Source: a virus | IMG/VR virus record: IMGVR_UViG_3300032087_006189 | Length of the DNA stretch: 64,000 nt | Direction: 5' to 3' (one strand) | Part shown: positions 1-64,000 of the stretch, piece after piece | Numbering within the stretch: the stretch's first letter is position 1 | Layout: each line of letters begins with the position of its first letter | Translations under genes and position numbers: made by a program | The notes under the pieces: model-generated | What the model was told of the DNA's origin: nothing | Databases searched by the model: none | What the model saw: only the letters and a program-made list of their open reading frames with translations

Positions 1-2097
1 TTCGGCAAGAAGCTGTTCGGTCCGCTCACGATCTTCCGGGGCAGCTGATTTCAGGGCAATAGCGGCTGCCCGCTCTTCGTCGATACCGATATTTGTTGCG
101 CTGGCTGCGCCGAGGGGGCTCACAATAGAAAGTGCAGATTTTGCAGCGACATGCTTGAGCCTGCTGCTCGGATCTGCTTGAAACATTATCTGCCTCAGGG
201 CCCCAGAAATATCTGCGTCTGCAGCAGACTTACCAGAGCCTGCCGCAAAAACTGCGTTTGCTGCCGATGTACCGCGCACGCGAGACACCATGTCATCGGA
301 GACAGATGGAAGAGCCTGCCCAATCATCCCTCGCCGAGCAGCTTCCCCAATACCCATGGTCCTGCCAGAGCCGGCGCGACCCATCATGGCAGACATGACA
401 GCCTCATCAAGCGCCTCTTGAGTGGTCCCGATTGTCACGCGAGTACTTCCTTTCCCCAGCATAAACCTCTCGACATCTTGGCTGCTCTCTATGACCCCTC
501 GGTAGTACGAAGAAGCGGCGTCTGTGAGGGGATTGAAGGCATCGGAGATGGTTCCCCCAATACGCTGCGCGGCTCCTGACAGGGTCGCGTTTTCCCGAAG
601 TTCTGCTGCCCTCTGGCTTGCCAAGATCTCTTGTTTTAGCGCCGACAATCTTTGTCCACGGCCGCTCTTTAGTTCTTGCAGCTTACGAACTGCACGACGA
701 TCCATGTTGAACTGGGTCTCAGCAACCAGCTGGAAGAGGTCTTGATCTTCTCCGGCACCCTCTCCAAACATCTCTTCGGTGATCGATCGAACCATACCAA
801 ACAGAGCTTCCTGTCCCTGATCTGACTCGAGCATAGACTCCATGATGTCTTGGCGACGGGCCGTAAAGGATGCCTGGCCAATTCGGGAGCCACGCTTCCC
901 TCCCCCGATGTCCATCAGCTCGTTTCTAGACAGGTTGCCTTGCGCCATACGGCGCAGGATTCCTGCATCGATCTCTCCTGTGAACCTCCCAGACTTATCC
1001 GTTGCTCCTGCAGCGAGGAGCATTCCAGTTCCCAGTGCTCCTGACAATCCTCCCATCGTGCCAGCAAGAGTCTGTTGGGCCATCATCTGCGCAGCCTCAA
1101 GCGGGGTTGATGCCCCCGTCATGTCCATCATCTCTTCTGCGCTCATCTGACCAGTGCGGATGGCGTTCATAAACTCGGCGGTCTTTGCGGTGATCATCCC
1201 TGCACCGGCACGACCGGACATCTGAGCTCCGCGGGTCATCCCTGCGCCAGTTCTCTGCATCTGCGCAAACTGCTGAGAGCTCATGCCAAAGCCGCGCATT
1301 AGAGTCATGTTGGCGGTGTTGCCCATGACGTCCTGTGCGGAGTAAAAACCGGACCCCTTCATATCTTTGAAGATCTGCCCGGCTTCCTCCATTGAGGTGC
1401 CCAGAGAGCGAGCCATCTGGTGCATGGTCTTACCGAGCTCGGTCACCTTCTTTGCCAGCTTCTCGGCGTCCTGCACTCCCTGGTGCATCCCCATTTCGGT
1501 GAATCGCTCTGTCGCGCGAAGCGCGTCGGACATCGAAACAAACGGGTTGTTCGCGTCGATAGCTCGCACACCACGCTGCAGCGTCATCAGATCGTTTTGG
1601 CTGAATCCTCGGCCAGTTGTTGGGTCTCCCGAAGCGTTGACAAACTGCATGTTGCCAAACATGTTTCCGACGGCATTCGCGTTTTGCACTCCCGTATTTG
1701 CAATACTCAGTCCAGCGCCTGCGGCCATAAGCCCAAGACCGATCGGCCCGCCGGCTAGGGCCATTGGGCTGGCCATGCCGAGAGAAGCTCCTGTACCTAA
1801 GGCGGTTGCTCCGGTAAGGACTCCCAAAGAGGTGGCTCCGCCGGCCCCAGCCGCACCACCACCAATTGCGGCAATACTAGGAAAAAACCCGGCGGCAATG
1901 CCCGCTCCAGAAGCAAGCATTCCCGCTGCACCCGACATTCCCGTCGCAAGGCCAAGACCGCCCGTTATCAACCGATTGCCAGCGTACGCCCCACCAGTAG
2001 CCTGGGCGTGGCCAGTCGGAGCGTAGCTGAAGGTGGGTGGGTAGTGCGATGAGCCCATATTGGGCTGCATCGGCATCATTCCGGGCTGCGGATACAT
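1..2097 (-). CDS. Tape-measure-like protein, N-terminal part (>699 aa, runs off the left edge)
   Basis: Manually translated open frame from ATG 2097 (MYPQPGMMPMQPNMG...) to position 1 with no stop. Gly/Ala/Met-rich helical sequence with hydrophobic Gly stretches. Same strand as the tail genes. Absent from the ORF track because it is truncated. Confidence 0.7.
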   Translation of the reverse strand, partial: MYPQPGMMPMQPNMGSSHYPPTFSYAPTGHAQATGGAYAGNRLITGGLGLATGMSGAAGMLASGAGIAAGFFPSIAAIGGGAAGAGGATSLGVLTGATALGTGASLGMASPMALAGGPIGLGLMAAGAGLSIANTGVQNANAVGNMFGNMQFVNASGDPTTGRGFSQNDLMTLQRGVRAIDANNPFVSMSDALRATERFTEMGMHQGVQDAEKLAKKVTELGKTMHQMARSLGTSMEEAGQIFKDMKGSGFYSAQDVMGNTANMTLMRGFGMSSQQFAQMQRTGAGMTRGAQMSGRAGAGMITAKTAEFMNAIRTGQMSAEEMMDMTGASTPLEAAQMMAQQTLAGTMGGLSGALGTGMLLAAGATDKSGRFTGEIDAGILRRMAQGNLSRNELMDIGGGKRGSRIGQASFTARRQDIMESMLESDQGQEALFGMVRSITEEMFGEGAGEDQDLFQLVAETQFNMDRRAVRKLQELKSGRGQRLSALKQEILASQRAAELRENATLSGAAQRIGGTISDAFNPLTDAASSYYRGVIESSQDVERFMLGKGSTRVTIGTTQEALDEAVMSAMMGRAGSGRTMGIGEAARRGMIGQALPSVSDDMVSRVRGTSAANAVFAAGSGKSAADADISGALRQIMFQADPSSRLKHVAAKSALSIVSPLGAASATNIGIDEERAAAIALKSAAPEDRERTEQLLAE

Positions 2098-2149
2098 CAA
2101 ATATCACCTGTTTGGCGGCATAATACCACTAACGGCACAAGGAGGTATC

Positions 2150-2539
2150 ATGCTGTTTTTGTTCACTGTGGGCACCGTTGTGGTTGCAGGATTGTCGGAG
2201 GCTAAAAAGGCCTGGGACGATGAGGCCAAGGAGCTTGAAGAGACTGCCGATCTTCGTGATCGGATCTTTCACCGAGGTGGCTGGGACGAGGTCGAGAATC
2301 CTGATTGTACATTTCTCGGACTTCAGCCACTGACCCTCTACAAGCTTCGCCATGGGTTCATGACTTTGTACGAGGTCCAGAAGCACGGAAAGCCCGAAGG
2401 CGCAGAAGAGATCACGCTGCTACTGACTGCGGATGAGATTCTGATTCTGCAGCAGCACGGCTTCGACAGCGAAGCTGGTCTCTTCGTTTTGGGCTCTGCG
2501 TACAAGATGGACGCAGAGAGGAGGGAGCACGCCGCTTGA
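2150..2539 (+). CDS. Hypothetical protein with N-terminal hydrophobic segment
   Basis: AAGGAGG RBS before ATG 2150; GCATAAT motif at ~2118; hairpin after the stop. Confidence 0.7.
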   Translation: MLFLFTVGTVVVAGLSEAKKAWDDEAKELEETADLRDRIFHRGGWDEVENPDCTFLGLQPLTLYKLRHGFMTLYEVQKHGKPEGAEEITLLLTADEILILQQHGFDSEAGLFVLGSAYKMDAERREHAA

Positions 2540-2562
2540 CGGCGTGCTCCCTTCGGGGAACC

Positions 2563-2760
2563 TCACGTTAGCCTGCACGGACCCATTGGATCGGGCTTGA
2601 GGTTCTCAGAGAACTTCCCAGTTTCTTTAGCCACAATAAATGACTTGATGATCGCGCGCTCGAACTTCGCCAGCGGCTCCGCACCCTGGCCGCGGAACCA
2701 CTTCTCGAAGGCATCAATCTGGGCATCCGCGCGAGCCAAAATTTCCTTTCTTTCGGTCAT
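2563..2760 (-). CDS. Hypothetical protein (MTERKEILARADAQIDAFEKW...)
   Basis: ORF with GGAG RBS; head-to-head with the ligase gene. Confidence 0.6.
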   Translation of the reverse strand: MTERKEILARADAQIDAFEKWFRGQGAEPLAKFERAIIKSFIVAKETGKFSENLKPDPMGPCRLT

Positions 2761-2779
2761 AACAACTCCGGAGGACAAC

Positions 2780-4078
2780 ATGGAATACCTGACACTCTAT
2801 AGCACTGCCCGTACTGGAGCAGTGCGCGTTTGGGAAATCGCTGTCGATGAGGACCGGGTAATCACCCGCTTCGGGCAGCTCGATGGAAAGATGCAGGAAG
2901 TCGTGGACTACGGCACTGCGAAGAATGTCGGGCGGAGCAATGAGATCTCCGCCGAAGAAGATGCAGAAAACATGGCGCGTCGCATGGCGCGTCAGAAGAT
3001 GTTGAAGGGCTACCGAAAGACCCTGGTTCAAGAATCTGACGGCTTCAATCCGTTCACGGAGGAGGGGCTGCCCAGTGAGCTGTCCTTCTACAAGCCACAG
3101 AACTCCATGAGCAAGAAGATGGAGAAGCTGGTTGAAGCGGAAGAGGCGTGGGCGCTCCGTAAGTACGATGGCGAAATGATGGTCATCGTGAAAGATCTGG
3201 ACGGAATCGTAGACATCTACAGCCGGCGCATGCTCAGACATCACCACAATGAGGAGGACACCGCTTGGCGAGTTCGATTCAACCACCTTGTGTGTGAGAT
3301 CGAAAACAATGAGCGCATCCCTTCGGGGACTGTTCTTCTCGGCGAGATGGTTGCCTCTCCTCAGGAAGACAGCCGCTGGTATGTCGCGAAGGTCTTGAAG
3401 AGCCTGACTGACCGGGCAATAGATCTGCAGGAGGAGCACGGGCGTCTGCACTTCATCTGCTGGGATGTGGCCTGGTCAGGCGGAGAGCAGTTGATCGGCA
3501 AAGAATCTGTCGGTGTCCGATTGGATTACTGCAGGCTGTACGCAGGAACCTATCTCCGAGCCCCAGAGATGTTCTTCACCGGACATCCCTTCGACAGCGT
3601 CGACGCTCTCCGAGATCTTGCAGCTCGCAAGGGATGGGAAGGCTTCGTTGTGATCGATCCAGAGGCTACCTACGGAGACAAGGCGTTCAATCTGCGCGGC
3701 AAGCCTGACCGTCCCGCGGGTGCCTGTAAGTTGAAGCCGTGCTTCGAGGACGACTTCATCGCCTACTTCGATCCTGAAGATGGGCACGGCAAGTACGGCC
3801 GCGGCAAGTACACGGGAAAGCTCGGTGCGGTCAGCCTGTACCAGCACACCTCACTCGGCGGGCTCCAGTACATCTGCGAATGCGGCAACGGGTTCACGAA
3901 GGAGTTCATCGAGAACAACTCTGACCCCTCGGACTGGCCGAAGGTGATCGAAGTCAAGTACGAAAGCCGGACGTACAAGGATGCCGATGGGCACGGTACG
4001 AACGCACTTCAGTTTCCGCGATTTGTCCGCGTTCGCGAGGACAAGGACCCGGACGAGTGCATCAACCCGGAGCTGTGA
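2780..4078 (+). CDS. lig: ATP-dependent DNA ligase with N-terminal WGR-like domain
   Basis: Motif I KYDG, EGFVV (IV), KLKP (V), C-terminal LQFPRFVRVREDK (VI); N-terminal VWEI...RFGQLDGK. GGAGG RBS before ATG 2780. Confidence 0.9.
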   Translation: MEYLTLYSTARTGAVRVWEIAVDEDRVITRFGQLDGKMQEVVDYGTAKNVGRSNEISAEEDAENMARRMARQKMLKGYRKTLVQESDGFNPFTEEGLPSELSFYKPQNSMSKKMEKLVEAEEAWALRKYDGEMMVIVKDLDGIVDIYSRRMLRHHHNEEDTAWRVRFNHLVCEIENNERIPSGTVLLGEMVASPQEDSRWYVAKVLKSLTDRAIDLQEEHGRLHFICWDVAWSGGEQLIGKESVGVRLDYCRLYAGTYLRAPEMFFTGHPFDSVDALRDLAARKGWEGFVVIDPEATYGDKAFNLRGKPDRPAGACKLKPCFEDDFIAYFDPEDGHGKYGRGKYTGKLGAVSLYQHTSLGGLQYICECGNGFTKEFIENNSDPSDWPKVIEVKYESRTYKDADGHGTNALQFPRFVRVREDKDPDECINPEL

Positions 4079-4080
4079 GT

Positions 4081-4112
4081 AAGGGGGCCTTTCGGGGCCC
4101 CCTTCTTTTAGC
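4081..4112 (+). terminator. Intrinsic terminator between convergent genes
   Basis: GGGGGCC-TTTCGG-GGCCCCC hairpin followed by TTCTTTTAGC. Confidence 0.8.
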
Positions 4113-4485
4113 CCCCAAAGATGAAAGCTTCCTTCGGGTGCCCCGCTTCTTCCTTCGCGGCCTCTGCGGCCTTGAACTCGATCTCCCGGAGTTCGGCCTG
4201 CTGTGCGCGCTCTTCTTCGGCCTGGGCACGGATGGTATCGATCTCCTGTGACCGGGCGTCGATTGCCTCATCTGTGAGGACATCGCCGTCCACCAGCAGG
4301 GAGCGGATGGACGCAAGCGTGGTGTCGTGTGACTCCACCGCCTGTCCTATCACGGCGTCGTTGTCGAACAGACGACGGACTTCCATGATGAGAAGATCAA
4401 TCCCTTCAGACTGAATCTTCTCCATCGTAGCGATTCTTTGCTCGAGCTCTTCTACTCTGGCTTCGAGTCTTTCAGTACGGGTCAT
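4108..4485 (-). CDS. Hypothetical coiled-coil protein
   Basis: 125-aa acidic helical ORF, translationally coupled to the upstream gene. Confidence 0.75.
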   Translation of the reverse strand: MTRTERLEARVEELEQRIATMEKIQSEGIDLLIMEVRRLFDNDAVIGQAVESHDTTLASIRSLLVDGDVLTDEAIDARSQEIDTIRAQAEEERAQQAELREIEFKAAEAAKEEAGHPKEAFIFGG

Positions 4486-4829
4486 CAGTCAATTTCCTCG
4501 CTAAGAATGGTACGGACTTCCTTCTCCATCTCGGCAACGCCGTCCTCCAGTTCCTCTACAATCTCCTCGATGAGATCGGTCGAAACTGGTGCGCCTTCGC
4601 ACGAGATCTGGGCCAAAGGCTCAGGAACCCCATCACGAGGCAAGAACCGCGTGCGGAGAATCTGAGCAAGGGTAGACTGCACTGCAGCCCGCCCCTTCAG
4701 CTCCTTCACCTCTGTAATCACGGACCCCACAGTCTTCGATGCTGCTGGCATGAAAAAACTCCTTTTTTCTGCCATAACACTATCGTGAAGAAACTGAGAA
4801 GTCTCCGGAGAAATCGAGGAAGTACTCAC
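4485..4829 (-). CDS. Hypothetical protein
   Basis: 114-aa ORF in the minus-strand run; start uncertain. Confidence 0.65.
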   Translation of the reverse strand: MSTSSISPETSQFLHDSVMAEKRSFFMPAASKTVGSVITEVKELKGRAAVQSTLAQILRTRFLPRDGVPEPLAQISCEGAPVSTDLIEEIVEELEDGVAEMEKEVRTILSEEID

Positions 4830-4891
4830 CGCACCCAGGGCGTACTGGACTGTCCGGGAAAGCTGGGTGTGCTTCTTTTGTTAAGTAATGC

Positions 4892-5443
4892 CTACCGACG
4901 TTTCCGCATGGCTGACAGGGACAGTCTAATGCTGTCCTTAATGTCTTCGGGTGAAAAGCCGGCACCGAGACCGGCAATCCCGAGAGTCCTTCCTTTCCTA
5001 CCCTTGAGATTAGGTCTATTCTTCACCGCCCCCTTGATCCCGCTAATAGTTAGTTTACTGCCAAAACCAGGTGTACTCTTCGGCGCTGCTGCGCCCTTCA
5101 CCCACTTCTGGTTGTCCTTGTCCTTGGTCTTCTTCGGGCTCCACTTGGCCTTGTCGGCCCAGTAGGCTGCGGACATCTTGCCTCGTGCGATGTTCTTTCG
5201 GTGACGGGACTTGAAGGCTTCGCGCTGACCGGCAGTCTGGTTCGTCTTGACGCCCTGCTGCCCGAAGCGGATGGTCTTCACCCGATCCCCCTCTTTAGCC
5301 ACCACAATGTGCGACTTCGTGGGGTGTCCGGGGGTGCGCTTCACCTGGTTGTATCCAGAGACCCCTGCTCGAGCGAGGCGAGGATCTTTGGACTGGGCGG
5401 CTTCTTTTTCCATCAAGAACTGCCGAAGAGCTTTGTAGTTCAT
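4892..5443 (-). CDS. Basic putative virion cargo protein (MEKEAA leader + conserved small phage domain)
   Basis: RLARAGVSGYN...IRFGQQG...FKSRH...SAAYWADKAKW resembles a widespread small phage protein; bounded by KEAA and KGAA. Confidence 0.75.
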   Translation of the reverse strand: MNYKALRQFLMEKEAAQSKDPRLARAGVSGYNQVKRTPGHPTKSHIVVAKEGDRVKTIRFGQQGVKTNQTAGQREAFKSRHRKNIARGKMSAAYWADKAKWSPKKTKDKDNQKWVKGAAAPKSTPGFGSKLTISGIKGAVKNRPNLKGRKGRTLGIAGLGAGFSPEDIKDSIRLSLSAMRKRR

Positions 5444-7005
5444 TTCTTCGCCTTCAAGCTGGTGCCCTTGGCAAGCCCGTGGGAGCTGTACTGCTGGCCC
5501 TTGCGCGTTGCCTCTGACTTCTTTCGAGACGCGGCAGCAAGGCTCTTGCGTCCAGATTCGGTTTTCTTGAGTCTATCAGCCTTTCTTTCTGGGAGGTAGA
5601 CCCCTTTACCCCCCGGACCTGGCTTGTCTCCACCCGACCAGTTCCACTTTTGCTTGGTCCACTTCTTCAGCGAGTTGTTCTTCGAAGTGGGCTTGGCGCC
5701 GGAGTAGCCGCCGCCCTTCTTCTTGTAGATCTGAGTCGCCAGCTGCATTGCGCGAGCAGAGTGCTTGCCGCCCATCTTGTTCTTGGCTTCGCGCTTCGCG
5801 GCTTCCCACTTGACTGGGTCGGTCTTGGTGGCGGTCGCAGCAGCCTCTTTGCCAATTCCATAATGGGAAGGAGGATGTACGGACCACTGTCGATAGTCGG
5901 GCATAGAGCGACCGCTTTCCAGTTTGACTGTAGGCAGGGCCTTCATGGTCTTCAGGGTCTCTCTTCGATACTTTCTTTTTTGCTGACTTGTCAGGCCCTT
6001 ATTGTGGGAAAGGAACTCTTGGTTCTTCTTTCTGCCGGTGTCGAAGATGTCGTTGAACGCCGCAGACTCTTTGATCAAGTCTCCATCGGGGTGCTTGCGA
6101 ACCTTGCCGGAGGCGATCAACGACTTGATTGCGGACTGCAAATCGTCTTCCTTGACTCGCTTTTTGAGTGCGCCCATCCCTGCTGCGCCACCCTCAACAC
6201 TGAGCGCCTTCAGGACTTGCGACTCGGTGGAGGCTGCCTGCTTTCGCATGCGGAGCTTCTTCTTGATGATGCCGGCTTGGATCTTGTCTGGAAGCTGAGA
6301 CTGCTTGCCCTTGAGCGCAGGGTGCTTGTCCATGGACTTTGAGAAGGTTGCCGCAGATTCTTTGTCCATGAGCTCGTCCACGGGGCGGAAGAGGTAATCT
6401 TCTGCCATATCTCGTGAAAGCTGTTTCATTAGGGCGGGGTTTGCGAGTCTTCGCTTCTGGGCTGCCAAAGCCCTTTGATGCATCTGCTCGCCCCGCTCTC
6501 CACGCAGATCTTTATTCACCTTGTGCCCAGTAATGGCCCCCAGAAGTGCTCCAGCAGATCCAGTGACTGCCGGTGCATACCGCATCTTAGGGATGTACGA
6601 CAGGGGGTACCCGAGACCGACCCCAAGAAGCCCTCCTCCAAGGATTCCAAGAGGCACCATACTGGGTGCGTGCTTTGGGTGCGTAGGATCTTTCAGTAGT
6701 CCCGCATGGATCTCTCTGGCAAGCTCATTTGGGTCATCCGTGATGTGATCCTCTGCGATCCTGCCAGCTGCGTGGATGTCGTCGTCCTCATACTGAGACC
6801 AGTCTGCCGCCATCTTCTCTTCGTACTCACCGGGGTACGCAGTTCCCAGCGCACTGCCGAGCCCGCTGTAGGCGTTGTAGATCTTGTACTCGGCCCACGA
6901 CGGAATCTGGAGCCCAGAGTCGATCTTGTCCTTGAGGTGCAGAGCTTGAGCAGCCATGCGCTCAAGAACCTTGCTCAGCATATGAGAGTCGTCGTACTCG
7001 CTCAT
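5440..7005 (-). CDS. Multi-module polyprotein (about six modules; C-terminal DUF5872-like)
   Basis: Start reassigned to ATG 7005 (ATGA overlap with upstream stop). Linkers EKMAA, KESAA, KQAAS, KESAA, KEAAA. Glycine-zipper segment. C-terminal YKKKGGGY...SLKKWTKQKW...YLP. Confidence 0.75.
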   Translation of the reverse strand: MSEYDDSHMLSKVLERMAAQALHLKDKIDSGLQIPSWAEYKIYNAYSGLGSALGTAYPGEYEEKMAADWSQYEDDDIHAAGRIAEDHITDDPNELAREIHAGLLKDPTHPKHAPSMVPLGILGGGLLGVGLGYPLSYIPKMRYAPAVTGSAGALLGAITGHKVNKDLRGERGEQMHQRALAAQKRRLANPALMKQLSRDMAEDYLFRPVDELMDKESAATFSKSMDKHPALKGKQSQLPDKIQAGIIKKKLRMRKQAASTESQVLKALSVEGGAAGMGALKKRVKEDDLQSAIKSLIASGKVRKHPDGDLIKESAAFNDIFDTGRKKNQEFLSHNKGLTSQQKRKYRRETLKTMKALPTVKLESGRSMPDYRQWSVHPPSHYGIGKEAAATATKTDPVKWEAAKREAKNKMGGKHSARAMQLATQIYKKKGGGYSGAKPTSKNNSLKKWTKQKWNWSGGDKPGPGGKGVYLPERKADRLKKTESGRKSLAAASRKKSEATRKGQQYSSHGLAKGTSLKAKK

Positions 7006-7511
7006 TTCTTTTCCCAGTCGAGGGACACGGAGTCCTTGGTAATGGGGCCACCGGATGCCCAAGTATAGCAAGTACGGGCAGAATGGCACTTGAAGTGATG
7101 CATGTGGCAATAGCCGAGGTATCCGTCCTCTTGGACCATGCCGGGCATGCAGTCCTGCATTCGCGGAGAGATGTCGAAAGCCACGCAGTTCGAGCACTTC
7201 GACTTCTTGGCCACGGCAGGAGTCGTCTTCCAATGCGCGGCCAAGCGCCTCCAGTACCCTTGATCGGATAGATTCAGGGGTCCGTATTGGATGTGGTCAG
7301 CTTGGATCGACTTGTTGCGGTTCTTCGTATTGACCTTGAGATCGCGGGTCGCAAGCGGGCACGCTGCAGCCTCTTTCGATCCACCGAGGTGGTAGCCACA
7401 GTTCGAGCACTTCTCCGCACCAGCATGGTTCATGTGCCCGCACTTGGGACACTTGATCTTGCCGGCCGAGAGCTTGATCAGCTCAAGTGTGAATCCTGGG
7501 AGAAGTCTCAT
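7002..7511 (-). CDS. Zn-ribbon + Cys-rich module protein with KxA linkers
   Basis: FTLELIKLSA leader, CPKC..CSNC ribbon, KEAAA linker, then CPLAT...CSNCVAFD...GYCHMHHFKCHSARTC. Confidence 0.75.
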   Translation of the reverse strand: MRLLPGFTLELIKLSAGKIKCPKCGHMNHAGAEKCSNCGYHLGGSKEAAACPLATRDLKVNTKNRNKSIQADHIQYGPLNLSDQGYWRRLAAHWKTTPAVAKKSKCSNCVAFDISPRMQDCMPGMVQEDGYLGYCHMHHFKCHSARTCYTWASGGPITKDSVSLDWEKK

Positions 7512-10195
7512 TTTTTGTCCGTAAACTTCGTGCGATTGGTCAGGCGACTGACTGCGCGCAGATTAGCAGATCCATTGCCGCCGCCCTTGGAAATCGGCGT
7601 CTTGTGATCAGCTTCTCGAGGGTCGCCCTTCTTCAGGCCCAGTTTTCTGCGTGCCTGATTTCGCATGCTGCGGTTGGCTACTTGCTCTGGCTTTGCGTGG
7701 TACTGAGCGTACTCTCGGGCATAGTCTCTTTTGCGCTGACCGTATGGGGCTGCCGCGTATTTTGCGATTCCCTTTTCTATGAGCTCTCCTGACTCACTAA
7801 ATCGCGCCGGCCGAACGATCTCCTTCATTTTTGCGCCGACGCCTGCTCCGTCCTCAAAGGGATCAAAGAGCTTTCTCAGGTCATTGGGCTCTAAGGTCTT
7901 TGCATCGATACCTCCCACTACGTTGCGGAAGTCGTGAGCACTCGGTATCGCGTGAATCTCTCCATTTACTCGGCGCATACCAACTGGACGATCTCCAAAG
8001 GCCCTTTGAATCTCTCTGTGATCGAGCTGTTGCCACGGATTACTGGGATCGGCGTAGAACTTTTTATTCTGCACAAATCCAGCGTAGTTTGGGTTAGCTG
8101 CGTACCGCGCATTCCACTGCTTGAGGGCCTCATCTGTAGAGGGATCGTACGCTGACGGCGGCGGAGCCGCCGCACGAGAAGCTGCCGGAGGCGGTGCTGA
8201 CGGCGGCGGAGCCGCCGCACGAGAAGCTGCCGGAGGCGGTGCTGACGGCGGCGGAGCCGCCGCACGCGCAGTAGAGCGTGCAGCCTTGGGAGCGGAGCCT
8301 GCAGCCGAAGTAGCAGCGTCAGCTGCTCCGGTTGCAGCACGGCGAGTTGCTTTGGGGGCTGCGGATGGGGTCAGCTTCTTGAGGAGCTTTGGTGCTTGGC
8401 TGATTCCCGCACCAAGAGTTCCTCCCAGCAAGGCTCCCTTTAGTCCTCCGTAGTCTGCACCGGAATCGTACCCCGCAGCTCCGCCGAGGATTGCTCCGAT
8501 GCCCGCGCCAGCTGCGAGTGATGCGACCTTGACCCGCTCGCCGGGAGGCTTCATGTTCGGGCCCAGCACGGTCTTCACGACATGCTTTGATCCGATGTCG
8601 CCAATAACGACGTAGCCTTTTCCGCTTTTGAGGGGGACATGGTAGGTCTGCCCCTTGCGAAGATTCATCATCGGAATGCGCGCTCGAATCTTGGCGACTT
8701 CATAGGTCGCGCCTGGAGCTCGCTCTGCGATGCGGTCCTCTACATGACCGGCTTCCTTTTCGATATCACTGGCCTGTTGGAATACTGCTCTCATTTGATT
8801 TGCCAGCTCCGTCTTTTCATCGGCTCGATCTTGAATCCACTGCTCAGTGGACTTGCCAGGATCCATGCCGAGAAATCCCTTGGGAAGAGAAGAATAGTAC
8901 CGCTGCACATGAACCTTACGCTCTGCAGGCGGAAGATGGGCGTGACTCTGGTAGCGAACCCCGCGTCCGATCACCTGGTCGATCTTTGAGTTGTTCCAGT
9001 GGGGCTCAAGAACCTGAACCATCTTGGTGCCCTTGAGGTCCAGCCCCTCAGTTCCCGAACTCGAGACAAGCAGGACAGGGACCTTGCCCGAGTTGTACTC
9101 GTCTACCATCTGCGCCTTTTGCTTTGCGTTCAACTTCCCGGTCAGGGTGTTGAACTTGATCTTCTTCTTTTTTAGCGCGCGCTCGTAGGGCTTGAGCCCC
9201 GCCTCGATGTAGTTCGAGTAGACAACTCCGCGGAATCGGCGATCTTTCTTCTTTGCCTCGTGCAGTCTGCGGGCTGCTTCCTGAATCTTGGGAGTGTGGA
9301 GCTCCTCCTCCTCTTCCGTCATAGTGTCGACATACGGCTTCGGAGAAAGCGACGCTTGCCTGCCCGCAGTCGTAAACGCATTGAGCATTCGCGACTCTTG
9401 CTTTGAGGGCGGCAACCCTGCGCGGATCTTGCGTCGCACATGCCACGGAGCGGCGCCCATCACCGCATTGTAGACTTCCTTCTGCTTTCCCGACATTGGG
9501 ACATTGATGCGCTCGTCAATCTGCTCTGGGAAGTCCTCTGGGTTTGCCTCAGAATGGACATCGATCCTTCCCACGAGGGCATCGCGCAGCGCAGTGGCGT
9601 TCTGAAGGTCTTTGCGGATTCCGGGTTGAACACCTACCAACCGGTTCAACAAGCCAGGAGAAACCTTTGTCTCCCGGATAAACTTGCGCCGAAAAGACAT
9701 GGTGTCGGCAGGAAGTACGGTCTCCCCTGCAGCGATGTTTGCAAGAGGCGCAATATCAAAGGGCTGGTTGTACAGCGCGGTTCCAGTCAAGAGTAGCCGC
9801 TTACCGGCCTGTTCGGACTCAGGCCTCAGCGTTCTTGTTGTCAAAGACGGGTTCCGAAGCCTGTGTGCTTCGTCGAGAACTAGAAAAGAGCCGGGCTCGA
9901 TCGCTGCTCGCTCTTCCTTGGTTTTGCGGCGAACTGCTTTCTCGTAGGAGCTGATTCTGGCTTCGACCTCTCCCTTGACGTGCTTTTTGATCTCCTTTTC
10001 ATAGTTCTTCGTTAGCGATGCCGGAGTGATGATCTCCATCGGAGCACCACTTCTGACACCCGCAGCAATAGAGGTCAGCGTCTTTCCAGCCCCTACGCGG
10101 TGAGCAACAATGACGCCGTCGCTGTTCTCCAGCTTGCGGAGGACCCGCTCTTGATGCGGCTTGAGCTTGGCGGTGACTTTGGGAGATTTAGACAT
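7508..10195 (-). CDS. SNF2-family helicase fused to extra modules and a C-terminal HNH nuclease
   Basis: HRVGAGKT (I), DEAH (II), LLLTGT (III), EGLDL, QVIGRGVR (VI); then EKEAG, KVAS and KYAA linkers; C-terminal DHKTPISKGG...NLRAVSRLTNR. Start reassigned to ATG 10195. Confidence 0.85.
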   Translation of the reverse strand: MSKSPKVTAKLKPHQERVLRKLENSDGVIVAHRVGAGKTLTSIAAGVRSGAPMEIITPASLTKNYEKEIKKHVKGEVEARISSYEKAVRRKTKEERAAIEPGSFLVLDEAHRLRNPSLTTRTLRPESEQAGKRLLLTGTALYNQPFDIAPLANIAAGETVLPADTMSFRRKFIRETKVSPGLLNRLVGVQPGIRKDLQNATALRDALVGRIDVHSEANPEDFPEQIDERINVPMSGKQKEVYNAVMGAAPWHVRRKIRAGLPPSKQESRMLNAFTTAGRQASLSPKPYVDTMTEEEEELHTPKIQEAARRLHEAKKKDRRFRGVVYSNYIEAGLKPYERALKKKKIKFNTLTGKLNAKQKAQMVDEYNSGKVPVLLVSSSGTEGLDLKGTKMVQVLEPHWNNSKIDQVIGRGVRYQSHAHLPPAERKVHVQRYYSSLPKGFLGMDPGKSTEQWIQDRADEKTELANQMRAVFQQASDIEKEAGHVEDRIAERAPGATYEVAKIRARIPMMNLRKGQTYHVPLKSGKGYVVIGDIGSKHVVKTVLGPNMKPPGERVKVASLAAGAGIGAILGGAAGYDSGADYGGLKGALLGGTLGAGISQAPKLLKKLTPSAAPKATRRAATGAADAATSAAGSAPKAARSTARAAAPPPSAPPPAASRAAAPPPSAPPPAASRAAAPPPSAYDPSTDEALKQWNARYAANPNYAGFVQNKKFYADPSNPWQQLDHREIQRAFGDRPVGMRRVNGEIHAIPSAHDFRNVVGGIDAKTLEPNDLRKLFDPFEDGAGVGAKMKEIVRPARFSESGELIEKGIAKYAAAPYGQRKRDYAREYAQYHAKPEQVANRSMRNQARRKLGLKKGDPREADHKTPISKGGGNGSANLRAVSRLTNRTKFTDKK
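8151..8266. repeat. 45-bp perfect tandem repeat, ~2.6 copies, encoding RAAAPPPSAPPPAAS
   Basis: Unit gctgacggcggcggagccgccgcacgagaagctgccggaggcggt at 8151 and 8196, partial at 8241. Confidence 0.95.
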
Positions 10196-12110
10196 CCAAG
10201 CCCCACAAAACCATCGCCTCTTTTTTGGCATCTTCGTAGGTACGGGACTTGGCTGACGTCTCGCTTACGTCAGCCAGATCCGTCTTCCCTTTGAGCCTGC
10301 CGATAGTGGGGCGCTGTCCGAGAGCCTTGCCCAGGTGCTTCACATGCGCGTTTCTATCCGACACAAGGAAGTCAGCGGGGGCCGTCATTGACCATCTGCC
10401 GCCCCGAGTGTGAGTAGCGTGACCTTGCAGGGCATACGCGGCCCCAATCAGGTTGCTGCAGGTCCACTTGTCCGTCTTTTTGATCTCCTTGCCATGGTCC
10501 AGCTTCTTGTCGAAGTACTTCGGCATGAAGATCGAGAAGCCCTTTTTGGCCAAGAACTTGTGAGACTCGTAAGGGGCTCCCACCTGCGTCTTGGCAAATG
10601 TTGCAGCCGCGCGACGAGCCTTGGTGCTGACTTTTGGACGAACGACCACTGCCCCGTCCAAATCCCGTAGAGATCTCTTGAGAGATCGCCTTACGACGCC
10701 CCCCTGCAAAGCCTCGACTACCTGGCCCTTTCCGACGTAGATGGCAGAGTGGGTGTAGGATCCTTGCGCAGCGGGAGAAGCCTTGCGGAAGAACTGTTCC
10801 TTCATCCGCTTGTGAAGAGGGGCACCTGAGTCCTTCGAATACTGCTCGGGAGCCATAGCAGTGAGGATCACGTCTCCTACCTGCATGCCCTTTGAACTTG
10901 CTTCTCTGGCGGCCATCGCCTCTTTTTTGATGTCCTCGTAAGTACGGATTGATCGGAAGTTTGGAGACTTCTCCTCAATCTCTTTCCGGTACTTCAGATC
11001 ATCGAAGTGAGTAGTCAGTCCCATCTTGAGATCTGGAAGCATGGGCGTGCCTCGCTCTCGCGATCGCTTGCCCACCCGAAACATGCGAGTCGCCATTGGG
11101 GTGTCCAGGTACAGGACATCATCCGCCTGTGCCAACAGCTTAGGATACCTCAGTGCCCCTCTTGGGTATCCCTCCACAAGGACCCGCTTACCCTTTGCGC
11201 GCATCTTCAGTGCGAGAGCTTCTCTGCGGTTGCGAATCTTCTCGCGCTCGGCTTTGGGCGGCTTGACATACTGTCCGTTGACGACCCCTCCCGTGTCTGT
11301 CCCGATCAGGACATCAAACTCTCCGCTGTCGACCAGCTTCTTGGCCATCGTGCTTTTGCCCGCGCCGGCTCCACCAGTGATGAAAGTCAGTCGCGGAGCT
11401 TTGTCGGATGCCTCTTTTTTGAGCTCTCTTTGCGCCAGAATCTCAATGCCGGGGTATTTAGCGGCTACAGCTTTACGGACCTGTGATTTCTCCCCCGGAG
11501 TACCGTGCTGGGCTACTCGAGCTAGGGCATTGCGAGCATGAGATCGGTCATGGATCGGATAACGCCTACCGGGCAGAGCGAAGTTGCCTTCGGAGATCTG
11601 ATTACGTCCTCTGGTTGTTAGCTCTGCCGCTTCTTTCTTGAGCTCTCCGTAGGAGGCAGTCTTGTTCATCTGCTTGAACTGTCGAATGTGTTTGCAGTCC
11701 ACGACTTCTCCCGGTTTCGCGACCGAACGCTTGTAGCGCCAGTCGTTGCAGGTGCATCCCAGCCGGTCTTTGCCGCGCAGCTTGACGATGCTGTAACTCT
11801 TGGACCCGCTCTGGACGGTGCCGACCTTCTTTCCGGTCTGCAGGCGATTCATGTTGTCCGCGTGCATGACCAGCTTGGCATCAGAGCGAGAGTCACTTCC
11901 CAGCTGCTTCACAAAGGACTTGCGCGAAGCATTGTTGAGGAACTGGTCCCAGTCCTTCTTCTTTGCGGTGTGAAAGCTCTCGACCCGCGCACCGGCACGC
12001 TTCTTTTCTCTCGACTGAAAGAAGTTCTGAAGTCGGCCTCTGATTCCAGAAACAAAAGAGGATGGCGAAAACTCGCCATCCTTTTCAAACTCTGGATAGA
12101 AGTGGTACAT
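10188..12110 (-). CDS. Polyprotein: SWIM Zn finger + DUF6582-like + P-loop kinase + permuted papain-like (YiiX/YebB-type) amidase
   Basis: CTCNDW...CKH; FALPGRRYPIHDRSHARNALAR; GGAGAGKST; GDVILT...YTHSAIY...VVEA...GAPY...CSNLI. Modules separated by KEAA/KEAS/KEAM. Confidence 0.8.
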   Translation of the reverse strand: MYHFYPEFEKDGEFSPSSFVSGIRGRLQNFFQSREKKRAGARVESFHTAKKKDWDQFLNNASRKSFVKQLGSDSRSDAKLVMHADNMNRLQTGKKVGTVQSGSKSYSIVKLRGKDRLGCTCNDWRYKRSVAKPGEVVDCKHIRQFKQMNKTASYGELKKEAAELTTRGRNQISEGNFALPGRRYPIHDRSHARNALARVAQHGTPGEKSQVRKAVAAKYPGIEILAQRELKKEASDKAPRLTFITGGAGAGKSTMAKKLVDSGEFDVLIGTDTGGVVNGQYVKPPKAEREKIRNRREALALKMRAKGKRVLVEGYPRGALRYPKLLAQADDVLYLDTPMATRMFRVGKRSRERGTPMLPDLKMGLTTHFDDLKYRKEIEEKSPNFRSIRTYEDIKKEAMAAREASSKGMQVGDVILTAMAPEQYSKDSGAPLHKRMKEQFFRKASPAAQGSYTHSAIYVGKGQVVEALQGGVVRRSLKRSLRDLDGAVVVRPKVSTKARRAAATFAKTQVGAPYESHKFLAKKGFSIFMPKYFDKKLDHGKEIKKTDKWTCSNLIGAAYALQGHATHTRGGRWSMTAPADFLVSDRNAHVKHLGKALGQRPTIGRLKGKTDLADVSETSAKSRTYEDAKKEAMVLWGLDV

Positions 12111-12111
12111 C

Positions 12112-12756
12112 TCAGGCCGTGATGAAAGCCCGGAACCTCGACTCGAGAGTGGAACCAGAGAGCGTATCCTTTAGGATGTTCTCCAGCGGGTAGATGGTGA
12201 GACCCTTCTTCTCTCGCGCTGTCCGGTAGTTGTAGTTCCGGCTCATCATAACAGTACGGGGATCTGTCGGGCTATACTTCGCGTAGATGTCCGCGTTGCT
12301 CCCGATTTTGCGCCACCACCAGGCCAGCTTCTCGGCGGCTTGGTTGATGGTCATGCTGTACATGATCGAGTCTCCGATCTGATCTAGCCGGTGCGCAACA
12401 TGGCAATGCGGACAGACCACCATGCCGGTCTCTTGGGCGAGGTCGCCAGAGATCAAGTTGTTGCACCCCTTCTTTGTCTTGACCTTTGCTGCGGCCATCT
12501 CAAACGGCCGCACGGATGGGGCAGTCTCATTTCTGCGGCAGATGAACATCATCTCATCACCGCCGCCATGAAGCCGCTTGCCAGATTCCCAGAAGGAGAC
12601 GGAGAACACCACAGGCTTGTGCATTGATCGGTCAGACCGGAACCAGATCTGGATCTTGTACTTCGCCTTCTTGGCACGCTCTTCGTCGGCCTTCTGGTTT
12701 TCGACTTCGATCTTTCTAGCGATCTCTGCAGTAAGACGCTCTTGATTCAACTTCAC
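12112..12756 (-). CDS. Hypothetical phage protein (Cys motifs)
   Basis: 214-aa ORF in the coupled operon; CPHC motif. Confidence 0.75.
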   Translation of the reverse strand: MKLNQERLTAEIARKIEVENQKADEERAKKAKYKIQIWFRSDRSMHKPVVFSVSFWESGKRLHGGGDEMMFICRRNETAPSVRPFEMAAAKVKTKKGCNNLISGDLAQETGMVVCPHCHVAHRLDQIGDSIMYSMTINQAAEKLAWWWRKIGSNADIYAKYSPTDPRTVMMSRNYNYRTAREKKGLTIYPLENILKDTLSGSTLESRFRAFITA

Positions 12757-13283
12757 GGCATCGCTCCGCTGGCTACGGTCACATAGGCGCCCTTTCTACG
12801 GTCGCCGAACTTCTTGGTCACTCCCTCTCCAGGGTCATCTCGATTGCCCCGAGAAAAGGGGAGTTGAACTCTTTTGATCACTCGAACACCCTCAGAGGTC
12901 TGAACCTTATGCGCTCCGAGGATTCGGCTATTTTGGGTCTTTTCCGTCTTGGGATCTTCGACCTTCTCCAGTTTGACTGGAATCTCCGTCTGCACAGTTG
13001 AGTGCAAGATCGGCCCAAGGTCAGCCGCTGCGGACTCGATGTCTCCCCAGATCAAGAAGACCCACATGAACGAAGGGTTGCCCTCGACCAGCAGGTATTC
13101 CTTGCGGATCGAGATGACATACTCTTCCTCGTCCTCTGCAAACTGCAGGAGGTCAACAAGGATTGATCCCCACGCCTTTTGATCCAGAACTCTGAGCTGG
13201 ATCTTATGAGTGATTCCTTCTTCGTCGGTCTGTTCGTCAATCAGCTCGATATATTTCGAGCGTTTAATGTAGGACTTGAACAT
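12753..13283 (-). CDS. Hypothetical phage protein
   Basis: 176-aa ORF in the operon. Confidence 0.75.
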   Translation of the reverse strand: MFKSYIKRSKYIELIDEQTDEEGITHKIQLRVLDQKAWGSILVDLLQFAEDEEEYVISIRKEYLLVEGNPSFMWVFLIWGDIESAAADLGPILHSTVQTEIPVKLEKVEDPKTEKTQNSRILGAHKVQTSEGVRVIKRVQLPFSRGNRDDPGEGVTKKFGDRRKGAYVTVASGAMP

Positions 13284-13286
13284 GGA

Positions 13287-13640
13287 TTACCATCCGGTAA
13301 GGGCCTCGGTCACGAGGGAATACAGCTGAGGGAGTACTGATTCTCCGTCTTCATGGGATGCAGACTTTTCATGCGGCAGCTCTTGCCACACGAGATGCTT
13401 GCAGGGACGGCCGCCAGCAAGGCTATCCAAAGAAACTCCTTCTGGCTCACCCGCCTCTCGGGGGTATGCGCAGCAGATGTTTTCTTGGCAGACCTCTGGC
13501 TGACAGGTGCCTGTCCTCTCAGATCCCAGAAAGGAGTAGGTACAGCCAGAAGGGACGAAGTCGGTCACCTTCGGGTAGTCTTGGCAAAACTGGGGGCGAG
13601 TCGCGTAGATTCCACATCTTCCAACACAGGCCATGATCAA
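13287..13640 (-). CDS. YkgJ/CxxCxxCC-like cysteine-cluster protein
   Basis: GRCGIYATRPQFCQDYP matches the C-x-I-Y-x-x-R-P-x-x-C-x-x-Y-P signature. Confidence 0.6.
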   Translation of the reverse strand: MIMACVGRCGIYATRPQFCQDYPKVTDFVPSGCTYSFLGSERTGTCQPEVCQENICCAYPREAGEPEGVSLDSLAGGRPCKHLVWQELPHEKSASHEDGESVLPQLYSLVTEALTGW

Positions 13641-14158
13641 GTCCTCCGTACTTCGCAGGCAATAGCCTTCTCGAAATCACGGACCATCGTACCCGTAGTA
13701 CTTCCACAGAAGAAGACGAAGTTCTCTGGTGCGTCGGGATCTTCGTAGACGGGAATTCCGAAGACGGCAGCCACATCGACCTGCGGAACCCATGCCGAGA
13801 GAATCTCGGTGTTTGGTACCACAACGCCTACGGGATCTGCCCCTTCTCGAAGTCGGGCCAAGATCCTGCACACCTGCAGCAGCGGGTCATCGTTGATCTC
13901 GTCAAAGATCTCAAGCTCACAGTGCTGACGCACAACCTGGTACGGAGTGACCAGACCACTCTCGAGACCCAGCTCTTCCGTATCGACAAGTCTGGGAACT
14001 TCTACCTGAAGGTCTTCGCCCTTCTGATACAAGATTCGAGTCGGCTTGTCCTTGCGCGAAAACAACGCCTCAATGGAGCTAAGCAACGCAGACAGCGTCT
14101 TGCGCTCCAAAGGGACGGTCTCCGCCACAACGACCTTACGACGAGGCTTGAGTTCCAC
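13637..14158 (-). CDS. Hypothetical phage protein
   Basis: 173-aa ORF, GTG start, coupled to the next gene. Confidence 0.7.
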   Translation of the reverse strand: MELKPRRKVVVAETVPLERKTLSALLSSIEALFSRKDKPTRILYQKGEDLQVEVPRLVDTEELGLESGLVTPYQVVRQHCELEIFDEINDDPLLQVCRILARLREGADPVGVVVPNTEILSAWVPQVDVAAVFGIPVYEDPDAPENFVFFCGSTTGTMVRDFEKAIACEVRRT

Positions 14159-14296
14159 TGCTCTTCTCCCGTCGCTTCAGCCACTCAATGAAGTCCCGGA
14201 TCATCTGACTGATGGAGAGTCCGTTCTTGTCTGCGTATTCGTGCAGGAAGTGATGATCGTCTTCGGTCAGCCGAACCTGCAGCCGTTTGTCCTTGC

Positions 14297-14644
14297 TCAT
14301 GGCTCTACCCGATACTCGCCGTTGATTCCGATGGTGCAGGGCTTCTCGACCACCGCCAGAATATCATCGACATTTAGCAAGAAAAACTCACAGTCTCTCT
14401 TGCTGCCGAGGTAGTGTCCGACTTGGTTCGCGAAGCGCAGAAAGCCGCGGTAAATGACCTTGTCACCGGGCTTTGTGTCCAACGGCATCCCGCACTTTGG
14501 GACGATAGCAACAATCTCAGCGACCCCCTCTGACTGAACATTCGTGTCGATTTGCGACGCGATGAACAAGCCAGAAGCAGTCTGAGCGGAGTGAGGCGCA
14601 GCCATACACAGCGCCCATCCTGGCATGGGGATCAACTTCATCAC
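14297..14644 (-). CDS. groES: Co-chaperonin GroES (Cpn10)-like
   Basis: KLIPM...QTASGLFI (mobile loop)...KPGDKVIY...DDILAVVE. Confidence 0.85.
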   Translation of the reverse strand: MMKLIPMPGWALCMAAPHSAQTASGLFIASQIDTNVQSEGVAEIVAIVPKCGMPLDTKPGDKVIYRGFLRFANQVGHYLGSKRDCEFFLLNVDDILAVVEKPCTIGINGEYRVEP

Positions 14645-15006
14645 TACGCCTGTGCGAACTGGGGAAGGTCGGTGTCAGCGTCGCTAGGGACATGACTGGC
14701 ACCTGCTTCTGCGGCAACGGCCTCAGTCTTCTTGGTGCCGTCCGAGTAGAACTGGCGATCAAGGGGGAGTTCCTTGATCTGCTCCACAAGCCAGTCGGGG
14801 GCCTTCTTTCGACGTGCGTTGTCGAAGAGACCGTCCATGGTATCGGACCAGTACATGTCCGGTCCACAAACCCAGACGATGATGGCTCTGACCTGTCCGT
14901 TCTTGTCGGCAACCTGAACCTGCATCATCTGTGCATCAGCGGTTGCGATCACCTGACGGCGAGCTGTCGGGTGATACTGCGTCTTCTTGATTCCCTTCGG
15001 TGGCAT
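14644..15006 (-). CDS. Hypothetical protein
   Basis: 120-aa ORF in the operon. Confidence 0.7.
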   Translation of the reverse strand: MPPKGIKKTQYHPTARRQVIATADAQMMQVQVADKNGQVRAIIVWVCGPDMYWSDTMDGLFDNARRKKAPDWLVEQIKELPLDRQFYSDGTKKTEAVAAEAGASHVPSDADTDLPQFAQA

Positions 15007-15256
15007 CGGTATTTCTCACAGGTACGAGGGTTGAGATTCCAGGGACGATGGTGACGGGCAGCTTGCACCCGCACTTGTAGATAGGTGCCTCAGACTCAAA
15101 GTCCGAGACAATCGAAATGCGTTCCGCACAGACAGGGCATGCGTCCCCAGTGATGCCGCTGATGTGAGGAAGGTCTTCGATCATCATGCCCTTGTCCATC
15201 AGGGCGCGAATGATCAAATCGAGCTTGAACTCGAGTCGGACAAGGGAGTCTTTCAC
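14936..15256 (-). CDS. Hypothetical Zn-binding protein
   Basis: CPVC and CGC motifs; overlaps the next gene by ~70 bp. Confidence 0.6.
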   Translation of the reverse strand: MKDSLVRLEFKLDLIIRALMDKGMMIEDLPHISGITGDACPVCAERISIVSDFESEAPIYKCGCKLPVTIVPGISTLVPVRNTDATEGNQEDAVSPDSSPSGDRNR

Positions 15257-15567
15257 AGGTCACCGTCGTCAAACTCATTGGCGAACGAGAACTGACTGAA
15301 CTCCGGAGCTTGCGACGCCATGCCGTGATTGCCTTCGACAATCAAGGGGGAGTCGAGATCGTCTCCATACGCAGGCTCATCCTCTTCCTCAGGCTCGTAT
15401 GCCTGCTCTTGCGGCTCGGGAGCCCCGAACTGCTGGATCAAGATGCCTGCCTGCTCTTCGGTCACAGGAAATCGAAACTCGCCAATTGGCCCCTGTGCGA
15501 GGACAAAAAGTCCTCGGTCTGAGCCGTCGAAGGGGTGTACGTCCATGAGCCCCTTGAGAATGATCAT
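15253..15567 (-). CDS. Hypothetical acidic protein
   Basis: 104-aa ORF with 4-bp start/stop overlaps on both sides. Confidence 0.7.
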   Translation of the reverse strand: MIILKGLMDVHPFDGSDRGLFVLAQGPIGEFRFPVTEEQAGILIQQFGAPEPQEQAYEPEEEDEPAYGDDLDSPLIVEGNHGMASQAPEFSQFSFANEFDDGDL

Positions 15568-15941
15568 TGCTTTCTCCGAACTGTTTTGAGTCGGCCTTTC
15601 GATCCACCAGGGGCTCCAGAACCCATGGTTCCCTCTGCAGGGCGGAACTTGACCATTTGCATTTTCTTGAGATCGTCCAGTCGATCGTGCATCGACTTCT
15701 TCTCTTTCTCGACTGCAGCCTTGTTGACGATGTTCTGGTAGTCCTTGAACGCTTCAGTAGCCGAGTCTCCGCCGAGTGCTGCCTGAGCAACTGCTCGAGT
15801 TTCCGCGACCTTCATCGATGTCCGACTTTTCCAGATCAAAAGGTGGGCTGCTTCCGCAAGTGTCCCGAATCGAGGCAGGGGGCCTTTGTCGTAGAGGACA
15901 TTTGCCCGTGCCCACCCCATCGGGGTGTTCAGCCATTTCCC
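15564..15941 (-). CDS. Tail assembly chaperone, frameshifted C-terminal (gpT-like) part
   Basis: Open -1 frame from the slippery site: GKWLNTPMGWARANVLYDKG...; no clear RBS before ATG 15920. Confidence 0.7.
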   Translation of the reverse strand, partial: GKWLNTPMGWARANVLYDKGPLPRFGTLAEAAHLLIWKSRTSMKVAETRAVAQAALGGDSATEAFKDYQNIVNKAAVEKEKKSMHDRLDDLKKMQMVKFRPAEGTMGSGAPGGSKGRLKTVRRKQ

Positions 15942-16705
15942 AGGACTTCGAGAGTCAGCCCCTTCGTCACGCGCTCAAGGAACCAGACAAGGTTCTGCGT
16001 GATCAGCTGAAAGACTGGGGAAGAGAGCTTTCGGACATGGGCCTTGCGCTTTTCGAGTGCTGCCTCGTTGATCTCCCCGTTCACCATCGTAGCCGGCCAC
16101 TTGTGGCCGTTGACCGCAACGATGTGGAAAGCGAGTGCCCACTCGTTTGAGTGCCGAAGGAAGACGCGCGCCGTGGCATCTCGATTCTTTGAGAGCTGGG
16201 CATCGACATAGGCCTCTTCCATGTCGGTCACAGACCGGAAGGTGACCTCGAGCTTGCCGGGAATGATAGGAACGAGCTGAGTGACCTCTCCGTTGATGAG
16301 GTACTCACCGATGTCAATGGCCTGTGTGATGCGCTTTGACACCGCGCGCCTAATCTGCTCCTGCTCATCCAGCTCCTCTTCTACCTCGGCCTTTGCCTCA
16401 GCCTTTGGAGCAGGCATTGCGTCCAGCACATCTTCTGATGGCGGAGGCGCAGCGCTTGCAGTTGCCTCAGCCACAGCCTGTAGTCCGGCGGCAGTAGAAC
16501 TTGAGATCTGAGTCTGCTCAGGCTGACGGCTTTCCCACGAGCGCTGGGTGTTCTCGAAGTGAGGAGTGTTCTCCAGATCTCCGGGACGGTCTGGGACGCG
16601 CTTGGCCTTGGCCCGAGCGATGATGTCCTGGTACTTCTGTGACTTTCCGCTTGGGGCGTCGTGGAAAGATACCGAGGGTCCGGGGTTTGTCTGCTTGCGA
16701 GGCAT
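15929..16705 (-). CDS. Tail assembly chaperone (gpG-like)
   Basis: 258 aa; LEVTFRSVT..EE...LAFHIVAVNG; ends CTG GGA AAT GGC TGA with a slippery heptamer. Confidence 0.7.
   Translation of the reverse strand: MPRKQTNPGPSVSFHDAPSGKSQKYQDIIARAKAKRVPDRPGDLENTPHFENTQRSWESRQPEQTQISSSTAAGLQAVAEATASAAPPPSEDVLDAMPAPKAEAKAEVEEELDEQEQIRRAVSKRITQAIDIGEYLINGEVTQLVPIIPGKLEVTFRSVTDMEEAYVDAQLSKNRDATARVFLRHSNEWALAFHIVAVNGHKWPATMVNGEINEAALEKRKAHVRKLSSPVFQLITQNLVWFLERVTKGLTLEVLGNG
15935..15941 (-). promoter_or_regulatory. Programmed -1 ribosomal frameshift heptamer G GGA AAT
   Basis: X XXY YYZ in the correct phase, one sense codon before the stop; -1 frame is continuous with the 15564 ORF. Confidence 0.75.
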
Positions 16706-17145
16706 CAGGAGTCCTTCTTTTTGAGAGCTGCGTAGCTTCGTGCCTTCCTACGGCTCGTAGGGGCATGTTTTTCTGTCGAAATCGGAGGAGTGGCCAAGCC
16801 CTTGTAGTAGGCGCCGCCTGCTCCCTGTGAATGACCTACGCCAGCACCCTTCTGCATCCACACAGAGGAGCGTGACCCTCCGTAGGTTTTCATTCCGCAC
16901 CCAGTACAGCGTTTGACAGCGGGGCCGGACAATGGGCGACGAATCGTAAAGTCTGTGCCGCCACATTTTGCGCAGCACTGCTTTGCCGGGGCTGGAGGCT
17001 TGAATCCTCCGATCACCTCGATGATGTCGTCAGCCGCCGTCTTCATCAGCTTCGGCTTCACGACGGTATCTTGGACTTCCTTGTGGAAATCCTCTACCTT
17101 CTTCTCCTGCCGGAGAAACTCTTCGAGTGGGTCGTCTGCGTCCAT
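16705..17145 (-). CDS. Zn-ribbon protein
   Basis: CAKC...CTGC; MKTAA motif. Confidence 0.7.
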   Translation of the reverse strand: MDADDPLEEFLRQEKKVEDFHKEVQDTVVKPKLMKTAADDIIEVIGGFKPPAPAKQCCAKCGGTDFTIRRPLSGPAVKRCTGCGMKTYGGSRSSVWMQKGAGVGHSQGAGGAYYKGLATPPISTEKHAPTSRRKARSYAALKKKDS

Positions 17146-17176
17146 GCCTCGGGTGTACTCACATCTGTCAGTACAG

Positions 17177-17854
17177 TCAAGTCATTTTCGCCACTACAGT
17201 CACATCCAGCTTGACAGGCGCCGCGTAAGATCCTGTTGGTCCGTACTCTCGACTTTCTGTCGCTTGGATTCTGATGACTACCTCTGGATAATTATCTGGG
17301 TTGTTTACAGTGAACTCCAGCATACCGGGAGCTGCCCCTAATGAAATTGCACTGATGGTGGCAGTTCCCGCGACCACGTCAATGGCCACACCAGTCAATG
17401 TCCCGGAGATCTGCTCATTTCCTGGATACCGGACATAAGTAGTAAAGCGCCTCTGGCTACTTGAAAGGTCTACGGCCTGCTGCCACCAGCGAGTGTTCTG
17501 CGAAGACGAATACCCCGGACCAGCAGAGAAGAAGCTACCCGGAACAAAGGTGCCGTCCGGCTGCTCCACCATCGTGATCAACTGCAGTTTCCGTCTTCGA
17601 TGGCCCATCTGGAATGAGTCCTTCAGAGAAGTCGGAGGTGAAGAGTAGTCATCCTTCCAGACCTTCCAAGCTCTGAGCGAGTTGGTCAAAGACGCCAGAA
17701 GTGGAAGCGCTCCATCTGCTGCTGGCTCAGGCTTCCCGAGGCGCGCAGATCGCAGCACAGCCCTCTTTGATACTGGAACTTCTGGCACAGAAGAAAATGC
17801 AGAAGCCACGGTTTGTTCAATCAATTCACCGGGTTCTGTGAGGTGACTGCTCAT
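17177..17854 (-). CDS. Hypothetical protein, possibly virion structural
   Basis: 225 aa with beta-rich C-terminus. Confidence 0.65.
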   Translation of the reverse strand: MSSHLTEPGELIEQTVASAFSSVPEVPVSKRAVLRSARLGKPEPAADGALPLLASLTNSLRAWKVWKDDYSSPPTSLKDSFQMGHRRRKLQLITMVEQPDGTFVPGSFFSAGPGYSSSQNTRWWQQAVDLSSSQRRFTTYVRYPGNEQISGTLTGVAIDVVAGTATISAISLGAAPGMLEFTVNNPDNYPEVVIRIQATESREYGPTGSYAAPVKLDVTVVAKMT

Positions 17855-18108
17855 TTTTTCTGGCTCCTGATCAAGGTCTTAACGAGGCTAATTAGCCCCA
17901 TAGGATCGCCATCGTGAGATGCCGACTGCACCGGGCGCACGCTTTCTCCTGCCTTCAGAATGTGGGTGAGTGGCACCCTCTTCCATTCTCCGGACGAAAG
18001 AACCTCGGCTCCCCTTGTCGACAAAGTGCCGATTGACTGCGTTCTACGAGCATAAGCAGCGACCGTTTCACCGGGAATAGGACTTTTTTTCTTCTGCGAT
18101 ACTTGCAT
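17851..18108 (-). CDS. Hypothetical protein
   Basis: 85 aa; first gene of the minus-strand run. Confidence 0.6.
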   Translation of the reverse strand: MQVSQKKKSPIPGETVAAYARRTQSIGTLSTRGAEVLSSGEWKRVPLTHILKAGESVRPVQSASHDGDPMGLISLVKTLIRSQKK

Positions 18109-18175
18109 GTAGTCCGTCCTTACTTATACTCATTTTGAGCCGCCAAGAAGCGGTCAGATACAACAGGAGAGTACC

Positions 18176-18502
18176 ATGCCTCGTGGACGCGTGGGAGCGC
18201 TTAGCCGCTCTACCTATTTCCCCGGAACTGGGGACCAGCTGGAAGATCCCCGTGACGCAGTTGTCTGGGAGTGTGTTCGCAGTAACACCTTCAAGGAAGG
18301 CGACACGGTTGTGAAGTACGGCCTACTTCGCGGAAAGAGCGCCGACTGCGAAACGGAGCTGTGGGAGCCGATCACTTCTCTGAAGAAGGACTGGCTCTAC
18401 GGAATTCAGACCATCCGTCGCCGTCTCTCTGGAGAAGACGATCCAGACTTTCGCGAATACGGATGGTCAGACGAGACCGGGACTTGGCGGCAGATCCGCT
18501 AG
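18176..18502 (+). CDS. Hypothetical protein
   Basis: AGGAGA RBS; 108 aa. Confidence 0.7.
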   Translation: MPRGRVGALSRSTYFPGTGDQLEDPRDAVVWECVRSNTFKEGDTVVKYGLLRGKSADCETELWEPITSLKKDWLYGIQTIRRRLSGEDDPDFREYGWSDETGTWRQIR

Positions 18503-18732
18503 ATCATCCGGAAAAGTCTTCCAAGCCACAGGTACGCTCGGCCAATCAGAGAAATCGTAACGATGTCCTCTGGGTTCTTGTCAGACCGAGTTCTGAGCCT
18601 GGATAGATCTGACTCCGTAAGCAGCAAGGTTTCATACCTGCCGAATTCGTTATAGATGCAGATCGCATTGTAAGTAGTTGCAGCCGAGGGCTTCGACTCT
18701 TTGTTGAAAGCAATCATGATGCGGCCAAACAT
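18499..18732 (-). CDS. Hypothetical protein
   Basis: AAGGAGG RBS; 77 aa. Confidence 0.7.
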   Translation of the reverse strand: MFGRIMIAFNKESKPSAATTYNAICIYNEFGRYETLLLTESDLSRLRTRSDKNPEDIVTISLIGRAYLWLGRLFRMI

Positions 18733-19045
18733 GGGACCTCCTTTTGGTCACTATAACGCAAGGTGTCGAAATGTGGGACCTGTCAACACTTCGGAAGATC
18801 AATGCTGGCTGGGAAGACCATCTCAGAAAAAAGTCTGAGAAAACTCGGCATAAGGAAGACGCAGAAAGTCTTAACGAGCGAACCGGACTACGCAGAGATC
18901 AGTCTGAAGTGGTACCGCAAGTTCGAGGAGACCGGAAGCAATGACGCCTTGATGATGTCAAGGCACTACACAACCGTGGCCCGAGAATTGGGCCAAATCG
19001 AGGATGATCCCGAGACCACCCTCGAATTTCTGTTGGAGAACTGAG

Positions 19046-19234
19046 ATGGCATTCACAGATACCCTGTCTGAAGTAGAAGATGCGATCAACGAGATGATGA
19101 AGGACGCAGAGACTGCGGCCTCCGAAGAGCGCGGCTGGAAGTCCGCACACAAGCGTCTGCGCAAGGCCAGCAGTGCCCTGTCCAAGCTGCTTCCCCAGCT
19201 GCGCAAGGACAGCATCGAGGCAGAGCGCTCGTAA
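19046..19234 (+). CDS. Small helical protein resembling short Hc1/'histone H1'-annotated bacterial proteins
   Basis: GWKSAHKRLRKASSALSKLLPQLRKDS resembles the GNKAAGxRARK..L.K....RK pattern. Confidence 0.5.
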   Translation: MAFTDTLSEVEDAINEMMKDAETAASEERGWKSAHKRLRKASSALSKLLPQLRKDSIEAERS

Positions 19235-19235
19235 G

Positions 19236-19667
19236 ATGAACGCTCCGGTACAGCGGTACAGGCCGTGGTGTCCAAAGTGCGGGTCAAAGGCTCTGTCGAT
19301 TGAACACGATCCTCGAGCCCGCGTAACCATCGTCTCCTGCTACATCTGTGGGTGGACGGCATATGGAGACGAGGCCATTCAGGCCCTCGTTACAGAGCAG
19401 ATGGGCACAGTTGCAAAGCAGAACGAGAAGGTTCGAGAGATGCTCAAGAAGCAGCCTCCCGTGACCAAAGAGGTGCCAGCCGTTGTTGATGCGCCCCTCG
19501 AAGAAGCTGTACCGGGGCACCCCACTTGTTCTTGGGAAGGCTGCACAAGACCCGTGCGGCTTTCCCGGGGCAAGCTCACCAAGTATTGCTCCCGTAAGTG
19601 CTGCGTGAAAAATGCACACGCTCGCGACAAGGCACGAAGGGCAGCAAAGGCAAAGACCGATGGCTGA
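19236..19667 (+). CDS. Zn-finger protein
   Basis: CPKC..CYIC and C..C...YCSRKC motifs. Confidence 0.7.
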   Translation: MNAPVQRYRPWCPKCGSKALSIEHDPRARVTIVSCYICGWTAYGDEAIQALVTEQMGTVAKQNEKVREMLKKQPPVTKEVPAVVDAPLEEAVPGHPTCSWEGCTRPVRLSRGKLTKYCSRKCCVKNAHARDKARRAAKAKTDG

Positions 19668-19872
19668 TCAGATTGAAGTTCGACTTTTTGCGAAGGTCGA
19701 CAAAAATGGCGACGAGTACTTTATTGGTAGCTCGGACGCACCTGCGCAGATCAACCTTCAAGACGCGACTTTTGTGTTCTTCCTCCCTCCCGAGGGAGAA
19801 ACGATTGGCGCTCTGAAGATTCGACCCAGAACCCCTCGAAGGTTCGGTCAAGATGGTGACGGGCCGTCTTAG
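19660..19872 (+). CDS. Hypothetical protein; stop codon lies inside tRNA-Thr
   Basis: MADQIEVRLFAKVDKNGDEYFIG...; overlaps the upstream stop. Confidence 0.65.
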   Translation: MADQIEVRLFAKVDKNGDEYFIGSSDAPAQINLQDATFVFFLPPEGETIGALKIRPRTPRRFGQDGDGPS

Positions 19873-19938
19873 CTCAGTTGGTAGAGCATCGGTTTTGTAA
19901 ACCGACGGTCGACGGTTCAAGTCCGTCAGGCGGCTCCA
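19863..19938 (+). tRNA. tRNA-Thr(UGU)
   Basis: GCCGTCT/AGGCGGC acceptor stem; anticodon loop TT-TGT-AA; GTTCAAG T-loop; CCA encoded. Confidence 0.95.
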
Positions 19939-20023
19939 GGAAGCGTGGCCGAGTGGTTTAAGGCACCGGTCTTGAAAACCGGCGAAGGGAAACCTTCCGT
20001 GAGTTCGAATCTCACCGCTTCCG
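19939..20023 (+). tRNA. tRNA-Ser(UGA)
   Basis: GGAAGCG/CGCTTCC stem; CT-TGA-AA loop; long variable arm; CCA not encoded. Confidence 0.95.
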
Positions 20024-20030
20024 CCCTCCA

Positions 20031-20105
20031 TGGGGCGTGGTGTAATTGGCAACACATCGGTTTTTGGCACCGACGTTCGGGGTTCGAGTCCCTGCGCCCC
20101 AGCCA
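20031..20105 (+). tRNA. tRNA-Gln(UUG)
   Basis: TGGGGCG/CGCCCCA stem (U1-A72); TT-TTG-GC loop; CCA encoded. Confidence 0.93.
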
Positions 20106-20183
20106 AGAGATACGCCTTGCTCTTGGCCTACTGCTCCATGCTACCCCCCTTCAAACCTATGGGGCAGTAGGCCAAGGCTTTGC

Positions 20184-20257
20184 AGGCCCGTAGCTCAGTC
20201 GGTCAGAGCACCCGGCTCATAACCGGAGGGTCGTCGGTTCGAGCCCGACCGGGCCTA
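20184..20257 (+). tRNA. tRNA with CAU anticodon, probably Ile2 (lysidine)
   Basis: AGGCCCG/CGGGCCT stem with C4-G69 and C5-G68; CGGCTCATAACCG arm; lacks initiator features; CCA not encoded. Confidence 0.85.
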
Positions 20258-20273
20258 CTCTTTTGGAGAGAGA

Positions 20274-20420
20274 ATGTACCAAGTAACTGTAGGAAATAAG
20301 GTCTTCTTTTCAGAAGACTACGATTGGAGCCTGCCGAAGACGCTGGCAGCAGCACGAGAATGGGCGGCAAAGAACGCGCCCCAGCAAGAGGTCAAGGTTG
20401 GCTTGATCTCCTTCTTGTAG
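20274..20420 (+). CDS. 48-aa peptide inside the tRNA cluster (MYQVTVGNKVFFSEDYDW...)
   Basis: GGAGAG RBS; fills the gap between two tRNAs; below the ORF-track size cutoff. Confidence 0.55.
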   Translation: MYQVTVGNKVFFSEDYDWSLPKTLAAAREWAAKNAPQQEVKVGLISFL

Positions 20421-20426
20421 TGACCT

Positions 20427-20503
20427 GCCTCGATAGCTCAGTTGGATAGAGCACCGGCCTTCTAAGCCGATGGTCCCAGGTTCGAATCCTGGTCGAGGCG
20501 CCA
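20427..20503 (+). tRNA. tRNA-Arg(UCU)
   Basis: GCCTCGA/TCGAGGC stem; CT-TCT-AA loop; CCA encoded. Confidence 0.95.
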
Positions 20504-20534
20504 CTACTGAATACTTCACCAATAGAGAGATACG

Positions 20535-21128
20535 ATGCATAGTGTCCATGAACTTATGAATGAACTTCGTCGAGCACAGGCTGCGGCAGCGGAATACGCA
20601 AACAAGGTTGCAGACCTCAACACTGTGATCGCGAACATTACCGAAGAGCTCGAAAAGTACCCCACACTGTCTGATCGCGTGGCAGTGGAAATCAGCGACG
20701 ACATGGTCACCTTCTTGACCTCCGAAGAAATGTTCTCCCTCACTCGAGACGAGATTCAGATCTTGGTCGAGCTGCTCGGCGGTGCAGAGGAGTCGGAACA
20801 GGCGGATGAGGCCGAAGTTCCAGATCCTCCGAGTGACTCCTCTCGCGCCCCTTCCTTCAGCAACAAGGAAGACACTCACGCGTTTGTCGACCATCTGGAA
20901 GCAGTGGCGATCGAGAAGATGAGTGGCTCAGTGGGCTGGTACTACCGAGTTCTCGATGCCGACACTCGGAGAAAGACCTTCTCAACACAGAAAACCTGGC
21001 AGCTTCGCCAGTTTCTGCGACGGAAGGCCCAGCTGAAGAACGCACAGAAGCTCGTTGTGCAGATTGTGCAGACTCATCCAAACAGGCCGCTTATGGCACG
21101 CACAGGCGTGTTCGGCGTGAACGCGTAA
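20535..21128 (+). CDS. Hypothetical protein
   Basis: 197 aa, N-terminal coiled coil, hairpin downstream. Confidence 0.7.
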   Translation: MHSVHELMNELRRAQAAAAEYANKVADLNTVIANITEELEKYPTLSDRVAVEISDDMVTFLTSEEMFSLTRDEIQILVELLGGAEESEQADEAEVPDPPSDSSRAPSFSNKEDTHAFVDHLEAVAIEKMSGSVGWYYRVLDADTRRKTFSTQKTWQLRQFLRRKAQLKNAQKLVVQIVQTHPNRPLMARTGVFGVNA

Positions 21129-21199
21129 AGAAAGGCAGGGACCCGGCGTTTGCCGGGTCCCTGCACAACCACACAACACATTAGCCCAGAGAGGTAGCA

Positions 21200-21430
21200 A
21201 TGAGCACGGAACCCGAAGGACCTACCCTTACAATAACAGGAAAGGACGCGGCAGTCATCTTCCGCGAAGATGGACAGCTTGAGGTCTACCTGCCCAAAGT
21301 ATCGGAGGGATCGCAAGTCCCTCCCGGATCTCTGATGGTTCTCTGCGTACAGGAGCTAGTGAAAGATGACCAGCTCATCAAAGCCCTGACCGAGAAGCTC
21401 GTAGAGCAGAGCATCGTAAAGATGGGCTAG
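21200..21430 (+). CDS. Hypothetical protein
   Basis: GAGG RBS; 76 aa. Confidence 0.65.
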   Translation: MSTEPEGPTLTITGKDAAVIFREDGQLEVYLPKVSEGSQVPPGSLMVLCVQELVKDDQLIKALTEKLVEQSIVKMG

Positions 21431-21675
21431 GCTTCGCCTATTTCCTGTGAAAAGAACAGTCCGCTATGAAAAGCTCGGGGATCGTTGAGTTCCTCGAGCT
21501 TTTCCATTGTGAAGTTCATCAGCACCATGATGACCTCGAGGAGATCGGGGTCGTTGATCACGACCACAGCAGACTCCCCATCCTTTGACGCGTAAAAAGT
21601 GGCGCCGTCATCTTCGTGGTGCTGGCTCAGCAGCTGAACTGCCTCTGTTGTGGCTTTGGTGGGCTTTGCCATCAA
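21427..21675 (-). CDS. Hypothetical protein
   Basis: 82 aa; coupled to the upstream gene. Confidence 0.6.
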   Translation of the reverse strand: MMAKPTKATTEAVQLLSQHHEDDGATFYASKDGESAVVVINDPDLLEVIMVLMNFTMEKLEELNDPRAFHSGLFFSQEIGEA

Positions 21676-21959
21676 TTGGTCGCCTTTGCGAGAGAAATTG
21701 CCATGTCCAGTTTTGCGAGGACATCTGGCTCTACTGGTAGGTGCGCGAGGGCTGTCCGAGCAGAGAGGGCCTTAGCCACCAGCTTGTGCTTTTTTGCGGG
21801 GTCTTGTTCCTGTTGAGCCATGAGGCTGAAAGAGACATATCTCTTCGACCACCGACGCGCCGCTTTTGCCTCGTAGACCTCTGGATCACGCTCGACAAGC
21901 GGAGCCAGGATTTGCGCGGCAGCAGTAACAATGGTCTTGATTGCCCCAATCATAGTCAT
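21672..21959 (-). CDS. Hypothetical protein
   Basis: 95 aa. Confidence 0.6.
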   Translation of the reverse strand: MTMIGAIKTIVTAAAQILAPLVERDPEVYEAKAARRWSKRYVSFSLMAQQEQDPAKKHKLVAKALSARTALAHLPVEPDVLAKLDMAISLAKATN

Positions 21960-22040
21960 CCCGGTAATACCTCGATCCTATCACGCGGCTCAATCAAGGG
22001 CACTTTTCCGTCATAATATTTGTAGAGAAAGGAGTCTCTG

Positions 22041-22238
22041 ATGCTGAAGAACTTTGTTGTGGTTTTCCTGATTTCCTTCATCTCCACCCTCGGCGCCATC
22101 GGCGCCGTGGTGCAGATCAACGAGCGAATGGCGGCCGATGCCGCCGTCGACTGCCGCCGTATGGCGGCACAGGCCGCCCAGTGGGAGGACCAGCAGGTCC
22201 CCCGCTGGTGCGAGAAGGTTCCGGGGTTCCGCGAGTAG
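22041..22238 (+). CDS. Small membrane protein in its own promoter-terminator cassette
   Basis: GTCATAAT at 22010, AAGGAG RBS, N-terminal TM helix. Confidence 0.7.
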   Translation: MLKNFVVVFLISFISTLGAIGAVVQINERMAADAAVDCRRMAAQAAQWEDQQVPRWCEKVPGFRE

Positions 22239-22259
22239 CGGGCCCCGGAGCCTTCGGGC

Positions 22260-22463
22260 TCACTCCTCTTTAGCCATTGCTTTTAGATCTTCGATCGGAA
22301 GCTCGAGAGTACTGAATCTGTTTTCGCATTTCAGACACAGCCTCCTGCGGTAAACTAGATCTGGCCAGTCCTCCTTGAGACGCTGCACCCATGCGGTGCT
22401 AAAAGATCCATTCTTCCTGGTTTCCAAAACCTTGGTCCTGGCCAGACACTTTGGACATTCCAC
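22260..22463 (-). CDS. NrdR-type N-terminal Zn-ribbon protein
   Basis: CPKC...TKVLETR...RRRLCLKCENRFSTLE; GTG start with GAGGTG RBS; no ATP-cone domain. Confidence 0.75.
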   Translation of the reverse strand: MECPKCLARTKVLETRKNGSFSTAWVQRLKEDWPDLVYRRRLCLKCENRFSTLELPIEDLKAMAKEE

Positions 22464-22482
22464 GCACACCTCGGAGGCACAT

Positions 22483-23010
22483 ATGCACCGCTTTGCTCTC
22501 GATCCGTACCACACCGAGATTGAGTTCAAGATCAAGCATCTCATGATCTCGACTGTCCGCGGTCGGTTCAACACATTCAATGGCTCTATGGAGAGCACCT
22601 CCCTAACCAACTTCGCAGGATCAAAGATCGAGTTTTCTTGCGAAGTTGCGAGTATCGACACCGGAGTCAAAGATCGAGACGACCACCTGCGGTCTGCCGA
22701 CTTCTTCGATGTGGAGAAGCATCCCAACATGACCTTCCGATCGACCGCGATTGTTCAAGTCGGAGATGGCTACGATGTGTCCGGGTTGCTTACAATCTGC
22801 GGAGTGTCACGGCCCGTCTGCCTTGAAGCAGAGTTCAATGGCTGCGATCAAGATGCCGAAGGCAACATGAAGTACGGCTTCGACATGGACGGAGAGATCG
22901 ACCGAAAGGACTTCGGCCTTTCCTTCCAGGCTTTTGGCGGCGCAGGCCAGATGATGGTCGGCGAGAAGGTCAAGATCCAAATCTCAGCCCAGATGATGCT
23001 GATCAAATGA
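22483..23010 (+). CDS. YceI-family lipid/polyisoprenoid-binding protein
   Basis: LDPYHTEIEFKIKHLMISTVRGRF...RDDHLRSADFFDVEKHP...RKDFGL; no signal peptide. Confidence 0.92.
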   Translation: MHRFALDPYHTEIEFKIKHLMISTVRGRFNTFNGSMESTSLTNFAGSKIEFSCEVASIDTGVKDRDDHLRSADFFDVEKHPNMTFRSTAIVQVGDGYDVSGLLTICGVSRPVCLEAEFNGCDQDAEGNMKYGFDMDGEIDRKDFGLSFQAFGGAGQMMVGEKVKIQISAQMMLIK

Positions 23011-24272
23011 TTCCTCAGTGCTTTTCCCTTCGGTCTCTACTTTACGAGCCCAGAATGTTTTTGCAGGGACTTCCTCGGACCCTGCAGATTCAGGCATGGA
23101 CTGCGGGGACCGTGCTGCTTCTCCACATGGCGATGCTGTTTTGGAAAGCACTGACAGACCCATCTCTAGTTGCCTCGTTCTTGATGGAGGCGATGTTCGT
23201 CATCGTCTTGATCCGACTCCTTCGTTTTCGCGCGCTCAAGATTCGCGACAAACTGGAGGCGATTGACAAGACAAATCTCATCGTGAGGTTTCGCACAGAT
23301 CGCACAATTATCTCCGCCAACCCGCTGTTTTGCGATATCTCCGGCTACGAAGAGTCTGAGCTGAAAGGGTTGGCGCATACATCTCTCGTACCTGAAATCG
23401 CAGCAAGCTCCGAAGAATACGAGAGGTTCTGGCAGCACCTCCTTCTGGGTAGATCACACACGGGTGTATACGAGCGGATCAAAAAAGACGGATCCTCGTT
23501 CTGGCTCCAAGCCACCTACACTCCGATCCACGATGCTTCAGGCACGATCTACGAAATCCTGAAGATCGCAACAGACTTCACGCAGCAAGCAGACGATGCG
23601 ATGAGGCTGCGGCACAAGAATACCTATCTCGAGCACGCAGCCAAGATCCTGCGGCACGACATGCACAGCGGCATCAACACATACATGCCGCGCGGGCTTA
23701 GGTCTCTCAATCGAAAGCTGACCCCGGAAATCATAAAGGAGCTGAGAATCGCTGCTCCTCTCCGGCTTCTCGAGGATGGCCTGGCTCATACGCGAAAGGT
23801 CTATGAGGGCGTGAAGGAGTTTACGAATCTCGTAAAACCCGGCGAGACGCTAAACACTGAAGAACTCGATATAGGCGAGGTTCTCAAAGAGTACCTCGAA
23901 ACAACTGAGTATAAGCGGCAGGTGGCCTTTGATCGCCTGCCCAAAGCTAGAATCAATCGAGCCCTGTTCTGTACAGCGATAGACAATCTGATTAGAAACG
24001 GGCTCAAATACAACGACTCCGACTTCAAGATGGTCGCCCTTACTATGATTGATGATTCGCATCTGGCGATCATTGATAATGGTCGAGGGATGAGCCAGGA
24101 AGACTTCGAGACATACTCGAAGCCGTATGTACGAAAGTCAGGGCAAGCCGAAGCCGGAACCGGCCTCGGGCTCAACATCTGCATCGCCATTCTTCACGAG
24201 CACGGCTTCCCCGTCACCTGCGAGCGCAGCCCAGAGGGCGTGGGTACCATCATCAAGGTCAAGATCAAATGA
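23007..24272 (+). CDS. Membrane PAS-domain sensor histidine kinase
   Basis: Two TM helices; PAS (SANPLFCDISGY...KKDGSSFW); H-box LRHDM; N box NLIRNGLKY; DNGRG; GTGLGL. Confidence 0.92.
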   Translation: MIPQCFSLRSLLYEPRMFLQGLPRTLQIQAWTAGTVLLLHMAMLFWKALTDPSLVASFLMEAMFVIVLIRLLRFRALKIRDKLEAIDKTNLIVRFRTDRTIISANPLFCDISGYEESELKGLAHTSLVPEIAASSEEYERFWQHLLLGRSHTGVYERIKKDGSSFWLQATYTPIHDASGTIYEILKIATDFTQQADDAMRLRHKNTYLEHAAKILRHDMHSGINTYMPRGLRSLNRKLTPEIIKELRIAAPLRLLEDGLAHTRKVYEGVKEFTNLVKPGETLNTEELDIGEVLKEYLETTEYKRQVAFDRLPKARINRALFCTAIDNLIRNGLKYNDSDFKMVALTMIDDSHLAIIDNGRGMSQEDFETYSKPYVRKSGQAEAGTGLGLNICIAILHEHGFPVTCERSPEGVGTIIKVKIK

Positions 24273-24700
24273 TTCGCAGCATCCTTCTCGTAGACGACGA
24301 AGATCTGTTCCACATGGTGTTTGAGGACGCGTGCAGCTATCTCGATATCGCACTCGACCTACAAGCTCTCAGCTCCGCCGATGAAGCAGACAAGCTATTT
24401 GCTGGATGGCATGTCAACCCCACTGGCAAGCCAGAGTGCGTGTTCGTCGACCTCAACATCATCGGCTCCTCATTCGATGGAATCGAGTTGATTCGGCGGA
24501 TCAATCAAGAGCACGGCAATGGCTGCGTCATTGGGATCATCTCCTCATCTTCGGACCAGCAGGAGATCAATCAAGCCAAGGCTTGTGGCGCGCAGTTCTG
24601 GCTGGTGAAGTCGGATGAGATCGAGCCCCGCCTTGAAGCGTTTCGTAAGGACTACGACGGCTTCAAGTCACGATCAGTGGATTTCAAGGTCTATCAGTGA
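24269..24700 (+). CDS. Stand-alone response regulator receiver domain
   Basis: ILLVDD, FVDLN (phosphoacceptor Asp), DGIEL, IISS, conserved Lys; no output domain. Confidence 0.9.
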   Translation: MIRSILLVDDEDLFHMVFEDACSYLDIALDLQALSSADEADKLFAGWHVNPTGKPECVFVDLNIIGSSFDGIELIRRINQEHGNGCVIGIISSSSDQQEINQAKACGAQFWLVKSDEIEPRLEAFRKDYDGFKSRSVDFKVYQ

Positions 24701-25344
24701 TCAAGTTTGACGATCATTCCTGGGCCGCGCTGATTGCTATTGCTAGCAGCAGAAACGCGTATCTGTCCGGGAATGTCGTCAAGCTGATTGATGACGAAGA
24801 AAACCCGCTGTACCGCGAGTATCTCGACACAGCGATCAATCGAGACAAGGACAAGCAGAAGCAGCGTCTTGATGTGACCAAGAAGGCCCAGAAAGAAAAG
24901 AAGAAACTAGAAGAGGCGCAACAACGAAACGACCTGTTGATGAAGCGTCTTGAAGACTCCCTTGCGAGCACAAACCTCGCCAAAGAAGAGGCAGAGCAAG
25001 CGAAGCAGGTTTCAGACAAGCTTCGTGCAGAGGCAGAACGTGCGAGGGCTGCGGCAGAAAGGGCAAAGGATGAGGTTGAGCGAGACCTTGATGTCCTACA
25101 GCGCCGCACGCAGTCTCAGCTCATGCACAACATCGTCAACTCTGCGATCCAAGTGGTCATCGGAGTGGGCGGAATCACCAGCGCGCTTTACCTTTATGTA
25201 TTGGTATTTGGGGGACCAGAAACTCAGGTGTCGATGCTTGGGAACACCTGGTCGAACATGTTCGGAATCCTCCTCACAAACAGCTTTTCGATTATTGGCA
25301 CCGTTATGGGCGTGAAGTACGCAACCGAGAAACAGGGCGAATAA
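24697..25344 (+). CDS. Coiled-coil protein with two C-terminal TM helices
   Basis: Long charged heptad region then two hydrophobic segments; coupled to the receiver gene. Confidence 0.8.
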   Translation: MIKFDDHSWAALIAIASSRNAYLSGNVVKLIDDEENPLYREYLDTAINRDKDKQKQRLDVTKKAQKEKKKLEEAQQRNDLLMKRLEDSLASTNLAKEEAEQAKQVSDKLRAEAERARAAAERAKDEVERDLDVLQRRTQSQLMHNIVNSAIQVVIGVGGITSALYLYVLVFGGPETQVSMLGNTWSNMFGILLTNSFSIIGTVMGVKYATEKQGE

Positions 25345-25360
25345 GCGTCATAATATACAT

Positions 25361-25798
25361 ATGGAAAACAATACCATGCAGGTGAAAGACCTGCGGGGGA
25401 TGCTTTCCGCCCCGATGACGGTCGGGTATCTCGCTTCTGAGGTACACGAGCTCATCGAAGCTGTGCTGGAGTGCAGCGTCGACCACATCCGTGAGGAGTG
25501 GAATGACGTGGCCTTCAGTGTCCTTTGCCTGGTGGCGCAGGCATATCCCGCGGCAGATGAGTGGCGAGTTCTTGATGGACTCGGTCGCTCGTCGTGCGAG
25601 AAGTTTCTCTCCCGGATCAATGTCTGGGTTGAGATCTGCTCGCATCACGGGGTCGACTTCGATCGCGAGTCTCTCGCGGGAGGGTCCAACTACCGCAAGC
25701 GCACGAAAGTGGCGCGGGTGTTGGGCTTCCACGAAGTTGAGGACATCGACTGGGAGTGGATTTCCACCCTGGTCGGCGGCTTCGAAGTCGAGGCGTGA
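25361..25798 (+). CDS. Hypothetical protein (weak MazG-like E/D helical pattern)
   Basis: GTCATAAT at 25347; SEVHELIEA...IREEWNDV. Confidence 0.6.
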   Translation: MENNTMQVKDLRGMLSAPMTVGYLASEVHELIEAVLECSVDHIREEWNDVAFSVLCLVAQAYPAADEWRVLDGLGRSSCEKFLSRINVWVEICSHHGVDFDRESLAGGSNYRKRTKVARVLGFHEVEDIDWEWISTLVGGFEVEA

Positions 25799-25929
25799 GC
25801 GTTCACCCAGTAAAGTGCCGCCGTTTTCGGTTGCGGTAGGGGTAGCAGGTAAAAGCTGCGCTTCCCCTTTTAGTTTGTAAAATTCTACATAAAAGAGGGC
25901 ATAAGTAAGTTGCTCAAGAGGAGGTATCC

Positions 25930-26472
25930 ATGAGCTCTTTCGCAGTCAATGCGTTTGCCCGCCGCCAGACTCCCGAGTCTGGCTTCTCCCACTTCGGTGG
26001 GACGGAATGCGAGCTTCTCGCCATCGTCGAAGAGAACTTCGGCAACGCCAATCCCGGCTACCGGGATGGTGTTGTGCTGGTCCCGGTCCCGCCGGAGGGG
26101 TTCTTCTCCGGGGTCACCACCCTCACCGCCGGCCAGAAGATGGTCGGCACCTTCGAGTCCCGTAGGGACGGCGAAGCGCCCCGCAAGCAGCTTCGTGCTG
26201 CTGAGGGCGCAAAGCTTCCCGCAGCTGCCGTTGACATCGTTCTGTACCGGAACGACGTCCTCGGCTCCGACGCCACCACGGAGGCCACCTGGGAGGTGAT
26301 CTCCATCAACGCTCGGCCAACGGCCGAGCCGGAGCCAATCCATCCGGAAACGCTGCTCCACAACCACTTCGGAAGCTCTGGGGGCACTGAGACCGGCATG
26401 ACCGATGCGGAGCTGTGCCACCAGCTCCGCGAGTCTTTCCTGTACTGGAAGGACAAGGCCATGCTGGCCTGA
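25930..26472 (+). CDS. DUF3228-like protein
   Basis: NAFARRQ...GYRDG...VDIVLY...WEVISINA...PIHPETLLHNH...SGGT; strong RBS. Confidence 0.7.
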   Translation: MSSFAVNAFARRQTPESGFSHFGGTECELLAIVEENFGNANPGYRDGVVLVPVPPEGFFSGVTTLTAGQKMVGTFESRRDGEAPRKQLRAAEGAKLPAAAVDIVLYRNDVLGSDATTEATWEVISINARPTAEPEPIHPETLLHNHFGSSGGTETGMTDAELCHQLRESFLYWKDKAMLA

Positions 26473-26531
26473 TTCTCAAGAGGGGCCGATTCGTCGGTCC
26501 CTCTCCCATGTTTTCACCAAAGGAGGCCATC

Positions 26532-26819
26532 ATGGCTGAAACTGTCGTCGTCACTCGCCATGCTGCGTATGTGCAGCACCTCATCAACATCGGGCTCATC
26601 GAATCCGGCTGCGAAGTCGTCGGACACGCCACAGCCGAGACTGTGGCAGGGAAACATGTGATCACCAGCGGCTTGCCGCTGCACCTTGCCGCGCTTGCGG
26701 CGAAGCTCACGACTGTGGGCCTCTTTCTGCCGCCCGAGCTCCGCGGCAAGGAACTCACCCTTGAGGAGGTGGCCGCGCACGCGCAGCCGCCCGCGTCCTA
26801 CGTCGTCACTGCGGCGTAG
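26532..26819 (+). CDS. Csx16 (Cas_VVA1548)-like protein, candidate ring nuclease
   Basis: VVTRH...LPLHLAA...LPPELRGKELTLEE signature; AAGGAGG RBS. Confidence 0.75.
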   Translation: MAETVVVTRHAAYVQHLINIGLIESGCEVVGHATAETVAGKHVITSGLPLHLAALAAKLTTVGLFLPPELRGKELTLEEVAAHAQPPASYVVTAA

Positions 26820-26906
26820 TGGCCCGCCCTCCGGGGCGGGCAGGGCCTTCGGGCCCTTCGTTAGCCCGTACTCCGTGTTACGTGGCAGGGCTTTTGGAGT
26901 CCTATC

Positions 26907-27089
26907 ATGTTCCTCATCCTACTCTTCGCCTTCGATCAACCCAAGCCACCTGAGTGCGTCATTGACCAGTGCGAGGCAGAAATCTGCCTTGTTGATACCC
27001 CAGAGGGCATGGTCTCTGTTCCCAAGAAACGCCACTACAAAGAGGGCACCCCAGTGGAGTGCCCTCTGTACCTGATTGAGCCTACCTGA
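26907..27089 (+). CDS. Small Cys-containing protein
   Basis: GGAG RBS; 60 aa. Confidence 0.55.
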   Translation: MFLILLFAFDQPKPPECVIDQCEAEICLVDTPEGMVSVPKKRHYKEGTPVECPLYLIEPT

Positions 27090-27908
27090 CTACCACTCGT
27101 CGAGGAGTGTGTAGCTGAAGGTGGCGCGGCCAGTCTTCTCGACCTGCATGTGTGCGAGTTCCATCATGCGGGCGAAGCCGACCTGAGTGGCATGGACCTG
27201 ACAGCCTGCAGACCACTTGTTGACCTGAGTAGACTCACCGCCGACTCGCTGAGTCGCGGCGTGCAAGTTGATGCCGTACAGACCGCGGACGATGGTAGCG
27301 GGGTCCATGTCAAGGTTGTTGTCCCGGTTGGAGTCTCGGTAGACGCGAACCTCACCGTTCCGCTGACACAGGGCGGTGTACTTTCCACCGTGCTTGTCGA
27401 TCTTCCACACATCAAGGTACTGGCCCTCTACAAGAATGGCTGTCCCGGACGACTTGCTGGGGTTTTCCAGCCAGTAGGTTCCGGGGTCGGTGGTTCCGGG
27501 CCAGTACTCTACATTGCAGGTACCGCCTTCATCAAACCACGCACAGCCGAGGGTGTCGTCAAATGCGTTTGCTTCACGGCTGGGGCTGCGGATGCCAAAG
27601 AGCCAGAGTCGGTAAGGTGTGTCCCACACCTGATGCCCCAGCTCTTGCGCCTTCTTCATCACGGGAGGAAGACCCTCTGATTGGATGGTGATGCTGGGCT
27701 TTGAGGAGGCCATCAGCTCTGCCCAAGTACCCCGACCGATGATGCCGTCGGCATCCAGCCCCTTTGCCCGCTGAAAGGCAACAGCTGCAGCCGCAGTTCC
27801 TTTCCCGAAGATCCCGTCTACATCGCAGGTGAAGCCGTGCTCATTCAGCTTCTGCTGTGCGAGCTTGACTGCGTCACCACGAGATCCAACTTTTACCAAC
27901 TGCATCAT
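27090..27908 (-). CDS. Putative endolysin: peptidoglycan-binding domain + His/Cys (L,D-transpeptidase-like) catalytic domain
   Basis: PG_binding_1 pattern (GSRGDAVK..Q..L...DGIFGKGT..AV.AFQ...DGIIG..TW); GINLH...WSAGCQV. Confidence 0.75.
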   Translation of the reverse strand: MMQLVKVGSRGDAVKLAQQKLNEHGFTCDVDGIFGKGTAAAAVAFQRAKGLDADGIIGRGTWAELMASSKPSITIQSEGLPPVMKKAQELGHQVWDTPYRLWLFGIRSPSREANAFDDTLGCAWFDEGGTCNVEYWPGTTDPGTYWLENPSKSSGTAILVEGQYLDVWKIDKHGGKYTALCQRNGEVRVYRDSNRDNNLDMDPATIVRGLYGINLHAATQRVGGESTQVNKWSAGCQVHATQVGFARMMELAHMQVEKTGRATFSYTLLDEW

Positions 27909-27969
27909 GCCTCCAAAAAGTGGGCGTTTGGGGTCATAAGCAGTGTAACCATAGACAGGAGGTATATCT

Positions 27970-28413
27970 ATGGAAGAAACTCACGACTACAAGCTGGATC
28001 GCTCCAAGTGGCCTGCGGGACCGTGGGACGAAGAGCCTGCTGACAAGGTCAACTGGATCGACCCGGAAACGGGACTCGATTGTATGATGCTCCGAAATGG
28101 CCTCGGCGCGTGGTGCGGGTACGTCGGGCTCCCGCCTGGACATCGTCACCACGGCACCGAGTACGGCGAGCTGTACTCGTTCTACAATGATGTGCACGGA
28201 GGACTGACCTACAGCGACTCTTGCTCTGGACACATTTGCCATGTCCCAGAAGAAGGTCGTCCAGACAATGTCTGGTGGGTGGGATTCGACTGCAGCCATC
28301 TGGGCGACCGGGCCCCAAATGACTACGGATGGCGCAATGGGACGTACTGCACCCAGGAGTACGTGAAGAAGGAAGTCGAGATGCTCGCCAAGCTGGTCTC
28401 GGCTTTCCGGTGA
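27970..28413 (+). CDS. Conserved phage hypothetical protein
   Basis: WCGYVG...VHGGLTY...WWVGFDCSH; promoter motif at 27933; AGGAGG RBS. Confidence 0.8.
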   Translation: MEETHDYKLDRSKWPAGPWDEEPADKVNWIDPETGLDCMMLRNGLGAWCGYVGLPPGHRHHGTEYGELYSFYNDVHGGLTYSDSCSGHICHVPEEGRPDNVWWVGFDCSHLGDRAPNDYGWRNGTYCTQEYVKKEVEMLAKLVSAFR

Positions 28414-28613
28414 ACAACTACGAGGCCGCGATGATCGCCGAGGGGGTCATGGAACCCCCCGGCGACACGCCAGAAAAGAGAGAGGCCGCGTACATCGCTG
28501 CGTGGCAAAAGCTCATCGACACAGGCCTTGCATGGGAACTGCAGGGCTGGTTCGGTCGTCGCGCTAAGCAGATGATTGAGGAGGGACTATGCAAGTCCGC
28601 ACCTCGCACGTAG
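28410..28613 (+). CDS. Conserved small phage protein
   Basis: AAWQKLIDTGLAWELQGWFGR; GTGA overlap with the upstream stop. Confidence 0.7.
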   Translation: MNNYEAAMIAEGVMEPPGDTPEKREAAYIAAWQKLIDTGLAWELQGWFGRRAKQMIEEGLCKSAPRT

Positions 28614-28873
28614 TCGCCGTCCTATCACTCACCGCTCTCCCGGTGCTGTTTCTTATGAGCCGGGTGGAGGACTCTCTCCGAGAGATGCAGGCGAGTGTGG
28701 ACACGAAGGTCACGCTGGCGCAGGGCAAGGCTTCATACCTGCCCGGCGCCGCGTGCGTCATTGCAGCTTCGCCAGAACAGACCCCGGCGGACATCGTCAA
28801 CTTCGCGCGGGCATGCGCGAAGTCACACGAGCTTTGGCTCGAGGAGAATGCAGATGGACGAGAAGATCGTTGA
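28589..28873 (+). CDS. Small membrane-anchored protein
   Basis: N-terminal TM helix; GAGGGA RBS. Confidence 0.65.
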   Translation: MQVRTSHVVAVLSLTALPVLFLMSRVEDSLREMQASVDTKVTLAQGKASYLPGAACVIAASPEQTPADIVNFARACAKSHELWLEENADGREDR

Positions 28874-29024
28874 CCGCTGCTGGTCCTGCGGCGGAAACAT
28901 GGTGGAACGAGAATCTCCGACCATCATCGTGGTCGCCTGTGACCGCAAGGGCTGTCCTGCGGTCTACACGAAGAAGAAGAAGCGTAAATCGTAAAATACA
29001 CGCGTTTTGCGTCATAATAGATGT

Positions 29025-29805
29025 AGAGAGAAGGTGTAAGCCTTCGTGACGCGGAGCCATCAGTTTGGCGCAAGCTCCGTGTGCCGCGCCCCGCTCCCAG
29101 CCTCCAGGTGTACCCGGGCTGGGGATCAAGCGGAAAGCTGCTACGGCAGTGAGATTGTGTACACCCGGCTGACCCGGCCGTAAGGTAGTGGATCGGATCT
29201 ACCAGGGCATCTTTTCGGCTGCTCAGCAGCTGCCCCTTCGGGGGAACGGCCTGTGCTTCGGGCAGCTGCCCCCTTCGGGGGGAACGGGCAACCTCTTGAG
29301 CAAGAGGCAAAACTGCTCCCGTCGCGCAAGCTCCGGTCACCCTTGAGGTGTGAATACGCAAGCGAGGAACAAAGACCGCCCTCGTAAAAACCAGTCTTCG
29401 TCCCCTATCCAGTGCGGGGATCGGCCTTCGGGCAAGAACGGGAGATCGGGCCTAACAAGCCCCCTTCTGGATCCATCTGGGATGAGCGCACAGAGCACCC
29501 GAAATAAAGCATGGAGGCGGTAGCGCTCGCTGCAATTCTGCAGCACCCGGGGCCCTTCGGGGCCCTGGGCCCTCATCTATAAATCCCTCAAACGCTGCGA
29601 CCAAATGAGGGTGAAAAGGTCGCTCGCTCGTGGTGCAATAAACTCTGCTCCCGCCACGAGCTTTCAGCCAATTGGCGAAATGGGGAGCCATACAAAGCCG
29701 TCGATCCCGTACGCATTCACGGGGGAGGCTTTTACCACCCGGGCAGGAATGCGTGCCCATTTACAACCTGAAGGGGGGAGAGCTACCACTCTCCCCCCTT
29801 CTTTT
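29025..29805 (+). ncRNA. Large structured non-coding RNA (~780 nt), unassigned class
   Basis: GTCATAAT promoter motif at 29011 with no RBS or ORF after it; dense hairpins with UUCG/UACG loops; pseudoknots; kissing loop; terminator at 29770-29805. 5' end approximate. Confidence 0.8.
29770..29805 (+). terminator. Intrinsic terminator of the ncRNA
   Basis: GAAGGGGGGAGAG/CTCTCCCCCCTTC 13-bp stem + TTTT. Confidence 0.85.
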
Positions 29806-29861
29806 AAATAATGCTTCTTTTAGGCTATAAGATACTGCAACCCAACAATAGGAGTACTGAT

Positions 29862-30140
29862 ATGGCCCCAGAAATTGAGTGGTGCGGCGAGATTGATGTT
29901 CCTGATGACATCCTGGCAATCGCCAACAAGTACAAAAGCTCGGTCCTGTTTATGGGGGCGCTGTCCTATCACGGACACCCAAAGTACGCAGAAGAGCTGT
30001 GGGAACAGGCTTCGGAAAGCGCGCGTGACCGCATGCTTCGCGCGGGAGTCCTGAGGGAGTTCCTCAAGACTGGAGACGAGATGGAGAGGACGTACTCAAA
30101 TGCGTTCTTCATGACGCAGGGCATTGACCTACGGCTCTAA
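29862..30140 (+). CDS. Hypothetical protein
   Basis: AGGAG RBS; MAPEIEWCG... Confidence 0.7.
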   Translation: MAPEIEWCGEIDVPDDILAIANKYKSSVLFMGALSYHGHPKYAEELWEQASESARDRMLRAGVLREFLKTGDEMERTYSNAFFMTQGIDLRL

Positions 30141-30201
30141 AAAACAGCCAATAAACCGCCATAATATAAATACCCAAGAGAGACATAGTAAGGAGGTCAT
30201 C

Positions 30202-30675
30202 ATGGGTTTCAGCAAGAGTGACAAGCGCGCCGCCGAGACCTTCGGCGGAATCTTCACCAACGCGATGACCGCCATGGGCGAAGTCATCGCGAAGGTCCGC
30301 GACATCGACATGAACGGACTGGAAAGCTCCGACAAGAAGGAGGTGCTGCTCGGAGAGCAGCGCGCTCAGGTAGAAATCATGAAGGACACCAACGAGACCG
30401 CGATGGGAATCTTTGAGAAGGTTCTGCCGCTGGCTCTCCAGATGGGCAACGAGGTGGCGGAGCAGAACCGGCAGCGCTCCAAGGCCCGCATGATGGAAGC
30501 AGAGGCCCGCCTCATCGAGGCACGGGCACGCGCGGCCGAGGTCGAGGTGAAGCGGCTGAATGCCCAGAGCGAGCGCCTCAAGGCGACCCGGCTCCGCGGG
30601 TGGGGCGGAGATGTCGCTCCGGACGAGGAGGAGCTTGCAGAGTACTACACGAGCAAGAAGACCGTGGAGTGCTGA
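30202..30675 (+). CDS. Hypothetical coiled-coil protein
   Basis: GCCATAAT at 30158, AAGGAGG RBS, terminator hairpin downstream. Confidence 0.75.
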   Translation: MGFSKSDKRAAETFGGIFTNAMTAMGEVIAKVRDIDMNGLESSDKKEVLLGEQRAQVEIMKDTNETAMGIFEKVLPLALQMGNEVAEQNRQRSKARMMEAEARLIEARARAAEVEVKRLNAQSERLKATRLRGWGGDVAPDEEELAEYYTSKKTVEC

Positions 30676-30720
30676 GTGAAAGGTGCGGGCCCCTTCGGGG
30701 GCCCGCCCTCCGTGGGCGAA

Positions 30721-31932
30721 CTATTTAGCTGCCTGTTGGTCCTTGTAGCGCTTGTACGCAAGTCCTGCTCCGATTCCGCCAAGCCCAAGGGCTCCACCAA
30801 TCAGCAGCTTCTTACTGATCGGCGACAAGGTTCTTGACGAGGCTGCCGGAATGGATGCCGGAATGGTTCGAGGGGCCGAGGAAGAGTACTCGATTGTCCC
30901 AAGGTTGTCCGCGATCCGCGCCGCATCTGCGGCCACGCTTCGTCGCGCACGACTACGGGCACTCTCCCCCAGTATCGGCCTCAGTCCGCCTTGAGCGCGC
31001 TGCTTCCGCAGCTTATCGACAAAAGTTTCCTGCCGAACCTTTCCGCCTCGGACTTTCTTCTTTTGTCGGGAGCCGGGCTTTCCATCGCCGAAGGATTCGC
31101 GAACGCGCCGCTTGTCTGAATCCATCAGTTTAAAGATGTCGTCGGACTCCGATGCATTTGGGTAATATCCGCCGGTACCGTACATCTTTCCTTCGGCGGC
31201 CAAACGATTAAAGCGTTCTTGATCGTCAACAATGAAGTCTACAACCTTCATGTTGCCGCTCGGAGTAATCATCATATTGCCGGGGTGGGCTACTCCGTAC
31301 CTATGGAGGTAGACATCTCGAAGGTTGTAACCTCCGATGCCGTTATTCACCAGTTCTCTATTTGCACGTTCCTGGGCCTCCCGCGCAAAATTATCTGCTA
31401 GGAAGCTATCATTTCGAGTCCACTTCGGATTGTACGTTTGAGCGTTGTCGAGATCTTGTCCTTGGACATACTCCTTGAGCATGTAGCCATAGCCGCCGCG
31501 GTTTTTTCGGGCCTCCCCCTTGGTGTAGATCTTGCCAAAAGCGGAGTCCCCCTCCAAGGCCTCTCCTACGCGAACCTTCCGATCTTCTTGACCAGGGACG
31601 TAGAGCTTGCCTTGGCGATCATAGGTCTTTCGGATTGCGACTTGATCTGGCGCATCCTTTGCTCCAATGACCAAGTCTGCGATGCCTTCGGCGCCGCCCG
31701 CTATCCTCCCGCGACCCTTGCGTCGGCCCTTTCCTACTTCTCCGGGATTGACCAGAAAGGTCCCCTCTTCGGAGTTCTTCAAGACACCCGCGGCTTGGAG
31801 CTGCTGGGCAAGCTCATTGGCTTCGTCGACCTTTCCCTCTCGCAAGAGCTTGCGCAGCTCCTTGATCTGGCGAGGAGCTGCAAGTTTGCGCATTTCGGAG
31901 GCATAAGCTGTTTTGAGGAGGCCGTATTTCAT
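30721..31932 (-). CDS. Protein-kinase-like protein with KxA leader and C-terminal TM anchor
   Basis: IAGGAEGIA (Gly loop), VAIRK, EYVQG, D...HPGN, KVVDF; leader MKYGLLKTAYASEMRKLAA; C-terminal LLIGGALGLGGIGAGLAY. Confidence 0.65.
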   Translation of the reverse strand: MKYGLLKTAYASEMRKLAAPRQIKELRKLLREGKVDEANELAQQLQAAGVLKNSEEGTFLVNPGEVGKGRRKGRGRIAGGAEGIADLVIGAKDAPDQVAIRKTYDRQGKLYVPGQEDRKVRVGEALEGDSAFGKIYTKGEARKNRGGYGYMLKEYVQGQDLDNAQTYNPKWTRNDSFLADNFAREAQERANRELVNNGIGGYNLRDVYLHRYGVAHPGNMMITPSGNMKVVDFIVDDQERFNRLAAEGKMYGTGGYYPNASESDDIFKLMDSDKRRVRESFGDGKPGSRQKKKVRGGKVRQETFVDKLRKQRAQGGLRPILGESARSRARRSVAADAARIADNLGTIEYSSSAPRTIPASIPAASSRTLSPISKKLLIGGALGLGGIGAGLAYKRYKDQQAAK

Positions 31933-32209
31933 AGGTCTTCCAGGAGGAGTGAATGGACGATTGGTACCCATTGGTCGTGATTGTATACCTTCACGACATC
32001 CCCAGCAATCCAAAGGACATCCGCAGAGAGCGGACCATGGGGATCTTCTACATTCAGGAAATCGACGACTTTACAGAAGTTGCTGAAATCCTATCACCAG
32101 ACATGGTTGAGCGCTTTGGCGGCAATCCAAATATCAAGAAGGTGACTGTATCTCGAAACAGGATGGTTCCCTTCTGGAGGGGCGACGCTCTAAAAGTAAC
32201 GCAAAATCC

Positions 32210-32227
32210 GTCATAATATAGATAGCC
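32210..32227 (+). promoter_or_regulatory. Representative copy of the recurring promoter-like motif GTCATAA(T/G), here GTCATAATATAGATAGCC
   Basis: Identical 18-mer at 32704 and 34879, near-identical at 35923 and 37178. Core also at 2756, 22010, 25347, 27933, 29011, 35427, 36419, 37534, 38053, 40290, 48030, 56863, typically shortly upstream of an RBS. Confidence 0.85.
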
Positions 32228-32252
32228 AAGGACAATACTAAGGAGGTGCCTC

Positions 32253-32642
32253 ATGGCTATCGAACAATACGAGCTTCAAGTCCGCCGTGCCCGTCGCGCG
32301 TTCCTCGCTGCTCGCGATGATCACGACCGCTGGAATCTGCCCAGCACTGAGCGCAAGCTCAAGAAGACCCGACAGGAGCTGGACTGGGCGGTGGAAGATC
32401 TCCGCCGGGCAGAGCGCCGAGCAGAGCGCCGGGAGGTGCGGGCGTACTTCTACGACCCCGCCGACAAGGAGCGGCTCATCCGCGAAGGCGAACGGGCCAT
32501 GGACGAGCGTCGCCGAGAGATCTTCCGCAAGGAGGCTGCCCGGCAGAAGGGGGTCGCGGATGCCAACCTGGCCGCGGGCGCTGCCGTCGCTGGTGGCCTC
32601 GCACTGGCCGCCCTCGTCGGGTTCCTGGCGGGCGACGACTGA
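32253..32642 (+). CDS. Hypothetical protein with C-terminal TM helix
   Basis: Cassette gene with promoter motif, AAGGAGG RBS and double hairpin terminator. Confidence 0.8.
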   Translation: MAIEQYELQVRRARRAFLAARDDHDRWNLPSTERKLKKTRQELDWAVEDLRRAERRAERREVRAYFYDPADKERLIREGERAMDERRREIFRKEAARQKGVADANLAAGAAVAGGLALAALVGFLAGDD

Positions 32643-32735
32643 GATGGGGGCCCTTCGGGGCCCCCGGCCCTTCGGGGCCAGTTTTTAAGTGTTGGTTTTT
32701 TGCGTCATAATATAGATAGCCACAAGGAGGTACTC

Positions 32736-33041
32736 ATGGCTATTCCTGAATGGGTTGAAGAGATTCCTGTCGAGCATCAGCCAGCCGCGCTCGCGCTGCT
32801 GGCCGGACCTGAAGAGGTCCGAGTTCTGCTCGAGAGGGCAGCAGCAGAGCGGGAGATGGGAAAGATCAACACGGAGCCTCCAGAATGGGTTCTGCGGGCA
32901 GTTCGAGACCTGCGCCCGCTGTCCCGGAAGTTCATTGTCCGCTGCTTTGCGGAGGTCGGACTCGACTTTCCCGAAAATGACTGGACCCGGAGCCTCGGCT
33001 TCGGAGACGGCTGCAACTGGACTCCTATCATCACCAACTGA
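32736..33041 (+). CDS. Hypothetical protein
   Basis: Promoter motif at 32704; AAGGAGG RBS. Confidence 0.75.
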   Translation: MAIPEWVEEIPVEHQPAALALLAGPEEVRVLLERAAAEREMGKINTEPPEWVLRAVRDLRPLSRKFIVRCFAEVGLDFPENDWTRSLGFGDGCNWTPIITN

Positions 33042-33050
33042 GGAAGTACG

Positions 33051-33281
33051 ATGGGCATGTTTTCGATTCGAGAGGCTCGTGAAATCAACGAGCTGAAGAA
33101 GACCCCGGAAGAGATCCCTGCGGAGGGCAGTCTCCAGTTTCTTCCATACGGCGATACCTACGCCGAATGGGAGGAGCCCAAGCCGTCCATGAGCAAGGAG
33201 GAGCTCGAGCAGGTTTATCAGAACCTGCTTGAAGCTGCGGGGATCGCAGAAACTGCGGTTTCCGCGACAAATCGCTGGTAA
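33051..33281 (+). CDS. Hypothetical protein
   Basis: GAGG RBS; GAAA-loop hairpin after the stop. Confidence 0.7.
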   Translation: MGMFSIREAREINELKKTPEEIPAEGSLQFLPYGDTYAEWEEPKPSMSKEELEQVYQNLLEAAGIAETAVSATNRW

Positions 33282-33401
33282 GGATGCGGGCCCCGAAAGG
33301 GGCCCGCACTCCGCAGGCGACTGCCTTAGCTCTACATAGTAGATGGAAAAAGGGGCATTAATCGGGCATAACTGCATTGCCACATAAATATAGGAGGCAG
33401 T

Positions 33402-33947
33402 ATGCAGAGAGCACCGTATGGGTACGACCCAACGCAGAAGGTGCGGGAGTTTCGAGGTCGGGTTCGAGAGGGAAATCTCCTTCTCGCGCAGCACATTGTA
33501 GTTCCCATCAAAGAGGGGGGACTGGCCTACGGCAGCGTATCTACGCAGTTCCTATCTCTTTACCCGGGAGTTGAGATTCCAGACCTGGAGTTCCGGCAGG
33601 CACGCACAATCGTCCTTGATCGAGAGCACGGCAGGACGGTGACCTTCGTGTGCTTTTGGAACGACAACGTAAAGTACGACGCAAACCACATCTCAATCTG
33701 TGCGAATCGAGCAATCGTCTCGTTTAGCACCGCCTGTATGATGGATCCTGAGCGGTTCAACATCAGGTGGCTTGATGAAGACCGGACCCTGTCTCTTCCC
33801 CTGTTCAAGGGATGCGAGGGGAGCCCACACAATGTGGCCTGCCTCGAGGTTGAGATCTGCGATACGCAGGAAAGACTGGATCGCGGCGTCATCTGTCCGT
33901 GCGAAGTCGAGATTGTAGTGCGGAACAAGGAAAGGGTTCCCTCTTAG
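33402..33947 (+). CDS. Hypothetical protein
   Basis: AGGAGG RBS; 181 aa. Confidence 0.75.
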   Translation: MQRAPYGYDPTQKVREFRGRVREGNLLLAQHIVVPIKEGGLAYGSVSTQFLSLYPGVEIPDLEFRQARTIVLDREHGRTVTFVCFWNDNVKYDANHISICANRAIVSFSTACMMDPERFNIRWLDEDRTLSLPLFKGCEGSPHNVACLEVEICDTQERLDRGVICPCEVEIVVRNKERVPS

Positions 33948-34855
33948 AGGTAGTCCACCCCTTCAAGGTTCCGCACAAACCGCTCCTCCACTTCCTGTGG
34001 GCCCACTGGTTGCGCTCCCGCAAGAAACCTTTGGGCCCACGCCTTGGCCTTTCTGGCCTTCTCGGTGCCGCCCAAGGTCTCGTCGAGCATCTCCGGGAAC
34101 TCGTCTGCAGGGATGTCCTCAATAGACTCCGCGGCGTCCAGAAGCCCGATTTGGCGCATGCGTGCTTCCAGCATCGCCGCGCGCCGTGCTTCCTGTCGGG
34201 CAGGGCTTTGTGCCCATTCGATTCCGTGCTCGTCCACCTGTCGCAGCAGGGTGGGCAGATTCGGTCTGCGCGATGGATTCAAGATTGCAATGTCGCCCTC
34301 TCCCAGTTGGTAATCCCCTCGAACACGGGCCAACATGGGTGCTCTTTTACCTGTCGCTTGGTGAACTCCGCCCAAGATGAGCTTCTGCTGGTCATCCTTG
34401 CTCAGCCTTTCGAGATTTGCGAAGATTCCTTCTGAGTCTCGACTTGCAAAGAATCGATCTCCTGCGTCCTCGTACCCGAACCCTCTCCCGAAATAGACGT
34501 CTTTGAGTCCTGGGGGCGTGTACTGGGCGCGCTCTCCAACACTTCCCGGGATCGCACCGTCTCGCAGGATCTTTTCCATTGCGGGGAGGCCGCCGTAGGT
34601 CGTGTCGTGAGTCAAGAAGCCGCGGTCTGTTACATATTTACTGAGAAAAGAGTCGGTTTCCGGTATTGCATCTCGGTACCCCTTGAGCAATCGACGGAAC
34701 TGCGGGACCGCATCTGATTCACTGACCAGAGTCCGAAGTTTTTTGGGAATCGCTGCGAGCTTCTCAAGCTCATCTACAAAAAACTGGAATGTCGCGGTGT
34801 CCATGCCGGCCCTCTTTGGCGCCATACTAACATGTGGGAAGAGATTCGTACTCAT
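33944..34855 (-). CDS. Putative virion cargo protein with FFVDELEKLA leader; possible ADP-ribosyltransferase-like fold
   Basis: Leader motif; LTHDTT...KILRDGAI...DVYF resembles the H-x-T...IL..G...VYF pattern of ART folds. Confidence 0.55.
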   Translation of the reverse strand: MSTNLFPHVSMAPKRAGMDTATFQFFVDELEKLAAIPKKLRTLVSESDAVPQFRRLLKGYRDAIPETDSFLSKYVTDRGFLTHDTTYGGLPAMEKILRDGAIPGSVGERAQYTPPGLKDVYFGRGFGYEDAGDRFFASRDSEGIFANLERLSKDDQQKLILGGVHQATGKRAPMLARVRGDYQLGEGDIAILNPSRRPNLPTLLRQVDEHGIEWAQSPARQEARRAAMLEARMRQIGLLDAAESIEDIPADEFPEMLDETLGGTEKARKAKAWAQRFLAGAQPVGPQEVEERFVRNLEGVDYL

Positions 34856-34919
34856 TTGTTAATTTAGGGAGTATTTCTGTCATAATATAGATAGCCAAGA
34901 ACAACAGTTGAGGTGTTTC

Positions 34920-35249
34920 ATGGCCCATGGAGAAGCTGGAATGTACTGGGATATGATTTGCTGTGCCTACAGCTACCAGGACACCGCCCCGGCAGCCGGG
35001 ATGGAGATCGGTCGCCTCCTCTGGGAGGGGAGCGGGGCGGTGCTGTTCGTCCCAGCGACCAGCACCAGCCGGGGGCGGCTGTTCTGCTCTGGCGCCTGCC
35101 AGAGCAGCCACCTGTTCGTCTCCCACAGCCTGTCGGCGGAGATCGTCGAGGGGCTGATCGCTGCCGCGAGGCAGCAGTGTGGAGAGGACGACTGGCAGTC
35201 GTATGTGGGGGACTTTTTCGGTGTGGCGCTGGAGCAGCGCTGCGCCTAA
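34920..35249 (+). CDS. Hypothetical protein
   Basis: Promoter motif at 34879; GAGG RBS. Confidence 0.7.
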   Translation: MAHGEAGMYWDMICCAYSYQDTAPAAGMEIGRLLWEGSGAVLFVPATSTSRGRLFCSGACQSSHLFVSHSLSAEIVEGLIAAARQQCGEDDWQSYVGDFFGVALEQRCA

Positions 35250-35378
35250 CCAAGGAGGTCATATGACCTGCCCAATTTGTCACGAGTTCATACTCGTCCC
35301 ATTCAACAAATGCCGGTGCGACCCCGAGCGCCAGAAGCTCGCCTGGCAGAGAAAGCGGGAGAAAGAGAAGAAGTAGGG

Positions 35379-35931
35379 GAAAGCAAGTCCAGGGGGACCG
35401 CTGCTTTTTAACTTATACATTTTTGGGTCATAATAATAGTAGTGAGGAAGGATCAACACCCCCTTTCTCCCTGGAGTGAATATGTCCACTATCCGCGGAA
35501 ACATCTTCATCGTCCCAAACCGAGCCTGTCAGCTTGAGGACTGGTTCGCCCAGTCCACTCGCGACAGCTTTCGCAAGAGTCTGAGCAACCTCGGGCTGAA
35601 GCCTGAAGGCAAGCTGGTTCAGGTCTGGTACACGTCGCAGGACTGCGAAAACTGGACCAGCCACAGGTGGCCTGAAAACCCCGAGTTCTTCGGGGCGCAC
35701 GGACTCCCAGAGAGGCTCCCGGAGTCCCTGCTCGAGGGAGTCAAGGAGGGCGACGAGATCTCCCTCCACTTCGGCGAGAAGACTCTCAGGCTGACGGCTA
35801 CTCAGAAGAGCTACCGCTACGCGCGGTTCGGGACGTTCGAGGAGACCTTCGAGCTCGTCACCTCGTGAGAGAAAAAGCAAGTCCACTGGGGACCTCTGCT
35901 TTTTAACTCATACATTTTTTGGGTCATAATA
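35379..35931 (+). repeat. ~57-bp imperfect direct repeat (terminator + promoter) flanking one gene; copies at ~35379-35435 and ~35873-35931
   Basis: aaagcaagtcca..ggggacc.ctgctttttaact.atacattttt.gggtcataata present twice. Confidence 0.9.
35482..35868 (+). CDS. Hypothetical protein
   Basis: Lies between the direct repeats; GGAG RBS. Confidence 0.75.
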   Translation: MSTIRGNIFIVPNRACQLEDWFAQSTRDSFRKSLSNLGLKPEGKLVQVWYTSQDCENWTSHRWPENPEFFGAHGLPERLPESLLEGVKEGDEISLHFGEKTLRLTATQKSYRYARFGTFEETFELVTS

Positions 35932-35963
35932 TAGATAGTCAAGAGCAAAACAAGGGAGGTCTC

Positions 35964-36356
35964 ATGACTATCGGAACTTACTCTGCCAGCTACACCATCA
36001 ACTCTCAACTGGTCCTTCGGGACTGGTTCCACCGGAAGGAGCGCGAGCTCTTTCTGGCGGAAGGGAGGTTGGACCGCCTCACCCACAAGGCGCGGTGGGC
36101 GCCGATCGACACTCCTATGGAGGAGTGGATCGTCCTGTTCCAAGAGAGGGACGAGGCCCTGGGAAGGGTCTACCAGCTACACAACGAGCTGGACTCTCTG
36201 TACGATATCCTCACCGACAGCGGATACCGCTGTCGAATGTACGTCGGGTGGGGGAAACACCGGCCAAAGTCGGAGGAGGAACACCGCGAGGGGCTCCTGA
36301 AGTGGATCAAGAAGAGATCTACTCCGGGGTGGGATCCATTCGGGGATGAGTACTGA
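35964..36356 (+). CDS. Hypothetical protein
   Basis: Promoter motif at 35923; GGGAGG RBS; UUCG terminator. Confidence 0.75.
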   Translation: MTIGTYSASYTINSQLVLRDWFHRKERELFLAEGRLDRLTHKARWAPIDTPMEEWIVLFQERDEALGRVYQLHNELDSLYDILTDSGYRCRMYVGWGKHRPKSEEEHREGLLKWIKKRSTPGWDPFGDEY

Positions 36357-36456
36357 GAGGGGCCTTCGGGCCCCTCTCTGGGTGGGGCATTTCTTTAGCT
36401 AAAATATCCCAGTTTTCCGTCATAAGACCTTTGCAACCATACAAAGGAGGTTTGCA

Positions 36457-36789
36457 TTGACGTTTCAGCAGTATCTGAAGATCCACCTTCCAGGCGCGAT
36501 GAAGATGGAGAAGGGAAAGAAGCGACTCCGCAAGAAGAAGGCGAAGAAGGACTTGATTGAGCGGTGGGAACTGCTCGAGGAGGTTCGGATTCTCGAGGAG
36601 CGGAAGCGCGCCGCAATCGAGATTCTGGAGGCCGAGGGGATTCCCTACAAGCACTTGCTGAAGCCGAAGGATGACTACTTCAGCAGCTTTCTCATGGAGG
36701 CTGCGATGGAGTCTGCCATGGGTGCAATCACGGACGCATTCTGCTCCATTCCGCGACGACGCTACCCAACGCAGGTGCCAAAGTCGTAG
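36457..36789 (+). CDS. Hypothetical basic protein
   Basis: Promoter motif at 36419; AAGGAGG RBS; TTG start. Confidence 0.65.
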   Translation: MTFQQYLKIHLPGAMKMEKGKKRLRKKKAKKDLIERWELLEEVRILEERKRAAIEILEAEGIPYKHLLKPKDDYFSSFLMEAAMESAMGAITDAFCSIPRRRYPTQVPKS

Positions 36790-36854
36790 GAAGCTCTCAA
36801 CGAGCAGGGGGCCGTGTAGGGGCATCAGGCCCCTTTTTAGCCCATATTTTCTTC

Positions 36855-37041
36855 ATTAAGTAAAAATGGCCCCCAAAAATATCTGGCAGTGGGGTTTGCA
36901 GTAGGGAAACGCATCTCTTGTGTGTGGTGTGCGGTTTGGCGTGTGTCTCTTTCTCGTGATTTTTTCTATTAAGTAAAACAACCCGCCCACAATGTGTACC
37001 CGTGGGTGTTGTCTTTCTCCAGTTTTTTTCCATTAAGTAAA
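36855..37041 (+). repeat. Three dispersed direct repeats ATTAAGTAAA, each after a T-rich run, in an AT-rich intergenic region
   Basis: Copies at 36855, 36968 and 37032. Confidence 0.8.
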
Positions 37042-37248
37042 TTACCCCCATAGCGATGGGGACCCCTGTGACCCACGTAAGTAACGCAGAGACCCTTCAA
37101 TAGGTTCCTAACGCTATACGCCAGAGGCTTGGCCTTTTGGCCTATAGGGCCTGTATTCTAAAAAACAAAGATATTCGGTCATAATATAGATGGAGAAGAA
37201 GCAGAGCATGTTGCGCTGTGGACCTCCTTGTTTGCATTGGAGGGCATC

Positions 37249-37458
37249 ATGCCTATTGAGATTACTATTGCTGCAGACGGTGTGGAAGAGACGCGCTTTG
37301 TTCCCGAATCCACCAACAGCCGCTTGAAGAAGCAGCTGGCCCGTAAGAAGCATGGGTGGTGGGCTGTGAATGGTCGCGGAGAGATGGTGCGAATCAAAGC
37401 GCGGAACATCTGGGAGGGTGCAGCACAGCTGAAGGAGGAAGGTGGTCGCCACGACTGA
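37249..37458 (+). CDS. Hypothetical protein
   Basis: GGAGG RBS; promoter motif at 37178. Confidence 0.65.
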   Translation: MPIEITIAADGVEETRFVPESTNSRLKKQLARKKHGWWAVNGRGEMVRIKARNIWEGAAQLKEEGGRHD

Positions 37459-37578
37459 TGGCGGTCGCCTCCTCCTTCGGCTCCGCCGAAGTTTAGCCCA
37501 TACATCCCATATTCTAAAAAAGGGGCATTTCGCGTCATAATACCTGTACCCGGGAAACAATAACCAAGGAGGTTTTCC

Positions 37579-37932
37579 ATGGGTGCACCCAACAAGAACC
37601 AGAGCCAGCCCGCCCAGAACAACAACACCGAGCCCTCGGGCGCGGACAAGTTCTTCGCCAGCTGCGATCACCACATGATCGGCGGCCGTGTCGGCGTCGA
37701 TGTCACCGCAGGCGGCCTCGGTGCCGCTGCCGTCTTCGGCCTTGCCCACAAGGGCATTGGGCCGTTCGAGAAGTCGCCGGCCCACCTGGTCGGTGGCGCC
37801 CTCTTCGGCGTCGCGGCAGCTGAGGGCGCTCGCGCGCTGACTACGGACAAGAAGAAGCTCGCGCAGGCACGACTGTCTCTGATCGCAGCAGATCAGGAGA
37901 AGTGGCAGAAGGTCGCCGACGAGACCAAGTGA
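37579..37932 (+). CDS. Hypothetical membrane protein
   Basis: Promoter motif at 37534; AAGGAGG RBS; GCAA-loop terminator. Confidence 0.75.
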   Translation: MGAPNKNQSQPAQNNNTEPSGADKFFASCDHHMIGGRVGVDVTAGGLGAAAVFGLAHKGIGPFEKSPAHLVGGALFGVAAAEGARALTTDKKKLAQARLSLIAADQEKWQKVADETK

Positions 37933-38065
37933 CTGAAAGCAACGCCGGCCCCCGCAAGGGGGCCGGCTGCGCTGCGGCTGTTGTTTAGCTCAAGTGCTCT
38001 TGAGCTAACAACGCAGTCAAGTTCGCGCAAGGTGAAAGTTCGCGCATTCCTCGTCATAAGAGTAT

Positions 38066-38206
38066 TGTACCCAGACACTGTAAGTCACGCGCTTGAGCCA
38101 GTAAGGCTCGCGCGAATATCTGTACCTCCTTTGCGCAGTGTCTGAGTTCCACTAAGAGCATCCTCCTCCCTTTCGCAGTTTGGGGAGTTGTAGGATGGCT
38201 CTTTTG
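38066..38206 (+). ncRNA. Candidate small RNA with an exposed anti-Shine-Dalgarno sequence
   Basis: Promoter motif at 38053 with no RBS/ORF; CAGACACTG/CAGTGTCTG closing stem; ACCTCCTTT at 38124-38132; terminal hairpin + T-tract. Confidence 0.6.
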
Positions 38207-38617
38207 TTAGCCCCTGTTCTAACCAAGAATAATAGGGACAAAGTAAAAAAGGTAGCTCAAGGAGTGGGTACACAGTGAGGTATGAACGATGAAAAAAGCA
38301 AGTAATACGCTGAAACACCTCATACGAGCCGTATTACGCAATGTGACACTTTCAAATGAGAAAAACAGGCCTTTTCTTCATTCCGGGGCCTGAGAGAGTA
38401 CGGGAGAATATCTTCTGGAAAAGGGGGAGCAGACTGCACCGTGCATTGCACTGCACAGTCCGCTGCCCCTTGGGGTCAAGCCCCGTTCACTGGATACAGG
38501 GACTCTGGGTACAGAGAGTATGGGTATATGTCTATTGGTGGAACCCTTCTCTATTCGCGAAAATTGGGTTGATCGCACGGCATACTGAGTGGCGAACCTT
38601 CGGGGACCGTCACTCTT

Positions 38618-38791
38618 TTAGCCCTTGGGCAGCGGCTGGATGATGGGCTTCACCGGCTTCGGCGTTGAGCTCATGGCTGCACCACTCAGAGTAGCTGGCT
38701 TCGGTGGCGCAGGAGGCTTGAACTTTGGCATCTTGAGGCCGGAGATCTTTTCAATCTCGAGGGCGAAGAAGTGCATTTGCTCTGGAGTCAT
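38618..38791 (-). CDS. 57-aa Pro/Lys-rich peptide with FFALEIEKIS leader
   Basis: Manually translated MTPEQMHFFALEIEKISGLKMPKFKPPAPPKP...; ATGA overlap with the upstream stop; not in the ORF track. Confidence 0.7.
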   Translation of the reverse strand: MTPEQMHFFALEIEKISGLKMPKFKPPAPPKPATLSGAAMSSTPKPVKPIIQPLPKG

Positions 38792-39264
38792 TTGCTTTCC
38801 AAGTCTTCTGAGTTTGCGCGGTACTTTATTTCGCAGACCAGGTCATCCCGTTCCCATGCGCGCTGGATGTATACCTGCTGTGTCCAGCGACGCCGGTAGT
38901 GCTCACCCTCTCGTTCGCAGGTTTCTTCGCTGACGGACTGCGTGGGTCCGACCACAACGGTTGCGCCGGCTTTGAGTGTGCAGACGGAGATCCAAAGCAG
39001 GTCGTTCCATCCCGTACAGATCGCATACTTCTTGCGATACTGCTCGACCGTGCCGGACGGAGGAGTGAATGTCCACCACTGTCCGAGTTCATTCGTGATG
39101 GTTGCCGCGTCTGCATCGGGCCCATCCCACATTCTGTAGACGGGAGTGTCCTCTTCCAGAACGACGACCTTCCCACGCGAAACTCCTCCCATTCCGCGAG
39201 GCTTCACGGCCTCTTCGAGGGGAGTGGCTGCGTGGGCAGATAGAAGAACCAGAAGAGGAAGCAT
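38788..39264 (-). CDS. Secreted hypothetical protein
   Basis: Signal peptide MLPLLVLLSAHA; paired cysteines. Confidence 0.7.
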   Translation of the reverse strand: MLPLLVLLSAHAATPLEEAVKPRGMGGVSRGKVVVLEEDTPVYRMWDGPDADAATITNELGQWWTFTPPSGTVEQYRKKYAICTGWNDLLWISVCTLKAGATVVVGPTQSVSEETCEREGEHYRRRWTQQVYIQRAWERDDLVCEIKYRANSEDLESK

Positions 39265-39265
39265 C

Positions 39266-40060
39266 TCAGTCCTCGTCGCTCAAGCGACGCTCAAGCTTCT
39301 TGAGGCGACGCATGCAGTCATCGCCATCGAAGTCTCCCATATCAAAGGAGTGACGCTCAAGCTTTGCGATTTTGCGCTCGATTGATTCCAGTTTCTCGTC
39401 GAGCTGTGCTTGTGCTTGCTTGCACGGCTGCGGGCGCATGTTGGGGTCTTGCGCCTGCATCTTGAGCTTGGCCATCTCGAGTGCATGCTTCTGCTCGCTG
39501 CGTTCCTTGTAGAAAGCCCATGCCTTTCCGCCACCAAGGATAGCCATGGCAGCCAGGGCGAGACCGACGAGAGGAGCGTAGTCTCCGCCCATCTTTGCAG
39601 CGGCATCTGCAGCGGCAGAGACATCCGCTACATCCGAGTGCTGCACTTCCGGAGTGAGTTCCTCTGGGCTGAGCGCATCTGCGCTGACTTCTGGGGTCTC
39701 GGGGACTGCAGGCACAGAAGGAACTGTAGGAACTGTAGGTGCTTCGTTGGACATGGTGTCTTCCTCTGCCGGGGATTCGTTGTAGTGAAAGCGAAGAGTG
39801 GAGCTGCCTTTGAAATGGCAGTCTTTGGGATCCCAGAGCTGACCATGCGGGTCAAGGATCCCTCTATGTGTGAGCAGCGCGACTTCACCGCTTTCGATGA
39901 CGCACTTGGGTTCTTCTACTGTACGGGGCGGCGGGAACCGCTCTTCCTCGAGGAGAATCTCTTCGGGTTCGTCCAGTATATCCGACGAGGACCTCTTTCT
40001 ACACGAAGGCAAGAATGCGAAGAATAGCCACAGAGGCATAGTCTCTCCTACAGAGAGCAA
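39266..40060 (-). CDS. Membrane protein (TM helix + coiled coil); true start may be ATG 39754
   Basis: GAGGA RBS before MSNEAPTVP; LVGLALAAMAILGGG TM segment. Confidence 0.65.
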   Translation of the reverse strand: MLSVGETMPLWLFFAFLPSCRKRSSSDILDEPEEILLEEERFPPPRTVEEPKCVIESGEVALLTHRGILDPHGQLWDPKDCHFKGSSTLRFHYNESPAEEDTMSNEAPTVPTVPSVPAVPETPEVSADALSPEELTPEVQHSDVADVSAAADAAAKMGGDYAPLVGLALAAMAILGGGKAWAFYKERSEQKHALEMAKLKMQAQDPNMRPQPCKQAQAQLDEKLESIERKIAKLERHSFDMGDFDGDDCMRRLKKLERRLSDED

Positions 40061-40319
40061 TGCCTGCGTGGGCGCGCAGCAGGATTAGCAGACGGGGATG
40101 TTGGTCTTGGGGATGCGCGGCGGAGTCTTTGCGGGGCGCCCTCTGCCTTCTATTCGTGGGTCACATTCTAAAGTATCGCGCTTCAACTGACAGTGTACGG
40201 AGCAGAAGATCTGCCCCTGTCCGCAGACCGTCTCGAACTGCGTCCCACATTCAGAGCACTTGCGCGTCATGAAAATCTCCTTGTTTGAGGTCATAAGCGT
40301 TCTGTTGCTGGGAGGTAAC

Positions 40320-40910
40320 ATGCAGAGTTTGCGCGAAATGGTTTCCCCGAAGTTCGATGCGACACGATGGATTCCGGCCGCGGCAGATTTTGTCTGCCAC
40401 AACTGCGAGAAGCCGCAGAAAGCCGGATCAATGGTCTCTTGGATCTTCAAGAATGTAGACGAGTGGGGCTACAACGCCCCCGATTGTATGGAGTGCGAGA
40501 TCGAAGAAAAGGCAGAGCACGAGATCGATGAGATGTGGACCACGGTGAAGTCCCGTTCTTCGGAGCTGGACTTCAACGAGTACACCAAGGAGTACTGGGA
40601 GCGGCAGGCAGCGTCCCCAGTGCCGACGGAGTTCGACAAGCTGGTCCGGTGGGTTGGCGATCGACACGACCTGCTGGAGTTCCAGAAGATTCTGGCCACG
40701 CTTCAGCCAGAATCGGACGACCAGTGGTTCCAGTTCTACCTGACACCGAGCGGTGAGGTGTACGACGACCGTGAAGAGGTGGACTTCTACAAGTCCCTCC
40801 GCTTTGCGGACTTGCCGGCTCAGCTGGAACTGAGCGTGTGGGACCAGGTAGCACTGGCCGCAGTCCGGGAAATCGATCCCAACCACCCGATTGTGGCGTG
40901 GCTGGGCTGA
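40320..40910 (+). CDS. Hypothetical protein with N-terminal Zn motif
   Basis: Promoter motif at 40290; GGAGG RBS; CHNC..CMEC. Confidence 0.75.
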   Translation: MQSLREMVSPKFDATRWIPAAADFVCHNCEKPQKAGSMVSWIFKNVDEWGYNAPDCMECEIEEKAEHEIDEMWTTVKSRSSELDFNEYTKEYWERQAASPVPTEFDKLVRWVGDRHDLLEFQKILATLQPESDDQWFQFYLTPSGEVYDDREEVDFYKSLRFADLPAQLELSVWDQVALAAVREIDPNHPIVAWLG

Positions 40911-40960
40911 GAACAACACAGCCCCCGCCGAAAGGCGGGGGCTTCTTCGTGGAGAATCTT

Positions 40961-41401
40961 ATGATTACGCTGTACATCATTCGTGGCCTGCCCGGTACGG
41001 GCAAGAGCACGCTGGGCAAGACGCTGGCTCCGGACGCGAGCTTTGCTGCCGATGACTACTTCATGGTCGACGGCGAGTACAAGTTCGACCCCAGCAAGCT
41101 GGGAGAGGCGCACGCGCAGTGCCAGGCAAATGTGCGCAAGGCCCTTGAGGAAAAGAAGGCCACTGTCGAAAGCAAGGCTTCGGTCAGGTGGAGGACTCAC
41201 CAGAGTGTGTCGGTGTGCAACACCTTCTCGAAGGAGTGGGAGTGGCGCCCGTATGCTGAGATGGCCAAGGAGCTTGGCGTTCGGTACTACGTCATCAACC
41301 TGTTCGACAACGACACGCCTTTGGACGAGCTCTTCGAGCGGAATGTCCACGGCGTGCCTCGGCATGTCTTCAAGGTCATGTACGACCGGTGGGAGATGTG
41401 A
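40961..41401 (+). CDS. P-loop kinase (AAA_33 / N4BP2 polynucleotide-kinase-like)
   Basis: IIRGLPGTGKST, ADDYF, NTF...W...Y, RNVHGVP. Confidence 0.85.
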   Translation: MITLYIIRGLPGTGKSTLGKTLAPDASFAADDYFMVDGEYKFDPSKLGEAHAQCQANVRKALEEKKATVESKASVRWRTHQSVSVCNTFSKEWEWRPYAEMAKELGVRYYVINLFDNDTPLDELFERNVHGVPRHVFKVMYDRWEM

Positions 41402-41728
41402 TGAAGAAGAAGAAGGGAGCTACTCCCAAGAGTAGGAACTGGATAGCGGTTCGCGCTGCCCTTCGGGGTGGTGCGGGCCGTCACAAGGACAAGAAGAAAG
41501 AGGCAAGCCGCAAGGCCTGCCGGGGCGCCCAGAAGGGGCGCCCTTTTAGTTCATACCTTTGAGGTTGACATGGGATTCTGGACTGGATTTGGATGTGGTG
41601 TCGCAGTCACGCTGTTTTGCCTGAGTGCGCTGGTGTATCGGCTGTATGTGCTCTTCCGCTACGGGCCGTAAAAGAACCGAGCATATGCGCCATAAGACTC
41701 CTACGGCACAAGACCGTTAGGAGAACCA

Positions 41729-42205
41729 ATGGCTACTGATTGGAAAGCAGTCGATGAAATGAAGAGTTCCTGTCTTGTTCAGACCCTCGCCAATGTGTGC
41801 GAGAAGCTGAAGGAGCACGGGATTGACTTGGTCACTACTGAGTACAGTGGCGGCGGGGACAGCGGCGACTACGAGCCGGCCATCTCCTACGCGAACAAGA
41901 AAGAAGTCTGTGTCCCCAGTGTGGAAGTGAAGAAGCTTCGCCCCGTGATCAAGTGGGACACGGAGACGGACGGATGGGTCGCCGTAGAGATCGAAGAGAA
42001 GACGGGCGATCTTCTGGATGTCGTAGAGTCGATCATGGCTGAGGCCGTCGAGATTCGGCACTCTGGCTGGTACAACAACGACGGAGGGGAGGGGACTGTA
42101 GCCCTGAACGTCGAAAAGCAGACGATCAATGTCCACCACGGGTCTCACTACATGGAAACCCATTGGGATGACTACACTCTTGCTGTAGACGGAGGTGAGG
42201 AATGA
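41729..42205 (+). CDS. DUF6878-like phage protein
   Basis: YSGGGDSGD and GWYNNDGGEG motifs. Confidence 0.65.
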   Translation: MATDWKAVDEMKSSCLVQTLANVCEKLKEHGIDLVTTEYSGGGDSGDYEPAISYANKKEVCVPSVEVKKLRPVIKWDTETDGWVAVEIEEKTGDLLDVVESIMAEAVEIRHSGWYNNDGGEGTVALNVEKQTINVHHGSHYMETHWDDYTLAVDGGEE

Positions 42206-42660
42206 ACTGCAAGGAATACAACGAAAAGTACGCAAAGCAGCGCGAAGATTTCGAGTCCGCAGTCAAGAACTGGCTGACGGAGAACCCGGAGCGCTTCATC
42301 GCGTTCCGGTCGTACATCCCTGGTCATACCGACAACGGGTACGGCCTTCCCTGTGTGGCCGTCATTGGCCCGGCCCCAGGGTTTGTGGATGAGTACTTCG
42401 TGTCGTCGAACGGATCGATCTACGAGATTGAGTACTTCGATGAAGAGTCGGAAGATCTCACCGAGTGGGACCGCAAGTACCTGGCAGAGCGGAAGGACTG
42501 GGACTGGAAGAAGCGCCTCGATGAAGCAGATCACGAGCTGGAAGGCATGCTTGCAGACTGCTTCTACTGGGCCATCAATGCGTGGGATGTTGACGGGAAG
42601 ATCACGCTCGTCGATGGCGAAATTGTGATCGACACCACTTACTACGACTGTGGGTACTGA
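42202..42660 (+). CDS. Hypothetical acidic protein
   Basis: Coupled ORF; C-terminal YDCGY. Confidence 0.7.
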   Translation: MNCKEYNEKYAKQREDFESAVKNWLTENPERFIAFRSYIPGHTDNGYGLPCVAVIGPAPGFVDEYFVSSNGSIYEIEYFDEESEDLTEWDRKYLAERKDWDWKKRLDEADHELEGMLADCFYWAINAWDVDGKITLVDGEIVIDTTYYDCGY

Positions 42661-42661
42661 C

Positions 42662-42937
42662 ATGGCAAGAAAGAGCTACACGCCCGCCGAGCGAGCCCTC
42701 CACCTTATCGGTGTCCTCGCCGGTAAGTCCCGGCAGGAGATCAACGACGCCATCGCTTACGGGGACGCCGTGAAGATGGTGCCCGTCCAAAGGCTGAAGG
42801 AGATCCCGCAGGGCTCCCTCGACATGCTCAAGGAGCGGTATGTTCCCAAGTTCACGGGAGGGCCCGAGCTGGAGACGGGAGACTGGGAAGTGGTCTGGGA
42901 CCACTGTGTCTCCCCCAAGAAGGTGGGCGACCTGTGA
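42662..42937 (+). CDS. Hypothetical protein
   Basis: ORF in the operon. Confidence 0.65.
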   Translation: MARKSYTPAERALHLIGVLAGKSRQEINDAIAYGDAVKMVPVQRLKEIPQGSLDMLKERYVPKFTGGPELETGDWEVVWDHCVSPKKVGDL

Positions 42938-43407
42938 TCGCAAGGGCGCTCTTCCAGGCTCAGCCGAGCTTGGAAGGGCTGCCCCTCGGTAGACTGAACT
43001 ACGCCAGTATGCGGTACGTCAGACAATTCTTCCCAGAACAGCTGATGGACCTGGTCGTACTGATGTCCCGAGGCATTGAAGATCCCCGCATCTCGTACCG
43101 CTGCCACGAGCTCAAGGCTGGTCAGATGATCGGCCATGCGCGCTGGCATCAGGATGGGAAGCTTGGAGAAAGCAGGGAAGGAGAGATCCACCGTCTGATC
43201 ACCGTCAATGGTGTTCCGACGCTGGGCCTCATTGGAGATGGTGACCCGGATGAGGGGCCATACCAAGTCCTGCACGCGGGAATCGTGTGGGAGTATGACG
43301 GCGACTACTGGCACAAAGCGCGGCCGGTGGAGGTCGCCTGCAAGAGACTCATGCTTCGCGTGAGCAAGACCAACATGAGATACCGAAACCATTGGAGCGC
43401 AAAATGA
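42934..43407 (+). CDS. Possible 2OG-Fe(II) oxygenase / cupin-like protein
   Basis: WHQD (HxD)...WHKA...RLMLR spacing typical of double-stranded beta-helix dioxygenases. Confidence 0.5.
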   Translation: MIARALFQAQPSLEGLPLGRLNYASMRYVRQFFPEQLMDLVVLMSRGIEDPRISYRCHELKAGQMIGHARWHQDGKLGESREGEIHRLITVNGVPTLGLIGDGDPDEGPYQVLHAGIVWEYDGDYWHKARPVEVACKRLMLRVSKTNMRYRNHWSAK

Positions 43408-43733
43408 AAGACATCAAGATTGAGAGCCTTGATCACCTGAGGACCATCTGCTCCGGGGAGAACGCCATCGAGTGTTACATCCTCATCGGAGGTTTCATAC
43501 GGTCGTCGAAAGTCGTGTTGTTTACTGACCCTGGGTGGTGGGTTCTACACGAAATCGATGACTCCGAAGTTGACTACGAAGACGATGAGCACCTGATGGA
43601 TACACACATTGGTGACGCCATCGATAAGGGTGCGATGTATGCATACGTGTTCGAACACATGACCAAGGAAGACGTCAACAATCTCATGGCTACCCGCCCC
43701 GAGCCCAAGCCTGTGGAGCAGATGAGAGAGTGA
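43404..43733 (+). CDS. Hypothetical protein
   Basis: Coupled ORF; hairpin downstream. Confidence 0.7.
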   Translation: MKDIKIESLDHLRTICSGENAIECYILIGGFIRSSKVVLFTDPGWWVLHEIDDSEVDYEDDEHLMDTHIGDAIDKGAMYAYVFEHMTKEDVNNLMATRPEPKPVEQMRE

Positions 43734-43770
43734 GAGACGGCCCCGGCGGGAATCCCGCCGGGGCTCTGTT

Positions 43771-44079
43771 CTACTCAGTTTGTTTTAGTGCCCGCACCTC
43801 TGCGTTTTTGGATACGAGCTGCTGCTTCAGGCGTCGCTGTTCTCCCAGGCTCTTGAACAGAGTTCCACTGAGCAGGAGCGCACCAAGAAGAAGGAGAAAA
43901 GTGAGGGGGTCTCCGTTCGAAGCCTGCACCAGCATGTGCATGTCGCTGGTTGTGAGGCAAGGGACCTCTTCTGTCGCCACTGTGGCCGTCGTCGGCTCTT
44001 CTGTGGCAATAGTTTCCTCAGTTGAAGTGGCCGTCTCTTCGGCCTGAACCGCCGGAGTGGCGGTATTGACGGGATCCAT
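43771..44079 (-). CDS. Small membrane protein with Thr/Glu-rich repeats
   Basis: ATEE-like repeats, TM helix, GGAG RBS. Confidence 0.65.
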   Translation of the reverse strand: MDPVNTATPAVQAEETATSTEETIATEEPTTATVATEEVPCLTTSDMHMLVQASNGDPLTFLLLLGALLLSGTLFKSLGEQRRLKQQLVSKNAEVRALKQTE

Positions 44080-44180
44080 GAGATCTCCGGGATTGGGTTA
44101 GCACATCTAAATCTACTCCTTTTTTATGCTATAAATGATTTGTGCAAGAATGAAAATAGCACAAATGGAGGCAATTGGAA

Positions 44181-44426
44181 ATGACTGACAACTGCTACCT
44201 GCACCCAGAGTACCTGGAAGTGGTCTCCGACACCGATCGAGAGGGTGTCGCAACCAAGATTGTGATCCTGTGCCATGACTGTGGATCGGAGAAGAGAGTG
44301 TGGCCCGAGAAGGAGACGAAGTTCTTTTGCCGTCTCTGTGGTCATTACGCAGACAGGAAACCTGTAGGGTCATGGGGATGCGACAAGTGCAATACCAGCG
44401 TCCCGATGGTGGAAGTGGAGGTCTGA
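44181..44426 (+). CDS. Small Zn-finger protein
   Basis: Three CxxC motifs. Confidence 0.65.
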   Translation: MTDNCYLHPEYLEVVSDTDREGVATKIVILCHDCGSEKRVWPEKETKFFCRLCGHYADRKPVGSWGCDKCNTSVPMVEVEV

Positions 44427-44884
44427 TGCAGACTTTCTTACCTTACGAGGACTATGAAGAGAGCGCGCGGGTGCTCGATGACAAGAGACTGGGAAAGCAA
44501 CGCAGCGAGAGCATCATCATTCTCAAGACGCTGCTTGGCATCTACAGGGCAGACAAGCGCAAGGGATGGCCCCACCATCCAGCGACAAAGATGTGGGCTG
44601 GACACGAGCTTGCGCTGTGCGATTACTCAATCGAGATCGCAAACGAGTGGATTCGCAGGGGCCACAAAGATACGACTCTGGAGTGGTTTGAAGACTGCAG
44701 AACAGACATCCTCGCTGGCTGCTTCATCTTCAACCGACCCGTTCGCTCCCCTCCTCCCTGGATCGGAGATGAACAGGTTCACGAGTCCCACCGTTCCAAC
44801 CTTCTTCGGAAGGAACCGGAGCATTACCGCAAGTTCTGGCCGGAGCTGCGGGACGATCTGCCGTATGTCTGGCCTGTGGAGTAG
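44426..44884 (+). CDS. Pyrimidine-dimer DNA glycosylase-like (MSMEG_6728 family)
   Basis: MQTFLPY...LDDKRLGKQR.E...HHPATKMWAGH...SHRSNLLRK...LPYVWP. Confidence 0.88.
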   Translation: MQTFLPYEDYEESARVLDDKRLGKQRSESIIILKTLLGIYRADKRKGWPHHPATKMWAGHELALCDYSIEIANEWIRRGHKDTTLEWFEDCRTDILAGCFIFNRPVRSPPPWIGDEQVHESHRSNLLRKEPEHYRKFWPELRDDLPYVWPVE

Positions 44885-44886
44885 CC

Positions 44887-45162
44887 ATGCAAGACCCAGA
44901 TATTTTTGTAGACAATACTTTCGGCAGATGGAGCGCAAGCAAGGTCAACGAGATGTTTGAGCTGATGCGCCGATGGAGAGGAATCATGAATCTCTCCGGG
45001 TTCACAAATGCCGCAAACGCTGGGTTCCTTTCTCAGCACGGCATTCGCAACATCGACGACCTGAACCGGCTCAAGGAGAAGATGGATGCGCTCTTGGACG
45101 GCAGCGCAGCTGAAGGAGATTCAGAGACGGTGGAAGAAAGAGACTCTACCGGAGATTGCTGA
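44887..45162 (+). CDS. Hypothetical protein
   Basis: GGAG RBS; 91 aa. Confidence 0.6.
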   Translation: MQDPDIFVDNTFGRWSASKVNEMFELMRRWRGIMNLSGFTNAANAGFLSQHGIRNIDDLNRLKEKMDALLDGSAAEGDSETVEERDSTGDC

Positions 45163-45448
45163 AGACCTTGGCGTCCCTTCGGGAACACTGAGGTCTTTGC
45201 TGCACCGACACGGAATCAAGTGTCCGGCGCCAAATCCAAAGTCCCGGAGAAGAAAGTTCGGCCCCATATCCGGGGCTGAAAGAGATCGAAGAAGGCGGTG
45301 GTATCGCATGTACCACCGCCTTCGTCTTGATGGAGTTCCTGCGCAAGAGGCTGTTCGCCAGCTTCAAGCGCAGGGCTGCGATCTGACTCGCCACCAGATG
45401 ACATGCGGCTGGTGGCACTACAGACAGACCCTCAAACACGACAAGTGA
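45086..45448 (+). CDS. HTH DNA-binding protein
   Basis: WTAAQL...TLPEIAEDLGVPSGTLRSLL. Confidence 0.6.
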   Translation: MRSWTAAQLKEIQRRWKKETLPEIAEDLGVPSGTLRSLLHRHGIKCPAPNPKSRRRKFGPISGAERDRRRRWYRMYHRLRLDGVPAQEAVRQLQAQGCDLTRHQMTCGWWHYRQTLKHDK

Positions 45449-45458
45449 GGAGGTGCAA

Positions 45459-45782
45459 ATGACCGAGATGAACACACCACCATGGCTCAATGGCCAGCCT
45501 GACTACGAAGGCTGGGTGGCCGAATACGGCGGCAAGGTATGGGGCGAGGTGGGAGAGACCTTGCACCCTCCGACTGAAGAAGGCCGACAGGCAGCAGAAG
45601 ACGAAGGCGAAGACTTCCGGAACTACTACGCCAACAAGACGGACGATGAGGACTACATCGAGACGCTGTACTTCGATGCGGCTCCGGTAGAAATCGGCCA
45701 CACGGAGAAGTACGGCTACGACATGTGCGACTGCTGCGACTGGGGCTACGGCTGGGTGGGTGAACCGGAAGGTGAGGGATGA
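45459..45782 (+). CDS. Hypothetical acidic protein
   Basis: GAGGAGG RBS. Confidence 0.7.
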   Translation: MTEMNTPPWLNGQPDYEGWVAEYGGKVWGEVGETLHPPTEEGRQAAEDEGEDFRNYYANKTDDEDYIETLYFDAAPVEIGHTEKYGYDMCDCCDWGYGWVGEPEGEG

Positions 45783-46102
45783 ACGAAGACCTGAAGAAGA
45801 AGATCGAGAGAGACGGGTTCGAGCTCGTCGATCTCGTCAATCTGGGCGAGCGGGAATGCACTCGCTTGTACGGAAAACAGGCTCTTCGGCAGATCAACGA
45901 AGCGCTTGATGAGGAGGGCCTTCCTCAAGTGGGGGAGGCCACCATCAACTTCTGGCCCAGCAGCCAGTTGTGCATGGACTGCGAGCACTCGGAGTTCGAG
46001 CCGCTGCTTGAGTCCGCGACATACAGATGCTGGGAGAAGGTCGTACTGGGCAGCTGCGCTGCTCGGTGCGGCAAGCAAGAGCCCAAAGAAGAGGAGGAAT
46101 AA
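45779..46102 (+). CDS. Hypothetical protein
   Basis: Coupled ORF. Confidence 0.65.
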   Translation: MNEDLKKKIERDGFELVDLVNLGERECTRLYGKQALRQINEALDEEGLPQVGEATINFWPSSQLCMDCEHSEFEPLLESATYRCWEKVVLGSCAARCGKQEPKEEEE

Positions 46103-46578
46103 TGGGTGACTACACTGGACTGAGATTCAAAGCCAAACTGACGCCACACGCGCACATGGCGCTGGTAATGGCAAAAGAGGTGCGCCGGTCTGCGTTTGCA
46201 GACGAGACTGTGCGGAACGAGGATGTCCCGTCCTTCTGGGACATCGTGCGCTCGCAAGGCATCAAGATCCCACCTGCTTTCCGGGCCGCTCCCCGAAGCA
46301 GCTTCATTCCGTTCGGCGCCGTTTGCTACATGCCGGAGGACTGGGGAGACCACAAGTTCGAGGTTCTCCCAGAAGGAATCATTGAGGTCGTGTGCTCGTT
46401 GAAGGACTTCGGGTACCGAAAGGATGGGGAAGAGCTGACGGAGATGTTCTGCGAAAAGGTTCTGCCTCTTCTCATCCGAGAGCCCTGCACAGCAGAAATC
46501 CTGTACGAGTACTGGGTTGAGTCACGGACCCGAGAGGTCATGCCAAAGGAGGAGTATGATCGACCTGAAGAGGGCTGA
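46102..46578 (+). CDS. Conserved phage hypothetical protein
   Basis: MGDYTGLRFKAKL...FIPFGA...CSLK; GAGGAGG RBS. Confidence 0.7.
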   Translation: MGDYTGLRFKAKLTPHAHMALVMAKEVRRSAFADETVRNEDVPSFWDIVRSQGIKIPPAFRAAPRSSFIPFGAVCYMPEDWGDHKFEVLPEGIIEVVCSLKDFGYRKDGEELTEMFCEKVLPLLIREPCTAEILYEYWVESRTREVMPKEEYDRPEEG

Positions 46579-46855
46579 AGAGTCCATCAAGCGGGCCGGC
46601 TTCCGGGTGGAGGCTGGCCCTTTCTACAATGACAACTACTTCAACATCCATGGCAAGCACATGGTTCGGATTCGGACCACTCTGTCACGCGCAGAGCTGG
46701 AGAGGATGGGAGTAGGAGTACAGGGCGCTGCGGCAAAGCAGCGCAGTGTGCGGTTTCTCGTAGATCCTGAAGATGGGTACCGAGTACAGCACATCACCGC
46801 CAGTGAGCGAAAGAAGCGCTCCAAGGAGTCTCGCAAGAGGCGCCGGAGTGCGTAA
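46556..46855 (+). CDS. Hypothetical basic protein
   Basis: GGAGGAG RBS; terminator at 46861-46881. Confidence 0.65.
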   Translation: MIDLKRAEESIKRAGFRVEAGPFYNDNYFNIHGKHMVRIRTTLSRAELERMGVGVQGAAAKQRSVRFLVDPEDGYRVQHITASERKKRSKESRKRRRSA

Positions 46856-46934
46856 GCACTGGGCCTTCGGGCCCTTTTAGCCAATACCTCAAAAAACCTG
46901 ACATAAGACCTGTGGATCAAACCAGGAGGTTTAG

Positions 46935-47486
46935 ATGATTCCACTGAAGATAGCGAAGGCACTGAAACGGATTGCGGAACTCGGCGCACCGCCGAATGGA
47001 ATGCTCGGATTACCCGGAGTTCACTTGGTCACAGACGAAGAGGATACAGCCGTCTTTGTTGAGACTACGAACCAGTTCATGTGCGTGCAGATCACCTACG
47101 ACGATGCGTCTTTGGAGAGCGACTGGTTCGACATCGTCATCCCGCACGATGAACTTCAAGCAATCGTGAAGTCGAAGGGAGCACATTCTCCCGACTTCGG
47201 GGAGTTCAGCGAGGATAAGGATTGGCCGCGGATCGTAGAGACATTGAGGGAGTTGGACGCCGGAGATACAGACAGCGTCAGCTTCTTCCCGAAGTCGGGT
47301 ATACAGCTATACTTCCTCTACGGGGTCGTTGCTGCGTTCAGGGATGTCTTCGGCGAGAACGCAGACATCATGATCGCACAGAAGGAATATGCCGGCCCCA
47401 TCCGGATTCAAACGGACTTCAAGTATGACGATACCGAGATGATCGTCCATGTCATGCCGAAGTGTCTCTGGAACGGCGAACAATAA
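46935..47486 (+). CDS. Possible beta-clamp-fold (partial DnaN-like) protein
   Basis: GVHL...ETTNQF...WPRI...GPIRI...VHVMP resembles clamp-domain patterns. Confidence 0.4.
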   Translation: MIPLKIAKALKRIAELGAPPNGMLGLPGVHLVTDEEDTAVFVETTNQFMCVQITYDDASLESDWFDIVIPHDELQAIVKSKGAHSPDFGEFSEDKDWPRIVETLRELDAGDTDSVSFFPKSGIQLYFLYGVVAAFRDVFGENADIMIAQKEYAGPIRIQTDFKYDDTEMIVHVMPKCLWNGEQ

Positions 47487-47581
47487 AAAAGCCCCGGGAG
47501 GGGCGGGAGTCACTCTCGGGAACGAGTGAGCGGGGACCAGTAAGGTAACCCCAACACTGCGCGACGCGCACCACAAAAGGA

Positions 47582-47917
47582 ATGATGATGGCAGATAGCA
47601 CAAAGAGCCTAAAGTCAGAGATTCAGGCCATTTCTCTGTATGGTACCGGGTCTCTTCAAAGAATCCTGCAAGCACTGGGCTGGTGGGCAGACGATCAAGG
47701 ATTGCGAGGAGAGTATGTGGCTGGACTGGCCAACAGCCTTACTTGGATGCTTGAGCAAGAAGACGCGCTGAAGGACCTGCTGGAGGCGCTAGATGTTTCG
47801 CATACATCGATGGCGCTTGAGAAGGTTGATGCCTTGACTGACAAGGTCGACTCCCTCGAGGCGAAGATAGAAGATCTGGAGCATCAGCTCGATGAGTGTC
47901 TTTGCGACAAAGACTAA
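47582..47917 (+). CDS. Hypothetical coiled-coil protein
   Basis: AAGGA RBS. Confidence 0.65.
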   Translation: MMMADSTKSLKSEIQAISLYGTGSLQRILQALGWWADDQGLRGEYVAGLANSLTWMLEQEDALKDLLEALDVSHTSMALEKVDALTDKVDSLEAKIEDLEHQLDECLCDKD

Positions 47918-48063
47918 AGAAGTGCCCGGAGAGAGGTAAGGGACGACCCTCTCTCCGGGCTGGCCTCGACGGAAAAAGGAGGTGAACCGGAGGCCTGTTC
48001 TTTAGCCTGTGAAATATACCGTGGGGCCAGTCATAAGCCAACTGGACAATCAAGGAGGCTTAC

Positions 48064-48537
48064 ATGTCGCACTGGTCCAATACTCTGCGTGGGGCGCAGT
48101 TCCTCGACGGCACTGTGCCGAGGCTGATTCGCGCAATTGAAGAACTTACGAAGACTCTGAAGGAGTCGCAAATGAAGGAAGATGAGGACGAGATCACTCG
48201 TCGGGTTTTGCACGCCGCACTCGATGCCTGCGGCGGAAGAAGTATCGACATCGCCGAAATGATCGACGATCTGGAAAGGAAGTCGAAGTCCGTTGCAAGG
48301 ATTCAGAAGGTGCTCGATCTAAGCACCTCACATGTCCCTGGCCCTGACCCCGACTGGGGAAACCTGCGGGCCGTTGGGCATGAGCACGGCTGGATCGTGT
48401 TCATCAACCCCAACCTTGACGGGATCCCGCTGTGGTGGCGACACATCGGAGAAATGGCAGAGGCGCATGGGTGCCTGATGGTCAACTTCGACTCTGCAGC
48501 TGACACTGTCGACTGCTTTGAGACTTGGGAGTGGTGA
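48064..48537 (+). CDS. Hypothetical protein, C-terminal DUF5983-like
   Basis: LDLSTSHV...HGWIV...GC.MVNFDSAAD; promoter motif at 48030. Confidence 0.6.
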   Translation: MSHWSNTLRGAQFLDGTVPRLIRAIEELTKTLKESQMKEDEDEITRRVLHAALDACGGRSIDIAEMIDDLERKSKSVARIQKVLDLSTSHVPGPDPDWGNLRAVGHEHGWIVFINPNLDGIPLWWRHIGEMAEAHGCLMVNFDSAADTVDCFETWEW

Positions 48538-48907
48538 ATGGCTGGAGGCAGAGTGATCGAACAAGGGATCATTCTCGGCAAGCCGTACCGAGTCTGGTGT
48601 TGCTGGGACACCGGCAAGAAGATTGTCTACTGGGGAAACAACGATCGTCCCGGCGGTAAGACGGGCCGGCGGAGGTCTATGAGATGGCTCAAGAAACAGA
48701 AGAAGCTCGAGAAGGAGCAGACATGACTACAGAAGAACTGAAGGCTGCGCTCAACGAGGCGCACAAGGACGACGATCCAGGACACCGAGAGATGTGGATC
48801 GAGTTTGTACTGGAAGAGGTCAAGGCAGGAACGCTGAAGCCCGTGATGGAGGATGGAGAGCTTTGCCTTGAGATGGTGTTCATGCCCGCGGGAGTGGAGG
48901 CGGAAGC

Positions 48908-50800
48908 ATGAGTAACTACGACGCGAGTAGCATCAGCGTCCTCGAAGGTCTCGAAGCTGTTCGCAAGCGCCCCGGCATGTACATCGGGGGAACGGGCAAG
49001 GCCGGGTTCCATCATCTCCTCTGGGAGATTGTGGACAACTCGGTTGACGAGGCCATCGCAGGACATGCGAAGAACATCTGTGTGGAGGTCTGCGAAGACT
49101 CCGCCGAAGTGACGGATGACGGACGGGGCATCCCGTTCGACAAGCATCCGAAGACGAAGACCTCTGCGCTGGATGTGATCTTCACGACACTCCACGCAGG
49201 CGGCAAGTTCGGAGACGGGGCGTACAAGACCTCGGGCGGCCTTCACGGTGTCGGCTCGAGCGTCGTAAACGCTCTGTCCGAGTGGCTGCATGTCAGCAGT
49301 ACCAGAGGCGGAGAACAGGCTACGCGCAAGTTCAGTCGCGGGAAGCCAGTAGGCCGACTGTCGAAGGCAAAGGCACCAAAGAGGGCACACGGCACGACCG
49401 TGTCCTTCAAGCCAGATGTGGAGATCTTCGGAGATCGAGAGTTCGACATCGACCTGATTCGGGAACGGATCAAGGTCCGCGCCTACCTGACTCCAGGTGT
49501 CGAGTTCACGCTTCTATACGAAGACGAGGAAGAGACCTTCTGCTTTGGCGGAGGGCTGATCGACTACCTTGCCGAGACTGTAGAGGTTGAGGAAGTCAGT
49601 CTGATCACAGACTTCCCTTTCTCTCTGTCAAATGACGAGCCTCGGGTACAGGTAGCGCTTGCATGGACGGACTCTTCGGACATGCAGGTGAAGTCCTTTG
49701 CCAATGCCATCCCCACTCGGGATGGTGGGACGCATGAGAAGGGACTCGACTCTGCGATCGTGACGGCCGTGCGGGAAGTCTTGGCGGACAGCCGGGATGT
49801 ACCCAAGCGGCTGAAGATCGTCCCCAATGACATTCGAGAGGGACTTCGGGCGTTCATCTCGGTGTTCGTGACGGAGCCGCAGTTCCAGGGACAGACGAAG
49901 GACCGCCTCAACAACCCCGAGGTGGAGAAGGAAGTAGAGACCGCAGTGCTTCGCAGCCTGCAGGACTGGCTTCGAAATAACTCAGAGCAGACGAGGGCAT
50001 TGGTTCAGCGCGTAGTTCGGGCAGCACAGGCACGAACCGCTGCTCGAACCGCTGCGGAGACCGTGAAGCGTGGATCGGCAGTTCATCGGCTTCGCCTACC
50101 CGGCAAGCTGTCAGACTGCAGTTCCAGCGACATGGAAAGTACGGAGCTGTTTCTCGTAGAGGGCGACTCTGCTGGTGGCTCTGCCAAGATGGCGAGAGAT
50201 CGAAAGGTGCAGGCCATTCTGGCTTTGCGCGGCAAGATCTTGAACACCGAGTGCGCCAGTCTGTCGAAGGTGATGAAGAACCAGGAGATCAAGAACATTG
50301 TCGAGGCACTCGGCTGTGGGATCGGTCCCAAGTTCAACATCAATCGTTTGCGCTACGGCAAGGTCATCCTCCTCATGGATGCGGACAGTGACGGGCATCA
50401 CATCGCGGTGCTTGCGCTGACCTTCTTCTTCCGGTTCCTGCCGGACTTGATCCTCGATGGTCGAGTCTTCCTGGCAGTGCCTCCGCTCTATCGGGTGGAC
50501 ATCGGGAAGAAGACATTCTGGGCACGAGATGACAAGCATCTCTCGGAGATCGTGGAGAGATACCCTCGGAGCAATCCAGAGGTGACGCGCTTCAAGGGTC
50601 TCGGAGAGATGCCGCCAAAGACACTGTGGAAGACAACGATGGATCCAAAGGCCCGCACACTTGAGCGGGTCACCATCCGGGAAGAAGATGTTGAGGAAAC
50701 TGAAGACACGATTGCAGGACTGATGGGCAAAGATGCGAGCATTCGATACGATATGCTCATGTCCCTGATGGCGTCCGGCAACCTGTCTTTGGACCTCTGA
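48908..50800 (+). CDS. gyrB: Type IIA topoisomerase subunit B (GyrB/ParE)
   Basis: EAVRKRPGMYIG, EIVDNSVDE, DDGRGIP, GGLHGVG, PQFQGQTK, VEGDSAGGSAK, LRGKILN, DADSDG, RFKGLGEM. Confidence 0.97.
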   Translation: MSNYDASSISVLEGLEAVRKRPGMYIGGTGKAGFHHLLWEIVDNSVDEAIAGHAKNICVEVCEDSAEVTDDGRGIPFDKHPKTKTSALDVIFTTLHAGGKFGDGAYKTSGGLHGVGSSVVNALSEWLHVSSTRGGEQATRKFSRGKPVGRLSKAKAPKRAHGTTVSFKPDVEIFGDREFDIDLIRERIKVRAYLTPGVEFTLLYEDEEETFCFGGGLIDYLAETVEVEEVSLITDFPFSLSNDEPRVQVALAWTDSSDMQVKSFANAIPTRDGGTHEKGLDSAIVTAVREVLADSRDVPKRLKIVPNDIREGLRAFISVFVTEPQFQGQTKDRLNNPEVEKEVETAVLRSLQDWLRNNSEQTRALVQRVVRAAQARTAARTAAETVKRGSAVHRLRLPGKLSDCSSSDMESTELFLVEGDSAGGSAKMARDRKVQAILALRGKILNTECASLSKVMKNQEIKNIVEALGCGIGPKFNINRLRYGKVILLMDADSDGHHIAVLALTFFFRFLPDLILDGRVFLAVPPLYRVDIGKKTFWARDDKHLSEIVERYPRSNPEVTRFKGLGEMPPKTLWKTTMDPKARTLERVTIREEDVEETEDTIAGLMGKDASIRYDMLMSLMASGNLSLDL

Positions 50801-50838
50801 ACATCTGGGGGCTTCGGCCCCTTTTTAGCTGGTGGACC

Positions 50839-51411
50839 ATGTACCGTTCAGAATCTACTTCAAGTTCCTTCAGTTCCGTCAATGGCAAAAGCCGGGGCGA
50901 GCTCAAGCAAGTTTTGAAAGAAAATGGCGCCGCACTGCGACGCCATGTCCGTACCAAGGACGGGAAGGTGACCAAGGCTACGGAGAAGGTGTCTTCTCTT
51001 AGCCCCGAGGTCCTGCGTTTTTTCCGCGATGAGCTCGAGAAGCGGGCATTCATCAATCCTGTTCGGGTGAATCAGGCTGCGCAGGGAATGCTTCCTGGCA
51101 GACCGCTGCTGACGCGCTTCGCAAAAAGCAAGGCCGGAAAGGCATACACCAACGCTGCTGTAAAGTACGGGCCGGCGCTACAAGACGCAGCAATGGCAGC
51201 GGGAGGAGCCGCGCAGACGTACCCAGAGCCGATGTTCATGTTGAACTCCGGTTTGGGCAGGGCTGCACGACACGGACTTGTTGGGGCGGGAGTCCCTGAA
51301 GCAGCCGCGGAGCTTGCTACTTTCGCCAAGCAGAACGATCCTGGAATCGTCTCCATGGCTGTACGCAAGGCTGCGCCGTTGCTTTCTCCTGTGGCCGACG
51401 TTCTTGCCTAG
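50839..51411 (+). CDS. Putative virion protein with internal FFRDELEKRA motif
   Basis: Motif shared with the cargo family. Confidence 0.65.
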   Translation: MYRSESTSSSFSSVNGKSRGELKQVLKENGAALRRHVRTKDGKVTKATEKVSSLSPEVLRFFRDELEKRAFINPVRVNQAAQGMLPGRPLLTRFAKSKAGKAYTNAAVKYGPALQDAAMAAGGAAQTYPEPMFMLNSGLGRAARHGLVGAGVPEAAAELATFAKQNDPGIVSMAVRKAAPLLSPVADVLA

Positions 51412-51722
51412 TTCCGAACGGCCTGCAGGTCTGCCTGAAGCTCGGGCACTGCATCCATCAGCAAACCGACCAGCGGCATGGCTGCACTGCGCATGTTTCC
51501 GTTGGCCGCAGCCTTTGCCAGTTCATCCATGATGTCGGCCGCAAGCAGCGCGATGTCCTGCGCCAGCTCCAGGTCCGCCTCATCGAGCTGACTGACTGCC
51601 CCTAGCTGCTTCAGCATGGGAGACGGCCGCTCGTCTGGGCCCACCTGCGTCCGCAGGATGGAGGAGATGAGCTTGACTGCCTTCATGGGATCTCTGCCGG
51701 AGTTGCGAACGCGCCGTGCCAT
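51408..51722 (-). CDS. Hypothetical protein
   Basis: GAGG RBS before MARRVRNSG. Confidence 0.7.
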   Translation of the reverse strand: MARRVRNSGRDPMKAVKLISSILRTQVGPDERPSPMLKQLGAVSQLDEADLELAQDIALLAADIMDELAKAAANGNMRSAAMPLVGLLMDAVPELQADLQAVRN

Positions 51723-51957
51723 TATGTACCTCTTTTTCTTCTGTAAGTAAATCCGCCCCTGCATGGGACAGGAAAATCTTAAGGCTGTAAGATCTTCTTG
51801 GCAAGTTTGGAAGCGAGGATAGTGATTTGATCGTTCACTAACGGAAAGAAAGGTTTCCGATGGAAACTCTTTTTCCTTTTAGCTCTATCCGTAGACTTCG
51901 AATGCACGCAGTTCTGTTGTGCGCTATGATTGCCAAAACTGAGCTATGGAGATCTAC

Positions 51958-52329
51958 ATGGCTGGCAAAGTCATCGTCCGTACCGCACAGCCGGGAGATA
52001 CTGCGAACGCCCGTAGAATCCTGGCTGATGTAGTTGCCACGACTGCAGCTCCGACTCTGGCTGGAGATGGGGTACTTCTTCAGCGAAACGAGTTCGTTCA
52101 CCTGTTCTTTGATGTGTCAGGGACGGCGCCAGTCTTTTCTGTCCAAATCTGGTGGTACAGCGCTGTTAGCGGCATGTGGCACAAGGGCGAGGCCCTCAAT
52201 GTCAACGACAACGACATCGCCACGATCGAGGTTCACGGACTCAGCCGCCTGTACCTGCAGGTGACTGCCATCTCCGGTAGCAGCACCCCGACGCTCAACG
52301 CATGGGCTGGGCTGGTGGTGCCGGTATGA
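51958..52329 (+). CDS. Putative virion structural protein
   Basis: Beta-rich; first gene of a three-gene operon ending in a fiber gene. Confidence 0.6.
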   Translation: MAGKVIVRTAQPGDTANARRILADVVATTAAPTLAGDGVLLQRNEFVHLFFDVSGTAPVFSVQIWWYSAVSGMWHKGEALNVNDNDIATIEVHGLSRLYLQVTAISGSSTPTLNAWAGLVVPV

Positions 52330-53144
52330 GCCGTAGGATCTTCAAACGCCGCTCTGGCGTGATTACTGGAGATCTCCTCCAAGACCCAGTCACCAACATT
52401 GCAGCTTTGCGCTTGATCGCAGCTCGAGATGTCGATGACGGACAGCTCGTGCTCGTCAAAGACGTGAACAACCTGTTCTCGTTCGTGTATGGGGACGCGA
52501 CGCCGGACGACGGAACCAGTGTCATTGCTCCCACCTACGACACCTCTGTTGGCCGCTGGAAGAAGATCGCCTTCTCGGGTGGCGGGAGCGGAGACTTTGC
52601 TGACAAGTGGGTGGACGTCTCCAAGATCTTGAGCACAGAGACAGTCACCGTAGATGCGGACCTGGCTGATGACGATCCCAACGAGGTGCGCCGAGAAGTC
52701 GTGGATGTCGAGGGGACACTGGATGTCGTGAACGGAACTGTCCATGCGATCCCGACGACCGAGCACTTCACGACGAATCTGAGCTTCGGCTACGCCGGCG
52801 TCGCCACCACGGTGACGGACGAAGAGTTCCTGGCCGCAGGCGTTGCCAACGGGCAGGGCTTCCGCGTGCCGTACGGGGGCGTGGTGAAGGCCCTGAGCCT
52901 GTACTGCATGGTCAACGCAGCCTCCTCGTCAACGGTGAGCCTGCAGATCTGGAAGAACGGAGTGGCGCAGGGCGCAGACTACACACTCGTGGTCAACCAC
53001 AACTCCCTCGACCCCATCAACGCTCAGATCGACTTCGAGACGCCGCTGATCTTTGAGGCCGGAGACCGGCTCACAGTGAAGCTGACTTCGACATCTTCTA
53101 CAACTACTCTCAATCACTCTGCCCTACTCTGGCTCTTCATCTGA
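52326..53144 (+). CDS. Putative tail fiber/spike-associated protein
   Basis: NIAALR...DDGTSVIAP...GRWKK tailspike-N-terminal-like motif. Confidence 0.6.
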   Translation: MSRRIFKRRSGVITGDLLQDPVTNIAALRLIAARDVDDGQLVLVKDVNNLFSFVYGDATPDDGTSVIAPTYDTSVGRWKKIAFSGGGSGDFADKWVDVSKILSTETVTVDADLADDDPNEVRREVVDVEGTLDVVNGTVHAIPTTEHFTTNLSFGYAGVATTVTDEEFLAAGVANGQGFRVPYGGVVKALSLYCMVNAASSSTVSLQIWKNGVAQGADYTLVVNHNSLDPINAQIDFETPLIFEAGDRLTVKLTSTSSTTTLNHSALLWLFI

Positions 53145-53151
53145 GGTCCCC

Positions 53152-55212
53152 ATGCCTGGCCACGTAAAGACCGACCTCCTTACCTTCCGCGCAAGCTCGA
53201 GCCCGTACCCGACCGAGTCCGGGGTCACCGCAGCCGTCACCCTATTCTCAAAGGGGGACAACTTCCTGTACTACGTCGATGACGGGGGCACAGAGCGGCA
53301 GATCCAAGTCGCCGCAGGTGGGGCGCTGACAGACATCCCGCTGACTGACAACACCGCGACGGCCTTCGATGTCCACGAAAGCACAAACAGCTACTTCTCT
53401 GCAGACACTACTGATGGCAGCGAAGTTGTTGCCATGGGCAACTCGTCCGTCGGTACCCTGACGGCACGCATCGACGGCAACGTCATCGACCTCAACGCAA
53501 CAGATGACATCACGATCGATGCAGGTGGGGACGGGCACCTTGTTGTAGCAGGGATTGCTACGGTCCAGGGCGCCACAGTCAACATTGGTGGCGCCGGAAA
53601 TGGCGATGTTCTTGTGGCCAGCACCGGCACGAGAGACATCACGATCGGAAGCGCAAACGCTACCAGTGTGGACATCAACTCTGCTCATGGCCGGTTCCAG
53701 CTTACCGGCGGTAATGCGGAGATCACCACAACCGCCTCCGGGATTGCGTACATCACTGATGGCGCAACTCGCTACTTCGAGGCGAACTACGGGAACCAGA
53801 CCATCACCGTTTCCGATGGAACCAACTCCATCCTCGTTGGATCTTCCGGGATCACAGTGACCGGGAACACCGGAGTCACTGGGAACATCACGGTGACTGG
53901 CACAGTAGACGGAGTGGACATCTCCACTCTTGCCGGAACTGCAAATGGAGAGGGCGCCTCGCAGATCGGGCTCGAGGATGTAGGCACCTACTACACGGGA
54001 ACCGACGTAGAGGCTGCTCTGCAGGAAGTCGGAGCGTCTCTTGGCACCATCCCTGCCAACGCCAACGATCTGGCTGATGTCGACACCACTGGGGTCGCAG
54101 ACGGAAACCTTCTCCAGTATGTCGCCTCAAACTCTGCGTTCGAGGTCGCTACTCCTGCGACGGTTGTTGGCGGTGCCGCAATCGGCGATCTGTCGAATGT
54201 TGACGGAGCCGCTACCCCTACCAATGGGCAGGTGCTGAAGTACAACACCAGTACAAGTCTTTGGGCTCCGGCAAACGATGCAACCCTTGCCGGCATCAAC
54301 GACCTCTCTGATGTTAACACTGCCGGTGTCGCGGACGGGAGCCTGCTTCGCTACAACAACGCAAACAGCGCGTTTGAGATTACTGACGCTGCTGGGGTCG
54401 TCGGCGCTGAGAACCTGAACACGCTCGCGAACGTCAACGCCCCGGCTCCCTCGGACGGCCAGGTTCTGCAGTACGTCAACGCGAGCTCAGAGTGGCAAGC
54501 AGTCTCTCCTCCCGCGTCGTACACGGACTCCGCGGCGGTTGCCGCCGTTGAGGCTGAGTCCACGCTCGATCTCACCGGCGATGTGACCATCGACGGGGAC
54601 CTGACCATCGACATGGGCGGAAGCGGGAACACCAGCGGCCGAGTCATGGTGGGTAGCCAGAGCGAGGCAGCGGAAACCGCAGACCTTACTGGCGTGTACT
54701 CAGTCAAGGTGGGCACTGCGCAGCAGGTTCCTCTCACTGCTGGGACTCGAGTTCATGTGCGCGTAGCTGCAACCATCAACCGAGTAGGCGCTCCGACTGA
54801 AGAGCTGTTCCTTGCGATCAACATGGAAGACTCTGGTGGGAATACTGGCTCGACCTTCGCGACGAAGAACTTGGGCGGAATCAACAGCCATCAGTCTGAG
54901 GTGGTGATCCACGCGACACTCCTCATCACTGACGCAACCAGCGCAAACTCCGCAGAAAGAGACCACCTGATGACGGGCCTCTTCCATGCAGATGTATCCG
55001 GGACCGTTACCGTTGGATCTATGCGGAACTTCGACACCGGGACCCACGCACCTGTCGCGTATTCAGGTGCAGGACTGGAGAAGGTCAATGTGGGTACTGC
55101 CTACGACCGGATTCGAATCTCAGCAGAGTCCGGCGCAAACACACAAACTGTGGCTGACCACTACGAGTTCAATGTAAAGGCCGTCACGGTGGACTTCTCC
55201 AAGGGAGAGTAG
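53152..55212 (+). CDS. Tail/head fiber-like structural protein
   Basis: Thr/Gly/Ala/Asp-rich; four (D/T)L(S/A)(D/N)V...G..L.Y repeats; TDVEAALQE; VDGVDIS. Confidence 0.75.
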   Translation: MPGHVKTDLLTFRASSSPYPTESGVTAAVTLFSKGDNFLYYVDDGGTERQIQVAAGGALTDIPLTDNTATAFDVHESTNSYFSADTTDGSEVVAMGNSSVGTLTARIDGNVIDLNATDDITIDAGGDGHLVVAGIATVQGATVNIGGAGNGDVLVASTGTRDITIGSANATSVDINSAHGRFQLTGGNAEITTTASGIAYITDGATRYFEANYGNQTITVSDGTNSILVGSSGITVTGNTGVTGNITVTGTVDGVDISTLAGTANGEGASQIGLEDVGTYYTGTDVEAALQEVGASLGTIPANANDLADVDTTGVADGNLLQYVASNSAFEVATPATVVGGAAIGDLSNVDGAATPTNGQVLKYNTSTSLWAPANDATLAGINDLSDVNTAGVADGSLLRYNNANSAFEITDAAGVVGAENLNTLANVNAPAPSDGQVLQYVNASSEWQAVSPPASYTDSAAVAAVEAESTLDLTGDVTIDGDLTIDMGGSGNTSGRVMVGSQSEAAETADLTGVYSVKVGTAQQVPLTAGTRVHVRVAATINRVGAPTEELFLAINMEDSGGNTGSTFATKNLGGINSHQSEVVIHATLLITDATSANSAERDHLMTGLFHADVSGTVTVGSMRNFDTGTHAPVAYSGAGLEKVNVGTAYDRIRISAESGANTQTVADHYEFNVKAVTVDFSKGE

Positions 55213-55220
55213 TCGTAAGG

Positions 55221-55256
55221 GCTAAAAAGAAGACCCCGTCAATCGACGGGGTCTTC
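55221..55256 (-). terminator. Terminator of the ParB operon (hairpin + TTTTTAGC on the minus strand)
   Basis: GAAGACCCCGTC/GACGGGGTCTTC 12-bp stem. Confidence 0.8.
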
Positions 55257-55382
55257 GTGGTTTAGAGCCAGCCGAGCCACTGAAGCTCGGCACAGCCCTC
55301 TCCCAAGACCACCTCGAAGATCCCGATCTGGCTGCCAACCTTCTTGTAGGTGATCACGGGGTGTCTTGGGAAACTCCACATT

Positions 55383-56204
55383 TTACTTCTGCTCCTCGAA
55401 CTGCATCATCTCCTGCATCTCTTCATCTTCCAGCAGGCCCTCAGCCCAGCGAAGTCCGAGAGAGATGCCACGGCCAACATCATTGCCCATGTCCGAGAGA
55501 TGATCTGCGCGCTCGATCATCTTGATCCGCGCCTTCTTGCTGGGCTTCTTGACCTTGTCCGGGTCGCCGGCGTTGGTCGCCTGCTCCACCGTGATCTTGT
55601 CATTCAGCCGCCGCTGCTTCTTCAGCCAGTCGATCTGGTCTTCCTGGCTCAGGTTCTTCGCGAGCTGGTATGCAGCGGAGAACGAAAGAACACCTTCGCG
55701 CACAGCATCCTTGACCGCATCAGCAGCCTTCTCATGGAAGACCATGCGGAAGTTCACCCAGCTGACGGAGCGGTGCAGTCGAGACGCGAGGTCTGACTGA
55801 GTGACTCCTTCCTGAACCCGACCGTAGATCCAAGCAGAGAGATCGACATCGTCGATGTTCTCGCGCTCCACATTCTCGATCGCGTTGATGTACTTGGCCT
55901 CATGGAGAGTGCCCTCGAACATGATGCAGGGGACACCATCTTCAAGGAAATCGGGCTCGTTCGTCTGAATCAAGCGGATTGCGCGAAGTCGGCGCTCACC
56001 TGCGATCAGCTCGTTGACCTCGTTTCCATCTTCATCTTCTGCCGCCATCACGACCAGCGGCTGCATCAGTCCGTCTCGCTGGATGCTCTCTGCAAGCTGC
56101 TCCAGCGCTTCCTTGTCGAACACCGTACGGATGTTCGTAATGTTTGCCCCGACGACAATCTGGTCTGCCGGGATCTCGGTTGTCTGTGTGTCGAACAGGC
56201 TCAT
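55383..56204 (-). CDS. ParB/Spo0J-like protein
   Basis: NIRTVFD...LAESIQRDGLMQPLVV...LIAGERRLRA...ENVERE, HTH TQSDLASRLHRSVSWV. Confidence 0.9.
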   Translation of the reverse strand: MSLFDTQTTEIPADQIVVGANITNIRTVFDKEALEQLAESIQRDGLMQPLVVMAAEDEDGNEVNELIAGERRLRAIRLIQTNEPDFLEDGVPCIMFEGTLHEAKYINAIENVERENIDDVDLSAWIYGRVQEGVTQSDLASRLHRSVSWVNFRMVFHEKAADAVKDAVREGVLSFSAAYQLAKNLSQEDQIDWLKKQRRLNDKITVEQATNAGDPDKVKKPSKKARIKMIERADHLSDMGNDVGRGISLGLRWAEGLLEDEEMQEMMQFEEQK

Positions 56205-56258
56205 GCCTGATGCCTCCTATAGTTGGTGGGCATTGTTTTTTTGACAGAAAAGGAGGAC

Positions 56259-56555
56259 CTATTTTCCCAACACGGAGTTGTAGACCAGTACGCTGAACTG
56301 GCACTCACCAACAACCGTCTTCGTCATAATCGTCACGACTACGCCTCTTTCGTGCTCCTCGATGTCCATACCGGTAAACCCGTTGACTCGATCCAACAAA
56401 TGGTCTTCGAACACTTCCCACATCTCGGGGCAGACCTTCGGGAAGATATTGCGAATCTGGCGGAGCAGGGAAACAACGCGCCTTAAATCGACGGCATGTC
56501 CCTGCATCAGCTCCGTCTCTACTGCAGTCTTTGGGAACTCGAGGACTTCACCCAT
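56259..56555 (-). CDS. Hypothetical protein
   Basis: MGEVLEFPK...; overlaps the upstream stop; start approximate. Confidence 0.55.
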   Translation of the reverse strand: MGEVLEFPKTAVETELMQGHAVDLRRVVSLLRQIRNIFPKVCPEMWEVFEDHLLDRVNGFTGMDIEEHERGVVVTIMTKTVVGECQFSVLVYNSVLGK

Positions 56556-56799
56556 ACACATGCTCCAAGAACTTGGAGACCTGCTCTTCGTCCCAGGACT
56601 CAAGCAGTGTCTCAGCCATGACTTCGGGAGGAATAGATTGCAGTATGATCGGATTGATGAAGGTCAGCACCCCATCATCCCTGCAGACGAGAAGAGCGGC
56701 ACGGTGCGACTGGATGAGAGACAGCATCATGTCGGACAGCCCTTGATGGAGCTGCTCTTCGCTGAGGCCGGTCAGATCAATCTCGTTTTTCTTGTCCAT
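56548..56799 (-). CDS. Hypothetical protein
   Basis: 83 aa; first gene of the ParB operon. Confidence 0.65.
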   Translation of the reverse strand: MDKKNEIDLTGLSEEQLHQGLSDMMLSLIQSHRAALLVCRDDGVLTFINPIILQSIPPEVMAETLLESWDEEQVSKFLEHVYG

Positions 56800-56896
56800 G
56801 AAGCGAGCCTATATCGAGTGTGAGTACACTGCAAGGTGTGAGTACAAAAATCCTGAGGTACTGTCATAAGCACTTTGGTCAACGACCATAGGAGTA

Positions 56897-57754
56897 ATGA
56901 TGAAGATCGTAAAGATGAAAGCAGAAGACCTTGTGCCCGTGACTGACCACAGCTATGTCGACGTAGGCCTCACCGGACTTCTGAATGAGCTCTCGTTCGG
57001 AGAGCCCCTGATTTTGAAGGGACCGAAGGGATCTGGCAAGACTCTGGCCATTGAGCAGCTTTGCTCGAAGAACGGAGTCGCGATGATCCGCGAAAACTGC
57101 AACAGCGGAACGGATGAGACGCAGCTGATTGGGAGCTTTGGCATGGAGGGCACAGATGTCCACTTCTGCCTTGGCGCGCTCCCGCTGGCGATTGAGACTG
57201 CGAACGAAGTCGGAGAAGCGTTTCTGGTGCTGGAAGAGATCAACACTCTGCGTCCGCAGGTGCAGAGCATGGTCTTTTCCGTGGCAGATTACCGGAAAGC
57301 TGTCGAGGCTCCATCGCTGGGCAAGAAGTTCGCCCTGAAGCCGGATGCCTGTCTGTGGGTCATCGGTACGATGAACCCGGGCTACTCGGGCACTTACCAG
57401 CTCAACGAAGCACTGCGTAGCCGCTTTGACTTCATTGAGGTTGGCTACATGCCGGAGCGGCAGGAGCAGGACCTGCTGGAGATGTCGTATTCGACTCCCG
57501 CAGATTTGGAGCAGCGGCGTTTTGCAAAGGGACTGCTGGTTCTGGCGCAGGAAAGCCGGACCTACGAGTGGGACTATGCACTGTCTACTCGCGACTTGGT
57601 CCACACGATCAACAAGGCAGAGAGGATCGGGACCCGCAAGGCGCTGAAGATGCTTCTTCAGAAGTTCGATCCTGAGTTCAAGGAGAAGATCGAAGCCCGT
57701 GTGCAGTCGGTCTTTGCCGTCAACCTTCAGGAGGTAGTGCTCTATGAGGTTTGA
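56897..57754 (+). CDS. MoxR/CbbQ-type AAA+ ATPase
   Basis: GPKGSGKT, LVLEEIN, GTMNPGYSGT.QLNEALRSRF, STRDL. Confidence 0.9.
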   Translation: MMKIVKMKAEDLVPVTDHSYVDVGLTGLLNELSFGEPLILKGPKGSGKTLAIEQLCSKNGVAMIRENCNSGTDETQLIGSFGMEGTDVHFCLGALPLAIETANEVGEAFLVLEEINTLRPQVQSMVFSVADYRKAVEAPSLGKKFALKPDACLWVIGTMNPGYSGTYQLNEALRSRFDFIEVGYMPERQEQDLLEMSYSTPADLEQRRFAKGLLVLAQESRTYEWDYALSTRDLVHTINKAERIGTRKALKMLLQKFDPEFKEKIEARVQSVFAVNLQEVVLYEV

Positions 57755-58079
57755 GACCTATGACGATCTCTGTACCTGGATGGGTAAGCGCGGACGGGCG
57801 GGGAATCTTTCGCTCGTCCGCGATGAGCTGGACCGAGCAGTAGATGAAGAAGCAGAAGCCCTTGCCGATGTGGCCATTGGCCGCGGGGACTTCCAGCGCA
57901 GAGGCAAGAAGCTGATGGAAGAGTGCCGGAGGGATGCCGAGCAGCACTTCGTTGAGGAGATCAACGAGATGCTTGCTGATGGTCCTCCGGAGGAGTTGAA
58001 CCACTGGGTCGTCCTGACCTACCGGCGCAAGCCGAAGGTCTGGGCGATTGCCAAAAGCATTTACGAGGCAAGTAGATGA
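57744..58079 (+). CDS. Hypothetical protein
   Basis: Lies between the AAA and VWA genes; GGAGG RBS. Confidence 0.7.
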   Translation: MRFETYDDLCTWMGKRGRAGNLSLVRDELDRAVDEEAEALADVAIGRGDFQRRGKKLMEECRRDAEQHFVEEINEMLADGPPEELNHWVVLTYRRKPKVWAIAKSIYEASR

Positions 58080-59884
58080 CAGCACGCCCGACTCTCAATC
58101 TGGGCGCGATGGCGGCCTCCAGCGTCGAGGAGAACATCGAACGCATGGAGGCGCTCGTCGCCACATTCAATGTGATGATGGGGACAGAGCTTGAACTGGT
58201 CAATGACCCCAATGGAGGGTCAACGGACTGTAAGACTCAGATCCGAGTCCCCTTCCACGATCCCGAAGCGTACATCACCTGCGAGCATGAGATCTCTCAT
58301 CCCTTTGCGGGAACGGACTTGGAGCTCACGGAGGAGTTCCGCAAGAAGGCAGTGGAGCGGCTGCTCACTCGGGCACGCATCCCAGTGACCAGCCCGGATG
58401 CCATTCCATACAAGAGAAAGCTGGACGGTATTGTCCATCTTCTCTGGAATGTGCTCGAAGACTGGCGCTGCTGCTCTGTGTGGGGAGAGATCTACTACGG
58501 AGGGGCCAGTATCCTTCAGCAGCGGTGGAAGGATATCGCCAAGTACGCGAAAGAAGAAGACGCGAAGAAAGATCTGGTGTCGTACCTCATGCGCGCAGCT
58601 GCGGGGTACGACACGGATGGAGCGCCCCCAGAGTTCAAAGCGTGCCTCCCTCACATGCAGAAGGCGAGAAATCAGGTCGAGTTGGTCGACAACAAGGCTT
58701 GCTTGGCAATCACTGCGAGGCTTGTGGACGACATCGCTGATGAACTCCTCAAGCACTACCCAGATCCTCCAAAGAATCCGAACAACAAGCAGCAGCAGGC
58801 ACAGGCCAAGCTCAATGCGCTGGCCAACTCCGTGGCTCCTCCTGACCAATCAACTCAGGATGGAGAAGAAGGAGGACTGGGTAAGAAAGATCTGACCCCT
58901 ACTCCCGGGCAAGAAAAGAAGCGCGTCTCAGCGAAGACCATGAAAGAGATCAGAAAGCTGATGACCGCGAAGGACGAGGAGGACCAGGACGGAAACAACC
59001 CGTTCAAGCAGCTGTGCTCTGCCGGTGCAGAAAAGATGCAGGAGCGGATCTCTGCGGCGAAAGCGGAGCTGGGTAAGCAGCGAAAGTCAGAAGAGAACCA
59101 AGAAAAGTCTCAGATGACTTCTGTATCGGATGACTGCGGAATCAAGTCCAAGCATGTCACCCCAGCACACCCGCTCCCCCGTCCATCGAAGAAGGCAGCG
59201 AAGGTCCGGCGCTACCTCGAGCAGGTCCGCATGGAGAAGGAGACCATCTCGGTTCGCGCAGGAAGCAAGATCAACATGCAGCGGCTGATTCAAGCACGCG
59301 CATCGGGCAACTTGTCTTCCACTCCGGTGTTCCAGAAGACCCACGAAACTGGCGGCCTTCAGCTCATGCTGCTGGCAGATGTCAGTGGCTCTATGTGCGG
59401 AATGGGACTGGACATCCTCGACCAGGCAATCTCCGATGTGGAGTTCTCCTGCCGAGGGCTGAAGGTGGACATCAACCTGTGGGCTTTCTCGTCTGAGCTC
59501 TACTTCTTCTCGAAGCTGGGCTCTACGAAGAATGTCCCCGGTATGCAAATGATGTACACCTCAATGGTTCAGGCCCTCGATACTGCGGCACAGTGGACCA
59601 AGAAGGGGAAGGGAGACCGAGCCATCATCCTGATGACGGACGGCCTTCCCACCTCTTGCCGCGCAAAGAAGAGCAGCGGAAATGCGGTCGAAGACCTCAA
59701 GCAGGTAATGAAAGAAACCCGCGCCGAAGGGGTGGTCCTGTCTGTCCTCGCGATTGGACAGTCAAAGGACTACTATGAGAATGTGTTCGGAAAGAGAGGA
59801 TTCGGACACATTCAGGGACTCAGAGACCTCCCAGATGCGCTTGGTGACGCGGCACGCGTCATCATCGAAGCGCATCTGCAGTGA
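58076..59884 (+). CDS. VWA-domain protein with N-terminal HExxH region (CobT-like MoxR partner)
   Basis: HEISH, WNVLEDWR; MIDAS DVSGS and MTDG. Confidence 0.85.
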   Translation: MTARPTLNLGAMAASSVEENIERMEALVATFNVMMGTELELVNDPNGGSTDCKTQIRVPFHDPEAYITCEHEISHPFAGTDLELTEEFRKKAVERLLTRARIPVTSPDAIPYKRKLDGIVHLLWNVLEDWRCCSVWGEIYYGGASILQQRWKDIAKYAKEEDAKKDLVSYLMRAAAGYDTDGAPPEFKACLPHMQKARNQVELVDNKACLAITARLVDDIADELLKHYPDPPKNPNNKQQQAQAKLNALANSVAPPDQSTQDGEEGGLGKKDLTPTPGQEKKRVSAKTMKEIRKLMTAKDEEDQDGNNPFKQLCSAGAEKMQERISAAKAELGKQRKSEENQEKSQMTSVSDDCGIKSKHVTPAHPLPRPSKKAAKVRRYLEQVRMEKETISVRAGSKINMQRLIQARASGNLSSTPVFQKTHETGGLQLMLLADVSGSMCGMGLDILDQAISDVEFSCRGLKVDINLWAFSSELYFFSKLGSTKNVPGMQMMYTSMVQALDTAAQWTKKGKGDRAIILMTDGLPTSCRAKKSSGNAVEDLKQVMKETRAEGVVLSVLAIGQSKDYYENVFGKRGFGHIQGLRDLPDALGDAARVIIEAHLQ

Positions 59885-59970
59885 GGTTAGGGGCTCGAAA
59901 GGGCCCCTTTTTAGCCAAAAAAATATCCCAATTTAGGCCATAATATAAATGTAGAAACAAGGAGGTTTCG

Positions 59971-60096
59971 ATGATGACATTCGATCAGATCATGGAAGAG
60001 ATGGAAAAACTTTCAGCACTTCGTGAGCGCACAGCAGAGCAGGAGCAGCGACTACTCTGGCTCGCAGAGCAGCTCGTATTGGTGACTGCTGCGTAG
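59971..60096 (+). CDS. 41-aa helical peptide
   Basis: GCCATAAT at 59937; AAGGAGG RBS; MMTFDQIMEEMEKLSALRE... Confidence 0.6.
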   Translation: MMTFDQIMEEMEKLSALRERTAEQEQRLLWLAEQLVLVTAA

Positions 60097-60137
60097 GCAG
60101 CGCGGGGCATCGCCCCTTTTTAGCCCATGGAGTAGAA

Positions 60138-60401
60138 ATGCCGTCCGTTACGATTCGCAATGACCAGAAGGCATATCTCGAGCGCGTGGCTCGAGAGGCA
60201 TCCAAGAAGGTGGGACGAAGAGTTAGCCCGACTGAAGCGCTACAAGGACTACTGGACCTGTGTATACAGGACGAGGCCGTCTACGAACCAAAAACCTCCT
60301 CCCCGATGAGCGCGGAGAGGAGGGATCTATTCGTCGAGAAGCGGTCGAGCAGGACTCGAGTTCTTACTGTAGATGAGGTCCTGGCTAGTATACGCCCTTA
60401 G
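60138..60401 (+). CDS. Possible ribbon-helix-helix DNA-binding protein
   Basis: MPSVTIRNDQKAYLERVA...SPTEALQGLLD. Confidence 0.5.
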   Translation: MPSVTIRNDQKAYLERVAREASKKVGRRVSPTEALQGLLDLCIQDEAVYEPKTSSPMSAERRDLFVEKRSSRTRVLTVDEVLASIRP

Positions 60402-60834
60402 GGTTGAATCCCTGCTGGGCTCGTGCTTGCCGGTCTTGCTGTAGGTAGTTTTGGCCCGCCTGAACTCCCTTGTACCCACCGTAGAGAGCTCCTGCCCCGG
60501 CCACACCAAGTGCTGCTTTCCCGACATTCTGGTCGCTGAACATCTTACCGAAGAAAGATGGGGCTTTCGCCTTTGGAATCGTTGCAAGGGCGGTAGTGGA
60601 GCCCGGCAATCCTGCTTTCTTTTCAATCTGGTGCCAGCGCAGTGATGTTGCAGCACGTTGCTGGATGTAGCCCATAAGGCTTGCTTCCTTACTGATCGTC
60701 ATCTTATTCGCCCCAAAGGGATTCAGGGCAGCAGTTCCCTTTGTTGCCTGGAGTTTAGGACGCGGAACCGCAAGCCGCGGCCTCGGAAGGCCGCGGACAT
60801 TGGGCAGTCCTTCTCCTGGTGGGGTTCCTTCCAC
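60385..60834 (-). CDS. Putative virion protein with KxA motifs and a Gly-rich TM helix
   Basis: SKEAS, IEKKAG; ALGVAGAGALYGGY. Confidence 0.65.
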   Translation of the reverse strand: MEGTPPGEGLPNVRGLPRPRLAVPRPKLQATKGTAALNPFGANKMTISKEASLMGYIQQRAATSLRWHQIEKKAGLPGSTTALATIPKAKAPSFFGKMFSDQNVGKAALGVAGAGALYGGYKGVQAGQNYLQQDRQARAQQGFNPKGVY

Positions 60835-61088
60835 TACCGGTATCCACCGTAGGTGTAGGAGTTGCCCATGCCAATCCGCTGACGCTGGCGATGCTGACCA
60901 GAACTGACCCTGCGACGGTACATCTTCTGCCGACGCGCGATCTGCGCACGGTTGCGCGCACGATACTGCCGCTGCTGCTGCAGAATCCGGTTGCGGTTTC
61001 GCATGTAGTAGCCGTGACGCTTGCGCCGCTTGTCGGACGCAAGCTTCTCGAGCTCGTCTACAAAGAAGTGGAAGACCTCATCGCCCAT
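60834..61088 (-). CDS. Arg-rich basic protein with FFVDELEKLA leader
   Basis: MGDEVFHFFVDELEKLASDKRRKRH...; start reassigned to ATG 61088. Confidence 0.75.
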   Translation of the reverse strand: MGDEVFHFFVDELEKLASDKRRKRHGYYMRNRNRILQQQRQYRARNRAQIARRQKMYRRRVSSGQHRQRQRIGMGNSYTYGGYR

Positions 61089-61488
61089 TACGGAAAAACC
61101 CTCTGGCGGACACTTGATTGATTCGATTGATGGTGTCCTTGTCCTTGCTTCGGCCCGCCTGCACAACCTGCTTGAACGGAGAGGCCGTGGGGCTCACTGT
61201 GCGGGCATAGTCATCAAGATCGCCGGGCTTGACTACCTTGCCTACCTCTTCGGTAACCCTTGGCATGCCGACCGTCGCAAGTACGCGGTTCGTATTGCGC
61301 TGGTTTTTGGCGCTGGCCGTGTTGAAGGCTCTTTCCAGCCCCTTAGGAATTTCAGCGCCCCTTGACGCCTTGTTCATGATGCTCTGGACGATTCGGGCTC
61401 TCCGGGCCTCCCCTGCAACCTTAGTCCACAAGGGGTGGTCTTCCAGAATCATTTCGTATGCGGCAATCTTGTCCATTGTTTTTTCCAA
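61078..61488 (-). CDS. Putative virion protein (DKIAA, TKVAG motifs)
   Basis: Directly downstream of the tail tube gene. Confidence 0.65.
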   Translation of the reverse strand: MEKTMDKIAAYEMILEDHPLWTKVAGEARRARIVQSIMNKASRGAEIPKGLERAFNTASAKNQRNTNRVLATVGMPRVTEEVGKVVKPGDLDDYARTVSPTASPFKQVVQAGRSKDKDTINRINQVSARGFFRNGR

Positions 61489-62187
61489 TCAGCCGGTGAT
61501 CAGGCCGACAACCTCAGTGTTGACCGGAACCATGCGCTCGAACTGAATGGCGCACTGCTCCTGAATGAGAGTACCCATCGCGTCGGTCGAAAGGCTGTGG
61601 TTGGGGATGTAGCACGACTCGAAGTAGCCAGCACCGAGAGTATCCTCGTTGCTGTCCTTCATCAGAGTCAGCAGACCCACCGGCTGCGTGAAGAGGTCCG
61701 AAGCCAAGTTCAGGAAGATGTTCTCGTACCCAGGAGGGATGATGACATCGTGCGGGTTGGCCACGGTCGCAGCGCCGATGTTCGAGAACACGGGGCTCAC
61801 AAACGTCGGAGGGATGATGTCCTGGTAATACGCGTACAGGACGCGCAGGAGGGACGGACCGTGGTAGAGCACGCGGCCCAAGTTGATCTGCCCCATCACT
61901 CGACCAGGGATGAAGTAGCTGCGAACTGAGCCGATCTCGAAGATACGACTCAGCTGCATGTTGTGGCTCAGGTTGAAGTTCTGGACCACGCCAATCGGGT
62001 AGGCCAGCATGTCTTCAGCGGTAGAGCCTGCTGTGAGGGCAGCACCGAGGAACTCGGGGCCGCCCACATTCGCGAGACGAGGGGGACCAGCGCAGATGAC
62101 GGTGTAGGCCGCGTTCATGAAACGGCCGTCAACCATACCGCCCTGGACATTGTCCTCGTAGGGGGACCATTGTGAGAGAGTTGCCAT
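61489..62187 (-). CDS. Tail tube protein (contractile tail)
   Basis: PIGVVQNFNLS...RIFEIGS.RSYFIPG...YFESCYI...IQFER; downstream of the sheath gene. Confidence 0.75.
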   Translation of the reverse strand: MATLSQWSPYEDNVQGGMVDGRFMNAAYTVICAGPPRLANVGGPEFLGAALTAGSTAEDMLAYPIGVVQNFNLSHNMQLSRIFEIGSVRSYFIPGRVMGQINLGRVLYHGPSLLRVLYAYYQDIIPPTFVSPVFSNIGAATVANPHDVIIPPGYENIFLNLASDLFTQPVGLLTLMKDSNEDTLGAGYFESCYIPNHSLSTDAMGTLIQEQCAIQFERMVPVNTEVVGLITG

Positions 62188-62217
62188 GGGTACTGTCCTC
62201 AGTCAGCGAAGTTCAGA

Positions 62218-62682
62218 TCAGGTGGCCACGAAGGAGATCACCGGGCACAGGACATCATCGATGCGCAGGTAGATGCCAACATAGTCACCCGCGGTCGGAG
62301 AGCTGGCGAGGGCGGACAGGCCTCCAGTGAAAGTGACCACCACAGAGTCGGATCCTGGAGCGATGGACCCACTTGCGATGCCCTGAGTCCCCACCACACA
62401 GGTGACCGTGGACGAGGCAGAGCAGCCAACACCGCCGATGGAGAAGGTCAGGGTGAAGTCGTCGCTACCGCCAGCAGCAGTCCAAGTAGCGGCCCCAAGG
62501 CCGCCAGGACGGATGTGCTCGATGTAGGGGTACACCGCGACGTCGTGCTCTTCGACGAGCTGGATGGCCTCTTCGAGAACCTGGTCGCGGTCGTCGAGCT
62601 TGCGGTGGATGCGCTTCTGGTGCCACTGATCTCCCACGGTGGGGACGGCAAGAACGGCCTTGGAGGTAGGTGCGTTGGGCAT
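62218..62682 (-). CDS. Putative virion structural protein
   Basis: Between sheath and tube; AGGAG RBS. Confidence 0.65.
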   Translation of the reverse strand: MPNAPTSKAVLAVPTVGDQWHQKRIHRKLDDRDQVLEEAIQLVEEHDVAVYPYIEHIRPGGLGAATWTAAGGSDDFTLTFSIGGVGCSASSTVTCVVGTQGIASGSIAPGSDSVVVTFTGGLSALASSPTAGDYVGIYLRIDDVLCPVISFVAT

Positions 62683-62695
62683 TGTGAACTCCTAT

Positions 62696-64000
62696 TCAGG
62701 AAACGATGGTGATGCGGATCTTGTTGCAGGGGTAGGCCGGAGCGACCGTGACTTCAATCAGAACGGTATCAGGTGCAGAGCTGTCCTGAAGCACGCTGTT
62801 GAGAGAAGCCGAGTTCACCACACCCGCTTGAACAACGCGGGCAAGGTAGCCTTCGTTCGACATGACCAGCTGGTCAATGAAGCCGGGGTTGATCACGTAC
62901 CGACCGATGTAGACCCGGTTGGTTGCGCGAAGACCCTTGGCAAGGAAGTCGATGGCCTTCGTGATCGAGAGCTCGCGCGCCTCGATGGAAGTCGACTTCG
63001 TCGAACGCTGGTGACGCGAAGCAATCCGGCCACCCTGATTGACGAGGATGTAGCGGCCACCATCAGCGATGGTGTCCATCTGGTTCTCGCTGAAGGTGTC
63101 GTCAGTGCCGTACACCTTCGAGAAGCCAGTCATCGAGACACGGGTGAAGGGCTGCTGCGGTGCCTGCTCTGCCACCATGCCGGCAATCGCCGCGCAGGTG
63201 TAGTAGCCGGGAACCGGAGTGACCACGCCGTCGATGCTGGTATCTGCGTTGTCGCAGAAGACCATGAAGGTACGGCGACTGTCGTACGCGTTGCCCTGTG
63301 CAGCAGCCGTGGAAGCAATGCTGGCGTAGTCAGGGAGCGTCGTACCGGTGATCAGCAGCTGATCGCCCCGCTGCTTGAGCACATAGGTCATGCCCGACAG
63401 GTTGGTGTTGTCCGACCAGTCCAGATCTGGCGTGTCGAAGAACCCGTCCGTGTTCTCATCCGAAGCGAATGTCGAACGCAGGCTCACAGCGGTCACATTG
63501 ACCGAGGAGACCGAGAACTTGTACACATTCGTCTCGCCGAGGGTCTCGACCACAAGCTCGAGGTAGACATTGTCGTCGATCTCGAGATCGGTCGGATCCA
63601 GCCCAAGAGCGGCAAGGCCCTCAATCGGAGTTGCACCAAGGACAACGGTGTCCTCAGAGCCGTTGACCGTTGCGTCTGCACCCGTCTGGATGGAGGTGTC
63701 CTGCTCCCGGCTGGGCTGACCCTGCCAGATGAAGGCAATCCGCTCACCGCGCTCTTCCGGAGTCGACATGCTTTCGACATGTGTGGAGTAGAGCTGCTGG
63801 ACGAAGGGATCGTCCGTCATCGGCGCGATGGCGTACACATCCTTGCTTTCCAGGAAGGTCAGCGCGGAGAGGTGTGCCGTCGTGGTACCCATCGGAGCTG
63901 CGTCGTTGACTGCATTGATACCCAGAGCCGAAACCGACTGAGTCGGAGCGTTCTGCAGCATCAGGAAGCAGGCAAGGGCCAGCGGGTTCTCGAGAGAGAT
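62696..64000 (-). CDS. Tail sheath protein, C-terminal part (runs off the right edge)
   Basis: Frame open to 64000 (ISLENPLALAC...); ERGERI, AAIAGM...PQQPFT, RHQRST...RELSI..AIDF, V.PAYPCNKIRITI. Confidence 0.85.
   Translation of the reverse strand: MSLENPLALACFLMLQNAPTQSVSALGINAVNDAAPMGTTTAHLSALTFLESKDVYAIAPMTDDPFVQQLYSTHVESMSTPEERGERIAFIWQGQPSREQDTSIQTGADATVNGSEDTVVLGATPIEGLAALGLDPTDLEIDDNVYLELVVETLGETNVYKFSVSSVNVTAVSLRSTFASDENTDGFFDTPDLDWSDNTNLSGMTYVLKQRGDQLLITGTTLPDYASIASTAAAQGNAYDSRRTFMVFCDNADTSIDGVVTPVPGYYTCAAIAGMVAEQAPQQPFTRVSMTGFSKVYGTDDTFSENQMDTIADGGRYILVNQGGRIASRHQRSTKSTSIEARELSITKAIDFLAKGLRATNRVYIGRYVINPGFIDQLVMSNEGYLARVVQAGVVNSASLNSVLQDSSAPDTVLIEVTVAPAYPCNKIRITIVS

Follow-up and report, generated by a model that had tools for sequence, protein, structure and literature searches.

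Five neighbouring genes of a 155-kb uncultured phage, here named A to E, are arranged on the minus strand between positions 12110 and 4892 of the window (the whole stretch of 64,000 nucleotides that was analysed) and encode proteins whose unrelated modules are joined by a short K-x-A tag. As judged from their sequences, these genes may well encode polyvalent cargo polyproteins, whose tag would be cut by the prohead protease and whose modules would be packaged and ejected, a reading that we hold with somewhat better than even confidence. The phage is a myovirus whose distant relatives include Salmonella phage Arash and Bacillus phage G. The five genes are tightly packed, each encodes a multi-module protein, and all the ORFs lie at the coordinates given below; the "string-of-beads" operon described in the first-pass annotation is borne out by these five ORFs and by the K-x-A junctions between their unrelated modules. 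The coupling that it proposed for the five genes is also seen, with 4-nt ATGA-type overlaps at the B/C, C/D, and D/E junctions and an A/B overlap of 8 or 44 nt, depending on whether gene B starts at 10195 or at 10231. Genes C, D, and E are called identically (169, 521, and 183 aa) by metagenome gene callers. The operon adjoins tail and baseplate genes, outside the head module.

Gene A (10188..12110, minus strand, as are all the features below) encodes a protein of 640 aa with four modules. A leader/N-terminal region is followed by a module with a SWIM-like CxC..CxH signature (residues 31-153) and by the double site KTAS-YGELK-KEAA, made of KTAS (150-153, 11652..11663) and KEAA (159-162, 11625..11636), exactly past which the stand-alone homologues begin (MSELTT..). 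Then come a DUF6582-like module (162-224; DUF6582/phrog_16160 match at 162-212), KEAS (232-235, 11406..11417), a P-loop kinase (236-396; match at 242-357), KEAM (396-399, 10914..10925), and a C92 permuted papain-like amidase (400-630; match at 429-516), closed by a second KEAM (630-633, 10212..10223) just 7 aa ahead of the stop. This last bead is a predicted Peptidase C92/YaeF-YiiX permuted papain-like domain, with a borderline PF05708 score (27.8 bits, gathering cut-off 27) and a match to NF008552 (E 4.5e-8). In gene B (7508..10195, alternative start 10231; 895 aa), an SNF2 helicase (1-480) is followed by KEAG (480-483, 8747..8758), a small module (484-556), KVAS (556-559, 8519..8530), a Gly-zipper/Pro-rich module (560-812), KYAA (812-815, 7751..7762), and an HNH-like module (816-895; phrog_4590 at 821-890). 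The SNF2 bead (SNF2 and Helicase_C at 10-468) passes the Pfam cut-offs (PF00176, 57.8 bits against 24.9; PF00271, 53.2 bits against 23.5); gene B also matches phrog_62, a giant helicase family of 1881 positions, and is 38% identical to Arash gp217.

The remaining genes are shorter. Gene C (7002..7511; 169 aa) consists of a 12-aa leader ending at KLSA (13-16, 7464..7475), a Zn ribbon (18-42), KEAA (46-49, 7365..7376), and a Cys-rich module; its homologues in two close relatives (G002 and G004) are 82-93% identical and retain the motifs. Gene D (5440..7005; 521 aa) is split by KMAA at 64, KESA at 215 (215-218, 6352..6363), KQAA at 255, KESA at 312 (312-315, 6061..6072), and KEAA at 386 (386-389, 5839..5850), where a DUF5872-like module (386-521; weak DUF5872 match at 395-497) starts and where 37 HSPs begin. 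Gene E (4892..5443; 183 aa) has a 12-aa leader (MNYKALRQFLME) ending at KEAA (13-16, 5396..5407), a module (17-116; phrog_7595 match at 17-101), KGAA (116-119, 5087..5098), with 18 HSPs ending at residue 118, and a basic tail. Most of the domains named in the first-pass annotation hold in Pfam or PHROG, with the exception of SWIM and HNH, which Pfam does not call and which derive from sequence signatures alone (CxC..CxH and DH..N..N, respectively).

The pattern originally proposed for the junctions, K-x-(A/S)-(A/S/G/M), stands in its KE-type core, which is strongly enriched, while the broad form is marginal and includes some chance or domain-internal matches. The core KE[AS][ASGM] occurs 10 times in A-E against 0.71 expected (14-fold; 0/5000 shuffles reach 10) and once in the 18,621 aa of the window outside A-E (Fisher 4e-9), and the 10 KE-type sites all lie outside the Pfam and PHROG envelopes. 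For the broad K.[AS][ASGM], 21 matches were counted vs 13.9 predicted by shuffling, and about 4% of the shuffles reach 21, a weak excess given the high K and A content of the A-E proteins; the density of this pattern is 8.7 per 1000 aa in A-E vs 2.1 in the remaining window (Fisher 1.5e-6). The 14,000 aa of the phage's own tail and baseplate proteins contain 2.1 sites per 1000 aa, and its own giant proteins of 2332 and 760 aa contain none. The matches KRAG-37, KDSG-426, KMSA-89, and KHSA-414 (the last in the conserved DUF5872 core) are probably not junctions. Roughly, the extended tag closing each bead can be written as aromatic/hydrophobic-x-[DE]-hydrophobic-x-K-x-A-[A/S/G/M]; in some relatives' junctions R or E follows the Ala, so that the rule is loose.

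The coincidence of the motif with module boundaries, already claimed for A-E, is clear from the edges of the BLAST blocks, which pile up on K-x-A sites (D 386, 215, and 315/316; E 13 and 118; B 812; C 13, 46, and 49), and homology blocks begin and end at the motif across hundreds of metagenomic relatives. Among gene A homologues, 109/263 internal block edges are no more than 10 aa away from a motif vs 28 expected, a statistic partly inflated because alignments run through the tag common to all modules. The codons differ from site to site; therefore, selection acts on the peptide, and the K-x-A tag is under selection at this level.

The modules are also found outside their present context. Every gene A module, whose possible existence as a stand-alone gene had been put forward as a check, was found alone and in other architectures (1901 matches, many architectures). 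In the close relatives G001-G004, bead sets and orders differ, and beads are reshuffled, fused, and split exactly at K-x-A. SNF2, which has its own gene in the phage under study, is fused behind KEAA/KTAA in G002 and G003, where the equivalent of the C-terminal KEAM of gene A is a K-x-A-A joined in frame to the SNF2 domain; similarly, the E module, which here has its own leader, is fused in frame in G004 to another protein immediately past KEAA. The small and HNH-like modules of gene B recur in relatives, either unaccompanied by SNF2 or with an inserted C92 module, and the operon of G001, G003, and G004 keeps the junction tag in the absence of the C92 module. The C-terminal module of gene D is 65-97% identical in more than 100 proteins with varied partners (NUDIX, acetyltransferase, DnaJ, kinase, flavodoxin-like, ferritin, Zn-ribbon, and Gly-zipper), and D and E modules are fused in homologues to NUDIX, GNAT, DnaJ, and others. 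These comparisons show the modules to behave as independent evolutionary units delimited by the K-x-A tag.

A motif-terminated leader, FxDELxKxA[AS], heads unrelated proteins. It is represented by the 12-aa leaders of genes C and E and by the FFVDELEKLA[AS] shared by two further proteins of the window (33944-34825 and 60834-61088; FFVDELEKLAA and FFVDELEKLAS), and many stand-alone module homologues bear a leader ending in the motif. The internal VDELMDKESAA of gene D (KESA at 215) resembles the leader end FFVDELEKLAA. By analogy with T4, these leaders would behave like capsid-targeting sequences.

The evidence on the head module comes from relatives sharing 40-85% identity with the phage under study in some proteins. 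In G001 (164.6 kb), the motif reaches its highest densities in just two places, the head module (5.7-5.8 sites per 1000 aa) and the polyprotein operon (4.0-4.6), with 0.3-2.6 elsewhere (Poisson 1e-13 and 4e-6, respectively); its capsid protein has ..GPTKTAA at residue 23, and scaffold-like ORFs have 9-11 sites. In Arash, gp220-225 are motif-dense and the capsid protein has KEAG at 27. The site is observed in the capsid protein, scaffold, and protease of relatives (G001-G005, Arash, and phage G), and the motif is also enriched at portal N-termini. Among the protease homologues, a site precedes the domain at a fixed position in 29/34 distinct sequences, usually with another just C-terminal to the domain, at positions conserved across 28-85% identity; phage G gp19, annotated as a head maturation protease (PMC12484599), is likewise flanked by motif sites. 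Around 80 protease loci, 1564 sites were counted vs 667 expected, and 298/810 ORFs near them have a site within the first 45 aa vs 100 in shuffled sequences. The model of the G001 protease domain (pLDDT 89) has T4 gp21 as its best PDB match (5jbl_B; Z 9.0, rmsd 2.8 Å, 131 residues), ahead of 36 herpesvirus proteases (Z 5-7.8), with unrelated folds at Z ≤4.1; H101 and S157 are invariant across 50 sequences. According to this model, the head protease of the relatives is of the gp21/assemblin fold. The SNF2 homologue of Arash, gp217, was detected in purified virions by mass spectrometry (PMC10585845), which is weak proof of packaging given the 116 proteins in that virion proteome.

Since the tag is common to the relatives' capsid protein, scaffold-like proteins, and head protease, it is most likely the recognition site of a gp21-like head protease, and the gp21/assemblin-fold protease is a plausible candidate for the cutter. 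The cut would probably fall between the Ala and the next small residue (K-x-A followed by S, A, or G), as suggested by the herpesvirus assemblins, whose cuts follow Ala. We infer separate mature products from fusion and fission at the tag. According to this scheme, the polyproteins would enter the prohead, where the head protease would cut them into separate modules; these would remain with the DNA, leave with it at infection, and act as early helper or anti-defence enzymes. The beads comprise an SNF2 helicase, a P-loop kinase, a C92 papain-like amidase, an HNH-like module, Zn ribbons, a Gly-zipper, and a DUF5872-like basic module. Models for such an action are the T4 internal proteins and Alt, P1 DarB, and the phiKZ/SPN3US ejection proteins. 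The cargo idea has precedents in polyvalent proteins (PMC5512222) and in protease-processed internal head proteins, since internal and ejection proteins are substrates of the head proteases of T4, phiKZ, and SPN3US (PMC5694885, PMC10052503). The label of "RNA-virus-like polyprotein" previously given to A-E is an analogy rather than a finding. As a counterpoint to the cargo reading, characterised gp21-type proteases have Glu specificity and the operon is outside the head module.

Other explanations can be envisaged. The tag might be a capsid/scaffold-targeting and linker element, cut at N-terminal leaders only, if at all, with the multi-domain proteins packaged and acting intact, as happens for the N4 virion RNA polymerase and P1 DarB. 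We consider this unlikely, although polyvalent proteins packaged or transferred full-length are known (PMC5512222) and the SPN3US cuts, besides protease self-cleavage, all yield N-terminal propeptides (PMC10052503). Indeed, the internal junctions share extended sequence with the leader ends, the same module occurs fused or as a separate leader-bearing gene, the site 7 aa from the C-terminus of gene A would be useless as a linker, and scaffold-like proteins have 9-11 sites, as fragmentation predicts.

Less probable still is that the junctions are cut by a non-head protease acting in the cytoplasm or following injection, with a host enzyme or the embedded C92 module as candidates; the products would then be intracellular enzymes and not cargo. 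A papain-like C92 domain is present in gene A, and autoprocessing by embedded peptidases was proposed for polyvalent proteins by Iyer et al. (PMC5512222); however, three relatives keep the tag in the operon without this module, motif sites cluster in head-module proteins and sit at conserved positions on either side of the gp21-fold protease, and the Pfam family description has C92/YaeF-type proteins as amidases and not as endopeptidases. We give similarly little credit to K-x-A as an uncut junction signature (a helix-end/linker preference or a by-product of shuffling) without a role in proteolysis or packaging. The broad pattern is marginal over composition (21 vs 13.9) and a low-confidence AF2 model places several sites within helices, but the KE-type core is 14-fold above expectation, and the differing codons are contrary to a DNA-level recombination signal. 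Moreover, the motif is enriched in non-modular head proteins, at the N-termini of the capsid protein and portal, and near the protease, which a linker preference would not predict.

The cleaved-cargo reading can be compared with known systems. T4 gp21, IPI-III, and Alt are similar in the short N-terminal leaders on unrelated proteins, ending in a protease site (here a candidate one), in the same site in capsid protein, scaffold, and protease (here seen in relatives), in the gp21-fold protease (also in relatives), and in a cargo that would accompany the DNA on ejection. However, T4 cuts after Glu, at L/I-x-E (PMC5694885), whereas the candidate site of A-E is K-x-A-[A/S/G], and T4 cargo is single-domain and loses the leader only, whereas up to six modules per protein would separate in A-E. 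The gp21-type proteases of T4, phiKZ, 201phi2-1, and SPN3US all cut after Glu (PMC5694885); no x-x-E pattern (L/I-x-E or S/A/G-x-E) was found at the A-E boundaries, the recurrent junction being K-x-A-[A/S/G/M], and the system therefore resembles the T4 type without belonging to it by specificity. With phiKZ, 201phi2-1, and SPN3US (gp175, gp245), the predicted parallel concerns a large myovirus with many internal head proteins, including enzymes, a self-cleaving gp21-type protease, a three-residue substrate motif, and paralogous/mosaic head proteins; their motif, however, is S/A/G-x-E, enzyme-bead polyproteins are not described there, and the cuts identified in SPN3US, protease self-cleavage aside, remove N-terminal propeptides and do not separate functional domains (PMC10052503).

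Herpesvirus assemblin has the same protease fold (Z 5-7.8, G001 model) and cleaves on the C-terminal side of an Ala that a small residue follows, for example at YLQA-T and VQA-S of pseudorabies virus (PMC4498786). Its R and M sites resemble K-x-A-[S/A/G], with its putative scissile bond, but have no Lys at P3, and assemblin processes the protease-scaffold precursor only, not cargo polyproteins. In the P1 Dar system (DarB SNF2/methylase, DdrB), as in A-E, an SNF2-type protein and helpers share one operon, those of P1 being head-packaged. The P1 Dar proteins are injected and shield the incoming DNA. DdrB is proteolytically processed (cited in PMC5512222), but the sequence relation is limited to the SNF2 superfamily, there is no shared junction tag, and the protease is different.

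Polyvalent proteins, known from phages and from conjugative elements, join 2-15 unrelated domains of the conflict type in one polypeptide (Iyer, Burroughs, Anand, de Souza, Aravind 2017; PMC5512222). They share with A-E their occurrence in portal-terminase phages, SNF2 helicases, papain-like or other peptidases, nucleases, Zn ribbons, extreme domain mosaicism, and a head packaging and possible processing that are predictions in both. A and B each carry at least two unrelated effector-type domains per polypeptide (A: DUF6582, P-loop kinase, and C92; B: SNF2 and more), and domains are rapidly shuffled between related elements (G001-G004). Autoprocessing by embedded metallopeptidases or papain-like domains was proposed for polyvalent proteins, with no common junction motif described (PMC5512222). 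The beads of A-E, in contrast, are all bounded by one K-x-A tag, common in relatives to capsid/scaffold-like proteins and the protease, and the five coupled genes among which they are distributed fuse and split at this tag.

Genes A-E, which encode proteins made of several modules ("beads") joined by K-x-A tags (broad pattern K.[AS][ASGM], core KE[AS][ASGM]), are arranged head to tail on the minus strand of the window and belong to a longer compact run of minus-strand genes. Gene A (12110-10188, minus strand, 640 aa) carries a DUF6582/phrog_16160 domain, a P-loop kinase and a C92 permuted papain-like amidase, detected with Pfam, PHROG and NCBIfam; gene B (10195-7508, minus strand, 895 aa, with a second open start at 10231) an SNF2 helicase and a conserved C-terminal module, phrog_4590; gene C (7511-7002, minus strand, 169 aa) a Zn ribbon. 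Gene D (7005-5440, minus strand, 521 aa) has a weak DUF5872 match, and gene E (5443-4892, minus strand, 183 aa) matches phrog_7595 and, weakly, phrog_220, the 'minor head protein and DNA pilot' family. Genes B/C, C/D and D/E overlap by 4 nt each; the A/B overlap is 8 nt, extending to 44 nt if B starts at 10231. Most of the domains named in the first-pass annotation are thus backed by family databases; its SWIM and HNH assignments correspond to residue signatures only. The AF2 model of gene A, computed without an alignment, had a pLDDT of 40. In the upstream genes (12112-14158) the motif is nearly absent and no family match was obtained, and the Pfam and PHROG searches with eight neighbouring genes and the tail proteins gave no match. 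Immediately downstream of the operon, on the opposite strand, lies an ATP-dependent DNA ligase (2783-4078, plus strand, 432 aa according to metagenome gene calls, weak PF01068/PF04679). The product of 27090-27908 (minus strand), with an N-terminal PG_binding_1 domain (E 3e-14), is probably a lysin or a virion-associated hydrolase.

The coincidence of tags and domain boundaries, read by eye in the first-pass annotation, was recovered independently from homology, the edges of BLAST blocks clustering on the motif at positions 386, 215 and 315/316 of gene D, 13 and 118 of E, 812 of B, and 13, 46 and 49 of C. Most of the 161 database relatives of gene D share just its last 135 residues (65-97% identity), whose partners are NUDIX, acetyltransferase, DnaJ, kinase, flavodoxin-like, ferritin, Zn-ribbon, Gly-zipper, DUF5754 and DUF6582 modules. 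An exhaustive search with gene A retrieved 1901 proteins and delimited four modules (31-153, 157-224, 235-400 and 394-630), each of which also exists alone, as well as in variable positions inside proteins of up to 1783 aa. In these target proteins, 109 of the 263 internal block edges lie within 10 residues of a motif (28 expected), a count somewhat inflated because alignments continue through the tag common to all modules; in the consensus at the edges, K is preceded by a hydrophobic residue (-2) and E or K (-1) and followed by any residue, A, and one of A/S/G. A search for related loci with gene A alone found nothing.

Five IMG/VR relatives (G001-G005) were retrieved via a 1194-aa protein of the baseplate region, and four of them have the same operon with differing sets of beads. 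In G002 a single 1129-aa ORF comprises module 1, an unassigned bead, SNF2, the small module, C92 and an HNH-like bead; in G003 the order is module 1, two unassigned beads, SNF2, the small module and the HNH-like bead; G001 and G004 have module 1, the small module and the HNH-like bead, without SNF2. SNF2 stands in frame directly behind ..KKEAA and ..QKTAA in G002 and G003; in this phage gene A ends with ..KKEAM plus seven residues, and an overlapping gene of its own encodes SNF2. Module E, which in this phage is a gene of its own with the leader MNYKALRQFLMEKEAA, is found in G004 in frame behind another protein, after ..KTASYAEAKEAA. The Gly-zipper/Pro-rich bead of gene B is inserted between two K-x-A sites that form one joint in G001, G003 and G004. 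All these fusions, fissions and insertions occurred exactly at the tag, the pattern expected if single beads are the delivered products.

Motif enrichment, which the first-pass annotation suggested testing, is strong for the core, with 10 occurrences in genes A-E against 0.71 expected (reached in 0 of 5000 shuffles) and just one elsewhere in the window, in 18,621 aa of crude ORFs (Fisher 4e-9). The broad pattern is weak once composition (Lys 11%, Ala 11%) is taken into account, 21 sites being observed against 13.9 expected, a number equalled in about 4% of the shuffles, and KRAG-37, KDSG-426, KHSA-414 and KMSA-89 are probably chance or domain-internal. Relative to the same window background it is four-fold denser (8.7 vs 2.1 per 1000 aa, p 1.5e-6); in the 14,000 aa of tail and baseplate proteins encoded downstream of the operon the density is 2.1 sites per 1000 aa, and two giant proteins of 2332 and 760 aa have none. 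Codon usage differs between sites, so that conservation acts at the peptide level; a DNA-level recombination signal is ruled out by the same differences. A double site, KTAS-YGELK-KEAA, is present in gene A (11625-11663, minus strand) and recurs as KTAS-YAEA-KEAA in the joint of the G004 D/E fusion (L044:6080-7564, the comparison locus of that relative); two cuts may free a spacer peptide of 5-9 residues.

The tag is also found at N-termini. Database proteins headed by a gene A module usually either begin just after the site (MSELTT.. corresponding to KEAA followed by ELTT) or carry a leader of 8-25 residues ending in it, as in ..SILKEAG, ..FTKEAA, ..FLDECEKIAS, ..FVNELEKLAA and ..FIDELEKIAR. 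Genes C and E have leaders of 12 residues, and internal joints, e.g., VDELMDKESAA in gene D, resemble leader ends. Outside the operon, two unrelated proteins of the window bear an almost identical N-terminal tag: the 293-aa product of 33944-34825 (minus strand; leader ..FQFFVDELEKLAA followed by IPKK) and the 84-aa product of 60834-61088 (minus strand; ..FHFFVDELEKLAS followed by DKRR). Both lack a family match, and their leaders are candidate capsid-targeting leaders. The leaders described here behave like the T4 capsid-targeting sequence, which is removed by the head protease (PMC5694885). On a public contig, about 7.1-7.9 kb before the window start and amid structural genes of the baseplate side, a protein containing sigma-70 region 3 (L012:13175-14005) begins with MAVKDRLLKIAAK, a K-x-A-A tag (N-terminus as read on the contig: MAVKDRLLKIAA); the 79-aa gene two genes upstream of it has ..FDEMHKIAA. 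Salmonella phage Arash, too, has a sigma factor, gp10, which lies behind its cell-wall hydrolase and was detected in virions.

The evidence on the head module comes from relatives only, namely Arash, G001, phage G and the protease homologues. For the window, no copy was recovered by exact 42-mer search of viral, metagenome and genome collections or by megablast against phages, and a walk along public contigs, covering some 40 kb ahead of the window start, passed through tail and baseplate genes before entering a RusA region, with no head module. Downstream of the baseplate-side genes, this walk crossed three giant genes (L013:10648-17646, L016:4960-9819 and L016:10648-17349; 2332, 1619 and 2233 aa) that have hardly any K-x-A sites and gave no family match; the divergent block containing RusA comes next. 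At the other end, 61489-62187 and 62696-64000 (both minus strand; loci L017-L019) are homologues of Arash gp237 and gp236, of the tail tube/sheath region. The 988-aa sheath-like gene extends past the window end, and all the public contigs carrying the neighbouring gene break just upstream of it, which suggests a genome terminus or a repeat.

The SNF2 protein of Arash (gp217) shares 38% identity with gene B, and this phage also has homologues of the Arash sheath-like and tube-like proteins. The Arash proteins encoded between SNF2 and the capsid genes have 19-25 sites per 1000 aa, vs 2.35 genome-wide. Its capsid protein has ..GLVKEAG at residue 27, a position retained in 118 of 120 family members, in which the whole N-terminus is conserved too. 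Arash gp222 matches the PHROG head maturation protease (E 2e-6) and has sites on its flanks; gp218-221 and gp223-225 gave no match with Pfam and PHROG. The motif pattern is absent from the second SNF2 relative, Pseudanabaena phage PA-SR01. In the G001 record (164.6 kb, 89% complete), the capsid protein has ..EGPTKTAA at residue 23, and KTAS (37) and KIAS (293) are present in a 560-aa homologue of Arash gp222 and phage G gp19, the ORFs next to it having 9-11 sites. Site density peaks only in the head module (5.7-5.8 per 1000 aa) and in the polyprotein operon (4.0-4.6) of this record, with Poisson values of 1e-13 and 4e-6, the remainder having 0.3-2.6. Directly downstream of the protease, a 429-aa ORF (L046:231-1520, minus strand, i.e., G001 42385-43674) has 11 sites, in repeats like DLEKAAA, LFEKAAA, LFEKTAA and LFQKTAS; it is likely a scaffold, which cleavage would reduce to short fragments.

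Among 34 distinct protease homologues (28-85% identical), 29 carry a site ahead of the domain, always at the same position, and most also have one behind it. The 810 ORFs around 80 protease loci contain 1564 sites (667 expected), and 298 of them have a site in the first 45 residues, against 100 after shuffling. Phage G gp19, annotated as head maturation protease (locus L134, phage G 9000-30000), is a homologue of this protease with sites on both sides of the domain (KTAA-43, KVAS-248 and KIAS-274); the portal gp14 of the same phage has KQAA at 18 and KIAS at 625, and its capsid protein gp27 (282 aa) has none. A model of the protease domain from a 50-sequence alignment (pLDDT 89) has T4 gp21 as its best PDB match (5jbl_B, Z 9.0, rmsd 2.8 A over 131 residues), followed by 36 herpesvirus assemblins (Z 5-7.8), with unrelated folds at Z 4.1 or lower. 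Foldseek alone gave weak E-values before re-alignment, and the PDB yielded no match to the protease by sequence or profile search. The alignment contains one invariant His and one invariant Ser.

On the most economical reading, K-x-A, together with its hydrophobic/acidic upstream context, is the recognition site of a gp21-fold head protease whose substrates include the products of genes A-E. The cut would fall after Ala, between K-x-A and a small residue, by analogy with the herpesvirus assemblins of the same fold, which cut after Ala before Ser or Thr (YLQA-T, VQA-S; PMC4498786). These products would then be packaged in the head and ejected with the DNA, as judged from the leaders, from the precedents of T4 IP/Alt, P1 Dar, phiKZ and SPN3US together with the polyvalent-protein concept (PMC5512222), and from the presence of the Arash SNF2 homologue among the virion proteins of that phage, a weak support since 116 such proteins were listed (PMC10585845). 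Some observations count against this cutting and packaging. The operon adjoins tail genes; the characterised phage proteases of the gp21 fold (T4, phiKZ, 201phi2-1 and SPN3US) differ in cutting after Glu; and in SPN3US the identified cuts, protease self-cleavage aside, all remove N-terminal propeptides (PMC10052503). We propose tentatively, and with rather more doubt than conviction, that one portable code (hydrophobic-x-K-x-A before a small residue), read by a gp21-fold protease with Ala instead of Glu at P1, both loads arbitrary enzymes into the prohead and cuts multi-enzyme polyproteins into single modules, so that the capsid would deliver, with the DNA, an evolvable kit of at least 15 separate effectors, whose genes could freely fuse or split at the tag, leaving the delivered products unchanged. 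In this proposal the code would be shared by a widespread lineage of large phages that takes in this phage, Arash, phage G, Vibrio D148-like phages and a large number of uncultured ones.

Literature searches on the DUFs, on a Lys-x-Ala head-protease rule and on the phage G capsid turned up no account of a Lys-x-Ala junction/leader code, of its link to a gp21-fold protease, or of gene fusion and fission at the tag. The idea is open to direct test, since Arash, Vibrio phage D148 and phage G are in culture and two of them have already been analysed by virion mass spectrometry. Should the tag prove to be a cut site, it would provide a simple sequence rule predicting virion cargo in many uncultured large phages, and the mosaicism of head-associated genes would be explained by beads that can change places, join or separate at the tag with their function kept; the tag could also load foreign proteins into the capsids of this lineage. 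Phage proteins of the multi-domain polyvalent type and internal head proteins processed by a protease are already known; cleavage at the tag would place beside them a new specificity class for the capsid protease of the T4/herpes type.

Follow-up and report, generated by a model that had tools for sequence, protein, structure and literature searches.

To our knowledge, the phages studied so far time lysis by holin clocks and a few antiholins, and none is known to run a His-Asp phosphorelay of its own for lysis. In SRII-HtrII, a sensory rhodopsin is paired with a two-TM coiled-coil transducer. The described systems closest to the present locus also include class I two-component pairs with a stand-alone receiver (CheA/CheY, DivJ/DivK, Spo0F-type) and the DivK-DivL-CckA system, in which DivK~P acts on the pseudokinase DivL to control CckA, with a receiver-like inhibitor of CckA likewise described (PMC5361649, PMC9430884). 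Regulators of lysis timing are the T4 antiholins RI and RIII, which work with holin T (PMC8385771), and the N4 lysis regulator gp62, which accompanies pinholin gp63 and whose two TM helices leave both of its termini in the cytoplasm (PMC12642591). The 'receiver domain' mentioned in the N4 pinholin paper is a name only and not a REC domain (PMC12642591).

The window analysed here, a 64,000-nt stretch of DNA from a large, uncultured marine phage, carries phage genes for an endolysin, a T4-type topoisomerase II, a ligase and a helicase (Pfam) and, at 22483-25344, four plus-strand genes called as open reading frames that encode a YceI-like protein, a PAS histidine kinase, a receiver and a coiled-coil membrane protein (CC). 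Judged from sequence and predicted structure, there is about an even chance that the locus represents a phage-encoded phosphorelay controlling a lysis-linked membrane effector. It shares with class I pairs the H-box His and the N, G1 and G2 boxes of the kinase, the DD, D, S/T, aromatic and K residues of the receiver, the adjacent coupled genes and a predicted output by protein contact. It differs from them in belonging to a lytic-type phage, in having a DHp to which the Pfam HisKA model gives no match, and in the fixed partner of the receiver, which is a phage-only hairpin protein and not a motor, phosphotransferase or transcription factor. Like T4 RI and RIII and N4 gp62, the products would be dedicated phage proteins that tune holin timing in response to a signal, encoded in or beside the lysis genes, but CC has no sequence or fold similarity to these regulators and the resemblance is functional only. 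No homology of CC to T4 RI, RIII or holin T was found (no PHROG family), and 50,697 phage records searched at the DNA and protein levels gave no match for the region, the receiver or CC. The T4 signal read by RI is believed to be periplasmic and to report superinfection, whereas here a cue from the cytoplasm or membrane would be read, either through a His-Asp phosphorelay or by a fused PAS or GAF sensor.

Integrity of the four-gene unit

Consecutive genes of the unit overlap by 4 nt at their stop and start codons (ATGA, ATGA and GTGA). The sequence-only reading had described a complete phage-borne operon of four translationally coupled genes with intact His and Asp residues, and our analysis confirms it: all frames and motifs are intact, and every catalytic residue is present.

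The kinase (23007..24272, plus strand, 421 aa) has two hydrophobic segments (residues ~30-46 and 54-72) followed by PAS, DHp and ATPase domains, with Pfam matches to PAS_3 (2e-12) and HATPase_c (4.3e-12). Its PAS sensor domain (residues 93-195, 23283..23591, plus strand) is the most variable part of the protein, and finds its best solved match in the MmoS PAS pair (3EWK, 1.7e-13). A LOV-type flavin PAS was considered and rejected: phototropin LOV domains align at 1e-6, but 'LAHTSLV' replaces the adduct-cysteine NCRFLQ motif. The phospho-accepting His217 (codon at 23655..23657, plus strand) lies in 'ILRHDMHSGIN', which aligns with the 'HVASHDIKEPL' H-box of the solved kinase 8F71; in 67 relatives the H-box 'KNxYLEHAAKILRHDMHSGINTY' is nearly invariant and His217 invariant. 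The ATPase boxes are found at residues 326-336 (N box), 357-361 (G1, 'DNGRG') and 384-389 (G2, 'GTGLGL'). On these features the kinase is an inner-membrane anchored protein with a cytoplasmic PAS domain and a competent predicted His217/ATPase core.

The receiver (24269..24700, plus strand, 143 aa; Response_reg 5.5e-10) retains D9/D10, D61, S92, W111 and K114, with the phospho-acceptor Asp61 encoded at 24449-24451, and its D, S and K positions are conserved across 59 relatives. Pfam finds nothing besides Response_reg in its 143 residues, which bears out the earlier statement that it has no output domain; by all predicted features it is a complete, stand-alone CheY-like domain. The last gene encodes CC, a phage-only predicted output protein (24697..25344, plus strand, 215 aa) that had been read as a long coiled coil with two TM helices. 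Its AlphaFold2 model (pLDDT 88) agrees, showing a small N-domain and a single helix (37-171) that runs into TM1 and is followed by TM2, as does hydropathy, which places the TM segments at 153-171 and 188-206. The N-terminal domain, residues 1-103 (24697..25005, plus strand), is the putative receiver-docking input module, with G25, N26, Y42, R57, K62 and Q65 invariant in CC, and the membrane hairpin, residues 150-207 (25144..25317, plus strand), bears the invariant motif 'TWSNxFGILLTNxFSIxGT.MGVK'. Lys and Arg flank both cytoplasmic sides of the TM pair, the loop is neutral or acidic, and the hairpin is predicted to be N-in/C-in.

Non-synonymous change lies far below synonymous change when the genes are compared with those of a 75%-identical sister phage (L226), the respective differences per site being 0.21 and 0.78 for the kinase, 0.07 and 0.77 for the receiver, and 0.11 and 0.51 for CC. 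For a unit that is chimeric by assembly, or that was recently captured from bacteria and is now decaying, the one favourable point is a cellular cousin of the kinase and receiver in a Bacteroidota MAG. That explanation has next to no chance of being correct, being already contradicted by the intactness of every frame and motif, by this strong purifying selection, by colinearity of the region with an independent Tara contig, by identical copies of the window CC on 6 contigs and by relatives on more than 568 viral contigs; the exact CC protein was also found on a 154,958-nt contig. We take the module to be functional and under selection.

Co-occurrence of kinase, receiver and CC

The sequence-only reading treated the four genes as one unit, of which the trio of kinase, receiver and CC proved conserved while YceI is optional and absent from L226. 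In a gene-neighbourhood search scored over viral loci with enough flanking sequence, the three genes were kept together in 93 of 93. No description of this trio was found in the literature. CC belongs to a family of 2526 clusters (90% identity) that is frequent in viromes from sea and fresh water and has neither a Pfam or PHROG entry nor a cultured representative: no family in either collection exceeded threshold, 25 members gave only chance-level PHROG matches, and a Foldseek search of the CC model against the PDB returned only trivial helical-hairpin matches (E > 2). Only 8 of ~185,000 species genomes contain CC, in each case on a MAG contig, and the two contigs inspected carry phage genes; 94-100% of its Atlas neighbours are viral. 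Two proteins emerged as longer CC fusions, one of them with an uncharacterised N-terminal extension of 240 residues. A fusion of the CC N-part to a FecCD permease was represented by a single cluster and treated as a possible chimera.

Domain swaps among the relatives suggest how CC may be organised. In at least 180 viral contigs a PAS-PAS pair is joined directly to the CC hairpin and its distal helix, and single-PAS and GAF versions also occur; no kinase core or receiver was present in the 80 hairpin-fusion loci that were fetched. The CC N-domain is missing exactly where the receiver is missing. By hhalign (99.8%, E 6e-29) it has a homologue in the N-domain of HisKA kinases, where, in structure models, a single continuous helix joins it to the HisKA/HATPase core. 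In a Bacteroidota chromosomal setting, the gene for a kinase-fused N-domain protein of this kind immediately follows that of a receiver with 65-66% identity; this cousin was found by an alignment-based scan, whereas scanning genomes with only one kinase-fused N-domain protein returned nothing but unrelated kinase cores. From the domain-swap relatives we infer that the hairpin is the output of CC and the N-domain its input, and it is the Bacteroidota cousin that would define the N-domain as an input module. The parts on offer are a putative receiver-docking domain that would also drive a bacterial kinase and a transferable membrane hairpin.

In the proposed mechanism, the kinase would phosphorylate the receiver at Asp61, as adjacency, translational coupling and co-conservation of the two genes suggest, and the phosphorylated receiver would dock on the CC N-domain; the long CC helix would then relay the change to the hairpin, the real output. 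Signalling from the receiver to the membrane protein by contact had been proposed before, and strict co-occurrence and the domain-swap relatives back this route. The arrangement resembles DivK-DivL-CckA in that a single-domain receiver would govern a signalling protein by binding it, and in that the Bacteroidota cousin places the CC N-domain before a HisKA/HATPase core, right after a receiver. It differs from that system in its N-domain, which is unrelated in sequence to DivL or CckA domains, and in the regulated part, which in the phage would be a hairpin and not a kinase.

The receiver might instead act mainly on a host protein (motility, kinases, transcription) in the manner of CheY, CC being only a membrane scaffold or phosphate sink. 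Single-domain receivers do work by protein contact, and no other module gene is as well conserved as that of the receiver, which is 63-75% identical between loci of 28 to 67% G+C. However, equal conservation over phages of such different G+C, with probably very different hosts, and in the bacterial cousin fits an internal partner, the receiver vanishes exactly where PAS or GAF replaces the CC N-domain, and this N-domain is a transferable input module that also occurs on kinases. We consider a host target quite improbable, and nothing in the analysis supports the cross-talk with host pathways that had been envisaged for the locus.

Four related viral contigs carry, between receiver and CC, a compact rhodopsin that lacks the carboxylate proton donor. 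It is these relatives, and not the window, that recall SRII-HtrII, with a rhodopsin beside a two-TM coiled-coil protein and a kinase-receiver pair; the hairpin of CC is C-terminal and not N-terminal, however, and apart from trivial hairpin matches no homology links CC with Htr.

YceI as an optional accessory

The first gene of the unit (22483..23010, plus strand) encodes a 175-aa YceI-like protein that matches the Pfam YceI model (PF04264, 2.8e-47) at full length, over model positions 1-149 of 150. Its closest solved structure is the polyisoprenoid-binding TT1927b (1WUB, 2.3e-40), and the protein opens straight with the mature barrel, the alignment starting from residue 2 of TT1927b. A GGAGG lies 5 nt upstream of the ATG, and the in-frame extension beyond it lacks a hydrophobic core and overlaps a conserved minus-strand gene. 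A leader is absent in five of five phage YceIs. The earlier observation that this protein has no signal peptide therefore stands, and a cytoplasmic location is predicted. Relative to the lipocalin-like YceI/TT1927b family (1WUB, 5W2X, 1Y0G), the window protein is a full-length YceI domain, but it has no signal peptide, several solved relatives being labelled periplasmic or secreted in the PDB, and it resides in a phage signalling operon, with related loci beside sensor-less kinases.

The 524 nt of YceI are exactly what L226 lacks. YceI belongs to the module in 16 of 44 viral YceI loci, standing before the kinase in 14 and between kinase and receiver in two. In L102 and L103 it abuts a kinase of 294-296 aa without sensor domain, the frames overlapping in L102 and being 2 nt apart in L103, and one contig with a kinase-fused N-domain protein has the order YceI, 301-aa kinase, receiver, fusion protein. 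Among the 50,697 phage records, YceI was seen only in unannotated or multi-contig entries that are apparently contaminated with cellular DNA. YceI is, on this distribution, an optional plug-in and not part of the conserved core, and it probably acts as an extra sensor or co-sensor. More tentatively, it would bind an isoprenoid (quinone or polyprenyl carrier) drawn from the membrane and thereby tune the kinase, so that the membrane or respiratory state would be read alongside the cue of the PAS domain. This soluble YceI may be the first example of a kinase co-sensor that binds lipid in the cytoplasm.

YceI might instead be a mere passenger, or an effector that weakens the envelope ahead of lysis by sequestering the polyprenyl-phosphate carrier or quinone. 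In favour of this are the polyisoprenoid binding of the family (as named in the PDB titles of its solved relatives), the dispensability of the gene in L226, the 28 of 44 viral YceI loci away from the module and the several loci where YceI is back-to-back with a GH19 endolysin. We find this rather unlikely. The close relatives of the window YceI (at least 45% identity) with sufficient flank all lie inside the module, two truncated contigs having been set aside; there are two distinct insertion points, with close spacing to kinase or receiver genes; and YceI pairs with sensor-less kinases, including the relative that has a second kinase core as its output and downstream genes that look cellular and not lytic.

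Neighbourhood of the module and the proposed lysis link

Of the 34 endolysin-type genes in 60 dereplicated loci, 32 stand no more than 1 kb from the trio. Their density there is 2.9 per 10 kb, and it does not exceed 0.13 per 10 kb in any of the 1-kb bins further out, up to a distance of 10 kb. These endolysins represent at least four catalytic families (Amidase_2, GH19, M15 and phrog_3000-type) in several arrangements, often with a holin-like gene, and the PAS-hairpin fusion likewise adjoins lysozyme or endolysin genes. The endolysin of the window (27090..27908, minus strand; PG_binding_1 plus a phrog_3000/33083-type domain) lies 1746 nt downstream of CC; its homologues adjoin the trio or the PAS-hairpin fusion in other phages. 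The clustering in relatives backs the lysis link proposed earlier, which leans mostly on them because in the window the distance is 1.7 kb and the endolysin gene is on the opposite strand; that gene also stands behind a separate promoter motif, which counts against a lysis role. It is gene neighbourhood that suggests such a role. In this reading the hairpin would enter the lysis pathway as a holin-like pore former or a regulator of the holin, and the relay would bring lysis of the host forward or hold it back, depending on the state inside the infected cell.

Set against class II holins, CC gives a mixed picture: it has two TM helices with a predicted N-in/C-in topology and strong endolysin adjacency in relatives, yet the spacing is loose in the window, and with 215 aa, of which 150 residues form a predicted cytoplasmic part, it is not a typical holin. 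It was not found in known holin families (Pfam, PHROGs, fold search). Because many loci have a separate holin-like gene, CC may regulate the pore instead of forming it. The holin-like cluster frequent in relatives has no homologue in the window, where no small multi-TM protein other than CC is encoded between 18 and 34 kb.

A promoter-type GTCATAA motif lies upstream of the unit (22010..22016, plus strand) and is conserved in L226 with the same TTTCCGTCATAATATTTGTAGAG sequence; there are 18 copies on the plus strand and none on the minus strand, against an expectation of 2.9. The upstream copy may serve as the operon promoter. By eye there is no GTCATAA-like motif between 22262 and 22482, and a scan of 20.4-28.2 kb for sigma-70 promoters gave no hit. 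The next copy (25347..25353, plus strand), 2 nt past the CC stop codon, starts a separate MazG-like unit. The module shares the motif with replication genes, a sign of early or middle expression and not of late.

This motif, common to early-type genes, is one of several points that would suit control of another membrane process (superinfection exclusion, ion leak or membrane-potential adjustment, envelope remodelling), endolysin nearness then reflecting only an island that membrane and accessory genes share. In half of the 60 loci no recognised endolysin lies within 5 kb, CC has no homology to any holin, and sister phages swap MazG-like, Cas_VVA1548-like and CCA-enzyme genes around the module, as in an accessory island with rapid gene turnover. 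Against this stand the more than 20-fold higher endolysin density within 1 kb of the trio, the survival of the clustering through endolysin-family replacement and changes of gene order, and its independent occurrence in the PAS-hairpin fusion clade. We therefore hold another membrane process to be doubtful, while giving it some weight. If the lysis reading is true, natural lysis timing would be conditional on host physiology, with effects on burst size, viral production and carbon release. A broader and more tentative possibility, somewhat short of an even chance, is that a modular device of sensor, long helix and membrane hairpin gates lysis in many aquatic phage lineages, the sensor being a fused PAS or GAF domain or a His-Asp relay with plug-ins, namely a cytoplasmic YceI that would read isoprenoid quinone or carrier lipid, as in the window, or a proteorhodopsin-like photoreceptor without proton donor, as in relatives; if so, the virus would time lysis by the respiratory, membrane or light state of its host.

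Two small genes lie between the upstream motif and YceI. The first (22041..22238, plus strand) encodes a 65-aa protein with one N-terminal TM helix by hydropathy and no Pfam family, which may or may not belong to the unit; in L226 its place is taken by an unrelated hydrophobic peptide of 36 aa. The second (22260..22463, minus strand) is divergent from YceI, the two start codons being separated by 19 nt, and encodes a 67-aa NrdR-like zinc-ribbon protein (Pfam Zn_ribbon_NrdR 3.2e-09) that is kept in L226 (77.6% over 67 aa), while the P0006 contig has a 63-aa minus-strand gene at the same place.

Layout of the operon and its four products

The four plus-strand genes overlap successively by 4 nt (ATGA, ATGA and GTGA) and encode a YceI protein (22483-23010; Pfam YceI, 2.8e-47), a histidine kinase (23007-24272; Pfam PAS plus HATPase_c), a receiver of 143 aa (24269-24700; Response_reg and no other domain) and a 215-aa protein, hereafter CC (24697-25344), for which no Pfam family is above threshold. 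Everything that the sequence-only reading had observed is correct: four coupled genes with intact His/Asp residues, a receiver without an output domain, a YceI without a signal peptide, and a last product made of a long helix and two TM segments. Near its N-terminus the kinase shows two hydrophobic segments by hydropathy, one clear and the other weaker, and a PAS domain occupies residues 93-195. Its His217, within 'LRHDMHSGIN', aligns to the H-box of a solved kinase (8F71), and N, G1 and G2 boxes are present. The receiver carries D9/D10, D61, S92, W111 and K114; judged by these residues, the pair qualifies as a class I two-component system. YceI, with GGAGG 5 nt 5' of its ATG, aligns from residue 2 of Thermus TT1927b, meaning that the mature barrel begins at the start, and neither it nor four related phage YceIs has a hydrophobic leader at the N-terminus.

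The AlphaFold2 model of CC (pLDDT 88), with which its hydropathy is consistent, consists of a small N-domain, a single helix (37-171) that continues as TM1, and then a tight turn leading to TM2. Both cytoplasmic flanks of this membrane hairpin are basic, so that the N- and C-termini should both be cytoplasmic. An identical stretch of 13 nt, GATCAAATGATTC, occurs at the YceI/kinase (22996-23013) and kinase/receiver (24258-24275) junctions, and may be a recombination or coupling signal for cassette insertion; Met-Ile are the first two residues of kinase, receiver and CC.

A phage-borne core of three genes, with YceI as a plug-in

The sequence-only reading had proposed a complete four-gene unit, which is indeed intact and phage-borne, but the conserved core comprises three genes (kinase, receiver and CC, hereafter the trio) and YceI is a plug-in. 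Comparison with L226, a colinear sister phage contig from Tara Oceans (about 75% nucleotide identity) that lacks YceI, reveals an exact insertion (22483-23006), flanked on one side by the start of a conserved zinc-ribbon gene on the minus strand and on the other by that of the kinase; a third relative, with a CC 70% identical, shares the arrangement of the window, including YceI and MazG. Of 44 viral YceI loci detected with a profile, 16 are in the module (14 directly 5' of the kinase, two between kinase and receiver), and YceIs at least 45% identical to that of the window are all module-linked where the contig extends far enough. Several YceI genes also lie back-to-back with a GH19 endolysin. 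Kinases of the family have no sensor or PAS, PAS-PAS, GAF-PAS or GAF-PAS-PAS, all cytoplasmic domain types. In two viral loci of 55% (L102) and 34% (L103) G+C, kinases of 294-296 aa are reduced to two TM helices and the catalytic core, and YceI stands directly 5' of them, overlapping in the former and 2 nt apart in the latter; YceI is likewise paired with a sensor-less kinase of 301 aa in a relative with a second kinase core as output. We read YceI as a probable accessory ligand-binding partner of the kinase.

Could the unit be a decaying bacterial fragment or an assembly chimera? This is excluded by the selection evident against L226, by kinase relatives on more than 568 IMG/VR contigs, and by the joint presence of kinase, receiver and CC in 93 of the 93 fetched loci with sufficient flank. 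Synonymous differences from L226 (pS) are about 0.77 in kinase and receiver, which is saturated, and 0.51 in CC, where half of the sites have changed, while non-synonymous differences are 0.21, 0.07 and 0.11 for kinase, receiver and CC respectively. Receivers are 63-75% identical across trio loci despite a G+C content of 28 to 57% (67% in one MAG contig). Also encoded in the window are an endolysin, a T4-type topoisomerase II, a ligase and a helicase, and the exact CC protein was found on a contig of 154,958 nt. The nearest Atlas clusters of CC are 94-100% viral, and a pattern scan of one genome per species (about 185,000 prokaryote species) found CC in just eight MAG contigs from eight phyla; two of these were examined and hold strong phage-family genes, including a virion structural protein adjoining the trio. 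The receiver and CC have no match in 50,697 deposited phage records, CC has no PHROGs family, and literature searches found no published description of the module. The module is thus a real, widespread, phage-specific signalling device with known parts and a new output, whose function we infer from sequence comparison.

Domain swaps and the probable route of the signal

Both ends of CC are found in other contexts. Two viral loci (L098, L099) encode a direct fusion of two PAS domains to the distal helix and the hairpin (invariant 'TWSNxFGILLTNxFSIxGT.MGVK'); relatives of this fusion occur on at least 180 viral contigs, the hairpin also exists in single-PAS and GAF versions, and none of 80 fetched fusion loci has a kinase core or a receiver. 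Conversely, CC residues 1-103 recur N-terminally in proteins of 318-349 aa, the remainder being a HisKA/HATPase kinase core (profile-profile comparison of the two N-domains: 99.8% probability, E 6e-29). Models of both versions show the same small domain followed by a single unbroken helix, which becomes TM1 in CC and helix 1 of DHp, the domain bearing the phospho-histidine, in the kinase version. The kinase-fused proteins directly follow a 143-aa receiver that is 65-66% identical to that of the window; the receiver is present exactly when the CC N-domain is. One such version lies in a Bacteroidota MAG contig, with cellular neighbours that include a T9SS-sorted protein, CreD and a HAD hydrolase. 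This cellular cousin of the module (L245:5669-9050 in the MAG, and L232:179-2523) begins with a PAS kinase, or with YceI and a kinase of 301 aa, and continues with the 143-aa receiver and the fusion of CC N-domain and HisKA/HATPase_c; it identifies the CC N-domain as an input module, and offers a tractable system for receiver-to-N-domain signalling.

Judged from these natural domain swaps, both ends of CC are transferable modules: the N-domain for input, moving together with the receiver, with which we infer a contact, and the hairpin for output. The simplest reading of the path would be from kinase to receiver, CC N-domain, helix and finally hairpin. The receiver-to-N-domain step resembles the action of DivK~P on DivL/CckA (PMC5361649, PMC9430884), and the proposed role of the module resembles those of the T4 antiholins (PMC8385771) and of gp62, the two-TM lysis regulator of N4 (PMC12642591), with no homology of module proteins to any of these. 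A metagenome protein of 348 aa (P0185) joins the CC N-domain and helix to a FecCD-type permease instead of the hairpin; as it forms a single cluster, the protein may be a genuine recombinant or else a chimera of the assembly.

Light may be an input to the relay, as four viral contigs encode a compact microbial rhodopsin of 192-193 aa in front of CC, separating it from the receiver and an accompanying small TM protein (L029:12029-12610, plus strand; also L016:7547-8125, L056:12036-12617 and L228-L231). It matches Pfam Bac_rhodopsin (1.2e-13), with proteorhodopsin as the nearest solved structure (5e-13), and retains RYxDW, WxxYP and the Schiff-base Lys (DxxAK), while Gln replaces the proteorhodopsin proton donor Glu108, a sensory-type feature.

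Lysis genes, transcription and flanking genes

Trio neighbours were clustered in 60 dereplicated loci and recurrent clusters annotated. Among these are PG_binding_1 plus Amidase_2 endolysins, GH19 endolysins, M15 peptidases, the phrog_3000-type domain of the window's own endolysin, and a protein with two to four TM segments at the Phage_holin_4_1 threshold. Of 34 endolysin-type genes, 32 are no more than 1 kb from the trio, where their density is 2.9 per 10 kb; farther away, out to 10 kb, no 1-kb bin exceeds 0.13 per 10 kb. Their arrangement varies (upstream on the same strand, downstream or divergent), so inheritance of a single synteny block does not account for the pattern. Next to the PAS-hairpin fusion, too, there is either a Phage_lysozyme gene or a small TM protein together with an endolysin. 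In the window itself, CC is the sole small multi-TM protein between 18 and 34 kb, and the endolysin (27090-27908, minus strand) lies 1.7 kb downstream of it, past three small accessory genes. A membrane function of the hairpin other than lysis stays a real rival, since CC was found in no known holin family and half of the 60 loci have no endolysin nearby. Given the clustering of endolysins, our preferred reading, held with moderate confidence, is that the hairpin takes part in lysis, either as a holin-like element or by regulating a holin. The earlier suggestion of signalling by protein contact to the membrane protein, with lysis as an example, thereby gains partial support from comparative genomics. 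Two other proteins that recur with the module have no confident family: a 165-aa protein with two or three TM segments and a coiled coil, between receiver and CC (L003:5410-5907 and 12 other loci), and a four-TM protein of ~400 aa with an EF-hand-like motif, often after a holin-like gene (L028:12906-14069 and 15 other loci).

GTCATAA is present at 18 plus-strand sites of the window, against 2.9 expected, and is absent from the minus strand; the sites include 2756, 22010, 25347, 27933 and 48030. This confirms it as a strand-specific promoter-type motif. A 65-aa single-TM ORF and a hairpin follow the site at 22010, and the site at 25347 lies 2 nt past the CC stop codon; the unit is thus bounded by promoter motifs and has no recognisable promoter of its own. 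Transcripts starting at 22010 may read through into it, running antisense to the divergent gene for an NrdR-like four-Cys zinc ribbon (67 aa; 22260-22463, minus strand), whose start codon is 19 nt from that of YceI (the gap in L226 is 5 nt). As the operon leader would be antisense to this gene, mutual regulation of the two is possible. GTCATAA also stands before the topoisomerase and where the ligase ORF begins, which points to early or middle expression of the unit, as one would expect of a regulator more than of a classical late holin.

A cluster of five tRNAs (Thr, Ser, Gln, Met, Arg; 19863-20503) lies 2 kb upstream of the unit. The accessory island 3' of CC has a fast turnover (window 25361-27089 versus L226:3679-6272): in the window it includes a gene resembling MazG and a Cas_VVA1548-like one (PF09652, 3.2e-12; 26535-26819), whereas L226, without the latter, has a 113-aa gene and a PolyA_pol/CCA-type enzyme instead, and a DUF3228-like gene is common to both at 86% nucleotide identity.

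Follow-up and report, generated by a model that had tools for sequence, protein, structure and literature searches.

Among the phage-associated RNAs described so far, ROOL and GOLLD are rich in pseudoknots, and their covarying kissing loops proved to be intermolecular (PMC12286853). The RNA described here is likewise phage-encoded, hundreds of nucleotides long and pseudoknot-rich, with covarying kissing loops, and, like ROOL and GOLLD, it has no known protein partner and no known function (PMC12286853). It differs from them in that neither sequence nor structure matches, in its far smaller conserved core (~290 nt) and in its position, which is 9 kb away from the tRNA cluster rather than beside it and within an array of early-gene cassettes. 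A second likeness is to riboswitches: in the lysine riboswitch, loop L2 contacts loop L3, and kink-turns position such tertiary contacts in riboswitches (PMC4316175, PMC3082890). The present RNA, too, carries a kink-turn consensus beside a loop-loop contact with a neighbouring hairpin, just 5' of an intrinsic terminator (PMC3082890, PMC4316175). Unlike these riboswitches, it lacks an Rfam match, a five-way junction and a recognisable antiterminator, and it possesses in addition a large 5' core with two pseudoknots and an optional 480-nt insert; furthermore, the gene downstream is served by a promoter of its own in at least one variant.

Two other systems also show resemblance. The pRNA, which is specific to phi29-like podoviruses, is ~170 nt long, with loops that form intermolecular pairs on the portal. 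It has in common with the present RNA that both are structured phage RNAs with two complementary, covarying loops, but there is no match between them, and a large myovirus-like phage is indicated by the genomic context here (topoisomerase II, ligase and a tRNA cluster). Bacterial Y RNAs (YrlA) and tmRNA are modular non-coding RNAs with an embedded tRNA-like element, and such an element is also embedded in one variant (L047) of the present RNA. In contrast to YrlA and tmRNA, the module occurs in only one of five variants and scores below the tRNA gathering threshold, and no Ro/Rsr gene was seen near the RNA locus.

The sequence-only reading of this DNA had regarded the stretch as either a divergent member of a GOLLD- or ROOL-like class or a new class, and had proposed a cmscan comparison with Rfam. 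This search, performed at gathering thresholds over the whole window (that is, the entire 64,000-nt stretch of viral DNA analysed, IMG/VR record IMGVR_UViG_3300032087_006189), recovered only five tRNAs (19.9-20.5 kb). A permissive scan of 28900-29900 at E <= 10 yielded noise only, with GOLLD, ROOL, OLE, HEARO, tmRNA, RNase P, 6S, riboswitches and introns all absent. When the homologues were compared with Rfam at E <= 0.1, no GOLLD (RF01998), ROOL (RF03087), OLE, HEARO or raiA was found; tmRNA, RNase P RNA, 6S RNA, group I and II introns and pRNA had no Rfam match either, and ARAGORN called no tmRNA. The RNA thus matches no Rfam 15 family, which agrees with the proposal of a new family, whereas membership in GOLLD or ROOL is contradicted by the lack of a model match. 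In our assessment, the region 29011-29805 on the + strand is probably the gene for a stand-alone, highly folded non-coding RNA of a family not previously described.

The locus, its flanks and its relatives

Five distinct variants of the RNA, from 353 to 981 nt in length, were identified: the one in the window and four others on metagenome contigs of related phages. Three are long forms (window, 29011-29805, 795 nt; L046, 3156-3944, 789 nt; L047, 1651-2631, 981 nt) and two are short forms (L040, 3157-3593, 437 nt; L039, 480-832, 353 nt). An identical model score suggests that L057 carries the L039 variant as well. The close relatives were found through exact-protein look-ups of homologues of the flanking genes. 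All covariation counts given below come from these five sequences, which represent two or three lineages in all, and the covariation statistics are accordingly thin.

The RNA stretch begins at a copy of GTCATAAT, a motif with 11 copies in the window, all of them on the + strand, compared with 0.59 expected. Elsewhere in the window the copies head protein cassettes: 9 of the 10 others (22-37.5 kb) are followed by a start codon within ~20-70 nt, with a ribosome-binding site (RBS) visible in most cases. As had been pointed out from the sequence alone, the copy at 29011 has neither an RBS nor a credible open reading frame (ORF) behind it, and, unlike these 9 copies, no start codon follows closely. 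Together with an upstream element it forms the promoter GCGTTTTGC-GTCATAAT (29002-29018, + strand), assigned from the recurrence of the motif and kept in all five variants. Transcription of the RNA from this locus would probably start near 29024-29026, and the promoter motif in common with the neighbouring cassettes suggests early expression.

At the other end, the 13-bp terminator of the sequence-only reading was recovered as a stem at 29770-29801 followed by TTTT. This intrinsic terminator (13-bp stem, 6-nt loop and TTTT; 29770-29805, + strand) is kept in all five variants, and, with 9 of the 13 base pairs being G-C, fits the definition of a Rho-independent terminator as a GC-rich stem-loop with a U-tract. 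It is unique in the window and is the sole terminator-like site within the stretch: no internal promoters or terminators were found in the RNA, and the internal hairpins have no U-tracts. Across the early region, UUCG-capped GC hairpins double as terminators, and a central GGGGCCC-UUCG hairpin of the RNA resembles one.

The stretch between these two signals is non-coding. There are no gene calls in the gap, either on identical contigs or on the contig of any variant, and the ORFs that cross the region are short and all without RBSs. Frame-breaking indels of 1 and 2 nt are spread along the RNA among the three long variants, no start codon or reading frame common to the variants was found, and the frame of the short ORFs overlapping the terminator changes from variant to variant, as read from the alignments. 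The functional strand is the + strand, because G.U cells outnumber A.C cells in the helices 12 to 3; the UUCG loops, the promoter and the terminator all lie on the same strand.

All 11 motifs cited in the sequence-only reading were located where it had placed them, and its description of near-continuous hairpins was borne out quantitatively: the stretch contains 36 perfect 6-bp local stems, compared with a mean of 11.8 +/- 4.3 and a maximum of 22 in 300 dinucleotide shuffles. The folding-energy z-score (minimum free energy versus shuffles) is -3.7. Three cUUCGg loops and one cUACGg loop, also noted previously, are each carried by a stem of at least 4 bp.

Directly upstream lies a gene for a 46-aa protein with four cysteines, resembling a zinc ribbon (28854-28994, + strand), which ends 16 nt before GTCATAAT. 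No terminator was found between this gene and the RNA, so that upstream operon transcripts should also enter the RNA. In the window and in L046, L047 and L040, the RNA promoter comes directly after the zinc-ribbon-like gene, and in L057 a 93-aa gene lies in between. Downstream, a gene for a 92-aa all-helical protein (29862-30140, + strand) has a homologue behind the RNA in all five variants. The model of this protein has six helices (pLDDT 68), and it gives no lead to a partner, because it matched no PDB fold with E < 1 and no Pfam family. No recognisable RNA-binding fold was found in either of the two small flanking proteins. The junction between the RNA and its downstream gene differs among variants. 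In L039 and L057, a clear GTCATAAT promoter stands between the RNA terminator and the gene for the homologue of the 92-aa protein. In the window, L046 and L047, the terminator and this gene are separated by a conserved 56-nt spacer with a promoter-like motif, TATAAGAT, that is not recurrent elsewhere in the window. In L040, a 98-aa gene begins 15 nt past the terminator, with an RBS at 7-8 nt and no promoter between. Given the L040 gene without a promoter and the non-recurrent spacer motif, some read-through coupling to the downstream genes is possible.

The phage is distant from those deposited. No DNA similarity was detected to 50,697 deposited phages, and its topoisomerase II large subunit is at most ~45% identical among the matches listed; in IMG/VR relatives the topoisomerase is 54-72% identical. 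The best IMG/VR relative, G001 (164.6 kb), is syntenic across most of the window and uses the same GTCATAAT motif. It encodes both flanking proteins and has a protein cassette at the matching site behind the zinc-ribbon gene; no homologue of the RNA was detected in this closest sizeable relative. When related IMG/VR records and the complete G001 sequence were searched with the RNA by BLAST or nhmmer, only short matches to GC hairpins resulted. A covariance model of the 5' core (R1), run against the window, G001 and the other fetched loci, recovered only the five members and the identical L057 copy, and found no further member in ten related IMG/VR records. Among viral contigs, the 92-aa downstream protein had no match, the exact terminator pattern had none either, and a 147-aa upstream protein matched two contigs, neither with an RNA match by nhmmer. 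Patterns for P4-P5 and for the central pseudoknot were not matched in viral, JGI metagenome or GTDB genome contigs. As far as searched, the RNA family would thus seem limited to a small clade of uncultivated large phages.

A conserved 5' core and 3' domain around an optional insert

The sequence-only reading had treated ~780 nt as one unit. This has to be revised: the conserved entity is a core of ~290 nt, and two natural variants are just 353 and 437 nt long. When aligned to the window copy of the RNA, these short forms cover its positions ~37-208 and 683-795, and in them the end of the 5' core (CCAGGGCA) lies 13-14 nt ahead of the start of the 3' domain (CGATCCCG). Because the short forms join the two parts without the middle ~480 nt, the conserved unit consists of a ~170-nt 5' core, with five hairpins and two pseudoknots, and a ~110-nt 3' domain. 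In the long forms an expansion of ~480-640 nt separates the two. The 5' core is preceded by a variable hairpin, P0 (GAAGG/CCTTC; 29030-29045, + strand), which in the alignments is much longer in the other variants, its length ranging from 16 nt in the window to ~130 nt in L040. A pairing of the conserved CCAGGG with CCCUG of the P0 extension is possible in four variants and not in the window, and was not adopted.

In the MAFFT alignment of the five variants, 90.5% of the cells of the 5' core are paired, compared with 34-41% when the partners are slid by 1-3 columns, and 11 pairs are altered on both sides, compared with 1-3 in the slid controls. These both-side changes fall in P2 (four), PK2 (three), P5 (three) and P4 (one); with the 3' domain included, compensatory changes occur in six helices. 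L046, whose core is only 60% identical to that of the window, retains the helices, P1 by means of a different hairpin.

Hairpin P1 (29049-57/29074-82), together with pseudoknot PK1, occupies 29049-29090 on the + strand. Its cells are 100% paired, with changes from G-U to A-U only. In PK1, the segment GGCGC of the P1 loop (29067-71) pairs with GCGCC (29086-90), and 96% of the cells are paired. The hairpin that replaces P1 in L046 has a loop, GGCUC, that can pair with GAGUC just 5' of P2, an alternative that has the topology of PK1, as read from the alignment and the folds. P2 (TCCCAGCC/GGCTGGGG; 29095-29124, + strand), with four pairs altered on both sides, carries the 5' arm of PK2 in its loop. 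PK2 (29107-29165, + strand) is a 7-bp helix between GGTGTAC (29107-13) and GTACACC (29159-65) that had been picked out by eye as a tertiary pairing. The homologues preserve it through compensatory changes: 97% of the cells are paired, 3 of the 7 pairs are doubly changed (UA to CG, GC to AU and AU to GC), and the arrangement is that of an H-type pseudoknot.

P3, with its cUACGg loop (29137-29150, + strand), has a counterpart at the same site in all five variants, although its stems differ (GCUGC, UGCAC and AUCUGC, each variant being folded separately). Since both the MAFFT and the model-fitted alignments shift P3 by one column in the short forms, this hairpin was judged from the separate folds. 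P4 (29166-29180, + strand) displays a conserved 7-nt loop, TGACCCG, above a stem whose closing pair changes from C-G to G-C. P5 (GGTAG/CTACC; 29184-29209, + strand) has a conserved loop, TGGNTCGG, and is followed by an invariant AGGGCA; all of its cells are paired, and three pairs show double changes.

The 3' domain comprises a kink-turn consensus, two kissing hairpins (H1 and H2) and the terminator, and 93.9% of its cells are paired, compared with 52-70% when the partners are slid. The sequence at 29697-29729 (+ strand), which includes H1, corresponds to the kink-turn motif as defined previously (PMC5061560). A C-stem (GCC 29697-99/GGC 29727-29) is followed by a 3-nt bulge, GTC, by the G.A/A.G pairs (29703-04 with 29725-26) and by the H1 stem (TCCCGT 29705-10/ACGGGG 29719-24). 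This layout is present in all five variants, with one strand reading RCC, bulge, GA and H1 stem and the opposite strand passing via GA into GGY. The bulge is GUC, GAC or UAC, and the C-stem covaries, its outer pair being G-C, G-U or A-U, with one G.A in L047.

H2 (GGGCA/TGCCC; 29741-29758, + strand) is represented in the short forms by GUGGUG/CACCAC at the same place. The H1 loop CGCATTC (29712-18) pairs with the H2 loop GAATGCG (29747-53), spanning 29712-29753 on the + strand, with loop-shuffle p = 0.0016 in the window and 0.003 in L046. This contact, the other tertiary pairing read by eye that could be followed through the variants, is CGCAUUC/GAAUGCG in the window and L047, and GCACUC/GAGUGC in L046, where a compensatory double change from U-A to C-G keeps it. 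In the short forms the loop complementarity is reduced to 4-5 bp, CGCC(C)/(G)GGCG, and does not reach significance when the C-rich and G-rich composition of the loops is taken into account. We favour a contact within one molecule, because kink-turns position such contacts in riboswitches (PMC4316175, PMC3082890). A helix closing the whole 3' domain was also considered and rejected: it holds in L039 (CUACG/CGUAG) and fails in L040.

The central insert (~480 nt; 29210-29690, + strand) is absent from L040 and L039. Its identity to the window is 96.4% in L046 and 93.9% in L047, whereas at the flanking four-fold degenerate sites identity is 74% and 77%, respectively; conservation above the synonymous-site level fits either strong constraint or recent exchange. 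Few positions vary, and only two compensatory changes were observed, both in local hairpins. Two pairings proposed in the sequence-only reading fall in this part and keep the standing of candidates. The arms of the candidate pseudoknot at 29585-29623 are present and invariant in the three variants with the insert, and none of its pairs varies. Since 37% of shuffles hold at least one interleaved pair of 6-bp stems, this pairing alone is not beyond chance expectation, and its TGAGGG arm has a second possible partner, CCCTCA, at 29570. The candidate multi-branch closure CTCCCGT/ACGGGAG likewise lies inside the near-invariant insert. A group I or II intron as the source of the insert has only a slim chance, there being no Rfam signal and no split gene.

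Modules within the insert, and at the site as a whole, are gained and lost. A hairpin module duplicated at 36-nt spacing (29226-29287) is single-copy in L046. The L047 insert holds a 143-nt tRNA-like element whose acceptor stem (7 bp) is accompanied by a D arm and a GGUUCGAGUCC T arm and in which a branched stem replaces the anticodon arm, ~75 nt being inserted in the anticodon loop of the model. It scores 27.2 bits, compared with the tRNA gathering cut-off of 29, and has a folding z-score of -3.6; ARAGORN called neither a tRNA nor a tmRNA on this module. In the more distant L050 and L051, the same promoter and leader (31 nt, 90% identical) come after the zinc-ribbon gene and lead into an otherwise unrelated 683-nt non-coding stretch (z = -4.9). 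The L050 RNA and the family have one element in common, a 4-5-bp stem with a UGRCCCG loop, which corresponds to hairpin P4. This hairpin occurs twice in L040, where the second copy is in the 5' extension, and its stems covary (CGGC, GGGC and GCGC).

Possible roles of the RNA

We lean towards a folded RNA that acts in trans, represents a new family and is produced early in infection, its most likely role being that of a scaffold or decoy for proteins. The non-coding status, the strand, the helices, PK2, the loop-loop contact and the modular build are established by the sequence comparisons, whereas transcription, a kiss within one molecule and protein binding are inferred. The RNA would be produced from the same type of promoter as the early-region cassettes and would end at its own intrinsic terminator. 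Its 5' core would consist of five hairpins locked by two pseudoknots, and the kink-turn would bend H1 such that the H1 loop could reach the H2 loop just ahead of the terminator. The targets of the RNA would be at least one protein of the host or the phage, bound early in the infection and contacted most probably at the kink-turn and the recurrent UGRCCCG hairpin loop. Its independence is suggested by the promoter motif, which is common to the other copies in the window, and by the GTCATAAT promoter located behind the RNA terminator in L039 and L057.

The folded 5' core and the 3' domain could instead form a leader that acts in cis, as a riboswitch or as an attenuator sensing a protein or an RNA, and that governs formation of the terminator and hence read-through into the downstream gene, considering that kink-turns and loop-loop contacts are architectural elements of riboswitch aptamers, including that of the lysine riboswitch (PMC4316175, PMC3082890). 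Such control would suit L040, in which the RBS of the next gene lies 7-8 nt past the terminator without a promoter, and the invariant CGGGGGAGG beside H1 does resemble the 5' arm of the terminator; furthermore, the post-terminator spacer is highly conserved in three variants, and its promoter-like motif does not recur in the window. However, the alignments contain no conserved segment complementary to the terminator 5' arm, and thus no antiterminator, and no riboswitch family matches. Only in L040 does a gene follow directly, whereas in L039 and L057 the gene is separated from the RNA by a canonical GTCATAAT promoter. Moreover, the optional insert of 480-640 nt, in one case with a tRNA-like module, would separate the putative sensor from its platform, an arrangement unlike that of any riboswitch known to us. 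We therefore consider a cis-acting leader unlikely. That the RNA assembles by itself into a protein-free particle, as ROOL and GOLLD do, with H1 and H2 loops pairing between molecules to form rings or cages, strikes us as quite unlikely. The loop complementarity covaries, and sequence alone cannot separate intramolecular from intermolecular pairing, which for the covarying kissing loops of ROOL and GOLLD proved to be intermolecular (PMC12286853); yet the RNA matches neither of them, the loops are 22 nt apart beside the kink-turn in a geometry that also permits an intramolecular contact, and the short forms keep just 4-5 complementary loop bases.

The independent coming and going of modules, with the insert missing in two variants and one of the 36-nt-spaced modules missing in L046, might also be expected of a precursor that is cut into separate small RNAs, with the 5' core, the central modules and the 3' domain as distinct products. 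The tRNA-like module of L047 is of a kind that RNase P and RNase Z normally excise, and in L046 the 5' core diverges strongly while the centre is nearly identical. Against such processing, a mere 13-14 nt separate the core from the 3' domain in the short forms, neither of the two ever occurs without the other, and the stretch has no detectable internal promoters or terminators, which makes a precursor very unlikely in our view. Finally, the stretch might be non-functional DNA, namely a hairpin-rich spacer left by decayed promoter/terminator cassettes, as the likeness of the central GGGGCCC-UUCG hairpin to the UUCG-capped terminators of the early region would allow, or it might be an unrecognised gene for a small protein. 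Both notions are barely credible, given the compensatory changes in six helices, conservation in excess of the synonymous-site level, internal hairpins without U-tracts, frame-breaking indels and the lack of a common start codon or frame among the variants.

Beyond the role of a trans-acting scaffold or decoy, a broader interpretation, which we offer tentatively and regard as doubtful, is that the site behind the zinc-ribbon gene is a fast-evolving locus for ornate RNAs, and that the family is a new modular RNA class that accepts large expansions and serves as an RNA weapon or a self-assembling particle. Conflict-type pressure on the evolution of the locus is hinted at by the tRNA-like insertion and by the exchange of the RNA for another at this position in a relative. 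This claim is limited for now by the narrow known distribution of the family, in a small clade, and by an expression deduced only from a promoter motif. If it were true, turnover at a fixed early-gene site, as in L050 with the same promoter and leader and another RNA, would fit phage-host conflict, and the RNA might be, for example, a decoy for a host nuclease, for a tRNA-targeting defence or for an RNA-sensing immune protein.

To our knowledge, few large structured RNA classes have been found in phages, and none has an assigned function. The present RNA would be a tractable object in this respect: its double-pseudoknot core is compact, a textbook kink-turn consensus stands beside a covarying kiss, its promoter and terminator are defined, and nature provides both a minimal version (353 nt) and expanded ones (up to 981 nt) for structure work and partner pull-downs. 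The family thereby opens the question of what early-expressed phage RNAs do.

Possible competing pairings and a recurrent hairpin

The long RNA of the window carries internal repeats. An exact 12-nt repeat, GCGCAAGCTCCG, is found once in the P1/PK1 strand of the 5' core (29068-29079) and once in the central insert (29324-29335), and a 14-nt repeat, CTGCTCCCG.C.CG, is present in two copies, at 29313-29326 and 29645-29658. These repeats may open up alternative pairings, or they may have been left behind by a duplication. A pairing was predicted by RNAalifold in which a central segment, AGUGCGGGGAUCGGCC (29409-29433), pairs over ~20 bp with 29695-29718, the 5' half of the kink-turn/H1 region of the 3' domain. 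As modeled, this pairing would compete with hairpin H1 and the loop-loop contact between H1 and H2, and a conformational switch in the long forms of the RNA is thus possible.

A hairpin with a covarying stem of 4-5 bp, topped by the constant 7-nt loop UGRCCCG, recurs in the window (29166-29180), twice in the short variant on the related-phage contig L040 (positions 3200 and 3435) and on the more distantly related contig L050 (position 2936). Among the phage loci checked, it is confined to these RNAs; 0.36 matches per 64 kb would be expected by chance. The hairpin is a candidate module for protein binding or tertiary contact.

A tRNA-like insertion in one variant

One RNA variant, that of contig L047, carries a 143-nt tRNA-like element (L047:2262-2404) inserted in its central region. 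In this element, the acceptor stem and D arm are accompanied by a GGUUCGAGUCC T arm, with a branched stem taking the place of the anticodon arm. Its score of 27.2 bits falls below the cut-off for tRNA (29 bits), and it was not called by ARAGORN. Elsewhere on this contig, a run of N (L047:4620-4718) is flanked by two copies of the repeat GGGAACAGCTCGAGGGGGA...; the Ns stand either for masked sequence or for a gap in the assembly.

Promoter-like motifs, neighboring cassettes and alternative occupants of the site

The RNA gene lies ~9 kb downstream of a cluster of five tRNA genes (Thr, Ser, Gln, Met and Arg; 19863-20503). About ten small-gene cassettes in the window, all on the + strand, are headed by the promoter-like motif GTCATAAT (22010-37541 and 56323). 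The motif also occurs in the related IMG/VR phage G001 (147-158 kb), which has 8 + strand copies and 2 - strand copies. The 56-nt spacer behind the terminator (29806-29861), near-identical across the window, L046 and L047, contains TGCTTC ~11-12 nt upstream of TAAGAT, a layout similar to that of a T4 middle (MotA-box) promoter; no other copy of this motif was found within the window.

In L050, the site 3' of the zinc-ribbon gene has the same promoter and leader as the RNA family, followed by an otherwise unrelated, non-coding sequence. This 683-nt stretch (L050:2590-3272; identical in L051:1591-2276) folds strongly (z = -4.9), is closed by a UUCG terminator and may represent a second ornate RNA occupying this locus. 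In G001, the position matching that of the window's RNA is occupied by a cassette encoding a 157-aa alanine-rich protein (151250-151723, corresponding to L034:11250-11723), with a hairpin in its leader, which illustrates cassette replacement at this site.
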